Shown: positions 1 through 64,000, counted from the first letter of the stretch. The stretch is DNA of 64,000 bases from Novakomyces olei (GCA_016906335.1 JADEYG010000015.1:1240001-1304000); one strand, 5' to 3'. Notes: generated by a model from the letters alone, not told the origin. Numbers and translations are program-made.

Positions 1-460
<460 letters not shown>

Positions 461-740
461 TGGCGAACGAGAATCTTATCTGGTGCCTCTGCATAAAATT
501 AAATATTTATAGTATATTAATTAATAAATTTGATAAATAATAGTCTTGCAACGATAATGGCAATTGCTCCTGTCATAATATTATCGAATATAGCGCAGAA
601 TTTATTTCCATTTATTATGTATGCCCGTTGCCCACTATAACTATCTGTACCGCCTCGTCAATATAATTATTATCGAAAATAATTATATAAGGCTGAACAT
701 TAATCAGAGCGCATTTAACGCACTCCAATTTTGATCAGCA

Positions 741-3700
741 ATGGTACAAACAGACTCGAGCGCGTACGTGTCCACGTTTGAGTTTGATTGTAATGGGCGC
801 TCAGTGCGAGGTTGGCGGAGTAGTGCAACGGGGCTCAATGTGGTTAATCTCGCATTAGATTCGCCTCTTGTAAATCTTTATGTGACCATCCCCACAGAGA
901 GTAAGCGGTTATCATGGCAAGAGTGATTAACAAGGATTATAGTTACCAACGATACCGGCTGCCCTCATACTCTCGAGCATTTATGCTTTATGGGAAGCAA
1001 AAAGTACCCTTTCAAGGGAGTACTGGATACTGTTGCAAACCGAATGTTTGCCGAAGGCACAAACGCCTGGACGGGTAAACTGAGGCCCCCTTTTTTTTTT
1101 TAATTTCAGCTTTTCTTTATTTCATCAATCTATTTTAAATATTTTCATTGATTTGTATTTTCATTCGGTTTTTAGTTCTCAACTCTCTACTTTTGCGGGT
1201 TCATTTGCTATTCTGATCGAGATTACGAGTGTCCTGCTACTATAATACGCTTACAGCCGTGTCTCTGTGCTAAACATTGTAGACGTCGACAGTACGGTCT
1301 ACACGTTACAGACTGTGGGGCAGGACGGGATGCTTTCTTTTCTTCCCATTTATATGGATCATTTATTGCACCCAACGCTTACGGAAAGCGCTTGCCTTAC
1401 TGAAGTTCATCACATAAATGGCAAAGGAGAGGATGCTGGTGTCGTGTTTTCCGAAATGCAAGGTCGGGAGAATTCTAGTGGCGATTTGATGAATTTGAAG
1501 TCGGCACAAAAGTTGTTCCCTGCCGGCTCTGGGTACCGCAGTGAAACTGGCGGCAAAATGGACAGCCTGCGTGCGCTTAATGTTGATACGATTAGGGCTT
1601 TTCACAGAGATTATTATCGGCCGGAGAATATTTGTATAATTCTGACAGGCAACATTGATTCGGACCGGCTCTTGAATGTTATGGGCGGAATCGATCGCGA
1701 TGTTTTGGCATCATTGAAGGAAGCAAACCACCCTGGAAAGCAGAAAAGGCCCTGGGTAAGCTCGCCTGTACCAGATTTGAAGAAAAATGTGACAGAGACG
1801 ATACTGTTTCCTGAGCAAGATGAATCAATGGGTGAGCTTCTCCTGTCTTGGCTCGGTCCGCAAGTTCATGAACGTCTTATTGGCTCTGCTATTCAAATAA
1901 TGGCAGATTACCTGACCGATTCTTCCGCATCTCTTTTGCAAACCAAGTTTGTCGAGCAGGACGATCCGCTGTGTACTGCAATTTATACACTAACCACTGA
2001 GCGGATTCGCTATGTATTTAGTTTGGAGTTTAGTAGTGTTCCCGTTGAAGAAATTGAAACACTGAATACTCAAGTAAAGTCGGTTATTGCGAGCATCAAA
2101 CTGAAGGATATTGACATGGATCGTTTACATATGCTGTTGGATCGAGAACGGCTTAGCGTGTTGCATGCATTAGGTACGGATACTCTTTTCTTTTATTTAT
2201 TTTCGTTTCTTTTGTTTTCCTTTATTCTCTTTTTGCCTACCATTCCTTTCTTTTTGTTTCGTTCTTTCTGCTGTTGAACATTTCTTGTGCTTCAAGCTAA
2301 TTACAGAAACTTGTGGCCACGACTCGCTTGGCACGTCAGCCGGAACAGATTTCGTGTACGGAGACCGTGCGGGCAAAAGTTTATCTAATGCTCTTCATAG
2401 CATTGAGCAGCTACAGACTCTGCAGAAATGGCAAAACAGGGACTGGTACGATCTGCTACAGACTTGGTTTGTCGGTAATGCAAGCGTGGCGGTTCTGGCG
2501 AAGCCTTCACGGGAAATGGCACAAAGACTGGAGGTGGAAGAAAAACAGAGAACGCAGGCGAGGGTTGATAAGCTGGGAAAAGATGGACTTGAGCTCTGTG
2601 CGGCCGCATTGTCTAGAGCAGACGCAGAAAACTCAAGGCCCATTCCTCGAGAGGTTATTGAATCATTTCGAATCCCCAGTCTTGACTCGATCTCCTTTAT
2701 CGATACTAAGACTGCACGAGTCGGGCTTCTAGAGCCCAACAAATTTTGTGATCCCAATTTGCAAGAGCGGCTGGCGGCGGGCTTCGAGGGCACAGGCCTA
2801 GCTATTCAGTACGATAGTGTTAAATCTGCCTTTATGGAGGTGAATGTATACGTATCCACGCAGACTGTAGAGCCGCGACTGAGGCAGTACATCTACCTGC
2901 TGACGCAATACTTCTTCGCATGCCCTGTCGTTATTGACGGCCAAAAGTTGGATTTTGAGGAGATGGTAACGCGACTGGAAAAGGATATTTTTGCGTACGG
3001 CATCGACATCGGTACAAGCATGGCTTTCCCCGAGATTCTGTGTGTTTCGCTGACGGTGGAGAAAACTAAATATTCGCATGCTATTGAGTGGCTGACGATA
3101 TTGTTCAAGCAAATGCTGTTTGAGGCAGACCGGCTGTCCGTGTGTGTGCAAAAGGCTATCAACGATATTCCGCAGTCAAAACGTAGCGGCAATGTTATTG
3201 CTCGTTCGTATATGTCGCTTCTGCAGCTGGACAAGGATAAGTCCAGTTCCCTGATGACCAATCTGCTCTACCAGCGGGACGTCTTACGTCAATTAGAGGC
3301 CGACTTGGACGGAGAGCAAAAGGCTAATGTCGAAGCCGACTTTAGCAGACTCTACCAACAGCTGTTTGACGCTCGTAATTTCCGGGTTCACGTTTTCGGG
3401 GACCTGGAAAACGAGCAGGTATGCCGCGAGTCCACTTTGCTCTGGCGCGACTTTGCGAGAGCAATTTCGCCACAAGAACAGAGTAAGGAAACGGCGACGG
3501 CAGCCGTTGAAAATGGCAATGAAATGGGGGAAAATGCAACTAAAAATAATGGTCGCAAAACTCAGATTGCCAGCGGCAGCTGGCAGCTGGCTCCGATCGT
3601 CCATCTTCGTGACGTTATGCTACCCAACGGAACAAGTCCCTGTGGACACGCTGCTGTATGTTGCCTTCCCACTATTGAATCAACCTTCTCTATCCATACT

Positions 3701-4357
3701 GCCGCTGGTCTCTGTGACTATGGGCACAGAGACCTTCCGGCACTCACGCTGGCGATTGCCTATCTGAACGCTATTGAAGGCCTTATTTGGAAGTACATTC
3801 GCGGCGCTGGACTCGCTTACAGCTGCAGCATCTCTTCCAGCGTGGAGACTGGGCAAATACGGTTGGTTGTACATTCTTCGCCGGACGCCTTTAAAGCATG
3901 GAACAAAATGAGAGAAATAATCGATGCTCTAGCTGTTGGAGAAGCTGCAGGCGATCTGGAAAAAATCGAGATTGATCCATTGCTGGTTGATGGAGCCAAG
4001 TCTTCAGCGGTTGAAAGACTTGTGACTACAGAGGCCACTTTGTCTCAAGCTGCCACAGAATCTTTTAATCAGCAGGTAATGCGAGACGGCCAAAACAAGT
4101 ACAGGAATCGTGAGATCCTGTATGCACTCCAGCGCGTGTCGGTGGAAGAGATGAAGCGGGCAGTTGCCACGTATATAAAGCCCTTGTTTTCTCCTCTGAC
4201 CTCGGAGGTCGTGGTGGCAGCACCGCCCGCTCGGGCGCCTGCTATCTTGGAGAGTTTTAGAGCTGCTGGGTACAAGGCAGACGACGATGTGATTGATTTG
4301 TTTGAGGGTGATGACGATGAAGACGGAGAGGACGATGAAGACGAGGAGGATGATTAG
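741..4357 (+). CDS. M16 family zinc metallopeptidase (Sdd3/YOL098C-like), 4 exons
   Basis: Exons 741-900, 943-1074, 1283-2173, 2307-4357 join in frame. Exon 2 encodes GCPHTLEHLCFMGSKKYP (HxxEH) and NAWT. The C-terminal half has IRGAGLAY and an acidic tail. Confidence 0.9.
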
Positions 4358-4918
4358 TATTAGACTCAAAAAGGTAAACTTCCGGCAGTACAAAACAATC
4401 ACTGTGGTTTGTGAGACTTTTCATTGACTACTACTATATTCTAGATCTCGTTTATTACATCTCGTTTATTCTAGATCTCGTTTGCATACTGCACTGATAC
4501 ACGCTTTTTGTTGGAGAACTGGCTTTAGTCAAAGCATATACAATGTTGTTTGTCCCCCTAATAAAGGCAAAAGCCATAATTAGACAAAAGCCATAATATC
4601 CCTTCTCAAGGTGGAATAAACGTAGACAACTTTTTGCGTCATGTGCCTTTATAGAGCATTCGAACCTGTCGCTTGTAGTCGATTGATATTGTGACGTTTG
4701 ATTCCGTCAAATAAAGAGCCTTTTTCTTTCCTATTGGATGTTCATAGTCTATTCACGTGTACTGTGTCGGGCGCCCAATAACGGTCGGCCTTTTACCCGC
4801 ATTATTTCCAGCAAGTCTAGTATACGTAGAACAAGTATTTCGTGCTACTTTTGGTAATAATGTACTACTTGAAATTGAATAGTACTAGCTATGCACCAAA
4901 AACTGCGGGACTCGACCA

Positions 4919-5356
4919 ATGTCTGCCGACGACCAAAAATTCATTAAACTTGCGATAAAAGAGGCGAGAAAAAGCGAATTTATTCCCGGCGCATTTTGCG
5001 TTGGTGCTGTCATTGTCGCCAACGACGGGACAGTGTTGGCAACAGGGTTTTCGCGAGAATTGCCCGGCAATACTCATGCAGAAGAATGCGCTATCGCGAA
5101 ATGCAGTGGCCGCGACTTTTCCCAGTCTGTGATGTACACAACAATGGAGCCGTGCTCGACACGGTTGTCCGGTAGAAAACCCTGTGTCGCTCGCATCCTT
5201 GAAGCAGGAATCGGACGCGTCGTTATGGGAGTGAATGAGCCTGATGACTATGTCGCGTGTACGGGGACGGCAGAGATGCGTTCTGCCGGTGTACGTGTAG
5301 ATATCGCGCCAGGGTTCGAACACGAGTGCCTCGCTATTGCTCGTGGGACCGGCTGA
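4919..5356 (+). CDS. Standalone RibD/Rib2-type zinc deaminase (riboflavin pathway pyrimidine deaminase-like)
   Basis: FCVGAVIV, SRELPGNTHAEECA and YTTMEPCSTRLSGRKPC (HAE..PC..C zinc motif). Confidence 0.85.
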   Translation: MSADDQKFIKLAIKEARKSEFIPGAFCVGAVIVANDGTVLATGFSRELPGNTHAEECAIAKCSGRDFSQSVMYTTMEPCSTRLSGRKPCVARILEAGIGRVVMGVNEPDDYVACTGTAEMRSAGVRVDIAPGFEHECLAIARGTG

Positions 5357-6322
5357 CGCGTTACAATATGGAAAATATCTGCGTGCTTTGGGACGGAAAT
5401 AGTCGTTTAGCTGCACTTGTACATATAATCAAGCAGACTCGAGCCGTGTTAAAGCCCAAATTGTTGTAGTATTTTTAAAACCTTACTTCACCAATGTCAT
5501 TCTGCACAGTACGGTAAACGCCGGCTGCCATTAAGTCATTCGTTCATTCATTCGTTCATTCAGTCCAGTCGACTCGTGTATACTATCATTCTATTCAATT
5601 TTTTAAACTAGACTAGTCGTTTCAGTAGAAGGCAGTCAGCCCGTACACGAATACTAATAGGCGAGCAAGACACGGCCATTCAGCGAGACCGTAAAGCTGC
5701 TCTGAGCGGTAAAGTGGTAACCTTTCAAAGTGGTACCCTCTTTCGGTATCTCGAGTACCTAAACTCTGTTTGGTTTAGTATAATGTTACCGGAGGTTTGC
5801 TAAACACCGCGCCGATTTATCACCGATACTCATTGCGTACACTTATTTATGTTTATATATTTATTAATTCAGTACAAATTACACGTGCGCACAAAGGGAA
5901 GAAATAGCGCAAAAGGCGCCAGCAAATATCCTTGCGTATAGTGCTTTAAGCGGTCTGAAATAGAGCGCTCATTAAAGGAGGCCAAGGAAGGTTGGCAAGG
6001 ATCTTTTCAGGCAAGGAGGAAGGGTTCGGGAAAACAAAGTGCACTTTTGCGACTCGGGTAGAGCCGACAAATTAAAGGAGAGACAGTTTACTGAATTGTC
6101 AGCGGACAAGAACCGTTGCCTGGCCTGGTCTGTTGCAAGTACAATCGAGTCGTAAAGCAGAGCCGAGTTTGACGCTTTGGTTTGCAGACGAAGAATTGAC
6201 GAAATTGCCGGTTGGCAAGATCAATCGCCATAATATCAAGTTACAGTTAATATCTGTGACTCCTTTTTTTTTTCTTTTTTTTTTTTCTACATCACACGCA
6301 GCTATTACAGGCTTTGTGGGGT

Positions 6323-7120
6323 ATGCCTCGTCTACCTACCAAATCAGATATCCCGGAGGAACTTGAGTTTACTGTTCATTCCCCACCAGACGGCGATAAT
6401 GTGACGAATATACTTGTAATGCTGCACGGCTTGGGCGACAGTAATATCCCCTTTTCTCGATTGTGTGAAAACCTCAAACTTCCAGAGACTGCGAGTTTAG
6501 CTATTCGGGCGCCACACCGTTTGCCTATTGACTTGAGCGATGGCGATGGCGGTGGTGATGGAGGTGGAAACTGGATTTGGTACCGGGATATTGTGTTTGA
6601 TAGCGCAACGGGTGAGATGTCTGACTCTGACGGAGATTTTTCTCATTCCCTTGAGCTTTTATTGCGTCTAATAAACGCACTTGTGGACAAGTGCCAGTTC
6701 GATCCAGCCAGCGTTTTTCTTTTCGGGTTTGGACAAGGTGGCGTGGTTGCACTTGAAATTGCGAGGCAATTTGCTGCAGAGTTGGAAAATCGCAAACCGG
6801 TTTCCGATAAACCACTGCGTGGATTAGGCGGCGTTATTTCTGTTGGTGGGATATTACCAGTGACTTTGCGTACTGGAACGAGCGAGCGGATTGCCACGCC
6901 GGTGCTTGTGTGCACGGGACAGCGTGAACATTCTAAAGTTACAGATTCCGAGTTGCAAAGGTTAAAAGACGTTTTTACCCCGGTACAGTTAGTTGTTTGG
7001 CACGATAAAACTGGCGATTCAATGCCTCGTGGCCGAAAGGAATGGACGCATATTATGGAATGGTGGTCAAAGCATTTAAAGAGCACAAAGGGTGTGCCTG
7101 ATGGCTTTGTTCCGGTTTAG
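6323..7120 (+). CDS. Phospholipase/carboxylesterase (abhydrolase_2) fold protein lacking the nucleophile Ser
   Basis: MLHGLGD and FLFGFGQGG. First ATG is at 6323; intronless. Confidence 0.8.
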   Translation: MPRLPTKSDIPEELEFTVHSPPDGDNVTNILVMLHGLGDSNIPFSRLCENLKLPETASLAIRAPHRLPIDLSDGDGGGDGGGNWIWYRDIVFDSATGEMSDSDGDFSHSLELLLRLINALVDKCQFDPASVFLFGFGQGGVVALEIARQFAAELENRKPVSDKPLRGLGGVISVGGILPVTLRTGTSERIATPVLVCTGQREHSKVTDSELQRLKDVFTPVQLVVWHDKTGDSMPRGRKEWTHIMEWWSKHLKSTKGVPDGFVPV

Positions 7121-7822
7121 AGTTTGAAACTATATACATATATTTATTAATGCTTAATGCTCTGGTCGTGTAACAGTCAGTCGTGGAAGCTTACTAGAAA
7201 ATGAATGTTGTGAATAATGGAACTGTAATCGATGCAGAATTGTAGATCTCGGCTGCTGGAGTAAGTGCCTAGCCTTTCTGGTGTCGTTTACGTTTATTTT
7301 TATTTTATTTTTTATTTTATATTTTTATTTATATTTTTATTTTTTAATCATTTTTAATTCCAATTTAGGTTTTAGTGTTTCTTTATTATGTATTTAGTCA
7401 TTAATTATTCCTTTGCCTTCGAACAATTGTGTACCTCTATCCTTTTTGCCTCTTTCTGGACAATGCGATAGACCCGAGGTAAACCTGTTGTACAATACTG
7501 TTGTTCATTACAAGTTCAATTGCATCAATCAGTCTGCTGTTGACTAGTAATCATGGAAATACAATTTTGGAAGGCCCAGTAAATAACAATCATACAGGGG
7601 ACAACGAGGTATAGGAATAATTAGTATTAATCAGTATGAACATAAAGCGCTTAAACAGGCATACAGAGCACACGAAAATTCAACTCGAGTCGGCTTGGAA
7701 ATAGACAGTATCCATCTGGAAACAGTCTCAAAAATAATACAAAATCGTTATCCAGAAAATAAACAAAAAAGAAAGACCAAGCAGACTAAACTACACGCAC
7801 ACTAAGAGACGAGAGCGAGTGC

Positions 7823-9273
7823 TTAAAAGTTTCCATTGGGCACAGAGCAACATATGGCTGCGAGTATACCCGCGGAAATAGCGGCAATCAATATACCCTG
7901 AAAGAAAATACGGTCTTGCAACTGCCGCAGTGCCGGTTCCTGAACCCAAACTTCCTTGTCCAGTATCTTTCGGAGCAGATTCCTCTTTTTGTACTTTGGG
8001 ATCCATTCGACTGATGTAGGAGCGGCCGAGAAGATCGGTGGATTCCCAACACCGCCATTAGAGCTCAGTGAATGTGACTTCTCTTCGTCATCAGTGGCTC
8101 CCGAGACGGACGAGGCTCCAGAGCCATGAACGGGGAAAATCTCCCACGGTTTCAGCTGTCGATGGTGCAGTCCGTGCAGGACAACGCACATACCTTTGGT
8201 GGCGGCATAGAGGGTAGCGACACCGAGGAAAAAGAAAACAATTCCAAAAGTACGAAAGCCCCTAGCAGCGAAAAGGATTGTGATTATTTCAGCGGCAATT
8301 GAGGCCAGCATGAGACCGACACCGAGCAACTGAGCAAAAATCTGTCGCGAACGGTTCCCGTTCGCCACAGCATAACGAACGAAATTTGGATGAGTCACCA
8401 TTTTCAGGGTATAATAAACGTCATCTGCAACGGGCTGCAAAGCTGAAGGATGAGTGGTCTGATGAACATCGGCCAGTACCTGTTGTCTACGAGCGGCAGA
8501 AATATTTAGCTCGTAATCGCTAGTCGAAGAAAAGTACATATCAACAGCCGCGGCAAATTCACGCCGGAAGGGCTGGATAGAGGGTGCCAGCCCATACTGG
8601 CCCTGGGCAGCAGCATCGAGGGGGGCCACGTCCAGGGTAGAGCTCACGGGCTGCCTGGCAGGAGCGCCAGTGTGGCCGGTAAGGTTAGGGATTCGAGGTG
8701 GAGTAGTATCTGAACTGCGAGAGGCAGTAGAATTGTCTGCACTGCCATGCACAGGTTTAGAGAGCTCTTGCTCGCTTTCCGGAAGAGCTGCAAACCGTTT
8801 GGAATAGTCGCAAAACCAGAGGTAAAATTGAAGGTTCTCTGAAGAGTGTTCGACGTAGCGACAATAGTCCTGAAGTTAGTTTGCATACTCCAATCGAAAC
8901 CAAATTCAATCAAAGCCAAATTCGATTAAAACCCACTTCGATCAAAACCCCAGACGAGGGAAAAAAAAAAAGCCCGAAAAATTAAAAAAAAAAAAAACAA
9001 TAAAATATCATAAATTCATTTAAATTAAAGGCAATGCCAACAAGTGCGTATAGACCCCTATAAACGTACCATGAAATCGCGTTCCGTTGCCGGGGGACAG
9101 GTACTGCACTCCAAAACACGCTCAAGACTGAGCTCACGCGGCACACCGCGCACCGTTGTTTTGCGGGCCTGGGCCAAATCTTCCGCTGTGGCCACAGGTA
9201 TAGTCCCATCCTGAGTGGCGACAGGCCGGAAAGAGGGTCTAATGTACCAGAATTTAGAGAAAGTGTCCCACAT
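7823..9273 (-). CDS. RGS-domain multi-pass membrane protein (Rax1-like), 2 exons
   Basis: Exon 9273-9070, intron 9069-8870 (GTACGT..ACTAACTTCAG), exon 8869-7823. Spliced text DFMDYCRYVEHSSENLQFYLW and ELNISA are RGS motifs, followed by three hydrophobic segments. Confidence 0.8.
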
Positions 9274-10599
9274 CTTGGCCTGCTTAGTGGGCAAACGTGG
9301 CTTGACAATCTGAATGCTCAAAGAGACTTTTGGACGGCTCAATGGCAAAAGGCGCTTGCAAAATGTCGTAGACCGGTAACGGGCAACAAAAGAACAGTAG
9401 AGCAAATCGAGTACGAGTTGCAATGTTAATCACAGCGTTTTGTTATGCTTTTCCACGCTTCGCCACTGCCAAATGTTAGCCAAATACTATAGAACACGAT
9501 CGGAAATTAAAAAGAAACGAGGAAGGCGACTTGGATAGTTACAGCGGGCCTGGTGGTACCTGAACGACGGACAAAGAGGCGATCGTAGAAATAGGCTGTG
9601 AAATTGTTTCCAAGAGCCTATGGATTCCGCTTTACTGGCTCCTTTGAACAGTGCTCTGAGGGTACTGGAAAGTTCCCTTGTCCCACGAACGCTTTTGGAG
9701 GCACAAAAAAAAGGAGTGCTCTTTTTGTCCCGCTTAAAAGATTACTCGTGTGCGCGGCGAATGAATTATGAATATGGCAAAATTAATTAGGCGGAATGAA
9801 ATTGGTATATGGACACCTTTGTAATGCCGTTATAATATGTAGTGTTCCTGGTAGAATATTCGGCAATATTAAAGGTGCAGTGACAAATTTATAACGACGA
9901 TTAATTATCCAATAAGAACAAGTTGAGCAGACGAGGGAAAATAATATGAATCAATGGCAAAAGCGAACAGGACAACCGAGTGCGAATACAGCACCGTTCA
10001 TATTGTATGACGACCAAAGTGGATGGCACTTATGCAGCCATACTGATTTTTGCTCTGTTTTTTCTTTTGCCTGGCTTTTTCTTGCTCATTTGTGTCTTTG
10101 CGCTCTGCTGCTTGATATATACCAGTATACTTATCAGACCTGGTTTTACTTGTAACGTCACAGTATACATATCTTTGCCGCACGTTAGCGCATGTTATCT
10201 TTGAGACTGAGCAATCAATCCTATTGGCAAATTCCCTTATTATTGTTCCGGAAAGGTGCGCACAATGTCAATCATATCCACCATGTGGCCTCAAACAGGC
10301 TTCATAACGGAAAATACTTTTCCTGCACACAGAAAATCAAACGGATACACTGCATATCCCATGCACTGTTCCTTGGGCGCTTATTCGGCGAGGCTATGCC
10401 GCTCCCATGGCAGGGTTCTCGTAATATGCCAACGTTTACAATGTCAATGTGTCAATTCAGTTCAAGAAAGTAGAGTGTCGTAAATAGATGTCGACGTTTG
10501 CAGTAAAACCAAAATTAATGTCTTAATTTACTTCTGGTCGATGGCTCTTTAACTACTAAAGTAAAAGCGTTTATATATACCTAATTTTGATATTTATTC

Positions 10600-10718
10600 A
10601 CTTGTGGCCATACCATCCTGAATACGCCGGTTCCCGTCCGATCACCGAAGCTAAGCAGGATAGGGCAGGGTCAGTACTACGGTGGGGGACCACGTGGGAA
10701 TACCCTGTGCTACAAGTT
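10600..10718 (+). rRNA. 5S rRNA gene (dispersed copy)
   Basis: GGCCATACC..CCCGTCCGATCACCGAAGCTAAGC..AGTACT..GGGGACCAC.TGGGAATAC pattern; the ends ACTTGTGG/CTACAAGT pair; about 119 nt. Confidence 0.95.
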
Positions 10719-10720
10719 GA

Positions 10721-10732
10721 TTTATTTTTTTT
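10721..10732 (+). terminator. Pol III oligo-T terminator of the 5S gene
   Basis: TTTATTTTTTTT directly after the 5S 3' end. Confidence 0.75.
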
Positions 10733-12067
10733 CCAATATATCATCGATGTCGCGATATACGATGATGTTTCTTCTTTTTTTGTTCGTTTCACATTTAAAT
10801 GCGGTACTTCCAGATAACGTATTCGCGAGATTTAGCCAGAAACGCCCACGAGGGCTGAACTTCTTATTAGAACTGGAGACAATGTATATAATTCTGCCCG
10901 CGTGATTCGAAATTAGAATGCTAAATATTTTGGAGTTTGGAGGCTTCAGCTGACGGTAAATTTCTATTTAAAGAATTACGCGCCTTGATCGCCAACAAAG
11001 ACGCATGCTTTATTTGCCTTATTATATACGGCAACTCATCATTTGCCGTAATTGGGAGTATATGGCTTTTCGCCGAGTCAATTAAGCCTAGTTTTGACTC
11101 GGCTTACGGCTAGAAGATATTAAAAATTTCATTTTGCTATTTATGAAATATGTCATTGAGACGCCAATCGTCTCTGTGCAAAGAATGGGGTTCCCACCAA
11201 AGTGTGTGAATGCTGAGATACCCTATTTCCCACAATTGGCATACATGACGCCTTTTTCATACCTTCCCTCCCCTGATATATTAAAAATAGAATACTACGA
11301 CTATCACAATCAAGTAATGGTATAGTCTTCTATCGTAATGCCCGGTTCGTTAAAGCCTGAGCGGCAATTGAATAGCTGGGAGTAAAGCAACCGAAAGAAA
11401 ACATCATTTCCAGTAGAATTTTTTTCTCCAAGTTTTATAATTTCAGTGCAGCCTGCTCTTTGAGCCATGCTGCTAATTAATTATTTTTGTCATTCATTGA
11501 TCTGCTTTGTATCTCTTTTGTGTTTGTTTTTTTTCCTATTCTTTTTGTTCTAATTTATCTCCCTTTTTCCTCGATCCCCCCCTTTTGGTCAACTCTTATC
11601 CATAACCCCTCCTCTTGCTTTTTTTCGTCTGTTTAATTGTATTGTAAATTTTATAGCGATCTTCGCAGTATTTCTCCAGGAAAAAGGCAAGCGAGCTACG
11701 GGACGGAAAAGCCACGCGAGCAACCGTTGTGATTCTATTGCACAATATCATTCAATTGACGTATTTCAAAGGTATCAAACAATTTACGGTCTCTTTAGCT
11801 TCTTTTTACGCATTATTTTTTACTGAAACAGAACGGATTCGAAGGCGTATCACATTGACCGCTCGTTCAGTCTTAACGCACCTGTATCCTTTAGCTTTGC
11901 GATTGAAAAGGATCACCGCGCTATAAAATTAAGCGATCCGAGAGGTTTCGAAACTGTTACTATAGCGGCGCCGCCGTGGCAGCGGTTTTCACGCTGCCGT
12001 GGCTGCGTAAAATTATCTCGCGCGCCTCGAGGATTTCCCCTTTTTTCGTACCTTTCAAGGCCGCAAA

Positions 12068-14317
12068 ATGTCTACCAAGGGCATTGTACCAGGCAATTGG
12101 CCTTCACCTATCTCTATCGATCTCTTGGTTGCTTCTTCTGTAGAATTCTCACAACTGCGAGTCTGCCGGAGAAGAAACGTTGACTCGGCAAATCTGTTAC
12201 CACCTCTAATTTTCCATGCAGAATCGCGGCCGAGTGATAAGGGCCGAGTTTCTCTAATACAAACAACAAGTTTACCGACGACTCATGGGTTCAGTACATT
12301 TCGCAGTGTTCTTCCACCGCAGTTTCATATGCTTACTCGAGTACACGAATTTGGAGGTGCAGCTTACGCTATTGCGGGGGACGGCAGTTTTTGTATTTTT
12401 TCTAGCTTTGAAGACGGCAAAGTTTACCGTTACGAAATTCAATCGGAGAGAGACACCAACAATCGAACTAGTAATACTAATACTGGGAACACTAGTGCCG
12501 CCGATCCCAATATCACGCTTGTTTCGCCAGACAATTCAAATTTACGGTTCGCCGATTTCGATATTCACCCTTCCGGCAATGTTGCACTCGCAGTATGTGA
12601 AGATCATACCCGGGATACACCAAGTACCGTACTGAATCGTATTGTATTACTACATTTGAATGAATCTAGAGGCAGTTCACCCCGGATAACGGTAGTGGCA
12701 GAGGGCAATGATTTTTACAGTTTTCCGCGTTGGAATTGCTCTGGAGACAAATTTGCCTTTGTCTCCTGGAATCATCCAAATATGCCATGGACAGATTCTC
12801 GGTTGTACATTGCGGACACTGATGGCTCTGGGACACGGATTTCTCGTGTGTATAAAGTCGATACCGGCCGTGAAATGGATTTTAACCTTTTGAATCTAAA
12901 TAAAAATAAAAGCTTGTATAAGAATTCTAGTTTAAATGAAGACAGCAATACAAGCAAGCATGCACACAGCGTAAGTCAGCCGGTATGGCACCCGAAGCTT
13001 TCAGAACGCATCTATTTCTGCTGTGATGCTACAGGGTACCACAACCTTTACTCTTACAACGCCGGTAAGTTGGCTAATACGGAGCCTCCGCAGCTTTTGT
13101 TTGATGAGCCGCTCGCTGCAACTTTTGCCCCCGCTGATTTCTCTCTGGGCAATCAAAACTACGCTATAAATAGGGAGGGAACGCTCATGGTAGCTGCCTA
13201 TAAATCTGCCAATGGCTCGCAGTTGCTGGCAAAGATTGATCTGGCTGTGGAGGAAGGTAAAGATTATGCTGCAGCTGCCTCAGATTCCCGACGTCGACAA
13301 AACCTGAGCATGCCGTTCTTCCATATCTATGAGATTGGTGGTATTGTAACTTCTCGGGATCATACGGAAAGGCAGCTAGTCGTTGTATCTGCTGCCTCAT
13401 CGTACTCGGGAAAATCCGGGATCTGGACGTATGATTTAGCTACTGGAGCAGTCGATCTACTGCGTGCTCAATCAGCCGGTACTCTAAATGCTGCTTACTT
13501 GCCTGTGCCTGAATCTCTTCAAGTTTCCGCTTCCGATGCTTCTGCTTCCGGGCAAGAGCAATTGGCCTACGGCTGGTTTTATTCACCAGCAAACCCTGAA
13601 TTCACGCTCGACACTGGGGAACTACCCCCACTTTTGGTCGATGTTCATGGCGGGCCTACTGCCTCTGCGCCTCCTACTCAGTCACTCAATACTGCCTTTT
13701 GGACGAGTCGAGGGTGGGCCGTTCTGGCCCCGAATTATGCCGGCAGTGATGGGTATGGGCGCGCTTATATGCAGAGACTCAATGGTGCCTGGGGCGAAAC
13801 TGACGTGGACGATATTTCTCGGCTCGTACAGCATCTAATCCACACTGGTAGAGTAGACGGGGCCCGTGTGTGTATTCGCGGAGGATCGGCGGGTGGGTAC
13901 TCTGTGCTAAGGTCGCTCACCCACCCGAATAAAGCTGTACGTGGGATGGTGGCGGCCGGTTGCAGCCTTTATGGTATTTCAGATTTAAGTGTTTTGGCTC
14001 GTGACACGCACAAATTTCAATCGCAGTACATGTATGCCCTGCTGGGCGGGCGACCGGAAGAGTGCCCCGACGTTTATCGAGACAGGTCTCCTCTCACTCA
14101 CGCTGCCAGAATTAATGTACCTCTACTACTGCTGCAGGGCGAACTGGACCCAATTGTCCCCCGACAGCAAAGTGAGGCTATTAGAGCTGCTGTTCCCAAA
14201 CATGTGCCGACTGCGCTGCACGTTTTTCCTGGCGAGGGTCATGGGTTTGTACAGGCCGAGCATGTTAAACAGGCGTACGAGGCAGAGTTGGCTTTTTATT
14301 TGGAGCACGTGTTATGA
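12068..14317 (+). CDS. S9 family peptidase (dipeptidyl/acylaminoacyl peptidase-like), intronless
   Basis: W.SPI N-terminus, VHEFGG, VHGGPT, NYAGSDGYGR, GGSAGGY nucleophile, D in QGELDPIV, H in EGHGF. Confidence 0.9.
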   Translation: MSTKGIVPGNWPSPISIDLLVASSVEFSQLRVCRRRNVDSANLLPPLIFHAESRPSDKGRVSLIQTTSLPTTHGFSTFRSVLPPQFHMLTRVHEFGGAAYAIAGDGSFCIFSSFEDGKVYRYEIQSERDTNNRTSNTNTGNTSAADPNITLVSPDNSNLRFADFDIHPSGNVALAVCEDHTRDTPSTVLNRIVLLHLNESRGSSPRITVVAEGNDFYSFPRWNCSGDKFAFVSWNHPNMPWTDSRLYIADTDGSGTRISRVYKVDTGREMDFNLLNLNKNKSLYKNSSLNEDSNTSKHAHSVSQPVWHPKLSERIYFCCDATGYHNLYSYNAGKLANTEPPQLLFDEPLAATFAPADFSLGNQNYAINREGTLMVAAYKSANGSQLLAKIDLAVEEGKDYAAAASDSRRRQNLSMPFFHIYEIGGIVTSRDHTERQLVVVSAASSYSGKSGIWTYDLATGAVDLLRAQSAGTLNAAYLPVPESLQVSASDASASGQEQLAYGWFYSPANPEFTLDTGELPPLLVDVHGGPTASAPPTQSLNTAFWTSRGWAVLAPNYAGSDGYGRAYMQRLNGAWGETDVDDISRLVQHLIHTGRVDGARVCIRGGSAGGYSVLRSLTHPNKAVRGMVAAGCSLYGISDLSVLARDTHKFQSQYMYALLGGRPEECPDVYRDRSPLTHAARINVPLLLLQGELDPIVPRQQSEAIRAAVPKHVPTALHVFPGEGHGFVQAEHVKQAYEAELAFYLEHVL

Positions 14318-14379
14318 GACATACTGAATAAAATTGAAAAAACTATAGGTACGAACATGGAAAGAAAGGAGAAAAGAGG

Positions 14380-14423
14380 GGAGAGAAGAAAGGAGAGAAG
14401 AAAGGAGAGAAGAAAGGAGAGAA
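14380..14423 (+). repeat. 12-bp purine tandem repeat (GGAGAGAAGAAA) x~3.7
   Basis: Read directly, downstream of the S9 peptidase stop. Confidence 0.85.
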
Positions 14424-16181
14424 ACGAACGGTTCTTTAGAGATGGGTTGCCTATTATCATGATTATGTGTTTATTATTATTTTTTGATTTTTGTTGATTC
14501 CTTTTGCATGCTATGGGCGAATGAAGAGCATTTTCTGAGTACAATTTGGCGACAGCCTCAAACAGCCTCTTTATTGTTTTATCTTTTTCGCTTGCTTGTA
14601 CCTTTAGCATCTTCTTGTCTGACTCTGCGTGCGTGTAAATATTTGTATTAATGTACCATGGATCTCATACCTAATTACATATAATATGAATAAATGAATA
14701 TCCAATTAAAAGATAGAAATATCGAAATAGATGTATCGAAATAAATCTGTCGAATATAAAATAAAGAAATCTCAGGGTTAGTTAGGGTCTAGATACAACG
14801 TATAATCACAAAGGTAATTGAAACCCTTACCATATTCAAACTTGTATGGCTACACGTGAAAACAATACACACATTTCAAGCAATACTACGCGGTATGCGG
14901 TAGTATTCACCGAAATGGTAAGGAACGAGAATCTGTCGTAACAAATAGCGTGGCGCCATTATCGGCTCACCTTCCTATTTCGATACTCACGTGAACATGT
15001 AACACTAAAAAAGTGTCGTGATTATATCAGGTGATTGAACATATCGTAAAACCTGTCGGTTATATAAAGGTGGCCTGTCTCTTCTCAATCCATAATTGAA
15101 CAGTTCAGTCTGTAAACAACGCTGGTTAATCACCAACAAACAATTGTGTTCGACATGACTTTACCGCGCGTGTCGCTGTCTGCTGCGATTATGCATTCAT
15201 ACATCACTTTGGGAGTCGCTGTGCCTTTTATGGCAGCGAGACGATTGAGTTCTTCAAATGAAGGAGAGCTGCACAATGAACGATACAATCTGATTTCGCC
15301 TTGTGTGCCTTGCGCATCATCAGTACGACCTTCCACAGCTTAGAAAGGCAGTTGCACTTTGTCAGTACCTTTAGTTGGACGATTAAAGTATTTATTACAA
15401 AGATGGGATTCTGGAGTTTAGCATGTTTGCTTTGTGTCGATTACGAGGGGTTTGGGTTGTCTGGGCGTGCGTACACTTTATAATTTATACTCGAATGGTG
15501 CCTAAGGGTTACGGGCACCATTATCGATCTCTCGACGGGCTGAGCCTGGAATCGTCAAGTTGCGTCCATAATATGCCGTGCTTTATTGCGATGAAGGCCT
15601 TGCTTATTACGACTATACGACTAGTCTAGCAGGGGATTCTGCTATGGCCCATGGTTCTTGGATTCAGTTGTGAGTGAGGACGTTGATTCTTTCTCAAAGC
15701 AACCCCGTACAGGAATAATTTTGCATAATCATCTTATAATCTGAAAATTGGTTTCAAATTAATCTAAATTGCGCATTGCTGATACTCTTTGCGGGCCATC
15801 TTTTGACTAGTACCATTACAGCATCCAAAGTTCCCCCACGTAGAATACTATAACGGCAGTTATGCGGAGCTTACACCAACGTTGGGTACCCGCGGCCAAG
15901 TGAGTCGTCCCTATACTCTACAGCTAAATGTAGCTTGGCCATATAAAGCTAGTTCGATCATTTATGTACCTTGAACGCGCAGCTGCAAACACGTGGAAAT
16001 CGGTGTTCAAACCCCATTTTGGACACATTTGCAGTGCAAAAGATTCACATTAAAACATTACAAAGTTACGCATGTAAGAGACATAAAACAAATGCATAAA
16101 ACTTTTCGGTAAACTCGTCTCGGTAACCCTCTCGGCAAATGCTTTTTCGGTTATCGATAATAATACTGACGCAGCAAGCCG

Positions 16182-16612
16182 TCATAAACACTCTCCAGTA
16201 TGCCGTCGGAGTTTATGACGCATTATAGGATCAGTGACTGCCTCTGCTGACGGTAAATTTGCTTCCTTTTCGTCTGCTTCAGTGGACGGCGATCCCGTTG
16301 GATCAGAGCCTAATTGTGTCAGTAAAGATATGCAGCAGTGCTGAGAAGGGTAAAAGCCCCACACTTTTGCGGAACCACAAAATTCAGCCTCACACTATAC
16401 CTTCTAACGCGCGTAGCTGCATCCCTTGTTCGCGCTCTGCCCTGTACTGCTCGCGAGCAAGCCGGTCGTTGCGGTACTTGAAGTACATAAAGCCTGACCC
16501 AAAATCAGTTTGATTTCCATAGAAACTAGACAAGTCTACCCGTGAGCATGCACGCGCCTAGTGGAACCCAACCGCGGACAATAGTCGCGCTATGGATTGG
16601 TGAACGAGACAT
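16182..16612 (-). CDS. Small 97-aa single-pass membrane protein, 3 exons (possibly DUF4748-like)
   Basis: Exons 16612-16540, 16493-16401, 16309-16182 join in frame across GT..CTGAT..CAG and GT..CTGAC..TAG introns: MSRSPIHSATIVRGWVPLGACMLTGFMYFKYRNDRLAREQYRAEREQGMQLRALEGSDPTGSPSTEA... Confidence 0.7.
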
Positions 16613-16726
16613 TACGAGACTGATGGACGAGCAGTCGAGTGGTATAGTTGAAATTAGTCGATCATGCTTGACAGATAATGATAATGAGCAATTGAATCGT
16701 GTATTTTATACGTTTTTAACGGTATA

Positions 16727-16903
16727 GTAAAAGTACGACAGTAAAGTACGACAGTATAAAAGTACAAGTAGGACAGTACAAAGTACGACAATATAAAAGT
16801 ACGAATACAAAAGTACGACAGTAAAGTAGTACGAATACAATAGTACGAATATAATAGTACGAATACAATAGTACGACAGTCAAAAACAAAACAAAGTACG
16901 AGT
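16727..16903 (+). repeat. Degenerate minisatellite with AGTACGA core
   Basis: About ten AGTACGA cores in ~13-15 bp units such as AAAGTACGACAGT and ATAGTACGAATAC. Confidence 0.85.
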
Positions 16904-17020
16904 AGTGTATATTTATCGTATATTAAACTGTACCGCGCAGCATCTGTAAGTAAGGCAACGTGCAGCGATCTAGTTGCCATCCACAAACTGTCAGGCGCAT
17001 TCAACTTACCGCGCCAGAAA

Positions 17021-18001
17021 ATGACGAAACCCGTCCTCGTTATCGGCTCGCTCAATGCGGATCTCGTGATGAAGACGCCAGTGTGTCCCGGACCAGGCGA
17101 AACGCGTCATGGCGCCTCTGACGGCTTCAGCACGAATTGTGGGGGCAAAGGTGCGAACCAGGCGGTCGCCTGTGCAAAATTGGCGCCGCCTGGCGTTAAA
17201 GTGCGAATGGTTGGCTGCGTGGGCTCAGACGCGTTTGGGGAAATGCTGCGAAACGGGTTACGCGAGTATGGCGTCGATGATGCTTTAGTAAGGACGGAGA
17301 AAGATATCAGCAGTGGTGTCGCTGTTATTATTGTGGAGACGGAAAAAGGCGGTCAGAATCGAATCTGCCTGTCAGAGGGCGCCAATGGAAAATTGCTGCC
17401 TAACCATATTAGAGCTCTAAGCAAAGAAATTGCTTCAGCGGCAATTGTTGTACTGCAGCAAGAAGTGCCGCGAGAAACAGTCGCAACTGCTCTCGAGATT
17501 GCAGCGAAAGCTAACGTTCCTACACTGCTGAATCCTGCTCCGGCAGATGCAAAGTTCCCACGTGACGCGTTGCAAAACGTGTCTTTTCTGGTGCCGAATG
17601 AGACGGAATTAGCACTTGCATTGGGCTGTGAGACTCCGCCATCCACCGTAGAAGAAGCTCGGCAGTTGGCGCGGCAGTTGGCTCAAACCTCGGGTGTACG
17701 CGAGGCAGTTATCGTAACTCTGGGCGGGAACGGGCTGATTTATATGCCACGTGACCCTTCGCAGAAGGACCTCTATATCAAGGCAGATGCTGTGGAACGA
17801 GTCGTGGACACAACGGCGGCTGGCGACTCTTTTATTGGTGGGTTTGTTACCGCTTACTTGGAGGGACAAAGTGTGCCCGATGCACTTGCGTTTGGCACTC
17901 ACGTGGCCGGCATTACCGTGTCGCGTGAGGGAGCACAGCCGAGTATTCCAACGCGTCAAGAGATGGCAAAGTTACTGACAAAGGGGGTGCAGAGCGCGTA
18001 G
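17021..18001 (+). CDS. RBK1: Ribokinase (PfkB family)
   Basis: GSLNADL, GGKGANQAVA, NPAPA, PNETE and DTTAAGDSFIGG motifs. Confidence 0.92.
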   Translation: MTKPVLVIGSLNADLVMKTPVCPGPGETRHGASDGFSTNCGGKGANQAVACAKLAPPGVKVRMVGCVGSDAFGEMLRNGLREYGVDDALVRTEKDISSGVAVIIVETEKGGQNRICLSEGANGKLLPNHIRALSKEIASAAIVVLQQEVPRETVATALEIAAKANVPTLLNPAPADAKFPRDALQNVSFLVPNETELALALGCETPPSTVEEARQLARQLAQTSGVREAVIVTLGGNGLIYMPRDPSQKDLYIKADAVERVVDTTAAGDSFIGGFVTAYLEGQSVPDALAFGTHVAGITVSREGAQPSIPTRQEMAKLLTKGVQSA

Positions 18002-18299
18002 ATATTTACACGTCTCTTGAACATAAAATAATTAATTACGCATCATAATCTGGGACTCGACTTGCTGAGCGTTTCATATAATTTTTCAAGACCTTTTCTA
18101 CAACCGATCGACGGGGGACGCGCTCACCTATCCCTCCCCGAACCAAGTTGCGCGATACAATATGAGTAAGAGCGTTCCTTAGAATTACAAATACATCTCC
18201 TATTCGTGTCTTTAATCTTCCTTGCTCTATTAATCTTTATTATTGGGTCTCAATTATGCGGCTGCAATTACCTCTTTTGTATCATCTACTAGTACAAAT

Positions 18300-19714
<1,415 letters not shown>

Positions 19715-20490
19715 GGTGAAGTCTGATATCACTGGCCTTTTTATTTAAATTAGTACTATAAATGTTTATCCCTAATGTTAAATTAAACGACATTTATTTG
19801 GAATAACCACGAGATTGTCCGGGCCAAGCTTAATATAAACCCAAAATTTTGACGTAATTAATCAAGGTCTGGTGTCTATCGTCCCTACTTCGTCCATACT
19901 ACTCGCGTCTATGATGCTTAGAAAGTTAATGTTAGTTTAGCGATTGTAATTGCGATTACAACGCTGTGCAGTCGTTATTCATTAATGACATAAGGAGCGT
20001 GGAAGCGGTCTACCACCTATATAGCGCGAATTTGATTGGTATAGCAAAGCCGTACAAGCAAATAATGCCTTTCAAAATAAAAGCGCTATAATTCCAATAC
20101 TTTACAAAAATAAATAATTTCTATGTAGTGTTGGAGTAATTGTTGCATGCTCTATAACACTTAAACTAAGAATTGTAAAGGACTTAGGTTTAGGTTTAGT
20201 TATCTATATGTTGAGGATTAACCTCTTCATATAGTAACCAGTTCTAACAAACAACTAATTTCTAGTGTTGACTCGAGTGTAGTATCGCCCTCATTTTATT
20301 ATATTTCCTTTAATTTTGCTCTATTTTCTTTATTTTATTCAATTTTTTAATATTTTTATTCCATTTTCTATAATTTAATTCCATTTTCTATACTTTTAAT
20401 TTAATATGAAACGATCAAGATAAAATATAAACTCAATTTAATACGTCCACGTTCAAGGCAGCTTTGCCTTTGAATGCGCGAGATAGAGCC

Positions 20491-23153
20491 ATGATGCTAC
20501 GGCACAAGCCGTCGCGTAAGCAACCAGCTGCTGTTTGCTTTCTTCCATGCTGACTCTATCTTTAGAGCGCCTCCAGGCAGCTCGCGAGGCAGCGAGTGAA
20601 GAAATGGACGATTACAGTGACGACGGGAGTAGCAGCGATGAACCCGCAGCAGGTAGCCCGCCCTTGAGCCTGAGAAAAGCAAGAGCCACGCATGGAGTAG
20701 AATAAAGCCAGGCCAGAAAAATATGGATATAAAACTGTGGACTTTAATAAGCATTTCTAACTATTAAAGCAAGTACAACTGTGAGGCCGCGCAAGGTCAA
20801 GTCAAGTACAAGCACGCCGGCCGAAACTCCGTCTGCGAGTATAGGAAGGCACGACTTTTCTCGGGTACTTGCACTGAAGCCCGATCATGAACTTCGTCCC
20901 CTCTGGATTGATCCCTCAGATGCTCGAATAACGCTAGAGAGCTTTTCGCCTCTAGCAAGTAGTGTTAACGAGTTTCTTGTGGCCGTAGCGGAACCTGTTT
21001 CCCGGCCTTCGTTTATGCACGAGTACAGACTGACTGCTTACTCCTTGTATGCAGCGGTCTCTGTGGGCCTTCGTACGCAAGACATTATTGAAACTCTGAA
21101 CCGGTTTAGCAAGACTCCCGTGCCTGAATCTATCGTTGACTTTATCAAGGAGTGCACCGTTAGTTATGGGAAAATTAAACTAGTTTTGAAGCACAACAAG
21201 TACTACCTCGAGTCTTCGGACGTTAACATTTTGCGAATGCTTTTGCGCGACAGTGTTATTGGCCAGTTGCGCGTGGAAAGGCAGGAGCAGGAAACTGAAG
21301 GGATTGAAAAATCAAAGCGGCCAGATATGGATGGACTTGTTATCGCCGGGACGGGGAAGCCAAAGGAGAAGACAAAAAATGGACGTGAAAAGCAAAATGG
21401 TAATGCAGGATCAGATCGTGGATCCACAGAAGGGAGTAGTACTCCTCTTAAGCTTGAAAATAACTCTGAAAATAAACCAGGTTTGGAGACTGATCTTTTC
21501 ACTGCTGTTGTCGGCCCTGACGAGGATGATGACGAGGACGACGACGATGCAGTTCACTCCTTTGAAATACCTTACAATGCCGTTGAGGCAGTTAAACGTC
21601 GTTGTGCTGAAATAAATTATCCCGTACTCGAAGAGTACGATTTCCGCAATGATACACGTAACGCTGACTTGGAAATTGATCTCAAGCCTTCAACACAAAT
21701 CCGCCCTTATCAAGAAAAATCGTTGAGCAAAATGTTTGGCAATGGCCGAGCCAGGTCGGGTATCATTGTGCTGCCATGTGGAGCCGGGAAAACCCTGGTA
21801 GGAGTTACAGCCGCCTGTACTATAAAAAAGTCAGTACTCGTGCTGTGTACGAGTTCTGTTTCCGTTATGCAGTGGCGACAGCAATTTTTGCAATGGAGTA
21901 ACGTTCGGCCAGAAGCAATTTCTATATTTACCTCAGATTACAAAGAGAAATTTAAAGGCGATGCAGGCATTGTCTGCTCGACTTATTCCATGGTGGCCAA
22001 TAGCCGAAACAGGTCCCATGACTCTCAAAAGATGATGGATTTTTTAACCAGTCGGGAGTGGGGTTTCATCATTCTGGACGAAGTGCACGTAGTTCCTGCC
22101 GCCATGTTTAGACGTGTTGTGACCACGATTGCGGCTCACGCAAAACTGGGCTTAACTGCCACGCTCGTACGTGAGGATGACAAAATCTATGATTTGAACT
22201 TTCTCATCGGACCCAAGTTGTACGAAGCAAATTGGATGGATTTAGCACAAAAGGGCCATATTGCCAATGTGCAATGTGCCGAAGTCTGGTGTCCAATGAC
22301 AACAGAGTTTTACAGCGAATATCTGAGAGAAAATTCGCGTAAGCGTATGCTGTTGTACATTATGAACCCAAAAAAGTTTCAGGCCTGTCAATTTCTGATT
22401 GATTACCACGAGAAACGTGGTGATAAAATTATTGTATTTAGCGATAACGTGTATGCACTAATTGCATACGCATTAAAATTGAAAAAGTACTATATTTACG
22501 GTGGCACTTCTCAGCAGGAACGCATGGAAATCTTGGAGAATTTCCAGTTTAATGATATGGTGAACACGATCTTTCTGTCCAAAGTGGGAGATACTTCGAT
22601 AGATTTACCCGAGGCCACATGCTTGATACAAATTTCTTCGCATTACGGCAGTCGTCGACAGGAAGCACAGCGGCTGGGCCGAATTCTACGTGCTAAAAGG
22701 CGTAACGATGAAGGGTTTAATGCCTTTTTCTATAGTCTTGTTTCAAAGGACACTCAAGAAATGTACTATTCCACTAAACGACAGGCCTTTCTGGTCGATC
22801 AAGGATACGCGTTCAAAGTTATTACGCACCTGAAAGGCATAGAAAGCCTGCCAAATTTGGCTTATGCTACTCAAGCAGAGAGACTCGAACTTTTACAAGA
22901 AGTTTTACTGCAAAATGAAGAAGCAGCTGATATTGACAAGGGCGATGATGATCCGTTTTCCGGTCGCAACACAGGTACATCGACGCCAGCGAAACGGTTT
23001 AAACGTACAACAGGGACTTTGAGCTCTCGTAGTGGTGCGGATGATATGGCGTACATTGAGTATAACAAGTCGGCTAATAAGCAGCTCAAGAAGGATATGA
23101 AAAGTCAGCATCACCCACTTTTCAAAAAGATGTACGCCAAAAAGAGGCTTTAA
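20491..23153 (+). CDS. SSL2: TFIIH helicase/translocase XPB, 3 exons
   Basis: [23 protein letters not shown] and [11 protein letters not shown]. Proposed 5' exons 20491-20515 and 20566-20652 join 20770 onward in frame. Confidence 0.95.
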
Positions 23154-23786
23154 TTTGCAATTCGGATTTCAATGCATCGCATACTTGTTGTAGCGCATAT
23201 TATCCTTTTTTTTTCCTTTATTAGCCATGTTTCGATGTATATAATTATACATTATTTGGTTGTGGTTATGTATACATTTATTTCATTTATGGGTTCTTTT
23301 TTGCTTGTTTAAATGACGCTTTTTTGGATTAAATTTAGATGAATTTTTTAGTTTTTAGCATACATAATAAGAGCGATCGTCATATAGTTGAATTGTGGAT
23401 TTAACAGTAGTTGCTCTTTATCGTACAAATATTAATATTTTTGTTTTCGTGCTTGAACGTCTAAATTTTTGGCACTTTTGGTTCTGAACACTCTTTGTCG
23501 TAACATGAGCTTACAATTTACCTATTCCATTCGATTCCAGTTGCCTTTGATTCAAATAAATTACTGCGGCACTTTACGGAGGCTCAGAGGCATTGAGCAG
23601 CTAACCCTAGGGTTTGTTTCAGAAACCTACTTGGTATAATTTCGATATACTACCACATAATTTCCAAGTAACATTGCTGGTTTTCTGCAACCGACAAGCC
23701 ATACATAAATTGTCACTAAATCGATCGTTGTTTCTAAAATGCCGGTTTCATAAACGGCACAAACCCGTATCTAATATCCTGCACGT

Positions 23787-25524
23787 ATGGCGCCTCCACT
23801 ACAGTATGTGGATGCTGAAGCAATCTCCGGCATTATGGGCTTTATCAGCATTGCCTGCTGGATCGTTGTTTTTACACGTAAGCTTTACTATGGCAATGAC
23901 TTGCTATTGTTCCTTGTATTTTGAAGTTTGATAATGATCTGTTGTGTTTGAATATAAATTTTAAACGACATAATAGCAATGGTTTTACGGGAAAAAGATT
24001 GTGTTATAATGAAGAATGCCTCTAATTGATTCTTGTTTATCTTTAAATTCAATTGTTTTCGAATATTAAGACCTTTTAGCACAAATTCTAGAAAACTTCA
24101 AACGCCGGTCGGGCGAAAGTTTGAGCCTCGCTTTTCTGGCTATTTGGCTCGCTGGCGATGTTTTTAATGTCATTGGCGGAATTTTTCAGCATGTTTTGCC
24201 CACAATGGTTTGTTGTTCCACCTATCCTGTTTGAATATATATCATTATTAAGATCACTGTTCAATGTCAGGGAATGTTTTTTTTTGTTTGCCTTTACAAG
24301 CATTTCAATATCTGCACTTATTCGAGTTTGAATGTTTTGATATATTAAGTTGTATACTTCCTTCTCCTCTTTTTTTTTTCCTTTACTTCCATTACTTCTT
24401 CGGTTTCTTTAAACTTAATTGTTTTTTAATTTTATTTAATTTTTATTTAATTTGATAATATTTTCTCAATCATCGTTTCTTTGACTGACCAAAAGCTTAT
24501 TCTCGGTTTATATTATACATTAGCGGATATCATTCTCATATGCCAAGTATTATACTACCGGGCTACTGCCGGTGCGGCAATGGAACATTCTTCAATGTCT
24601 GCGGCACATTTTAACCCAACAACGCCTTTACTGGCAGATGAGGCAGGAGCTAATAGCCATGCAAATATTTACGGGGCTATAAATTCTGACGAGGATTATG
24701 GTGCTATAGAGGCAAGCGAGTTTTTAGCTGTTCACGGTGAAAGTCCTACTTGGAGAGATACGTTGAAGGCTTCGCTATGGAATCTATGTGCAATTCTTGT
24801 CGTTTGCGCTGCTGGTGTACTAGGATGGTACATATCGATAAACTTGAACAATTCAGATGATAGCAAAAGTGTTACAACTAAACGCCATGATGAGATCAGT
24901 TTTTGGGGCCAAGTGTTCGGGGCGCTCTGTGCTGTTTTATATCGTATGTTTGTCCAGAGCTTTTCAAAAATTGAATAAAGGGAAAAATATCAAATATCAA
25001 ATTGTCTTTACGATTGTTAATATCGTTTCTAGTCGGTTCGCGAATTCCTCAGATCGTGTTGAACTATCGAAAACGCTCTACAGATGGCTTGAGTCTTTTA
25101 TTTTTTATGTTTTCATGTCTCGGAAACGTTACTTATGTCCTCTCCATTGTGGCAGCTGCTCTGTCTGCAGGAAAACACTGGCGAATATTCCTTATCGTCA
25201 ATTCGACGTGGCTTGTTGGAAGCGGTGGAACATTGGTTCTAGATCTGATCGTACGTCTTAAGCTAGTCTCTATTTATATCCTTTACGCTATGGTTTTTGT
25301 ACTATTTCTCTGCAGAAGTGTCGTCTTATTATGTTTATGTTATGCAGCCTGATCTTCTCTTTTATTTTGTTTCATGTTTTCTATGCTTTAATTTCAGTAG
25401 GATTTCTTCTTTTGGCTGTTATTAGTATGAATTAATCGAATTATTTTAGTTTTCAATTTTACTAATCTATTAGATATTTTTACAGTTCTTTTGGTACGGG
25501 GGTGATGCCTCGGGTTCCGCCTAA
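23787..25524 (+). CDS. PQ-loop vacuolar amino-acid transporter (Ypq1/Stm1-like), 5 exons
   Basis: Exons 23787-23877, 24080-24207, 24496-24943, 25033-25250, 25474-25524. CWIVVFTPQILENF, WLAGDVFN, SRIPQIVLNY and WLVGSGGTL. Confidence 0.9.
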
Positions 25525-25770
25525 AATCGAGAGATATTTTGATTTGTAGTAATATCGGCCAAAATTGTACATTTTGGGCATTATGAATTTATTATGACCA
25601 AAAACATTGGTTTTACGTCACGTGTGCCTCCTTGACCACGACAGATAGCCACACGTCACTTGTTTTCCCAGGCTGTGCTATTTAAATTAGAGTTTGCGCC
25701 TTGTCTCCAAAATATAGAAGCTTTTCTGCAAAAAAGACGAATTCTTACAGCCTCTTTTCTTCGCGCAAGC

Positions 25771-26142
25771 ATGGCAGTTATTACGCCCAAAGATATTGAT
25801 ATGTTCTCTGATCATATAAAAACAGCCGTAGCAGGGGTAATTCTTTAAAAACAAAAAGGAATTTATTTTATAACGAATTATAACATAGCTAACAATAGAA
25901 AGGCGGCCAAGGTCGATCCGCAGCAAATCGTTGACAAAGGCGGGAACGAGCACATAGTGTCACTTGCTACTCAGTTTCTGGGAATGGCGAGTGGTTCTGG
26001 AGATGCCGGATTGCTGGAGCAAGTGAAACGTAAATTTCTAGAGTTTTTTAGCTCTACATTTGGCATCCCCATGTTTGTCTTGAATCCTATTGTCAACGGC
26101 TTGCAAAGTCAGGCGATCAAATTTCTTTCAAACTCCTCTTGA
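25771..26142 (+). CDS. Small hypothetical protein (~101 aa), 2 exons
   Basis: Exon 25771-25836, intron GTAATT..GCTAAC. The AAG acceptor at 25902 restores a 79-codon open frame to 26142. Confidence 0.5.
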
Positions 26143-26922
26143 AAATAGCACCAAATGAAAACAAAGCTTGCTTTTGCCTTTTGGTTTTCTTTTGCAACAG
26201 ATTTCAAATGGCGTACAAAACGTATTTCTTTTCTTATGAACAAAACGAGAGAATCCAAACTCTCGTCCTCTCCAGAACGGACGGGTTCAGAAACCCAACG
26301 CCTTGTCTGTGGAAAGCATGGAGGTTCAGTTTGGCCAAATATTTGTACATAGACGCAATATTCACAATAAAAAATCACTTTGCATTAAAAATATATTTAC
26401 CAAGCTTGTAATCTAAAATCGCTTAAAAATTGCTCATTTTTTCCATTCGTAGGAAGTACTATTCTCTGGGCATGTACACCGTCAATGCCTGAGCGAAAAG
26501 ATTTTGCATACGAAAAGAATTGGTCAGGCAGGCAAACAATATGAAACAGAGCCTCCGAAGTTGAAGAGCATTCGACAGATACAGTGATGTAATGCGAAAC
26601 GTTGACCAATACTATAAATCATAGAAAGCAGCGTTGAAAAAAAAACTATCTATATGCGTAAAACTAACTAGTTGAATACTGCGAGTACTGGATAAATTTA
26701 TCAACGATTAGGGTTAGTTAGGGCCATATTCGACAATGACAACAATACCGAGAGAGCTACAAGGAATCTCAAGTCGTTCTTTATTACTGTATTCGATAGT
26801 ATAGAGTTTGTAGGCGATGATTCGTCGATACTGGAGAGGCAAATAATACCTTTTGTACGCACGACCCCACCCACGTTGAGCCTCGATAGGGGAGACGACA
26901 GGCACAAACGTCTCATAATAAA

Positions 26923-27696
26923 ATGGCCAAATTTGCAGTAGTAACTGGATCGGAGTCAGGCATTGGCAAAGCTACAGCGCTTATTTTAGCCCGAGACGGT
27001 TTCAATATTGGCGTTGTATGGTACGAAAGCAAAGAGGCTGGAGAAGCTGTAGTTGAGCAGATCGAGGAACTCGGACGGCGCGCGAAATTAACGTACATGG
27101 ATCTGACAAAGCCAGCCGAGGCAGCAGCTGCCTTTGATGAATTTGTAAAAGACGAAGAGTTAGCTGTCTTGGTCAACTGTGCTGGTGCAAATAAAAAGGC
27201 GCCTGCTGAAAGTATGACTTTGGCACAGTTTGAGTTTGCCTTGCAAGTCAATTTGACTTCGCCTTTTATTCTCGCTCAACACGCAGCCCGAGCGATGCGC
27301 AACGGCTTTGGCCGTATTGTTAATATTACCTCAGTGCATGAATATACGCCGCTACCAGAATCCGCTGGTTACATTGCTGCCAAACATGGACTCGGTGGTC
27401 TAACAAAGGCTCTCGCTATTGAGTTTGCAGAGTATGGGATCACTGTGAATGCGGTGGCGCCAGGATACATTGCTACAAAGATGAACAATCTGAGGGAGGA
27501 TGGGGCCTTTGACTACCGTGTGCCTTATCTGCCTTTGGGTCGTCCGGGAGCGCCTACAGAAATAGGAGAGATGGTGGCATTTTTGTGTAGTGATAAGGCT
27601 GGGTACATTACGGGGCAGTCTCTGCCTGTAGATGGCGGGTTTCTCATCACCAACACGCAATTTGTCGGTGACGGTCTGAAGGCGGTCAACAAGTGA
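26923..27696 (+). CDS. Classical short-chain dehydrogenase/reductase, YohF-like, intronless
   Basis: TGSESGIG, VNCAG, NITSVHEYTPLP, YIAAK and TGQSLPVDGGF. Confidence 0.9.
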   Translation: MAKFAVVTGSESGIGKATALILARDGFNIGVVWYESKEAGEAVVEQIEELGRRAKLTYMDLTKPAEAAAAFDEFVKDEELAVLVNCAGANKKAPAESMTLAQFEFALQVNLTSPFILAQHAARAMRNGFGRIVNITSVHEYTPLPESAGYIAAKHGLGGLTKALAIEFAEYGITVNAVAPGYIATKMNNLREDGAFDYRVPYLPLGRPGAPTEIGEMVAFLCSDKAGYITGQSLPVDGGFLITNTQFVGDGLKAVNK

Positions 27697-28085
27697 AAGG
27701 TCTCATCAAACTATGTGTGCTTAGAGGGCGTTTCCGGAAAGATGAGACACTAACCGAGGTAAAGCGGTGTTTCTTAATTTAGATTAAATATGTGGGACTT
27801 TTTTGCTACAAAAACATCTTTGGATTGAGGAGTTGCTATTATTCATTGATCGAACGATTAGTCGATTAGTCGATCAATCTAGCCTGACTCGTATCTGTGT
27901 AGTCACATACGTACGTACGCTACATTAATACGATGTACCTATATCATTAAACTCGTCTTTATAAACGTCCCGTCTCAACTCGATCTGTGTTTGATCTAAT
28001 TCATGTACCTGTCTATGAAAGAGGATGCCTCCGATAAAGGATGCGCGACAGTTTTGCCTCAAATATATGTAAATGTATGGCGTAA

Positions 28086-29094
28086 TCAAGAAAGATCATC
28101 GGGAGCAAATTTGTCCTTCCAAAATCCGCGAAAATGCTTCTTTTCGCCCTGCGCAGAGATTTCATCAACCTCCTCAGTCGTCAGTTCAAAAGTAGAAATT
28201 TTCAGGTAATCTTCAAGCCGCGATTGTTTTCCGCTGGTGGTTATAACGAAATCTCCACGTTGCAGAGCCCAACGAAGGAGGACATTACCTTCTGAAACCC
28301 CATATTTTTCAGCCAATTTCTTTATAATTCCGTCAACAGGACCCGGTGAAACGCGAATAATAGGTGTAAGAGGTCCGTAGGCAGCCGTTTTAATTCCGTG
28401 CTTGCGATGAAAATCCAAAAGCGCTCCGTGTTGCAAGTAAGGATGAAACTCAATCTGATTCATAGCTGGAATAACTTTGGCGGTCTTGAGAGTGGCTTCT
28501 AAATCGCGTTGAAGATAGTTGGATACGCCAATAGCACGAGCTTTACCGGACGCTTTCACCTGCTCTAGCTGAGACCAAGCATTTTGCAAGTCCTGCTCCG
28601 ATTTCGCGAAAAAGGGCGCATGAATTAGATAACTGTATATTAGCTGTGCGGAATTAGAGGCAGTAAAGCCAGTCAATAATATAAATAGTCCAACAGCCTA
28701 TAAAGAATTCTTACAGGTCAACATAAGACAATTGCAATTTCTGCAGACTAGCATCAATTGCCCTGGGAATATCACCAATATTTGGAAGCACTTTAGTGGT
28801 AACAAAGAGCTGGTCGCGCGGCACGTCACTTTCCTTGATAGCGAGACCCAATTCGCGTTCAGTATTGTATACTTCTGCTCCGTCTAAATGCCTGTAGCCT
28901 AGTTTAATTGCGGTCTTTATGCTCTCAACAAGACTGCGATCAATGCTAAATTCCCCCGGTTTTTTGAACCAGGCCGTGCCAGTTCCATATCCAAGCTATA
29001 AATACATTAGAAACGCATTGCTTCCGGATGGTGTTTAAATTACCACTGGAGCGCTGACTGCATCTGCCACCGTTGCCTTTGCAATATTCGCCAT
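28086..29094 (-). CDS. Aldo-keto reductase, 3 exons
   Basis: Exons 29094-29044, 28995-28715, 28632-28086. LGYGTGTAW, HLDGAEVY, FVTTK, DLYLIHAP, IGVSN and NQIEFHP. Confidence 0.92.
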
Positions 29095-30149
29095 CACTAG
29101 CGATATAGTAAATTTAGCTTTGAAAGCTCGGGATGGTTATGGATTGCCGTGATTCCTATGCACGAATTTATATCGTATTTATTAGTTCAAATTAATCTAG
29201 CGTTGTTTTGTTGTATCTAATCCCGCGTGGTTTCGGGAAGCGTGGGTTGACAACAGAAATTTGGGATAATATAACTAAAATATTTTATAAGTGGCAGATT
29301 GTTTAAAGTGATTTATTGTGCGAGAATTTTTAATTTTTCGAACCAAAATGACAATTCTGTCGAGGAAATGAGTCGTGTATCTCGTATTTGTCATACTTTG
29401 AAAACAGAGGCATGTTGTTGTCCATCAAGGTATTGCCCGTTCAGCTTTCTCAGCATGTAGGATAAGATGTTAGCTACATGCTAAGTAACAAATACATTTG
29501 AGATAAACATCCACTTCTACATCATTACACTTCAATTATTTTGTCACGGCGAGCGCAAGAAAGACCATTAGACTATTGAAAGCTAAATGACGTTCATAAC
29601 AAGAATATGTTTCATGCTGTAACTGCAATTTTGATCCGAAAAAACAACGTGGACCGCCGCCTTGACCTTGGCCTTCTCGGCAGTTGTAATCAGATACTCT
29701 CGTTACTTATAAAACGTGGGTTTAGAACAGTAGTGCAATATACTTGTAGTTGGAAAGTAATTTCAGTTGCCGTCATAAATGTACTATATTAAAAGACACT
29801 ATAGCCTCACCAAAGCTAAAAATATACGATCAAATTACGTAAGAGGGATCGACCTTGTTCCTGTTATGAATAAGTTGGGGTTCCCCATCTAATAGGAACA
29901 GCGCTTTTGCAGATTTAATGCGAGAAAAGGCAATAGATTTGAACGTCATTGTGACGATAAGTCAGGCACAATAGTATAGTAAATTTGGGCCAGTAAAAGC
30001 GGGGCGATTATTGCTGGCACTGAATTTGCCGGTCTAGTTTTCTGTTTCTTCCCATTTTGTTTTGTAATTCTAATAAAGCATTTGTCTAAACCGCCTTGCT
30101 TAAAAAATATATGAAGGCCTACAAGGGTACGCTGAAATAAATCATCCTG

Positions 30150-32623
30150 ATGTCAAATTTGTCTAGAGGAGTTGAGAAAATGGAAAAGGTCTTTGGCAGC
30201 TTGGGAGAGGACCGTAAAAGTAAAGACCTCACGCGGGATACAGTTGAAATCAAGGGCCAACAGGAACTCACTACTGATTATGGAATTAAAATATCTGACA
30301 CTGATCACTGGCTAAAAGTTGTCGACGATAAGACTTCTGGTCCCAGTCTGTTAGAGGATCAGATTGCCCGTGAGAAGGTGAGTCTATGTTGTTAACTTTG
30401 GATTGCATCAAAGACTTCATGTACTATAGATGTTTTCTATATCCTTTTCTTTAATTATTTTTGTATTATTCAAATATATTTACTGACTCTTTCGTTCACT
30501 CTATTTTGCTCTTATTTCTCCTATTTCTTTTCCCTTACAAGCCTTTCTCTATTCGTTCTCTCTGACTTGCAGATCCACCGTTTCGATCATGAACGAATCC
30601 CTGAACGAGTTGTACATGCACGTGGGACTGGCGCTTTTGGAACTTTTAAACTGCATAAAGCAATACCCGAACTCACACACGCCGGAATACTCACCGATAC
30701 TTCGCGTTCGACTCCAGTTTTTGCACGATTCTCAACCGTTCAAGGCAGCCGGGGCAGTGCAGACACTGTACGTGATGTGAGGGGATTCGCTGTGAAAATG
30801 TACACGGAGGAAGGCAATTGGGACATTGTTGGTAACAATATTCCAGTCTTTTTTATCCAAGATGCAATAAAGTTTCCGGACTTTGGTAAGGAAGATTGAA
30901 AAAAAAAGAATAAAACCAAGATACTGATCGTGTAGTCCACGCGGTAAAGCCAGAACCACACAATGAAGTGCCTCAGGGTCAAACTGCTCACAACAACTTT
31001 TGGGATTTCTCTTTCCTTCATCCAGAAGCTACTCACATGTTCATGTGGGCTATGTCTGACAGGGCTATTCCTCGCTCGTATCGTATGATGCAAGGATTCG
31101 GCGTGAATACGTACAGCCTAGTGAACAAAGAAGGCCGACGCCACCTCGTAAAGTTTCATTACATCCCGCACCTTGGTGTGCACTCCTTTGTGTGGGATGA
31201 AGCGTTGAAACTAGCTGGACAAGACCCCGATTTTCATAGGAAGGATCTCATGGAGTCCATTGATAACGGAGCATTTCCCAAGTGGGATTTTGCTGTTCAG
31301 GTTATTCCAGAGGAAAACCAGTACGATTTTGAGTTTGATCCTCTTGACGCTACCAAGCTTTGGCCAGAAGAGCAAGTGCCCTTGCAGGTCATTGGTGAAC
31401 TTGAACTGAACCGTAATATTGATGAGTTTTTCCCTCAGACAGAACAAGTCGCCTTCTGCACAAGTCATATTGTCCCCGGTATCGATTTTTCTAACGATCC
31501 TCTTTTGCAGGGCCGCAATTTTTCATATTTTGATACACAAATTTCACGCCTTGGCATTAATTGGGAAGAGCTGCCTATAAATCGTCCGGTGTGTCCTTAT
31601 ATGAATCACAATCGTGATGGAGCAATGAGACACCGAATCACTAAAGGCACTGTCAATTATTGGCCCAATCGATTTGATGCAGTTAAACCTGTACCAATTG
31701 AGCAAGGTGGATTTGAATCTTTCCATGAAAAGATTGCCGGTATTAAGCAACGGTCTCAGGGACCAAAGTTCCGTGAATATTTCAACCAAGCCCAGTTATT
31801 TTATAATTCATTGTCTGAGCATGAAAAGGAACACGTGGCCAAGGCGTTTAGCTTTGAACTCGATCATTGTGACGATCCCGTAGTTTATCAGCGCATGACT
31901 CTGCGAATTGCAGAAATTGATTTGGCTCTGGCACAGAAGGTCTCTGTTCTTGTGGGCGCTCCAACTCCCGATAAGACGGACAGGCGTAACCATGGCAAAA
32001 GGGCGCGCGGACTTTCACAAGTCGATTTTGCTCCAAAAAAGCCCACCATTGCAAGTAGAAGAATTGCCATTATTATTGGTGATGGGTTTGATCATGTTGC
32101 ATTTAATGCAGTCCGTGCAGCTGTTAAAGCAGCTGGCGCTCTACCTTTTGTCATTGGAACTAAAAGACAGCCAATTTTTGCAGAAAGCGCTAATCCCGAG
32201 ACTGACAACGGCGTGACCCCAGATCATCAGTACGATGGTATGCGATCCACCATGTTTGATGCAACTTTTATTCCTGGTGGATCTCACATTAAGACCCTTG
32301 CGAAAATGGGGCAAATTCGTTACTGGATCGCTGAAAGTTTTGGACACTTGAAAGCGTTGGGAGCGACTGGCGAAGCAGTTGAATTGGTAAGGCGGATTCT
32401 GCTCGACGTTGACTCGCTACACTATGCTACTGCAGACGAACCTGTCGTTGAATCTTATGGTGTTGTAACCGCTGCAGGACCACAGAAACCTGATAATTTC
32501 AAGGAAGGATGGAAGATCGTTAAAGGTGCATCGGACTTTATTGGCAAATTTTTCTACCAAATTGGCCAGCACCGCAATTACCAGCGGGAACTTGACGGTC
32601 TGGCTGCCACGGTTGCTTGGTGA
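30150..32623 (+). CDS. Large-subunit monofunctional catalase (catalase A/KatE type), 3 exons
   Basis: Exons 30150-30377, 30573-30885, 30936-32623. [27 protein letters not shown] and a C-terminal DJ-1/GATase-like domain. Confidence 0.95.
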
Positions 32624-33303
32624 AGCGCGCGCATTGCCATAAGCTAAGGATACGAGATCAAGCTATTCTCCTGTTTAAGTCAGCACGCCGTTTGAGATGT
32701 TGTCAAATACAAGCACGATCGTTACTTGAAATATTTGCTCGATGTAGTGAAAATTATTAATATTTATTGTACCAAATTTAAGGATGTCCATAATTTAAGG
32801 ATGTCCCTAACTGTAGGAGAGGAGGAGAGTAGCCAAATTTAAATGAATATATATCTGACTACATAATTTGAGTACTCTCAACGCGCCGGCCCTCCATTCT
32901 GGTACATTCATTAATGCGACAAATTTGCAGACATACAAAACTTAAATGGAGTTGTTTGCCGACGTGCATGGTATTTTTACTTATAGAATTTAAGCAATGA
33001 AAATCATCCAATCAGTGCGATTCTTGGAAGTAAAAAGTAGTTGGGCATGAATCGTCTGGAATCTGCTGAAGTAATAATTAATAATCGAAACAAGTGTTTC
33101 TTACTAATAATATCAAAACTCTGTTTATTTAATTTTCCGTCGCGCATTTTATTAGGAATACTAGCACGTGACCAAAGAAAGGTGCGATGATGACTCATCT
33201 AGGTTTGTGTATAAGAGGCTCAACGATAACGGCTGTACTTGGCTTGAAGAGCAGTATTGCAATATACAGCTTCTGATTTGCAGAGTTATTGTAAACTAAT
33301 AAA

Positions 33304-33924
33304 ATGGCCAGCAGCACTGTTTCGTTCCTGGAAACCCTTGCCACGCGACGGTCTTATTACGCGTTAAAGCGACAATCGCCGGTCCCTGATTTCGAAATTC
33401 GGTCGATATTGAGCAAAATTCTGCAGACGGTTCCGTCGTCGTTCAATTCGCAGTCAACGCGCTTCGTGCTTTTGCTTAAGGACGAGCATGAAAAACTCTG
33501 GAACATCACAAAGGAGGTGCTTCATGCGCATATCGGATCGGAACTCTTTGCAAAGTCCGAGCCGAGATTAGACTTGTTCAAAAACGCGTATGGAACTGTG
33601 CTTTTCTACGAAGATCAGCTTGTTGTAAAAAGCCTGCAGGAAAAGTTCGCATTGTACGCCGAAAATTTTCCAATCTGGTCCGAGCATACGAGTGGCATGC
33701 ATCAGCTTGCGGCTTGGACCGCTTTGGAAGCGGCTGGGCTGGGCGCCAATTTGCAGCACTACAATCCTCTTATTGACGAAAGGGTAAAGGAGGCGTTTAA
33801 TGTACCAGACACGTGGAAGTTGAAAGCCGAGTTGGTTTTCGGAGAGCGAGCAGACTCATCAGATGCTGCAGAGCTCGCAAAGCTGCCGATTGAGGATACA
33901 CTCAAAGTGTTTGGCGCAGAATAA
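33304..33924 (+). CDS. Nitroreductase family protein (Frm2/Hbn1-like)
   Basis: RRSYYAL, PSSFNSQSTR, WTALEAAGLGANLQHYNP and ELVFG. Confidence 0.9.
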   Translation: MASSTVSFLETLATRRSYYALKRQSPVPDFEIRSILSKILQTVPSSFNSQSTRFVLLLKDEHEKLWNITKEVLHAHIGSELFAKSEPRLDLFKNAYGTVLFYEDQLVVKSLQEKFALYAENFPIWSEHTSGMHQLAAWTALEAAGLGANLQHYNPLIDERVKEAFNVPDTWKLKAELVFGERADSSDAAELAKLPIEDTLKVFGAE

Positions 33925-34579
33925 AGCGTAGATAGAGACCTGCACATTATAGAATTTGTACTAATTGAGAGCATCTTTGATATAAGCGGATTGATGCGTG
34001 TCTGCTTTGCATGAAACCAGTCTGAAGTGTAGGAAATAATGAATGCAAACAGACGACTGTGCTGCCCTTATTGGCATAGCTGGAAATACGAAACTTTCAG
34101 TGAAACGGAAAAAAGAGAGCACGTCAATTAGTGTAAATCATGTATAAAGTGCGCGGATAAGACTAGTTCACGCTTCCTGTTTAGCCTTTCAGTTCATACT
34201 ACAAAATTGAAATTTCGCACACGCAAACCCTCACTTGCGTAGAGGTACGCTGCGTACACGAATTCGACAGCCGCTGGCAAACAATTTATCTTGGTCGTTC
34301 GGTTTACGCGGCCAGCGTGGGGGCGATACGGTTCCGGGCAGTTTAATAGTATATTACATAATCGAGAACTCAAAACGGGCGTCTAATCTGAGCCAAGTGC
34401 TAATATTGTACAAAACAGCGTATTGTACCAAAATGTGCACTGTGATCTGCGTAATTTGGAATATGACACAATTTCATTATAATTAATATATGGGCAAGAA
34501 CAGAACGGCATTTACATATGCCGCTATCATCTGCGTACCGAATATTCGCTTCTAAATCTCACTAGAGTTTGCCAAAAAA

Positions 34580-35112
34580 ATGCCCGTTGACCGTGCTCTC
34601 GTTATTGTTGACCTACAAAATGATTACTTCCCCAATGGACGGCTCCCGCTGGTAGGCATCACGCAGGCTGCGACAAACGCGGCAAAAGTTCTCAAAGCAT
34701 TTAGAGACAACAAACTGCCCGTAATTCATGTACACCATGAATTCCTCTCCCAAGATGCACCTTTTTTCAGGCCAAATTCACAGAGATCAGAGATAAATGA
34801 GCTTAGTAAGACCTATCGGGACCGAAACTGTTGTACTTAAAAATTATCCGAATTCATTCCGCAAAACTAGACGAGCGCAGTATTAAGGACTTGACAATTG
34901 TGGGAGCAATGAGCCATGTATGTATCGACGCAACTGTACGCGCAGCCGCCGATTTTGGATTCAATGTTACTGTTGTCCACGATGCTGTAGCAACCCGTGA
35001 CTTGGAGTTTAATGGTACCATAGTACCTGCATCTCAGGTACACGCTGCGTTTTTGGCGGCTCTAGCCTTTGCGTACGCGCAAGTCGTATCTACCAACGAT
35101 GTTGCTCTATAG
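34580..35112 (+). pseudogene. Isochorismatase-family cysteine hydrolase with two frameshifts
   Basis: VDLQNDYFP in one frame, VRPIGTETVVLKNYPNSFRKT in a second (about 34806-34868), GAMSHVCIDATVRAA..HDAVATRD in a third. Confidence 0.8.
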
Positions 35113-37094
35113 CCAATACAATGAGGATTAAAACGAACAGCTGCTCGCACTGACGAGATATCTAAATATTGATCAGATAGTCACAAGTGAATTCTCTACG
35201 ATAATCAGAGGCGGCGTTATGTCCTTTTTTGTTACATTTTAATTTTATTCTTTGTTCACTTCTTATGTAGTCACCAGCCCAGTCTAAAACTAGAGGCAAT
35301 TTGCCATCGTATTTGTTGTCCCTTTGTATTGAGTTTATTCTACCTGTCTCCCATATCTAGGAGAAAGATTTCATCGTACACGACCACACACTTGTCGATG
35401 TGCCGGCTAGTTGCGTCTTAATAATCAGCCATATTATATCTTTCAAGTCGCCGACACAAAATTGTGGTATTGATGCTACATTTATAAATTAGGAAAAAGG
35501 GTAGTATAGAATTATATATATATTTATATATACACGTACATAAGAGAGGCTTGAAACCGACCACCAAACAAATACTCTAGTTTAATTTAATTTATATTAA
35601 TTATTGCTATCCTCCAATAATTACAGCCAAAATAATGAGTCACGTGCCCGCGTTAGCAACACCCAACGCGGCGCGGTTGCCTTTAGAAAAAACACAAAAG
35701 AAAATGAGTTATATCAATCCTTGGATTCCTTCTTTTTATTTGTTCTTTCAGACAAAGACTTGTGGATAATTCGATTATGTCAAAAGTGCAACTCCACGGT
35801 ACTGTGGTGCCCACATCCATCAGGACGATCAATACGCTGGAAAACGGTTTGAACTCTGCGAAAGAGGACGCTAGATAAATAGACAGAAATGCTGAGTCTA
35901 CTTTTTCTAGTGCTCTTCTTATTGAATATTAGCTCCCGCTCACTTTTCAAATACAAAATGCGTCTGAACTTGTGCCGGGCAAATTGCGCGTTTCACTGGA
36001 ACGGAGCCGGGTAACTACAGATGATAAACATAAAACTATCGCTAAAATGGGGCAATCGAATTGCTAGTTTATTACGTTTCTTATGCGTAACATATTTTTA
36101 AGGCGTAAATAATAATTGTAGTCGACTTGGCGACAAGAAGCTCATTTTTACTTCTGCTGCTGTTGCACTGCAACGCGGAACTCAAATGCCTAATTCCGTG
36201 CGAATTCCGCCTTTGCAATCCTATGTGCTACGGATGATTCCAATCGGAAACAAGAATTAGCTCTACAGTGATCGGAAGCTTTCAGACCGCTCATATTTTT
36301 AGACCTTGTAGGCAGGAAAGGCTAAATTATTTAATGTCAAAAACTTTTTGAACTAAAAATATAAATTTATCTTCGAATGATAACCATTGCTTCGAGCTGT
36401 AGCTTTTGGATGTAGTTCTAGCCCCACGTAGATTAAGCAGAAAGACGTAATCTAAAGAGTTTTACGCAAAACAAATCTACATTTTTATCACTGAATGAGC
36501 GGTTGATCGTAGGAACAATAATTTTTCATGCTTGATAGAAATACAAGCTTAAAGACAATTTATGCCAGTGAAACAACATTTCCTTGTCGAGTTTGAAGCT
36601 TTCCGTGAACTCAAATGCAGGCAAAAGTACTTGTCAGAGCAGCTTTATTCCTGGCGTATAACCTTGTATTTGCTCAGATGGATCCCGATAGTCTGAGTGA
36701 GGGCTACTCTGAACGTCATCATAACAAGGCTTTCCAAACTATGATGTATGTGAGATCCGTTAAACCTTCTCACGAGTTGGCTGATAATTTTTGATGCCGA
36801 AGAACCGGTTCCGACTCGAATAGTCTTGTCACATGTCTTTGAAGACTAGTTTATCAGACATTACAAGGCTAAGCCTAAGGCTTTTAAAGCTCACTCACTA
36901 TTAAAGGAAATAATGGAGAAATGAGTGAATTGAACGAAGTGGGTTCTCTTATGACATCATATATTATTTCCAGTATAAATTCGATTTATTGCTATATATC
37001 AGTGCGATTATTGGCAAGTTTAATAAACATGAAAATACAATGATAGCTGAATATGTTTCTTGTTAAATTGGTAATCTTCCAATCCATCATTATC

Positions 37095-38513
37095 TCAAGA
37101 CATAGGGTCGGGGCCGATACACTCCTTACTCACTTCGATCAAAACTGCCTGCAGAGCATCAGCAATTTTATCAATATGATCCTCTTTCACAGTATATGCT
37201 GGCATTATCATAATGTGATCGCCATCTATCCCGTTTGCCGAACCACCAGCTGCCAGCAAGTAGATATCGTGCTCGTCCATCAGCTTTTTTGTGATAAAAG
37301 AGCCCATTCCACGACTGGTGGGGAAGGGTGCTTTGGTTTTTTTGTCTTTTACCAATTCAATTCCCCAGAATAAACCTCGGCCCCTGACATCGCCGACTAT
37401 AGGTAAATCAGCCAACCCACGCGAGGCAAATGCCTTTTCCAAATAGGCGCCCTGGTGGCGGACATTTGAGAGTAAATCTCGTTTTTGGATATATTTCTGT
37501 ACCGCGAGTGAAGCGGCACAAGCCAATGGGTGGGCTTGATAAGTATGGCCGTGCACAAATACCTTCGAGCCTGTCTGCAAGGCGTCTACTACTTTTTGGC
37601 CAATAAGAATAGCGGCTATTGGCTGATAACCACCACCTAATCCTTTGGCACAGGTCTGAAGATCGGGGCACACTCCCTCTTGCTCCCATGCATGAAGAGT
37701 GCCCGTACGGCCCATTCCTGACATAACCTCATCCAATATCAAGAGACATCCATACTTATCGCAAAGCTCACGCACCATCTTGAAGTATCCTGGCACTGGG
37801 GGCACAGCCCCAAGTGTGGCTCCCACTACCGGCTCCGCGATAAAGGCAATGACCGTATCTCCGCCAATGTGCTCAAACTCGGCTTCGTACTCGACCCGTA
37901 AGCGTTCCACATATTCTTCGTCTGATTCATTGTCTCGGCGATAACGGTAAGCATAACAAGGAGGTACGTGGGATACGTTATTGGTAAGTATCGGTAAATA
38001 GTTGGCTCGCCGGCCCACATGGCCCGAAACGGACAAGGATCCAATAGTATTTCCGTGGTACGAGCTTGATCGAGCAATGAAGTTGACACGTTGTGGCTGC
38101 CCAATTTCGATAAAGTACTGTCGAGCCAATTTCAATACACCGTCATTGGCTTCGCTGCCGCCAGATAAAAACAGCGCTTTACTCAAGCCCGCAGGTCGAT
38201 GACCAAGTAACAGTTTAGCCAATTCCTCAACCGACTGTGTAGTAAAACCCATACTGTATACATAGCTCGCTCCTGCGTCAAGTTGTGCCTTCATAGCATC
38301 GATTATCTCTGGATTATTGTGTCCAACTGACGCTACTGCCGCGCCTGAAGCCCCATCAAGAATTCGCCTTCCATTTTGTAGCACCAAGTATACATCGTCC
38401 CCACCGATAACAACTTGCGGCTCGACATTCGTAGCCCGATAGAGTACATTGCTTTTAGCTTTGTGACTGGGGGCGTTGAAGGCCGCAGATGGCGCTTCCG
38501 TCGCTATAGCCAT
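37095..38513 (-). CDS. Class III PLP-dependent aminotransferase, intronless
   Basis: DGASGAAV, SGGSEAN, SYHGNT, DEVMSGMGRTG, AKGLGGGY (PLP Lys) and HGHTY. First ATG at 38513. Confidence 0.92.
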   Translation of the reverse strand: MAIATEAPSAAFNAPSHKAKSNVLYRATNVEPQVVIGGDDVYLVLQNGRRILDGASGAAVASVGHNNPEIIDAMKAQLDAGASYVYSMGFTTQSVEELAKLLLGHRPAGLSKALFLSGGSEANDGVLKLARQYFIEIGQPQRVNFIARSSSYHGNTIGSLSVSGHVGRRANYLPILTNNVSHVPPCYAYRYRRDNESDEEYVERLRVEYEAEFEHIGGDTVIAFIAEPVVGATLGAVPPVPGYFKMVRELCDKYGCLLILDEVMSGMGRTGTLHAWEQEGVCPDLQTCAKGLGGGYQPIAAILIGQKVVDALQTGSKVFVHGHTYQAHPLACAASLAVQKYIQKRDLLSNVRHQGAYLEKAFASRGLADLPIVGDVRGRGLFWGIELVKDKKTKAPFPTSRGMGSFITKKLMDEHDIYLLAAGGSANGIDGDHIMIMPAYTVKEDHIDKIADALQAVLIEVSKECIGPDPMS

Positions 38514-39020
38514 TAGTCTGAAGCTGCTTTGGGTTTTGGAATTTGTCTGATAATAAGTGTGGAATGAACTGGTCAAGGCTTCGCTAATGTATTCCGTTTT
38601 GTCTAACCGAGGGCTTATGCTTCTGCCTTGAGCGTATTAGATTCACCACTTTATTGAGCGTGTCTTTTAGACCATGCGATATCATAAAAGCCTAACGCTA
38701 CTTCATTCTGTTCCGCTTTATATTCTCGGTGTACTACAAGAATGCTTGCGCATTATCTAACGAGCAGCGATAAGCGACTGCCGAATACGGTATGTTGTAT
38801 TCGGCGCCGAGTGGGCTGTTCAGCTAAGCTATGTAGCCCAAGGTTTTGTGATCGCGTGTTCGCCTGCTCAGTCGAAATCTACTTCGCAATAAAGTTCCAA
38901 TTCTGGGAGCCGTAGTGTAATTTTATGCTCAATACACAAGCCTGGATATCTTTCGTATTCTCTTGTTATTCATGCTGAGATATGATCTGAATCTGAAAGA
39001 CGTCTTTCTTATATATAGTC

Positions 39021-39058
39021 TGTTGGAATATGTTGAAATTGTTGGAATATGTTGAAAT
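39021..39058 (+). repeat. 19-bp perfect tandem duplication TGTTGGAATATGTTGAAAT
   Basis: Two adjacent identical copies, read directly. Confidence 0.85.
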
Positions 39059-39807
39059 ACATCTAAATATGGGCCAAACCTAATTATTATTTATGCAACT
39101 TATACACACTATTGCTTATGAAGCCTATACTCACATACAATTATTTATATAGGGCACAAAGTTCAACATAGTCTAATAAATCACGTTTGCAACTTTTTAT
39201 GTTTATGAAGCATTTTAGGTAAAATCGATCAGACCTTATGGTTAAGAACGTCTTTCATAATGCGATTTTGAAAAAAGAGAGAAACTAAAATCAATATCCA
39301 TAAATTTGGTCAGTATGTTTTGCCCATCAATTCATCAATTATGCGTGAATTGTCATTCAAGAGACTGCAACTCCTGTAAATATGTAAATCTTTTTATCAT
39401 CAAGATTACAGTTTAAACATACAATTTACGCGCCATATATGAGTCTTGCGGTATTTAATTTTATATACCGTCAGGTTTGGCAGATAGTCTCTACAGGCTA
39501 CAATCCCAATCCAACTAAAAAACAAAAATCCATTGTGTCGCTCTAAATTGGTAGTCTAAACTAGACAATTTAGATTATTCGTTCGATATTTTAGATCGCG
39601 GTGGTTTACCATAAATTTCCTTGGCGCATGGGAAGAGCGCTATTTAATATTGTGGAATATAACAAAGGGATAGTTAAAACGCCCGGTTATTTAGACTGAC
39701 CTTCAAAGTGCCCCATTGTGGCTTTAGCACAAAAAAAAAATGGATAACATAAAACCGGAGCGGATGCCCTTGCATTTGCTTGCAAAAGTCTTGATCAGTG
39801 AAGTAAT

Positions 39808-40527
39808 ATGAACTTTACTTGGAAGATTTTCTCGGCATTAATCTTGCTCAAATGCTCTTGTCTCGCCATTTTGCCTCCCCGTATTGATTGGAATGGCGCA
39901 GCTTTGAAATTTCATGAGTCGAACGCGCAGAAGAAATCACTGAACACGAGCTTTTATAAAGTCGATAGTCAATACACAGATGACATGGACACCAAATTCG
40001 ATAATATGGATCTTGCTACAGACCTGGAAAATTATGCATTAGTTTTTCGAAGATCACAGTTGAGAAAATGGAAGTTCGACATATATCGAAAGCATCATAA
40101 ACGTGTTCTGTTTGAAATTCAAACAGATTGTGAGGTTTTTGAGCGCCAGGCAGACGGACGAAATGTGGATAGTTTTCGCTCTATCGATCAAGTCGTGGAT
40201 GAAATCTACCGCCATCTTCAAAGTGAAGTTCGGATTGCAAATATTAATCTTCAAGCCAAACATGAAATTAGCATTCAAATATCAAAAGTTGCGTTTATTA
40301 ATGAAAAGTGTGCAATGCCTTCTAAAATTAAGGATATCACGCCAAAAAATTTCAAGAGAAGAACTTTCTTTGCTGGGCAGGTTGAAAGTTACAAAAAGCG
40401 ACTGGAGGCTAATAATGAATTGTACACAAAAATGCCGTGGCTAAAACCAGTTTTAGTCACAATAACATACCCAAAAAATGGGGCATCTTCCGAAAATAAG
40501 GGCTTGATCCGGTTTACATATATGTAG
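39808..40527 (+). CDS. Hypothetical secreted protein, 239 aa
   Basis: Intact ATG ORF in AT-rich surroundings with a signal-peptide-like N-terminus (MNFTWKIFSALILLKCSCLA). No family recognised. Confidence 0.65.
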   Translation: MNFTWKIFSALILLKCSCLAILPPRIDWNGAALKFHESNAQKKSLNTSFYKVDSQYTDDMDTKFDNMDLATDLENYALVFRRSQLRKWKFDIYRKHHKRVLFEIQTDCEVFERQADGRNVDSFRSIDQVVDEIYRHLQSEVRIANINLQAKHEISIQISKVAFINEKCAMPSKIKDITPKNFKRRTFFAGQVESYKKRLEANNELYTKMPWLKPVLVTITYPKNGASSENKGLIRFTYM

Positions 40528-41994
40528 TACTTCAAAGTCTTTGACGAAAGACAAACACGGAATATGGAATCAGTGCATGATTTTTTTTAGTATTTCATAC
40601 TTCATTAATGTTTTTATAGTTTCCGAAATGCAATGTTTTATTGCGCAAAATATTATGGCATACAAATTGAGCTATTACAGTATGCAAATTGCGTTAGAGC
40701 CTACTAAAAGGCCTTATAATATTTGCTCCCAAAGTTGCATAAATCATTGTAAGATCCGTATAATATTTGCCCATATTCCTTTTGGGTTTAAAATTGACGA
40801 ATGACTTGACTAAGAAATTAGATGAGCTTTTCCCTTCGTAAACAAACTCTTTAGCTGTTTAATATTAGCGGCGCTTTTCAACTTTGGTTGGAAAGATTAA
40901 TTCATGCTGATCTATTACCTAATTTTGTATCCAAATTAGCTCCGAATATTTCTCCAATTCAGTTTGACTCGACCTAAACGAAACTAGCTGCTAATACATT
41001 GTCAGGAACTAGACTCTTCTTATTGAAGCGGAGCCATTCAGACTTTGTTCAAAATGGAGCTTTATATATTTAGAGTAGTCTATTGGATACGAACAAATTG
41101 TAATAAGAATCTTAAACCAAGTTGACAGTTACAATACTGTCTTAATGCGCAGCGTTGCTTTAAGTTTCCTCTTTTTTTGTTTATTGGGATTAATAATTGA
41201 TTTGGGCACCACGAGGCTGATACAGACCACGTCAAATTTGGTATAGTTCTGGCTAGGATTCTATACATAGGGTTCTGTACATAGGGTTCTGTTGCATATA
41301 GTGTTCACTTGAACTTGAGTCAAAAAAACAGATTTAAAAGGTTAAGATTAGAAAGTACGATAATGTTCTAAGTACCTTATTAGCAGCAAAATTTACTACA
41401 GAAAAATGAACGTAATGATTTAATTAGTCTAACAACATCATGCGAGGCCTTTGTGGTGGTCAGGGCGCTAATAATTATTTTCATGTGGAGGTGCTGTAAA
41501 GTCCTCGCATTTCTGTCACAATTTTACAACTGAGGCCGTGGAGATGCGACCATAATGCACGAGTAAAAAGCCAGTAGACCCATGTTTATGTAATTGTCTT
41601 TATGACCAACCAACAGGTAAGCGCGTGATACGTATAGTCAAGTAATATCGATATACTGTGAGGCATGCCCACTGAAAACAATAAGGGAAGGCTGATATTT
41701 CCGAAACCCGCGCGACAACATAACGACTGCCCTTTTTTCAATTTGAGTTATGTCTTAATCAAATTGGTTTTTGAATACGCATATCGTAGGATGCTCATCT
41801 CAAATTTCAAATCTGAACCCACATACTCACAAACCCACGAACACACGAATCCACGTCCAATACCCCCACTCACGATCTCGCTGTTGCGTTACTTCAAAAA
41901 CTCTGTTTCAGTTTTGTGTTAGATAGCTTGAGTGGGATACCTTAAGAAGCTTAGCCGCCCTTGGTTTTCATGGCAAATTGCACACACACCAAGG

Positions 41995-43867
41995 ATGTAT
42001 TTTACTGCGACTGCAATTTGTATTCTTTTAACATTATTAATTGCAAAGCGGCAGAGGCGACTATGGCACGTTCCTGGCCCATGGGCTTACTGGGCAAGCA
42101 GCCTGGCCATGATGGTCCACGATTATTACGGGACACGAACACGTAAAATACACGCGCTTCACTGCAAGTATGGAGCAGTAGTCCGCATTGGCCCAAACGA
42201 AATTGATTTTGCATCACTCGAGGCTCTTCGGTCGATCTATGGAGCCGGAAATGCGTTTGAACGTACTCAGTTTTACGATATGTTTAAAGTTGCCGGTGAA
42301 GCAAACATGTTTAGTGAGCCTGGAGCTCAGGCACACGCAGCTCGCAAACGTATTTTAAGCAGTATTTATGCAAACTCGAGCATTTTGCGTAAAGCTGCTC
42401 CAATGGTAGAGACAAGGGTGCAACAGCTCTGCGGCGCAATATCGCCCGGCAAAGAAATTGACGCTAATCCGCTAATGCATTGGCTTAGTCTTGACGTGGC
42501 TACTTGTTTTATTTATGGAGATAAGGCGGCTACAAGCGCACTGTTGGGAAAAAGAGGAGATCGTCATTTATTGGACGATATTTTAGATCCCTCACGGAAA
42601 AAATGGTCTTGGTTTAGTGTACACGCTCCAGAATCTTGTACGCCTCCTCCACGAGCGTTGGAGGCAATTCTCACAAGTATCAAGGTTTTTCCCGTACGCA
42701 TTGCACCAGCTTTTACTGCTATTCGCAACTACTCCCGCCGAGCTGTAATTGCTGCAGCAAAGTATGAAGAAGACAATGATGATAAAATTGGAAAAAGTAT
42801 AGAATCGACGGCAGATCAATACAGCGAAACAGTGTTCTCTCGTTTAGCTGAAGTAAAATCTCATCCGCCTCTTACAACGAAACAAATTGACTCTGAATGT
42901 GCTGATCATTTATTGGCTGGAGTCGAAACCACCGCAAATACATTAATGTTTCTTGTATGGGCTCTAGGCCGACCAGACGCCAGTGGTCTGCAGGATGATT
43001 TGTACAAGGAATTAAATGCAAAAAATTCTTTTCCTACAGAAAAATTACAGAGTGATGAAGATTTTCCTTTGTTGAATGCGATTATAATGGAGACGCTACG
43101 CCTTTATGCAGCTCTTCCGGCCTCTGAGCCACGTCTTTGTGTAAAAGACCAAACGATTTCTGGAGTTTTTGTTCCGGCTGGAACAATTTGTACGGCACAG
43201 CCTTGGACCTTTCACCGTAATGAAAGAGCCTTTCCTCAGCCTTTAAAATTTGATCCAAACCGATGGATTCGTGCAAGTGAGGATGAACTTTTGAATATGC
43301 GGCGATATTTTTGGGCATTCTCTTCTGGCCCCCGAATGTGTATTGGCATGCAGTAAGTTTTTGAATATTAGTATCGTCACTAATGTTATCCCTTATTTTG
43401 TTTCGATTCATACTGTTTTTATGGGTTTGTTTTAATCCTTTTTAATAGAAGCTTTTTTTTTTTGTTGGATCTAATATTGGGTTTGAGATATATTTTTTTC
43501 CGCAAAGGTCGCTTGGAATTTTCGTATCTAGTTGTTTGATTTCTCCGTCAATGATCTCGTTTATGATTCAATCTAAAGTGGTACTGGTCGAGCACCATTG
43601 TGTTCTATTAATTACTGATTTTGTTAAATTTATACTTTTTGTTTCTTTTCGTATTTTTATTATGATTTCATGCTGTGCTAAACTGGATCCAGCCTTGCTC
43701 TGTGTGAACTGCGTCTTGCAGCAACTGAGATATTTCGCCAATTTCGCGTGACGGCTGTTAAACCAAACGTTAGTCCTAAAATGATTGTCCGCTACGAGGA
43801 GTTTGGTGACGATCTGACTAAGAAGTCGAGCCACAGTTGTCCTATCCTATTTGAAACGCGAAACTAA
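41995..43867 (+). CDS. Cytochrome P450, 2 exons
   Basis: VRIGPNE, AGVETT, ETLR and FSSGPRMCIG. Intron 43353-43692; the last exon gives HLALCELRL..PILFETRN. Confidence 0.92.
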
Positions 43868-44234
43868 TAACGGCGTCACTAAATTTGTGTAGTAGGTAAA
43901 AGAAGATGTTAAATATACATATGCTTGCTTATAAGGGCAAGGACAAATCTAAAACGAATACAATGTAAGCATCTTGAATATTTGAATTGCGTATAGCAAA
44001 GGCCAATGTCGTACATATATCACAAATTTGACTTACATATACGTCAATCATTCTACTTTCACAATTACAACCTTGCTTTGTGACATATGCTTTCGCAGTG
44101 TACCTGATCCCACGTATATTCTAAATTCAATCTTGCTTTGATTACTCGACTCGACTCGGAATATAGTCAAGCGATACATTAATACAGAAATAAATACCCT
44201 TGAAAAACTAAAAAAAAAACACGATGTTAGCCCG

Positions 44235-45962
44235 TCACATATCAGGATCTCTCGATACCCGTCGGCCAAGGAAACGACGGTATGCTTGTTTGAACATTGA
44301 ATTTGACTCGTCCTCAGGGGGTAAGGATGCTTCATACGCGTCAATCAATGGGCCTTCAAGAACAAGATTGGCTTCTTCTGGCCTGACAAGTTTTGTACGT
44401 TTCACGACTTTCCAAAAGACAAAGAAAATCGGGCAAATGATCACCATAAAGTAATATGTGAAAAAATTCTGAACGGAAAACGGGAAATTTTTCGGTTGAA
44501 AGACGGTATAGCCCTGAATAAAAACAAGTACAGTGAGACCACAAATTGCATATATTGCAGACCATGGTTGCCACCAGCCCTTGTATGGTAACACACTGCG
44601 TGAGATACCCTGGACCCGCATAGCACGTCGGAAAAACAGGTACAATACGCAGCAAAAAATATAGTTCAAAACTTGAGAAGCAGTAATAATATTGGTGAAC
44701 CATGTGAGTACGACCGACGAAGAGTTGCTGACCTGAAGAAACGAAAGACAGCCGAAAGCAAGGGAGACTAGAACGGCAACATAAGGTACTCCGTGGCGGT
44801 TGGTAATCCGAACAATTTTAGGGGCCTGACCTCGAAGAGCCAAACCGTATAGGCAACGGCTAGAATAGAAAATGTACGAATTTCCTGCTGAAATGACAGA
44901 GGTCATAATTAGCGCATTAACGAGATTTGGCAGGAATTCATTGATTTGCAACCGACGCATGGCAATGACGTAAGGCGAAGCAGCGCCTGTTCCGCCTCCT
45001 CCAATGTCACCGCTCAAAATTCCAACTAGAGTGGGATCGTTGTAAGGGATGAGAATGCCGACAGCAAGGGCCGAAATCACATAAATGCCAAGAAACCGAT
45101 AAGGAACGTTGCGAAAGGCAATGCGCATTGTTTGACGTGGGCGGGCTGCTTCACCAGCGCTCATGGCCACATATTCAGGTCCACATGTGAAAAATCCAGC
45201 AGTGAACCAGGCAGCCAGAAAGCCCTCATACTTGCCCAATGAGCCAGTCGTTGAATACTCCGCAAAAGCACCCGGATTGCGCCAGTAACGGAAACCAAAT
45301 TTGTCTCCAAGTGGATTTCCTCCGCACATAGTAATAAAAGTAAAGAAAAACAGCCCAATAAAAAGTACAATTTTTCCAGAGGCCAATGTTGTTTCAAAGC
45401 GCGCATACCAGCGAACACTGATGAGGTTTAGCGCTGCATAAACACCCACAAAAATACCGCATACTGCGGCAACAGGAAAATTTGGGTTCCAGAAACTGAT
45501 CATTAACTTGATTGCAGTTATTTCAAATGGAACAAGAGCAGCCTGGCAGATGAAGAAATTGTATCCCACCATAAATCCAAAAGCAGGGTCAATCCAAGCC
45601 GTCGCCATGTTTGCAAATGGCGCATGAATGGGGAGATAAGACACCATTTCAGCAACACAAGCATTAGTGCAAGCCAGAAATGAGGCTTGTAACAAAGTAG
45701 CAATTAGGAGCGATCCAGGTCCTCCGTGAGCCAGGCCACTGTTAATTGATACAAAAACAGCCGTACCAATACTTCCGCCAATTCCAATAATCTGTATTTG
45801 CCACGGGCCGAGCTTGCGCTGTGTATCAATCGAGCTGTCGATGGAAAAAACAGCACCGGCCTCTTTGTTGCCAGAGGTTTCCACAATTTCAATTGGGGGG
45901 GATTTGGAATCGGATGGGGTGTTGGAGGTCACATTGACGACCTCCTCCGTCTTACTGTCCAT
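44235..45962 (-). CDS. Yeast amino acid transporter (APC/YAT family permease)
   Basis: IGGSIGT, FGFRYWRNPG, GPEY, ASPYVIA and SAGNSYIFYSSR, with about 12 hydrophobic segments. Confidence 0.92.
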   Translation of the reverse strand: MDSKTEEVVNVTSNTPSDSKSPPIEIVETSGNKEAGAVFSIDSSIDTQRKLGPWQIQIIGIGGSIGTAVFVSINSGLAHGGPGSLLIATLLQASFLACTNACVAEMVSYLPIHAPFANMATAWIDPAFGFMVGYNFFICQAALVPFEITAIKLMISFWNPNFPVAAVCGIFVGVYAALNLISVRWYARFETTLASGKIVLFIGLFFFTFITMCGGNPLGDKFGFRYWRNPGAFAEYSTTGSLGKYEGFLAAWFTAGFFTCGPEYVAMSAGEAARPRQTMRIAFRNVPYRFLGIYVISALAVGILIPYNDPTLVGILSGDIGGGGTGAASPYVIAMRRLQINEFLPNLVNALIMTSVISAGNSYIFYSSRCLYGLALRGQAPKIVRITNRHGVPYVAVLVSLAFGCLSFLQVSNSSSVVLTWFTNIITASQVLNYIFCCVLYLFFRRAMRVQGISRSVLPYKGWWQPWSAIYAICGLTVLVFIQGYTVFQPKNFPFSVQNFFTYYFMVIICPIFFVFWKVVKRTKLVRPEEANLVLEGPLIDAYEASLPPEDESNSMFKQAYRRFLGRRVSRDPDM

Positions 45963-47016
45963 AGCAGCAGAATTCGAAATAATAATTAGGTTGATAGAAG
46001 GGAAGAAGTAGTGTCTTGAAGACCTTACCTCTCAAGTCATTTTATACATGTATATATATATGTATGAATCATGTATCGAATATCAGCATTCGCTCGCTTA
46101 CAGGCGGGCTTATCACCAAGATCCCACGCTACGTGTGGGACAACCGAATGGAGAAAGAAATAAGCCACAAACCTTACAAATTGATAAGAAATACATACCG
46201 GCATGCATCATATTTCCATTGCAAATTTCATGTATTTTCTATCATGCCCTTGATTCTCGACTCCAGACAGACCCAAATATCGGAATCGTCCGCTTCCATG
46301 CCCTAAATACTGTTCTTTCACGGTTCTGACCAATTAGGATGGTGCATAAACAAAAATGGTTATTGATATGCTCCGCACAAATCTGGACTCTTAGTCCAGA
46401 CTTTCGGTTGAATTTGCATAATACTTATTGTACTATGATTAAAATTGTTGATAAAGTCAGGGCGTATATTTGTTTCATAAATTAACTTGCATACTTCCTT
46501 ATGATATCACAAAGCGCGGAAATTATTGGAATTTTATGTTGCCATTGAGACCATATTCTTATCGGATTGCTGTATATGAGACATTCTTTGAATAAAAATA
46601 ATTTAAAATGCGCTTTTGAGTTTTCGCATTTAATTGACGGCCGCTCGTTTGAAGTACAAGGGACAATATTGAGATATGAATCAATTATTCTCTCACGCTT
46701 TTCATTTCTTTATTATATTTCTAATTTAGATACATCTATTGTGCGTGTTTACCCCTAACCATAGCTATGTTGGATCTCAGTTTTGAGCGCTTGTGAATTT
46801 CTAAAACAACCATTCATACACTCTGATCCACAATTACAACGGATAATAAATTCTATCTGAGTATTCATAGCCAAGCGAGTGAGGTCAATTGTACATAGGA
46901 ATGAAAAGGAACAAGACTATTCGAAATCAAAAACAATTGCATTCTCAATCATCTTCTATTTCGATATCCAAAATCCATATGATCGTGTCGAGGATAAATA
47001 CTTGTGTGACTTAAAG

Positions 47017-48647
47017 CTACACATAATGCTCTGCACGAATCCTATCAATATTACCTGGGATCATTATTGGCAGTGGATTATCCCACCGTGTCCAACTTCT
47101 TTCGCTCCATACTGCTTCGACTGGCTTCTGCAGTGACTTTAGTTCGACCGCATGAAGTTCTGTTTGACGCCATACATTCAAAATATTTAAACCCATCAAT
47201 TTTCGAACCTGATCATCTGTTGCACCACGTTTTAACAAGGCTTCGATTAGTTGCGGATAAAACGAGACATCATCCATTCCATCCACAAGTGACATTGTTC
47301 CATCAAAGTCAGCTCCTTAAGGTTAGCTCTATGCTAAACAACTTCAAAAAATAATCGTCATGCTAATAAACAAATCAAAATCTTTGTAATTAATGCGGAT
47401 AAAATCTAACGGCTACCTTAGCCATCGAACCAAAATCTTACCGATTCCTACATGATCCCACCCCGCTACTTTGGCGATATGAAATATATGATCCAGTGCA
47501 GAATTCATATCAGCCTTTTCAGGGTGGTCAGTATCAATAAACCGTTTGACGAAAAACACCATTGCCACTCCACCTTTGAATTTCAAACGTTGCAAAACAT
47601 CATCAGGAACGTTTCTATAGTTTCTCGCAAGCTCGTAACTGGCAGTATGCGAAAAGATGACAGGCGACGTAGTAATGTCTAGAACCTGCCGCATTGTATT
47701 ATGACTCACATGACTTAAATCCAACATCATTCCTAGGCGATTCATTTCTTTCACTGCTTCCTTACCAAATTCTGTCAGACCGGGGTCTATACCAGTTTCA
47801 GTGACTGTGGAAGCTGCTGTGGCAAACGCATTATCGCAATTATGAGTGAGTGTCACGTAACGTACTCCAAGATCAAAAATCTGTCTAAGGACAGCTAGAG
47901 ACGAACCGACCTGATGCATTCCTTCGGCACCAAGCATTGAAGCAACTTGACCATTTGCAAATGCATTTATAGCGCAAGTGGAGTTTTCGCAATATTGCAG
48001 TTCAGGATATTCAATGAAAAGGCGTTTTGCTACGTCAATTTGTTCCAACGTGTCCCTAACATTGTTCTTCCAATATGTTAGATAGGGCTATTGAAGATCA
48101 TTCTAATTCAATTCATATCAGACTCACGTTAGGTACATCAGGATGTAATGTGTCCGGGCACTTTAAGATATCAGTTAATTGTCAAAAAGGGATATAATGT
48201 AAAGGGAAAATCATAAAACGGAGTAAAGCCATATATAATCCAACCTCCACAAAAACCGACCAGAACTGTCCGCCAATTCCACCCTTTTGCAAACGCTGCA
48301 GATCAGTATGACTCGCAAGTCCTAATCAATCAACTTTCTGCACAAACTTTGTAAATACCATCAATAAAGTTAAATTTCGACTTATCGTAAATACGATTCT
48401 TCAGTTCTAGTCGAAGTAGATATGGCAAATCATTATGGCCATCTATCAATGGCGAACTCGCAAGCAATGCTTTTGCCCGACGTATGGTAGCTTTTGATGT
48501 TCCACTTTTTTCGTACACCGACCACAAAAGGATGCTCATTAAAACGCCAACAGCATATAATAATAGCCGTTTGCGAGTAGTCTGGCGAGGCAAATTCGCA
48601 CTATGCTTCAATACCGTTTCGCTTCTCGAAAAGTTATCTCTTGACAT
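47017..48647 (-). CDS. Membrane dipeptidase (M19, renal dipeptidase/GliJ-like), type II anchor, 5 exons
   Basis: [38 protein letters not shown] and HVGIGADFDG after splicing. Includes a 33-nt microexon 48160-48128. Confidence 0.9.
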
Positions 48648-49944
48648 ATCAATATGTCCGAATCAGAATTCTTTATTCGCATCAGTGCTTGGACTACCTC
48701 TCAGACCTTCTTTGATATTATGATTATTTTTGTATTTTCTTATCTACTTGGCAGCCGCTCTATTACGACTTGGCCGATAATTACGCATTCTTTCACTAAA
48801 ATTATTATTTCTGACTAAATAAAAGCTCCATAAATCTGAGTAAGCGCTGAGGTGTTATCATAGAAAATTGCCGGCGTTTATTCTTGTTGAAGTTCCAGTG
48901 TAATTATAGTTCGATAGATTGCGCGAACGGTTAATATATGTGAATCGCTGGAAACTTCCCATTTAGGAACATGCTCACTTTTATGTTAAATTATTATATG
49001 ACGAAAGGCCTACACATATTTCCAGACCTTCTTTCGCGGTACTTTAAAAAAATATTTAACGAAAACTTTATAGAATAATGTCTGATATAAGAATAATGAT
49101 ATAATAATGTACGGCATTATAATGAATGGGGGGATATTTTAAGTGGGTTAATGTATGGGGATTAATTAAAACAATTAACACTTAAAAAGATGCCCGTCAC
49201 GTGACCAGGTACAATCTCATTAGTTTTCAACAAATTTGTGTAAAATTGGAAAAAATTAAGCAGTGTTTAATTGAAGTTTGATTGATCACATAGTAATATT
49301 GAAATGCGTGAAAAACGTGAGCTGCAGATTGATATTGATTTTGAAAGGAAAAGAACAGCAAATTAAAACTTTATTAAGCCAGATGTATTATTATATATAA
49401 TCATAAACAGCATAAGTGGTAAAACTCCGTCGATCAAACTCCAGATATTTTATTTATAGTTCATCTGACGTTTGCAAATTAGCCCTAGCTATACACTCGA
49501 CATATAAATCCACAAATCTATATTAGGATGAGCTATAAAGATAAATATACGGAAATGAATGAAAATGTGGTAAAGCAACTTACCCTCCATAAGGAAGAAA
49601 CTATTCGAGCACACGCCTTCTAGAACCGATGTAAACTTTTTTTCTGTATCCACGAGCATGAAGTCTTAATCTTTTTATAAGTATTAGAAAAAGTGCTAAC
49701 AAATGCTTACAAGTTAGGGTACATATATCTTATCGGAGTGTGTGTTATGTGGACCATTTGCGCGGGATAATACCGCAATTTGTATGTGACAAAATTAACC
49801 ACTTAGCAATACAGCTATGTATACATTAAACTGATTACATTATAATTTAGATATTTATGAAACACGGTTGTTATAGTTGTCTATTTGTGCGCCACGATTC
49901 TATCCGTTAAAATGCTATTTAAATGCGCACGCTTATGCTAAAAT

Positions 49945-50724
49945 TTATGCTTTTCTCTTCTTTCCATCTTCTCCGTCGCCTCCTGAGCCTTGACTGGGAG
50001 AAAGCTCGAGCTTCGCAATGCTCTCCTTAATGATGCTTCCCATTTCGTCGTATAGCTGTTCTCCTTTTCCCTCAAGATATGTAGAAGGCACGTATAACAC
50101 TTTGTTCTCAAAACGAGAGCCAAATATGGCTTCACGGAGTTTCTCCACACACGGTATAAGCGGCCTGTACCCTCTCTGAAACCTCTCTTCCGTGGCAGAC
50201 CCAAACATTTTAGAATTAAAAATAAGCCCTCCTTTTAAACTCACGAGCTCTCGCATAGACACCGCATTCCATTTGTCAAACTCTGTTACCGTCCAGCCAT
50301 CGCCTCCGGGCTCATAGTGCACGCATGTCCAATAAAGAACCCAGAAAAACGGCTCCAGATCGTGTTGAAAGCTATGATCTTGACCGTCCAGCAATGCGAT
50401 CGACATGAAAGCTTTCGTGCCAGTTTTTGCTTTCGCCCCATACCCTTCTGTTCGATCTGTGCGTATCGCCATATCCAGATCGATGATAAATGCCTCCACC
50501 TCTCCATCTTTTTCGTTCATCATTAGATTCCCTGTCGAAATGTCCCGATGAAGAATCCCATTATCCAGTAATGACTTGTGTCCCCCGATACATTGCAGAA
50601 TTGCTTCAAATAAAGCCTTCGGACTGCTTGCATTCGAAATTCTCTTTCCAAAGTCGCGCAAGACCACGCGACGATGCTCGCGGTTTTCAGTTGTGCTTGC
50701 ATCTGTACTCCTTTCGTTAGTCAT
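49945..50724 (-). pseudogene. FunK1-type fungal protein kinase, C-terminal fragment
   Basis: HRRVVLRDFGK, GILHRDISTGN, IIDLD, TGTKAFMSI and HDLEPFFWV. The N-lobe is absent; upstream lies duplicated DNA from another gene. Confidence 0.75.
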
Positions 50725-50725
50725 C

Positions 50726-51271
50726 TTTCCAAGAAAATATGTTTTACCGCAAATATTGGGCTAGCTTGTTTTGCACCTATATTTGAAGCCATTTCTTGAA
50801 GCGTTTGATATTCATACTTTTTCCCATTTTTCACAATACCGACTTTTTCCACTTCGAATGGCTCACACTGGAACGGATATTGCTGATGCTGCGCAATATA
50901 AGCCATCCAAAATAGATCCATGTCCACTTTCTGGTCCTTTAGGTATTCCAGATACTCTATGTATAGATGATCTTCTTCGGAAGACTCGAGATAAGCTCCG
51001 TTTGCGGAGGCATGTGACTCGGCAAACAACACAACCATAGGCGCATTTAAATGAGCAGCCTTGCTCTCTGCAATTTCATGATACCGTTGTAAAAACCACT
51101 CAAATTCATTTGAAGACTTTTGCTCAAGTTTGATCTGAAACTTTAGGTACAATGCTTGTCCTTTGTAATACCGGCGCACAATAAGTAAGATTGGACCATT
51201 TGAAGACCACACTGATCGCAGTAGTAAAAATTGCAGAAAACAAGAATGCGCATGAATTCCACGATTTGATA
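50726..51271. repeat. 546-bp duplication of 55389-55934 (copy A, gene fragment)
   Basis: Constant offset of 4663. ORF translations are identical on both strands and I saw no mismatch by eye. Confidence 0.92.
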
Positions 51272-51538
51272 TTAATTTTGCATTACTTAGACCAAATGCT
51301 CAAGTTTAGATAAGTTCCGCGCTTATGATTGGCTGACAGGCCTAGGCGGCATATTGGCGGGCCTACGTGGGCTGTAGCCATGATAAAAAATGCAAATAAA
51401 TGTACAAAGATGAAGGAAATCAAATGTTCGATTCTTCAAAATTTTGTCTCAATTTGAACCTGATCCCTAAAAAACTAAACAATACAGCGGCATTTAATTT
51501 TAGCTTTCAGGCATACACTGCTTGCTCCAGCTTCACAA

Positions 51539-52458
51539 ATGGTGATCAAAATTCTATTACTTAATCCGAACAGTTCACGAGTAGTCACTTGCGCTTGTGA
51601 TGAGTTGGTGCGGCCCACTCTTCCTAACGACGTCAAACTAGACTCTTTATCGGCACCTCAGGACAGTGTCCCTGCTATTGAAACATTTAGCGATATCATT
51701 ACCAGTGCATCTGCTACAGCAAAGCTCGCAAAAACAAAACTCGATGAGTATGATGCTTTCCTCGTTTGCGGCCACTGTGATCATCCGCTGATCTACATAC
51801 TTCGTGAAGCCACAAACAAACCGGTTTGTGGAATAATGGAGGCTTCGCTGTATTCTGCTCGGACTCTTGGAACAAAGTTTGGTATTATATCTATTACTGA
51901 GCAAATTGCGGCTGCTCAGCGACAAGGTGTCACTAATTATGGATTGGACAAGTTTTGTGTTGGTGTGAGAAGCACCGGGCTTGGCGTGAAAGATCTGTCT
52001 AATTTACCGTTCGATAAAGTAATAGATTTAATGGCGGTAGCAGGGAACGAACTGGTTTCGTTGGGAGCTGATACCTTAACTCTTGGGTGTGCAGGAATGT
52101 CCGGGATGCAGGACGCAGTAGCAAAAGCTACTGGACCAAGAATCACCGTGATTGATGGGGAAGTAAAAAGAAAGAACCAAAAAAAAAAATAATAATAATA
52201 ATAAAAGAAAACACATTAATTATAGCGCCGATAAACTGTGACATAAAATAATATGTAAAATAATATGAGGAAATAGAAAGTCAAAAGAACATTTCGAACA
52301 AAAAACTAGAATATGTGTTTAAAATCCAATTGAGAAATAAAGCAATTTAAAATTCAGACTAATTAGATAGCGCTGTTTGTGGAGTTCATCATCTAATTGG
52401 ACTCGTCCGAGCAGGTCTCTACACTGCGAAAAGGGGCTCTTATGGTGTTAAGAAGTAG
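51539..52458 (+). CDS. Asp/Glu/hydantoin (allantoin) racemase family, Dcg1-like, 2 exons
   Basis: LLNPNSS, DAFLVCGHCDHP, GIMEAS, LGCAGM and VIDG. Last exon 52371-52458 (AVCGVHHLIGLVRAGLYTAKRG); its donor is non-canonical. Confidence 0.85.
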
Positions 52459-53334
52459 AGTCTGCACACAGCTCGACAATTCTTAAATAGAGAGCTGAAA
52501 AACAATCTTGAGGTTGATGTAATTGAGGACTGAAATTATTTGCATTCGTAACGATAACTGAATAAGCGCAGTTGCCACTTTGCACACAAGTCTTTTCTTA
52601 TCCAGACATTTCCATTTATGCAGAATTCATAAATTATAATGGCTATGGTTTCATTGTTTATTTAAATGTACAAATACAAGAACTGAATTATATGTTTTTG
52701 ATAATGTAATCACATTTGTAGCAAATCTCGATTAGCTAGCTTATTTACAACATTACGGTGGTTTAGAGACAGAACATTTAACCGCTGTCCTACCTTGCAG
52801 ATCAGTGTATGTTTTATTTTACGCAATAATTAAACTCCCAATCAGACAACTATTTTTAGATTAATTGAATGTATTCGATGATTCAAGCCCGCAAGTATGT
52901 CACCGAACTACTACGCAACTTTTGAGGGCAAATTTTTCCCACAAAGACTGTGAAAGCGGCAGCACCAAAGCCTGAATAAGGTTGTAAAAGGTTGTGGCTA
53001 AAGCAACGAGTCACGTTATAACGGCCCGTCAGAAATGGTACAACTGTCAGTTACAAATAATATAATACTTGAATATAATGAACTCAAAAACATGTGAAAT
53101 AACTTAATGATCTTGGATGACATAATAATCTGATTAACCCTATTATCCGAAACAAGCGGCAGCTACATTCGGGTATTCGGAGATAAAAATGACGTGGAAG
53201 GCGTATATATGAAATTAAACGTTATAGCTTGGCTAATCGGATTTAGGTTTCGGAGATCCATTCTGGTGACCTGAGCTTGTATAAAAGAAGTGAAGAGTGA
53301 CGGGCCGCTCCTTTCAAAATCATCATTAAAAGAA

Positions 53335-54342
53335 ATGGCTGGAGATTTGGTACTTATAACAGGAATTTCGGGCTTTGTTGCCCTTCGCTTGGCAGATGAT
53401 CTGTTGTCTCATGGTTTCAGAGTCAGGGGGACAGTAAGATCAGCTGATAAGGCAGAAAAAGTACGCGAATTATTTCCGCGCTACGATTCTTCGCAGCTGG
53501 AATTTGCGATTGTGCCGGACGTTGCCTCGGAAGGCGGATTGGATGAAGCAGTGAAAGGAGTCAAATACGTTTGCCACACAGCGTCGCCTTTCAACTTCTC
53601 CGTAAAGGACAATGAAAAGGATATGCTGATTCCAGCTTACAAGGGAACGACCAATGTTTTAGCAGCGGCGGCCAAGGAGTCTGGCGTCAAACGGTTCATT
53701 GTGCTGAGCAGTTTTGCGTCAATTATTGATCTCTCCAAGGGTAACCGCAAGGGCTATACTTACACGGAAGCCGACTGGAACCCTGCCACTTATGACGAAG
53801 CAAAGGTTTCAGACAACCCTGGATTTGTGTATTGTGCCTCAAAGACAGTAGCAGAGAAGGCAGCTTGGGAATTTATTGAGCAGAAAAAGCCAAACTTCGA
53901 CTTGGTCGCGATTTGCCCATCAATGGTTTTTGGACCACCTCTGGAAGGATCGGCGGAAGACAAGTCTCATCTCAACACATCTACTGCCGCTGAGTGGGCT
54001 TTGTTTAATGGGTCATGTAAAAAGACACCGTCTGTGGCCTTCCCTGTCTGGGTGGATGTCCGTGACGTCGCAAGGGCCCATGTTTCGGCTCTGACAAGTG
54101 AAAAGGCTAGCAATCAGCGATTCTTGCTCATAGCTAATGAGTTCACAAATCAGCAGATTGTGGATTGTGCACGCAAGCATTTTGCGAACGATAGCCGGAT
54201 CAAATTGCCCGAAGAGCGATCAGACGAACCTGACTTGTCCGAATTCTACGATGTTGATGCCTCCAAGGCACCGCGCTTACTCGGGTTTGAGTACACTGGT
54301 CTTGAGCAGAGCGTCATTGACACAATTAAAGTGCTTGCTTAG
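53335..54342 (+). CDS. NAD(P)-dependent extended SDR (Gre2/aldehyde reductase II-like)
   Basis: LITGISGFVA, HTASPF, LSSFAS, YCASK and VDVRDVARAH. ATG at 53335. Confidence 0.9.
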   Translation: MAGDLVLITGISGFVALRLADDLLSHGFRVRGTVRSADKAEKVRELFPRYDSSQLEFAIVPDVASEGGLDEAVKGVKYVCHTASPFNFSVKDNEKDMLIPAYKGTTNVLAAAAKESGVKRFIVLSSFASIIDLSKGNRKGYTYTEADWNPATYDEAKVSDNPGFVYCASKTVAEKAAWEFIEQKKPNFDLVAICPSMVFGPPLEGSAEDKSHLNTSTAAEWALFNGSCKKTPSVAFPVWVDVRDVARAHVSALTSEKASNQRFLLIANEFTNQQIVDCARKHFANDSRIKLPEERSDEPDLSEFYDVDASKAPRLLGFEYTGLEQSVIDTIKVLA

Positions 54343-54476
54343 TAGGACACTACGGTTAGAAATAAAATACAACATGCTGTAGTGTTTTTAGATTTCAGAA
54401 TAAAGATTTTACATAAGAAATTTATTTTTGTTAGCTGGCTTGAATAATACAATTTGGTTCCACTCTGATATACTTT

Positions 54477-54969
54477 TTAAACGGCTCCAGATCCAACGTT
54501 TTTAGCCTCTTGTGCCTTCAATGCAGCCTGGCAAGTCTTTGTGACCTCTAATAAGTACTCTTCGCACAATCGCCGTTTGACCAGCTGTAATGTTACCGGA
54601 CACCCGTCCATAGCCTCGGGGCAATCTGTTATTCGTTAACCCTAAGGTTTGATATCAGTCTTACATTCTTGCCATATCGTGGCTTCCAGATCGTTGCGTC
54701 CGCGATATTCGACGTTTTGGTCCAGAGACCACGAACATGGCACAAAAAAGGCTCAAAGTGGGCGGGCAAGCTCACAGAGCCCGTAAACGAGCAAGCCGAT
54801 CTCCAGAGATACAAATGGAAACGCTAAATAATGAGTCTGTTAGCAGCGAACGTAACTCCTTTCTAGCTGCCATTTCTTTTAAGCCTTAACCTTTCGACAC
54901 TGCGATCGATTTATGGCTTCCGTCCGAAAAGTCAGGGTTCGTCTCTGTCGCATCAGAGTCAGGTGTGAC
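54477..54969 (-). pseudogene. Cryptic three-exon coding segment with one in-frame TGA
   Basis: Exons 54969-54891, 54823-54665, 54625-54477 are phase-compatible; TGA at 54755-54753. Confidence 0.4.
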
Positions 54970-55308
54970 CTATATGTGGGTATAGTTCAAATTTTGGGTT
55001 TTGCTGCAAAATTGAGTATTTGTTGGTAATTTATCTTTTTGTGTGGGCGGTTTTTGTACATTTTAAAATTATACGTATCACTTGCTATACCTAACTCGGC
55101 ATCTAATTACCTTTTTTAATCTCTTGAATTCTTAATCACTAGAGTGCTTGCGTCTGACTCCCAATTTTTTACTCATACCACAGTTACTCTCTCCCGCAAT
55201 GCAGATTCTCACATTTGGATGGATGAATGATAATCCTCGGTCTCAAAGTTGATTTTCTTTACCTATTAATTATGCTGTTTTAACTTGTAGATCAAAAGTA
55301 CTATCAAA

Positions 55309-56748
55309 CTAAACGTCAAAGTGTTGCCTCTCAATCATCATATCATTTGGTCCGAGATTGCTCAAAACATTCATGCATCGACTGTGTGTTTCCAAGAAAA
55401 TATGTTTTACCGCAAATATTGGGCTAGCTTGTTTTGCACCTATATTTGAAGCCATTTCTTGAAGCGTTTGATATTCATACTTTTTCCCATTTTTCACAAT
55501 ACCGACTTTTTCCACTTCGAATGGCTCACACTGGAACGGATATTGCTGATGCTGCGCAATATAAGCCATCCAAAATAGATCCATGTCCACTTTCTGGTCC
55601 TTTAGGTATTCCAGATACTCTATGTATAGATGATCTTCTTCGGAAGACTCGAGATAAGCTCCGTTTGCGGAGGCATGTGACTCGGCAAACAACACAACCA
55701 TAGGCGCATTTAAATGAGCAGCCTTGCTCTCTGCAATTTCATGATACCGTTGTAAAAACCACTCAAATTCATTTGAAGACTTTTGCTCAAGTTTGATCTG
55801 AAACTTTAGGTACAATGCTTGTCCTTTGTAATACCGGCGCACAATAAGTAAGATTGGACCATTTGAAGACCACACTGATCGCAGTAGTAAAAATTGCAGA
55901 AAACAAGAATGCGCATGAATTCCACGATTTGATACCCTTAACGAATCTTTAAGAAGCGAAAAGCCTAAATCTGGCTTCGACGCTGCTTTTTGTTCCATGA
56001 ACGAACAGGACAATTGAGAGACAAAGCTTTGCATATTCTTGAAGATTTTTCGCCAGCGATCTGATCCCAAGTTGTTTTTGCTTTTTGATGCGTTAAACGC
56101 TTTTGCTCTATCCTCACCAGCCAAATGTAGTGAACAATTAATCCTAAATTTTTCGGCTTGTCTTTCGTCGATGACTATAGCTTCGTTTGGCCCCTCCATA
56201 ATGTGTCTCTTGTATTTGGATAAAACAAAGCTGTAGTATAAAAACTTAGCAATCAGCAGTCTGTTGCCACATCCCCAAGTCTTTGAGTTGCATTCATAAT
56301 TTTGTGGCCATTCCAGACATCTCATAAACTCTTGGGGACGCGTTTGATGCTTTCCAAGTCCTAGCTTTTCGGCATTCTTATTCTCGCACCTTAATAAGCT
56401 TGCCAATCTCTCACAGTTTGCCGTCAATTCCTCAAAATCATGTGCTAGGTTTTCAAGCGTCTCTTTCAAGTGATGCATATGCTGCAATATTTCCTGAAGC
56501 ATAAGGGCCCTTAAATGACAAGCGCAGTCTGCAACATGAGGGTCAAAGCTTAGAAAGCCGGGTGAGTTTTCTAAATAATCTTTGTTATTTGTGTATACGC
56601 CATCAGCCAACCCTAAAAACAGCCTCAATGCGTCCCTTCCGTCAAACGCGGCTGCATAGACCATTCGCAAATAATTCACATAATTCTTATTCGCGATCCA
56701 GCTATTTTTATCCGCGGGTAAAATTTCAAAAAATAGGCAAGCCGACAT
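55309..56748 (-). CDS. Orphan 479-aa soluble protein; candidate tRNA-dependent cyclodipeptide synthase (RCDPS-like)
   Basis: The long intact ORF is certain. The function is inferred from its neighbours and from recalled resemblance of FDPHVADCACHLRA, SQLSCSF, AQHQQYP and HIF blocks to AnkA/AvaA-type enzymes (unverified). Confidence 0.5.
   Translation of the reverse strand: MSACLFFEILPADKNSWIANKNYVNYLRMVYAAAFDGRDALRLFLGLADGVYTNNKDYLENSPGFLSFDPHVADCACHLRALMLQEILQHMHHLKETLENLAHDFEELTANCERLASLLRCENKNAEKLGLGKHQTRPQEFMRCLEWPQNYECNSKTWGCGNRLLIAKFLYYSFVLSKYKRHIMEGPNEAIVIDERQAEKFRINCSLHLAGEDRAKAFNASKSKNNLGSDRWRKIFKNMQSFVSQLSCSFMEQKAASKPDLGFSLLKDSLRVSNRGIHAHSCFLQFLLLRSVWSSNGPILLIVRRYYKGQALYLKFQIKLEQKSSNEFEWFLQRYHEIAESKAAHLNAPMVVLFAESHASANGAYLESSEEDHLYIEYLEYLKDQKVDMDLFWMAYIAQHQQYPFQCEPFEVEKVGIVKNGKKYEYQTLQEMASNIGAKQASPIFAVKHIFLETHSRCMNVLSNLGPNDMMIERQHFDV
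55389..55934. repeat. Source copy (B) of the 546-bp duplication
   Basis: Lies inside the intact 479-aa ORF and matches 50726-51271. Confidence 0.92.
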
Positions 56749-57503
56749 GTCAAGCTTTATTATCGATCGCAGTTTTTCCTTTTAATATATCTTCTCTTTT
56801 CGCCTTCTTTTTAGCTTTTCGGTTTGATTCCTTTGGTGAATCCTCATGTTCATGTTTGCAAAGCCGATATTTATATTGATAAATTCTAATTGAACGAAAA
56901 CTCCGATTTTCTCCACTCTGATTCAGACTATCCCACGTAACGGATGCACTGATAAAGTACGCCATTCCTGCACAGATGTCGGATTCGCATCGCACTATTG
57001 TCCAATAGTTTTCGAATGTACGTAGCCAATAAATAAAAAAACAATAAGCACAGATTCACACGCATCATTGTTCTATTTTCGATGCTTTTTGCTTCACGAT
57101 CATGTCGAGTAGGCCACGGAACTCCTACGCTTACCCTATTTGAAATCATTGTTCCGGCATAGAAGTTTCCAAGTTACGTAATTAGCGACCAGCCATTTCG
57201 GTGAATATGCCAAATTTGGCAATATAATTCGGAGAATTTTTGCGTATTTCACGGGAACGTGATCAATTGCAAGGGTCATCATACCTTGCAGATCATAAGT
57301 GCGCCATTAGTGGGGAACAACCAGTTTCTCGTGTCGCTAAAGAATGCCAAATGTTTGATACAACGATGTGCGTGGGATGAATATAAATATTAGCCATTTC
57401 ATGATTGCTACATAAAGAGGAGCATTTTGATTGTCAACCTTTTATTAAAGAAATTTCAAAATATTTTCAATTATCAAATCTTTAAAACAAGCGCACAAAC
57501 AAG

Positions 57504-59015
57504 ATGGCACAAGCATACATTATTTTATACGTCCTTGGATTCGTCTTGACGCTGAGATTCTTGTACCGTCAGTATATTCATGCGTATGGCATGCTAGGCA
57601 TTAATCAAGCCAGTATTGTCGACGCAAAAGGAAGACCGATACCGCACTCTCCCAAAGATACACGATTTACCCGCTTTTCTCACGCAAAAGAAATCTCAGT
57701 CGGTAATCGTGAAAAATACGGAGACATTTATACAGTCAAGAAAGGCCCATACAAAGAGCTAGTGATAACAAATCCGGAAGCTTTGCGAGCCCATTATGAG
57801 GGCGACGCTATGGCTCACACAAAGCTTGAATCGCTCGGGTTTGGAGCCTTTCTAGGTTCGCTTCTAGGCGAGTGTGTGGGCTTAAAGTATGGAGATGACT
57901 GGCGGCGTATCCGTCGTGCTGTCGATCCCTACTTCACGCACAAGGCGGCAATGCTTTCGCTTCCAGCTACGTCTCAATATTTGTTTGAGTGGGCTGGACA
58001 CGATCTGCCACGCATGAAAGAGGCAAATCACACTGCCCCTGGTCAGTTCAGTATCCGAGCCATGGACGCAGTTACAATAGTCCCATTCAAAGCTACAGCT
58101 AAGCTCATGTACGGTGACAAGACTATGACTGACGAATTTTTCCGGCAGCTGTGGTCCATAATTCCTTTGCACTCGGACCTGATTAATTTTGCTTTTCTCT
58201 CGTCTCTCGGTCGCTGGAACCTGTTTCAGTACACGTGTCTGCCAAAAGCTAACCAGCTGCGAAAATTCCATAGAACGTTTCGTGCCCTCAACATGTGGAT
58301 GGTGCGCGACGCGCAGGCAAACAATGAAAACAGTATTGTATTTGAAATGTACGAGCAGGTGAAGAGTGGAAAACTGACGTTTGACGAATGGATCCAGACA
58401 ATTGACGAGATTCTGTTTGCTAATATTGATATCACTGCGGCGGCAATGGCCTGGATGATTATAATTATTGCCCGTGAACCAGGCTACCAGGACAAGTTGC
58501 TTCGCGAGTTCCAGGACAGAATTAGTGACAGCTCGGATGAGAATGAGACGGCACTGTACATCAAGGACACACAAACAGAGCTCCATCGAGCAATGACAGA
58601 GGCAATCAGAGTCCAGCCTGTTGTGTGGTATGGATTTCCTGAGCTCACACAGGCGACAAAAGCCATCCAGGGCTATGTCGTTCCCTCTCGCACTCCGGCA
58701 ACTGTTGACGTGTACCAGCTAAACACGCAGTCTCCCATATGGAATCCAGCAGATAAGCCTAAAGGCTACGGCAATGTTTTTGATCCAGACCGGTTTATTT
58801 CGCTAAACGTTACCGATTATGCCTGGTCCTTTTTCCGCTTTGGTAATGGACCTAGAAAGTGCCTCGGACGTAACTTTGCTGAATCCCTCCTCAAGGCTGA
58901 AATATTCCACGTGTTTTCCCGCTATTCTGTACAGTTGCTAGACAAGGTTGAAATACGTCGCGATAAATTCACGGCGCAGCCTGAATGCCGTCTACTCTTT
59001 ACACAGCGTGAGTAG
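57504..59015 (+). CDS. Cytochrome P450, GliC-like, intronless
   Basis: LLGECVGL, atypical I-helix QTIDEILFANIDIT, EAIR, FDPDRF and FGNGPRKCLG. Confidence 0.88.
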   Translation: MAQAYIILYVLGFVLTLRFLYRQYIHAYGMLGINQASIVDAKGRPIPHSPKDTRFTRFSHAKEISVGNREKYGDIYTVKKGPYKELVITNPEALRAHYEGDAMAHTKLESLGFGAFLGSLLGECVGLKYGDDWRRIRRAVDPYFTHKAAMLSLPATSQYLFEWAGHDLPRMKEANHTAPGQFSIRAMDAVTIVPFKATAKLMYGDKTMTDEFFRQLWSIIPLHSDLINFAFLSSLGRWNLFQYTCLPKANQLRKFHRTFRALNMWMVRDAQANNENSIVFEMYEQVKSGKLTFDEWIQTIDEILFANIDITAAAMAWMIIIIAREPGYQDKLLREFQDRISDSSDENETALYIKDTQTELHRAMTEAIRVQPVVWYGFPELTQATKAIQGYVVPSRTPATVDVYQLNTQSPIWNPADKPKGYGNVFDPDRFISLNVTDYAWSFFRFGNGPRKCLGRNFAESLLKAEIFHVFSRYSVQLLDKVEIRRDKFTAQPECRLLFTQRE

Positions 59016-59242
59016 ATCGGTTCGTTATTGGGTCGGTTCAATATTAGGTCCGGCTAGGAGGAGGTATTTGGCAAGCGCATTGATTTGCTTTGATTTGAAT
59101 GATCGAATAAATTGACTTTTTAAAAGGCCTTTTTTAATATAGTATTAAATAATAGCAAATACTATGTAATAATCATGATCACTGCTAGAGTAATAAACGC
59201 TGGTTTTCAAAACCCCATTTGTGCAAGCAACTCTGCCAGTCT

Positions 59243-60640
59243 TCAAACCTTGGCCGACAATGAGGGCCCCACCTTGATAATTCTAGCCAGTGTCATAAAG
59301 GCAGAGCCAGCCAGAATAACGACGCCAGTGAATATTATCATGCGGGAAAAATCTGTTCCTCTTGTAAGAGCTCCAGCAATAGGAGAGCCGGTGAGGGCAG
59401 CAATGCTGATAATTTGGAAAGAGATGCCAATCCTCTGGCCCAGCACTTGGATAGAGGGACTCAGTGACGCAATCACTCCAGTCAAAAGGCCGACATAGGC
59501 ACCTGAAAATATGCCAAACAGCAAACAGAAAACAATGTAGCCGCCTCTGTTGGTTGCACCAAACCAGGCAAATACAATAATACCCGTAATGACTACGCAC
59601 GGGATCATCAAGTTTAGTGCTCCGCGTCTGTCGGCAATCATGTTTGGCACAGTCCGGCCGATAATGGAGCCGGCATTCGTTATCGGGAGGGAATAAAAAG
59701 TAAGAGTCTGTGATATGCCATTGGCTAAGCCAAAAGATTCAAGGAAAAAGAAGGGCGTAAAAAGTCCCCACATGGTGAGAAAAGCACCACCGACAAAAAC
59801 CATAAACGGAAGATCTTTGAAAGCACTCGTATCGTACAATAAACTGGCTGGCCGAGGAGGGATACGGGTTTTTTGCATAAGGCATGTTCCAGCGAGACAC
59901 GCAAGAGAGATGAAAGCCACAACTCGCACGGTCCAGCCAAAGCCGATTCGTGGAAACAAACGATTCAATATGATTGGGAAAACGACGCCGCCAAGAGAGG
60001 AACCGGTAGCGACAATACCAAAGCCAATGTAGCGTCTAAGCTTCCACCAGTGGCCTACAACTGCCATAGCCGGGAGAAAAATACAGCCCATACCAATGCC
60101 CATACAAAGAGACTGAGCGAGGAAGAACTGGTAGTAGCTCTTGCACAGAGAAAGCATAAAAATCCCAACTAGAAATAGTAAACTGCCTCCCGTAATCAAG
60201 TAACGAAAGTAGCCCATGTCAAACAGGTGGCCCGAGAAAATACCACAAAAGAACATTATAAAAACTTGCACGGATCCGATCCATGAAATATTGCTCGGCG
60301 TTTGATGACTCAGCTGATGGCCCTCATAATAAGTCTGAAACACGCCAAAACAATTGACTATACCAAACGTACAAAAGAGGCCGAGCCATCCACCGATCAC
60401 TACGAGCCATGCCTCAAGACCACCGTCGGGAAATGCAAAGTCTGGAGGTCCATTGCCTGCACTTTTGACTTGCGACTCAAATGACTGATCTTTTCCTTTT
60501 CTCTCGGGCGCAGAACCTTCATATCCTTTCTCTTCGTCATTCAAGGAATTCGCGGACACCCGTTGAGTTTCGTTGAGCTGCTGCTGTCCATCATCATGCG
60601 GCCAGCTGTCTGGCAATTGCTGTGCTGTACTGTTTGCCAT
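59243..60640 (-). CDS. MFS transporter, monocarboxylate porter (Mch-like) family
   Basis: PDGGLEAWLVV, FGVFQTYY, ISWIGSVQ, GSSLGGV and ADRRG, with about 12 TMs. Confidence 0.92.
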   Translation of the reverse strand: MANSTAQQLPDSWPHDDGQQQLNETQRVSANSLNDEEKGYEGSAPERKGKDQSFESQVKSAGNGPPDFAFPDGGLEAWLVVIGGWLGLFCTFGIVNCFGVFQTYYEGHQLSHQTPSNISWIGSVQVFIMFFCGIFSGHLFDMGYFRYLITGGSLLFLVGIFMLSLCKSYYQFFLAQSLCMGIGMGCIFLPAMAVVGHWWKLRRYIGFGIVATGSSLGGVVFPIILNRLFPRIGFGWTVRVVAFISLACLAGTCLMQKTRIPPRPASLLYDTSAFKDLPFMVFVGGAFLTMWGLFTPFFFLESFGLANGISQTLTFYSLPITNAGSIIGRTVPNMIADRRGALNLMIPCVVITGIIVFAWFGATNRGGYIVFCLLFGIFSGAYVGLLTGVIASLSPSIQVLGQRIGISFQIISIAALTGSPIAGALTRGTDFSRMIIFTGVVILAGSAFMTLARIIKVGPSLSAKV

Positions 60641-61300
60641 AGCTCGTTATGTTTGGAGCACTTTGAAAAAGCACATTTTGTACAGAGCGAAAAGGCCTCA
60701 TCTTTATAGATCTTCCTGTTTATCTGTCAACACTCTTTTCCTTGCTCTTGCGACTCGAAAGTGTCGATCCAAAAGAAGATTGCACTGCGCATGCTCTCCT
60801 TGTCGGAGGTACACCTTGTTCCAGTTCGGAAATAGGTCCAAAAACGTGATAACTCCGTGTTTCGGAGAAATGCCTGAAAAGCTGGTTAAGCATGGAACAA
60901 TAAACTACAGAATATTACTTTCTAATGAATCCAAGTCATTGGATTACTTAAAGTGTAATGCTCCATTTTAGGCTAAATTCCTATCAGCTGGACGGTTTAT
61001 CAAAAAAAAAAGGCAGCTGCTCATCAAGAATAACTAGACTTTAATTAGAGTTTGAAAAGAAGTAAATGTAGAGGGGTGCAGAGTTGTTTGCCAATAGTGT
61101 GAGGGCACATACGACGATGTCAGCAACTCAGCAACAAGTACTTGGAACGGTTCGGACTATACAATGCTGAATAAACAAGGCACAATAAGTTCTTACGTCT
61201 ACACTTTGAACGATAAGCAGGAAGCACGATACTCGAAAAGGGTCTTACGGTCCAAAACAAGTGCAACGAGTATGTGTTCAAATTATAATTGAATTCGTCT

Positions 61301-63091
61301 TTAAAACACAATAGCAGCCCAGTGCATTTGAAAAGAATCTAGCTGAGCAAGAAACGCTTCTAAATCCGGATGCATCTGTCCAGAGCTAGGGCTTCCGGCG
61401 GATGCAATTTGCTTCGTTTTTACTCTGCGAATCCGCATACAATCATGTGCCCAGCGCTGGCGCTCAGCGAGAAAGACACCAAGAGCGCCGAGAGTTTCAA
61501 TAGCGAGATCAATCTCCAGGCCCTCATCGTCAGCTGGCATCTCTGGCGCCTGCAATGATTTGTAGCTAAAGAGAGCCAAAAGCACCATACAAGCAGCCCA
61601 TACAGTCATGAGAGCGGATCGAACTGGATAGGCAAAATGCCAATCCAGCTTTTCACGGTGCTCAAGGGCAAAAGAACGGCCGTATCGCTGCCACAGAGTA
61701 CGGATCGATCGGCGAGCAAGGCGGTTTGCTATTTGCACCAGCTGTGGGGTCATTTGCGTACCAGGATTAGCCAAAATATTACGGAAAAAGAGCAGCTTTG
61801 AGCGGACAAGCATAAGCTGCAATTCGTCGTAATGAAATGGCTTCATCTCAACCACATTGTTCTCAAAGCTAAAGTCAAAAATCATACGCTCGAGCCTCGC
61901 CACATCAATGGTTAAATCCAGCTCAGGTCGGCCTAATTTTGCAACATCAGACACTAATTTACAGATGCTTATTTTGCCCTGAAGGTAAGCAAACTCATAG
62001 TCCTCACGACCACCCAGACTCGGATGGGGCGCGCTTATTTCTTCGGCCATAAGAACAAGTGGCCGGCCGGAAAAGGCCTTGGTCATGCACGCAGAGGTCC
62101 ATGAATGCCAAAAATGCCGGCAAATACGCTCGTACATTACTTGATCGTCAATCTGCAGAAAAGTGCCGATTTTATGATAGCCAAGAGAAATTGCCATACT
62201 CATAGACATGAACGAGTACCCTAGTTGAGCTTCAATTGAACAAAATACATTCATAAAATTAGCCAGTAACGTAATGGCACACAGACCATTCAGAGAAGGT
62301 TTCTCCAACGTGTCGGCCACAAGTGATTTTGCTTGAATAAACAGGCTTTGCGCAAATGATCTGCCATTCCGCGTTCCTGACGAGTGCTGATCGATATTAT
62401 TTTCCCACCCGTTTTCCATTAGCGAAGCAAGTATCAGCGCCAGTATAACAAGCAACTTGTTATCTTGGCCAGTTAAACTGCACGAAAAAGCTGTAGACCA
62501 CATATCACGGTACACAACCTCAAATTCGCTTTTACTGATGCCGATAAATGGCCTGTTAGCATCGCGAAATAAAACTTGTACCAATTGATCGCACGTCTGT
62601 TTTGCTGGAAGCCCTCCACCATAGTAGTCCGGTGATTGCCTGCGTAAACGCGAAATCTGTTCATTAGTTTGTCCAAATATATGTTCAAAGCCGACTAAAC
62701 TTGGCTGAACATTCGAGTCTGAGTTCGAAACTCGCATTTCGTAACTGCCATTTCCACGCGCGTCCCGAACACGCTCGGTATCGAAGTGTAATCTTTGATT
62801 GGAACCAGAAGCCTTGCTACTGTTGCTGCTGCTAGTGGGAATACCTGCACTGTAGCTGCTTTCAGGAGAAGTTGTCTGCGGCTCTAAATTTCTGTTAAAA
62901 AGGATATGTTGTTCATAATCACGAGTATGCAGATTTTTGCGCCGCTTGTCTCGCGAATAATTGCATTCAGCAGGAGGTCTCGATTCAGAGCAGCTACGAC
63001 ACACAGGCAGGGCACGATTACACTGGATCTTTTTCGCTCGGCAGCGCTCACACGCTCTTTCAGAATAATGGTCCTGGCCTGGATCCATCAT
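61301..63091 (-). CDS. Zn(II)2Cys6 transcription factor
   Basis: CERCRAKKIQCNRALPVCRSC..C binuclear cluster plus a fungal TF middle region (SLGYHK..RHFW). First ATG at 63091. Confidence 0.92.
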   Translation of the reverse strand: MMDPGQDHYSERACERCRAKKIQCNRALPVCRSCSESRPPAECNYSRDKRRKNLHTRDYEQHILFNRNLEPQTTSPESSYSAGIPTSSSNSSKASGSNQRLHFDTERVRDARGNGSYEMRVSNSDSNVQPSLVGFEHIFGQTNEQISRLRRQSPDYYGGGLPAKQTCDQLVQVLFRDANRPFIGISKSEFEVVYRDMWSTAFSCSLTGQDNKLLVILALILASLMENGWENNIDQHSSGTRNGRSFAQSLFIQAKSLVADTLEKPSLNGLCAITLLANFMNVFCSIEAQLGYSFMSMSMAISLGYHKIGTFLQIDDQVMYERICRHFWHSWTSACMTKAFSGRPLVLMAEEISAPHPSLGGREDYEFAYLQGKISICKLVSDVAKLGRPELDLTIDVARLERMIFDFSFENNVVEMKPFHYDELQLMLVRSKLLFFRNILANPGTQMTPQLVQIANRLARRSIRTLWQRYGRSFALEHREKLDWHFAYPVRSALMTVWAACMVLLALFSYKSLQAPEMPADDEGLEIDLAIETLGALGVFLAERQRWAHDCMRIRRVKTKQIASAGSPSSGQMHPDLEAFLAQLDSFQMHWAAIVF

Positions 63092-63285
63092 CACCCATCG
63101 AAACTCTTTCAAATAAATCTAACATAAGCCCTGCTGCTGCATTCGAGCCTGTTGCAATTGGGCTCTCCCAAAACTATTGCAGCTCTTCCTTCATAGTACT
63201 AAGCTGACAATCAAGACTTTTTTTGCCCAGCTTTTTCATGGACCATTGTCGCAGGTTTCTCGATTATTTACGTATGTGTAGTAAA

Positions 63286-64000
63286 TGTTGTTGAAATATG
63301 GACTCTGTCAACTTATAAATTTACTGTTCTAAATACTCTCATTCCTTCAGCCAAAATTGAAACTATTACGATCTGTCTTTACCCCCGTATTGCTTATCTA
63401 CTTTCAGGATATGAATATATATATCTATGGATGAAACCCTTTGACCTTGGGGGAATTTCACTGTCTTCTACTGTAGCAAGATTATTAATATTAACCGTTC
63501 GAACAACCTATCCAACAATAATTTACATCAATAATTACAACAGGTTATGAGCCTGGAAGGTTAAATATTACATCTACTCAGTGATTAGAAGTGAAGTTAA
63601 GTTTCTCAATATTAAAAATTATTAAAAATCAAAAAACATGGCTCAACCAAATGTCACCCCCGTACTTGCCAATAGTTTGAGAAATAATACAATAATACTT
63701 GGAATAATTCCAATGTTGAAATCGTGGCACGAGTATAGTGAATGGAAATTGAAGATTACAAACAGATTGGAATTGCATGGGTTCTCCGCATTATTGGAGA
63801 GCGATCAAGACTCCAGTATTCCGAAAGTCACCGTTCTCGTAATAACAGCCGAACTAATCGAGGCAATAAACGAAAATCTACTTGGACCCCGCATTGAAGG
63901 AATAAAATCGCCGAAAGCACTCTTTAAATTACTCGATTTGGAATTTGGCAAAAAGAAAAATTAAGTGATTGAAGCTGTCGCCACTAAATTCATGGCTCCC
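63286..64000 (+). mobile_element. Ty1/copia (Ty5-like) LTR retrotransposon, 5' end (runs off window)
   Basis: 257-bp LTR candidate TGTTGT..ACAACA (63286-63542), immediately followed by GGTTATGAGCC (63543-63553; half-tRNAiMet type PBS) and a gag-like ORF. Confidence 0.85.
63638..64000 (+). pseudogene. Copia-type gag with in-frame stop
   Basis: YSEWKLKITNRLELHG..SPKALFKLLDLEFG resembles a copia gag N-terminus. TAA at 63962-63964, then the same frame continues (VIEAVATKFMAP). Confidence 0.65.

What the first reader, a model, noticed from the sequence alone, without database searches (positions are those of the whole stretch)
53335..63091. Candidate NRPS-independent cyclodipeptide (diketopiperazine) gene cluster
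Seen: a 479-aa orphan gene divergent from a P450 (about 750 bp apart), then an MFS transporter and a Zn2Cys6 factor, flanked by a reductase, with no NRPS, PKS or terpene synthase in the window. Known: the P450's LLGxCVGL and (L/I)DExL(F/Y)AN(L/I)D(V/I)T motifs match the GliC-type P450s that oxidise diketopiperazines, and fungal RCDPS clusters (ank, ava) pair a domain-less core enzyme with P450s. Inference: core synthase, tailoring P450, exporter and dedicated regulator making an unknown oxidised cyclodipeptide in a yeast-like lineage.
Basis: partly seen in the sequence, partly recalled or inferred. Interest (0 to 1): 0.88.

Follow-up and report, generated by a model that had tools for sequence, protein, structure and literature searches.

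The report
Divergent pulcherrimin-type (PUL) gene cluster
The four genes are a distant relative of the known yeast PUL cluster, which makes the iron-binding cyclic dipeptide pulcherriminic acid without an NRPS, so this is a new member of a known kind of cluster.

Summary
The 479-aa "orphan" is not an orphan. A full HMMER scan found 51 relatives. One is annotated "putative cyclodipeptide synthase PUL1" of Kluyveromyces marxianus. The divergent P450 is 35-41% identical to Kluyveromyces PUL2. In separate trees, both proteins are sister to the budding-yeast PUL1 and PUL2 clades.

The PUL1-like/P450 pair also lies together in Basidiobolus, Xylographa and K. marxianus, and in 3 of 20 metagenome loci. 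With the MFS transporter and the Zn2Cys6 factor, the gene classes and order match the published PUL1-4 cluster. Whether those two are PUL3 and PUL4 orthologues could not be tested.

The RCDPS and GliC comparisons are not supported as family assignments. The reductase sits in duplicated DNA and is probably not part of the cluster.

Two extra results:
- A 546-bp exact copy of the PUL1-like 3' part lies 4.7 kb away, beside a kinase fragment.
- A confident AlphaFold model (pLDDT 85.8) has only weak structural matches, but the ones covering its core are consistently OTU/otubain cysteine deubiquitinases. A conserved D-x-x-C and a conserved His could form a thioester active site.

The parts
55309..56748 (-). 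PUL1-family gene (the 'orphan'), 479 aa, single exon. Putative cyclodipeptide-forming enzyme.
   Evidence: 51 HMMER relatives, including K. marxianus 'putative cyclodipeptide synthase PUL1' (BLASTP 25% over 319 aa, E 3e-17). Colinear with the family from M1 to the C-terminus and keeps all nearly invariant residues. AlphaFold pLDDT 85.8, pTM 0.90.
56749..57503 (.). 755-bp divergent intergenic region between the PUL1-like gene and the P450. Presumed shared promoter.
   Evidence: Coordinates. No CGG-type paired sites, and no 10-mer or longer shared with the MFS promoter; two 10-mers shared with the TF upstream region. The shared-promoter role is inferred only.
57504..59015 (+). PUL2-like cytochrome P450, 503 aa.
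   Evidence: PF00067. 35% identical over 507 aa to K. dobzhanskii P0005, E 3e-120. 40% to 'Pul2 [K. marxianus]'. Sister to the Kluyveromyces-type PUL2 clade, SH-aLRT 99.
59243..60640 (-). MFS transporter, 465 aa, monocarboxylate-transporter-like. Occupies the PUL3 position.
   Evidence: PF07690. 917 relatives at E<=1e-20. The best named ones are MCT/MCH-type at 38-49% identity, and none of the 120 listed is named PUL3. An MFS of the same family follows P450 and PUL1-like in locus L003.
61301..63091 (-). Zn2Cys6 transcription factor, 596 aa. Occupies the PUL4 position.
   Evidence: PF00172 at residues 12-51. The nearest Atlas clusters carry Zn_clus plus Fungal_trans.
53335..54342 (+). NAD(P)-dependent reductase (epimerase/3-beta-HSD type). 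A flanking gene, probably not part of the cluster.
   Evidence: Pfam. Lies between the two repeat copies, in a stretch where other contigs with a few differences also map. No homologue in the 20 related loci.
55389..55934 (-). Repeat copy B, inside the intact PUL1-like gene (residues 272-453).
   Evidence: 100% identical over 546 bp to 50726-51271. The 546-bp unitig has depth 2434.7, against 1163-1176 for the flanks in run X1.
50726..51271 (-). Repeat copy A. A fragment of the PUL1-like gene with no start, with stops upstream, and out of frame with the next ORF.
49945..50724 (-). Fragment of a fungal-type protein kinase (C-lobe only) abutting copy A.
   Evidence: PF17667 profile positions 256-387 of 387, E 2.4e-48.

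Best explanation
This is a divergent member of the fungal PUL-type cluster.

Proposed pathway:
1. The 479-aa protein belongs to the PUL1 family and makes a cyclodipeptide, most likely cyclo(Leu-Leu), without an NRPS.
2. The divergently transcribed P450 belongs to the PUL2 (CYP5251-like) lineage. It oxidises the diketopiperazine ring to a pulcherriminic-acid-type iron chelator.
3. The MFS protein moves the compound or its iron complex across the membrane.
4. The Zn2Cys6 factor switches the genes on.

Shown here: homology of the two enzymes to PUL1 and PUL2, their congruent tree positions, and the recurrence of the pair in distant fungi.

Inferred: the substrate amino acids, the exact product, the roles of the transporter and regulator, and co-regulation.

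Proposed chemistry for the first step (inferred): the conserved Asp74-x-x-Cys77 at the start of a helix, together with His449 in a C-terminal strand, forms a papain/OTU-like active site. This site would carry the first aminoacyl group as a thioester before peptide bond formation and ring closure.
For: PUL1 side:
- One search gave 51 relatives (18 at E<=1e-10).
- One search shows that one of them, P0038, is annotated PUL1 of K. marxianus.
- One search gave BLASTP E 3e-17.
- In one search the protein is sister (SH-aLRT 100) to a 5-row clade that contains PUL1. That tree has 48 rows; 4 hits under 300 aa were left out.

P450 side:
- Searches show that the best named relatives are Kluyveromyces PUL2-type. 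They share LLGEC[VL]G and IDEILFANI[DE][IV]T.
- In one search it is sister (SH-aLRT 99) to the 6-row Kluyveromyces clade (21 rows).

Co-occurrence of the pair:
- Adjacent locus tags in Basidiobolus ranarum (K7432_004550/004551) and Xylographa soralifera (MMC17_004606/004607).
- Metagenome loci L001 (divergent, about 670 bp apart), L003 (P450, PUL1-like, then MFS) and L004.

Published gene classes and order:
- PUL1-4 are a synthase, a P450, a transporter and a regulator (PMC12342472, PMC6851878 and PMC12715866, passages read).
- Pul3 has an MFS domain (PMC7409158, passage read).
- One M. pulcherrima strain has pul3 between pul2 and pul4, as here (PMC12122572, passage read).

Intactness and active site:
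- All nearly invariant family residues are kept.
- The haem and ExxR motifs are present.
- Cys77 starts helix 77-89 and His449 lies in strand 446-454.
- DxxCx[LYFM][RQH] occurs in 37 of 52 family sequences.
Against: - Identity is low: about 25% to PUL1 and 35-41% to PUL2. That is at or below the 40% line used for CYP families (PMC6723986), so substrate and product cannot be read from sequence.
- The MFS is MCT-like, and none of its 120 best relatives is named PUL3 or comes from a named budding yeast. It may not be a PUL3 orthologue.
- The regulator is a generic zinc-cluster protein.
- No shared promoter motif was found.
- 17 of 20 metagenome loci with a family member show no related P450. Many of those contigs are short, and 14 belong to a different clade.
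Confidence: 0.7

Rival explanations
1. The enzymology is the same, but the product differs. The PUL1-like enzyme joins amino acids other than two leucines, and the P450 performs a different oxidation. The cluster would then make an oxidised cyclodipeptide that is not pulcherriminic acid.
For: Both proteins sit on long branches outside the sampled yeast clade (end branches 1.61 and 0.87). Other members of the family sit with different tailoring genes; for example, L004 has an O-methyltransferase, a P450 and an FAD-binding oxidase.
Against: The nearest relatives of both enzymes are the pulcherrimin enzymes. The four-gene make-up matches PUL.
Confidence: 0.3
2. Only the PUL1-like/P450 pair is a functional unit. 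The MFS transporter and the zinc-cluster factor are chance neighbours.
For: Only the pair recurs across taxa. MCT-type MFS genes and Zn2Cys6 factors are very common in fungi (917 relatives at E<=1e-20). No shared promoter motif was found.
Against: L003 also has an MFS of the same family directly after the PUL1-like gene. The published PUL cluster has the same four classes. The four genes lie on one 7413-bp single-copy contig between repeated DNA.
Confidence: 0.2
3. The core enzyme is an arginine-containing cyclodipeptide synthase (RCDPS) of the AnkA/AvaA type.
For: Like RCDPS enzymes it has no recognised domain, is fungal and sits in a cluster. A catalytic cysteine is reported for AvaA (PMC11610942).
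Against: DDXXE is absent from the protein and is not a family motif (3 of 52). The conserved Cys is near residue 70 across the family, not near 193. None of the 30 relatives looked up has an RCDPS name. No RCDPS sequence could be fetched, and Yee et al. 2023 is not held, so remote homology is not excluded.
Confidence: 0.05
4. The 479-aa ORF is a remnant, namely the N-terminal part of the broken fungal kinase gene whose C-lobe lies beside the repeat copy.
For: An exact copy of its 3' 546 bp abuts a kinase fragment.
Against: The ORF matches the PUL1 family end to end, including about 26 residues after the repeat. It folds confidently. It has no match to the kinase profile. Copy A is out of frame with the kinase ORF and has stops upstream.
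Confidence: 0.02

Closest known systems
Budding-yeast PUL cluster (PUL1-PUL4; Kluyveromyces lactis, Metschnikowia pulcherrima, Candida auris), which makes and takes up pulcherriminic acid/pulcherrimin
   Same: A PUL1-family enzyme and a PUL2-type P450 lie side by side, followed by an MFS transporter and a transcription factor. The order PUL1-PUL2-transporter-regulator is as in M. pulcherrima strain 277 (PMC12122572). Both enzymes are sister to the yeast clades.
   Different: Much more divergent: about 25% identity to PUL1 and 35-41% to PUL2, against 31% and 50% between K. lactis and M. pulcherrima (PMC6851878). The transporter is MCT-like with no PUL3-named relative among the 120 best. Some neighbouring genes appear to have introns. 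Part of the PUL1-like gene is duplicated nearby.
Bacterial pulcherrimin operon yvmC-cypX (tRNA-dependent cyclodipeptide synthase plus CYP134A1)
   Same: The same two-step logic: a cyclodipeptide-forming enzyme plus a P450, with an MFS exporter and a regulator nearby (PMC11610984, passages read).
   Different: No sequence relationship is reported between Pul1 and YvmC (PMC11610984, PMC12715866). Here there is no Pfam match at all, and no aminoacyl-tRNA-synthetase-like catalytic-domain fold among the structural matches; the few aaRS rows aligned only to the helical hairpin.
Fungal RCDPS clusters (ank, ava; Yee et al. 2023, known here only through the commentary PMC11610942)
   Same: A domain-less fungal core enzyme makes a cyclodipeptide, and tailoring enzymes sit in the same cluster.
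   Different: The DDXXE motif is absent, and no relative carries an RCDPS name. Family membership is not supported, and remote homology is untested.
OTU/otubain cysteine deubiquitinases (papain-like fold)
   Same: These are the only solved structures whose alignment spans the core of the model (residues about 59-460). There are 4 OTU entries among the 50 rows of the wide search and 6 among the 50 of the second look, including 4 of the top 5. Asp sits three residues before a Cys at a helix start, and a His sits in a late strand. The OTU signature itself is recalled, not fetched.

Membership tests
PUL cluster (PUL1-PUL4) | A PUL1 homologue | tested here: met
   HMMER E 6.4e-11 to the protein annotated PUL1 of K. 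marxianus. BLASTP E 3e-17. Sister to the clade that holds it, SH-aLRT 100.
PUL cluster (PUL1-PUL4) | A PUL2 (CYP5251) P450 next to PUL1 | tested here: met
   Divergent neighbour 755 bp away. 35-41% identity to Kluyveromyces PUL2-type proteins and sister to them, SH-aLRT 99. Identity is at or below the 40% CYP-family line, so the formal CYP5251 name is open.
PUL cluster (PUL1-PUL4) | PUL3 transporter orthologue | not testable with these tools
   An MFS protein is present in the right place, and Pul3 is reported to have an MFS domain (PMC7409158). No PUL3 sequence could be fetched, and none of the 120 best relatives is named PUL3.
PUL cluster (PUL1-PUL4) | PUL4 regulator orthologue | not testable with these tools
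   A Zn2Cys6 factor is present. No PUL4 sequence was available. That PUL4 is a zinc-cluster protein is recalled.
PUL cluster (PUL1-PUL4) | [quoted passage not shown] | not testable with these tools
   Needs expression and chemistry.
Fungal RCDPS (AnkA/AvaA) | Catalytic DDXXE motif (with C193, Y392 and Y515 of AvaA) | tested here: not met
   There is no DD..E in the protein. It occurs in 3 of 52 family sequences at unconserved sites. The motif is taken from PMC11610942.
Fungal RCDPS (AnkA/AvaA) | Sequence homology to AnkA/AvaA | not testable with these tools
   No RCDPS sequence could be obtained. 0 of the 30 relatives looked up bear such a name.
Bacterial CDPS (YvmC/AlbC type) | Sequence or fold of the class-I aminoacyl-tRNA-synthetase-like CDPS family | tested here: inconclusive
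   No Pfam family at E<=0.01, and no CDPS-named family among the weak matches shown (3 for the protein, first 25 of 26 for the 49 relatives). No CDPS structure is listed in the fold searches.
OTU/otubain papain-like cysteine enzymes | OTU fold | tested here: inconclusive
OTU/otubain papain-like cysteine enzymes | Catalytic Cys at a helix N-terminus with Asp at -3, and a His in a C-terminal strand | tested here: met
   D74, C77 and H449 are conserved (C77 and H449 in at least 90% of 22 sequences; the motif in 37 of 52). C77 opens helix 77-89 and H449 lies in strand 446-454. That they superpose on the OTU catalytic residues is inferred from alignment ranges and recalled residue numbers. It was not measured.
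OTU/otubain papain-like cysteine enzymes | Match to the Pfam OTU or otubain profiles | tested here: not met
   The protein itself has no match. PF10275 matches 1 of 49 relatives at E 0.0015.
GliC-type epipolythiodioxopiperazine P450s | Closest relationship to GliC | not tested
   No GliC sequence was available. None of the 20 relatives at E<=1e-10 is named GliC.

The most novel reading that the evidence does not exclude
The PUL1 family, including this protein, may be a cyclodipeptide synthase built on an OTU/papain-like cysteine-enzyme scaffold. Asp74-x-x-Cys77 and His449 would carry an aminoacyl thioester. The family has no assigned fold or mechanism in the papers read here. If this is right, fungi would have turned a deubiquitinase-type fold into a peptide-bond-forming enzyme. 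This locus would be the deepest branch of the yeast-type PUL1/PUL2 pair among the sequences sampled here, inside a family that reaches chytrids, Basidiobolus, Agaricomycetes and Pezizomycotina.
Probability: 0.5. Interest if true: 0.7.

Novelty: new member of a known kind. Interest (0 to 1): 0.45.

Why it matters
Pulcherriminic acid is the iron-sequestering compound behind the antifungal action of Metschnikowia biocontrol yeasts.

Reviews up to late 2025 still call the first enzyme, Pul1, mechanistically unknown and do not say whether it uses free or tRNA-bound leucine (PMC12342472, PMC12715866).

A very divergent but intact PUL1/PUL2 pair helps separate conserved from variable residues. It points to a short list of candidate catalytic residues: D69, H71, D74, C77, K178, K180, H400, Y403, H449 and E453. 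Ordinary mutagenesis can test these.

The survey also shows that the PUL1 family is spread across several fungal phyla, with a PUL2-like P450 beside it in some members (Basidiobolus, Xylographa, three metagenome loci). NRPS-independent cyclodipeptide clusters of this type are therefore probably missed by standard cluster finders.

Tried and rejected
- **Word-indexed protein search with the orphan.** 0 of 5308 candidates scored E<=1e-3. The full HMMER scan was needed.
- **Whole-genome search.** No genome is held for this window.
- **Expression.** No RNA holder was listed among the 4 runs found, so nothing can be said on expression.
- **Shared promoter motifs.** There are no CGG/CCG paired sites in the 755-bp divergent promoter. 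No 10-mer or longer is shared between the divergent promoter and the MFS promoter, or by all three promoter regions; only two 10-mers are shared between it and the TF upstream region.
- **Sequence profile against PDB chains.** Only unrelated weak hits, with no OTU and no CDPS.
- **Foldseek against PDB.** Nothing at E<=1e-3 for either model.
- **ESM Atlas with the orphan.** No usable hit. With the regulator, only generic zinc-cluster families.
- **Kinase remnant idea.** Rejected.
- **Second P450 at 41995-43356 as a PUL2 paralogue.** Rejected: 24% identity over 196 aa.
- **Earlier notes of this scan.** Nothing found.
- **Papers.** Krause et al. 2018 and Yee et al. 2023 are not held. What they say about relatives outside yeasts, about the RCDPS fold or about any PUL1-RCDPS link could not be checked. 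Supplements were not opened.
- **Literature searches in the held library.** No paper holds both 'PUL1' and 'RCDPS'. The 5 papers with 'cyclodipeptide' and 'OTU' all use OTU as a taxonomic unit. One broad six-term search listed nothing relevant among its 15 rows. One oenology review holds Pul1, pulcherriminic, cysteine and tRNA together (listing only).
- **Taxon of the window.** Not established. A search for yeast-type intron signals found 0 TACTAAC and was not taken further.
Full report
**Observation**

Reading the window with the standard code gives five uninterrupted ORFs at the stated places:

| Gene | Coordinates | Size | Pfam |
|---|---|---|---|
| Reductase | 53335-54342 (+) | 335 aa | Epimerase / 3-beta-HSD |
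| "Orphan" | 55309-56748 (-) | 479 aa | none |
| P450 | 57504-59015 (+) | 503 aa | p450 |
| MFS transporter | 59243-60640 (-) | 465 aa | MFS_1 |
| Zinc-cluster factor | 61301-63091 (-) | 596 aa | Zn_clus |

- The 479-aa ORF and the P450 are divergent, 755 bp apart.
- All 17 ORFs of at least 150 aa in the first 50 kb, and those of the last 14 kb, were scanned. None is an NRPS, PKS or terpene synthase.

**The 479-aa protein is not an orphan**

- The word-indexed search found nothing (0 of 5308 candidates).
- A full HMMER scan of 1.84 billion representatives found 51 relatives at E<=1e-3. Of these, 18 are at E<=1e-10 and none is at E<=1e-30.
- I looked up 30 of the 51. One is annotated [quoted passage not shown] (P0038, a partial protein of 335 aa). 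All the others are hypothetical or unnamed.
- The named relatives come from Pezizomycotina (Penicillium, Talaromyces, Coccidioides, Aspergillus, Xylographa, Candelina, Macrophomina, Staphylotrichum and others) and Agaricomycetes (Dendrothele, Leucogyrophana, Botryobasidium). A chytrid (Geranomyces), Basidiobolus and Calcarisporiella also appear.
- BLASTP against P0038 gives 25% identity over 319 residues, E 3e-17.
- In a 22-sequence alignment the protein is colinear with the family from its first residue to about 26 residues past the last conserved block. It keeps every nearly invariant position: D69, H71, C77, M83, L176, K178, K180, Q240, S247, S273, W293, H400, Y403, F405, H449 and E453.

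**The P450**

- Its best relatives (20 at E<=1e-10 among 7580 candidates) are an unnamed group and K. dobzhanskii at 35-38% identity. "Pul2 [K. marxianus]" follows at 40% over its partial length.
- Next come P450s of Ustilago, Xylographa, Basidiobolus and others.
- PUL2 is the reference member of family CYP5251 (PMC6723986, passages read).

**Trees and co-occurrence**

- In a quick maximum-likelihood tree of 21 P450 rows, the window's protein is sister to the 6-row Kluyveromyces-type clade (SH-aLRT 99).
- In a tree of 48 PUL1-family rows, it is sister to a 5-row clade that contains K. marxianus PUL1 (SH-aLRT 100). Four hits under 300 aa were left out (P0040, P0049, P0064, P0069).
- Both proteins are on long branches and the window's row has an odd composition, so the placement is indicative rather than final. 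The two trees do agree with each other.

The two families are neighbours elsewhere:
- Locus tags are consecutive in Basidiobolus ranarum (K7432_004550 and 004551) and Xylographa soralifera (MMC17_004606 and 004607).
- The two K. marxianus proteins list the same 9966-bp contig length. P0004 and P0021 both list 6505 bp.
- A scan of metagenome contigs returned 20 loci with a family member. A related P450 lies in 3 of them:
  - L001: divergent, about 670 bp apart, and yeast-like.
  - L003: P450, PUL1-like gene, then an MFS of the same family as the window's.
  - L004: an O-methyltransferase and an FAD-binding oxidase lie nearby.
- The other 17 loci show no related P450. Three are very short. Fourteen belong to a separate clade from one group of samples, and its neighbours look ordinary in the two loci scanned (L012, L018).

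**Comparison with the known system**

- The published PUL cluster of budding yeasts has four genes. PUL1 is assumed to cyclise two leucines. PUL2 is the P450 that oxidises cyclo(Leu-Leu) to pulcherriminic acid. PUL3 is a transporter and PUL4 a regulator (PMC12342472, PMC6851878 and PMC12715866, passages read).
- Pul3 is reported to carry an MFS domain (PMC7409158).
- The order pul1-pul2-pul3-pul4 occurs in one M. pulcherrima strain (PMC12122572).
- Pul1 evolves faster than Pul2 (PMC12342472), which fits the 25% against 35-41% seen here.
- The window therefore holds a divergent PUL-type cluster.

What I could not test is whether the MFS and the regulator are orthologues of PUL3 and PUL4:
- No PUL3 or PUL4 sequence could be fetched.
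- The MFS is monocarboxylate-transporter-like. Its 120 best relatives of 917 are mostly basidiomycete and filamentous ascomycete proteins, and none is named PUL3.
- The regulator looks like any zinc-cluster factor.

- The RCDPS motif DDXXE (PMC11610942, whole text read) is absent from the protein and is not a family feature (3 of 52). The conserved cysteine lies near residue 70 rather than 193.
- The original RCDPS paper is not held, so a remote link remains open.
- GliC could not be compared.
- No held paper contains both "PUL1" and "RCDPS".

**Fold and mechanism**

- With a 49-sequence alignment, AlphaFold gives a confident model: pLDDT 85.8, pTM 0.90. A model of residues 56-479 gives 84.0 and 0.86.
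- The only matches that span the core are OTU-family deubiquitinases:
  - Also ceOTUB1, 7bu0_A and a viral OTU.
- They make up 4 of the 50 rows of the wide search over 48,161 chains, and 4 of the top 5 in the second look at the shorter model.
- One of 49 relatives has a weak Pfam otubain match (E 0.0015). That is the best of all the weak Pfam hits.
- Cys77 opens helix 77-89 with Asp74 three residues before it. His449 lies in strand 446-454.
- From recall, OTU enzymes have D-G-x-C at a helix start and a late catalytic His.
- The ends of three alignments are consistent with His449 falling on His265 of OTUB1, His224 of OTUB2 and His292 of OTUD2, if the last strand aligns without gaps. Those residue numbers are recalled and the superposition was not measured.
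- I rate an OTU/papain-like active site as about even odds. If it is right, the first step would run through an aminoacyl thioester.

**Surroundings**

- The last 546 bp of the conserved part of the gene (55389-55934) is repeated exactly at 50726-51271.
- In the run that probably gave the assembly, the 546-bp unitig has twice the depth of its single-copy flanks: 2434.7 against 1163-1176. The duplication is therefore real there.
- Copy A has no start and has stops upstream. It abuts, out of frame, a C-lobe fragment of a fungal-type kinase. It is a gene fragment, and the intact gene is the one in the cluster.
- The stretch between the copies carries a racemase and the reductase, and contigs with a few differences also map there. 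I therefore do not count the reductase as part of the cluster.
- The four cluster genes lie on one 7413-bp single-copy contig, 55905-63317. Repeated DNA follows from about 63.3 kb.
- A second study's run holds the same sequence at about 5x.

**Verdict**

- The finding is real and the functional idea is right, but this is a new and very divergent member of a known cluster type.
- The most interesting residue of the analysis is the possible OTU-like active site of the PUL1 family.

Noticed in passing
window 50726-51271 and 55389-55934: A 546-bp direct repeat, 100% identical, with copies 4663 bp apart. One copy lies inside the intact PUL1-like gene. The other is a gene fragment fused out of frame to a fungal-kinase C-lobe fragment (49945-50724). 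The unitig depth is double that of the flanks.
   Followed up: partly
window about 49200-55400: The assembly graph of run X1 is fragmented here. Contigs differing at a few positions, and summed depths of 1.2-4.5 times the single-copy level, indicate that other copies of this block may exist elsewhere in the genome. The block holds the kinase fragment, an Asp/Glu/hydantoin racemase (51539-52192) and the reductase.
   Followed up: no
window about 63290-64000: High-copy DNA starts just after the zinc-cluster gene: summed depth is 6800-7300 against 1163, with loose ends at 63288 and 63393. The ORF at 63638-63964 has no Pfam match. It may be a transposable element.
   Followed up: no
window 37095-47937: A run of amino-acid-related genes lies upstream. 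They are a class-III aminotransferase (37095-38513), a second and unrelated P450 (41995-43356), an amino-acid permease (44235-45962) and an M19 membrane dipeptidase fragment (47413-47937). Together with the racemase they may form a separate metabolic cluster.
   Followed up: partly
L004:3488-14695: On a metagenome contig, a PUL1-family gene sits near an O-methyltransferase, a P450 and an FAD-binding oxidase. This looks like a different diketopiperazine cluster built on the same core enzyme.
   Followed up: partly
L007-L020: A separate clade of the PUL1 family, related to Agaricomycete proteins, has no related P450 within up to 10 kb; in the two loci scanned (L012, L018) the neighbours are ordinary (trehalose-phosphate synthase, F-box, Myb, kinase, laccase). 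Its role may differ.
   Followed up: partly
whole window: The yeast branch-point word TACTAAC does not occur on either strand: 0, against 11.1 expected from simple shuffles. All the splice-signal words counted were below the shuffle means, so the control is crude.
   Followed up: no
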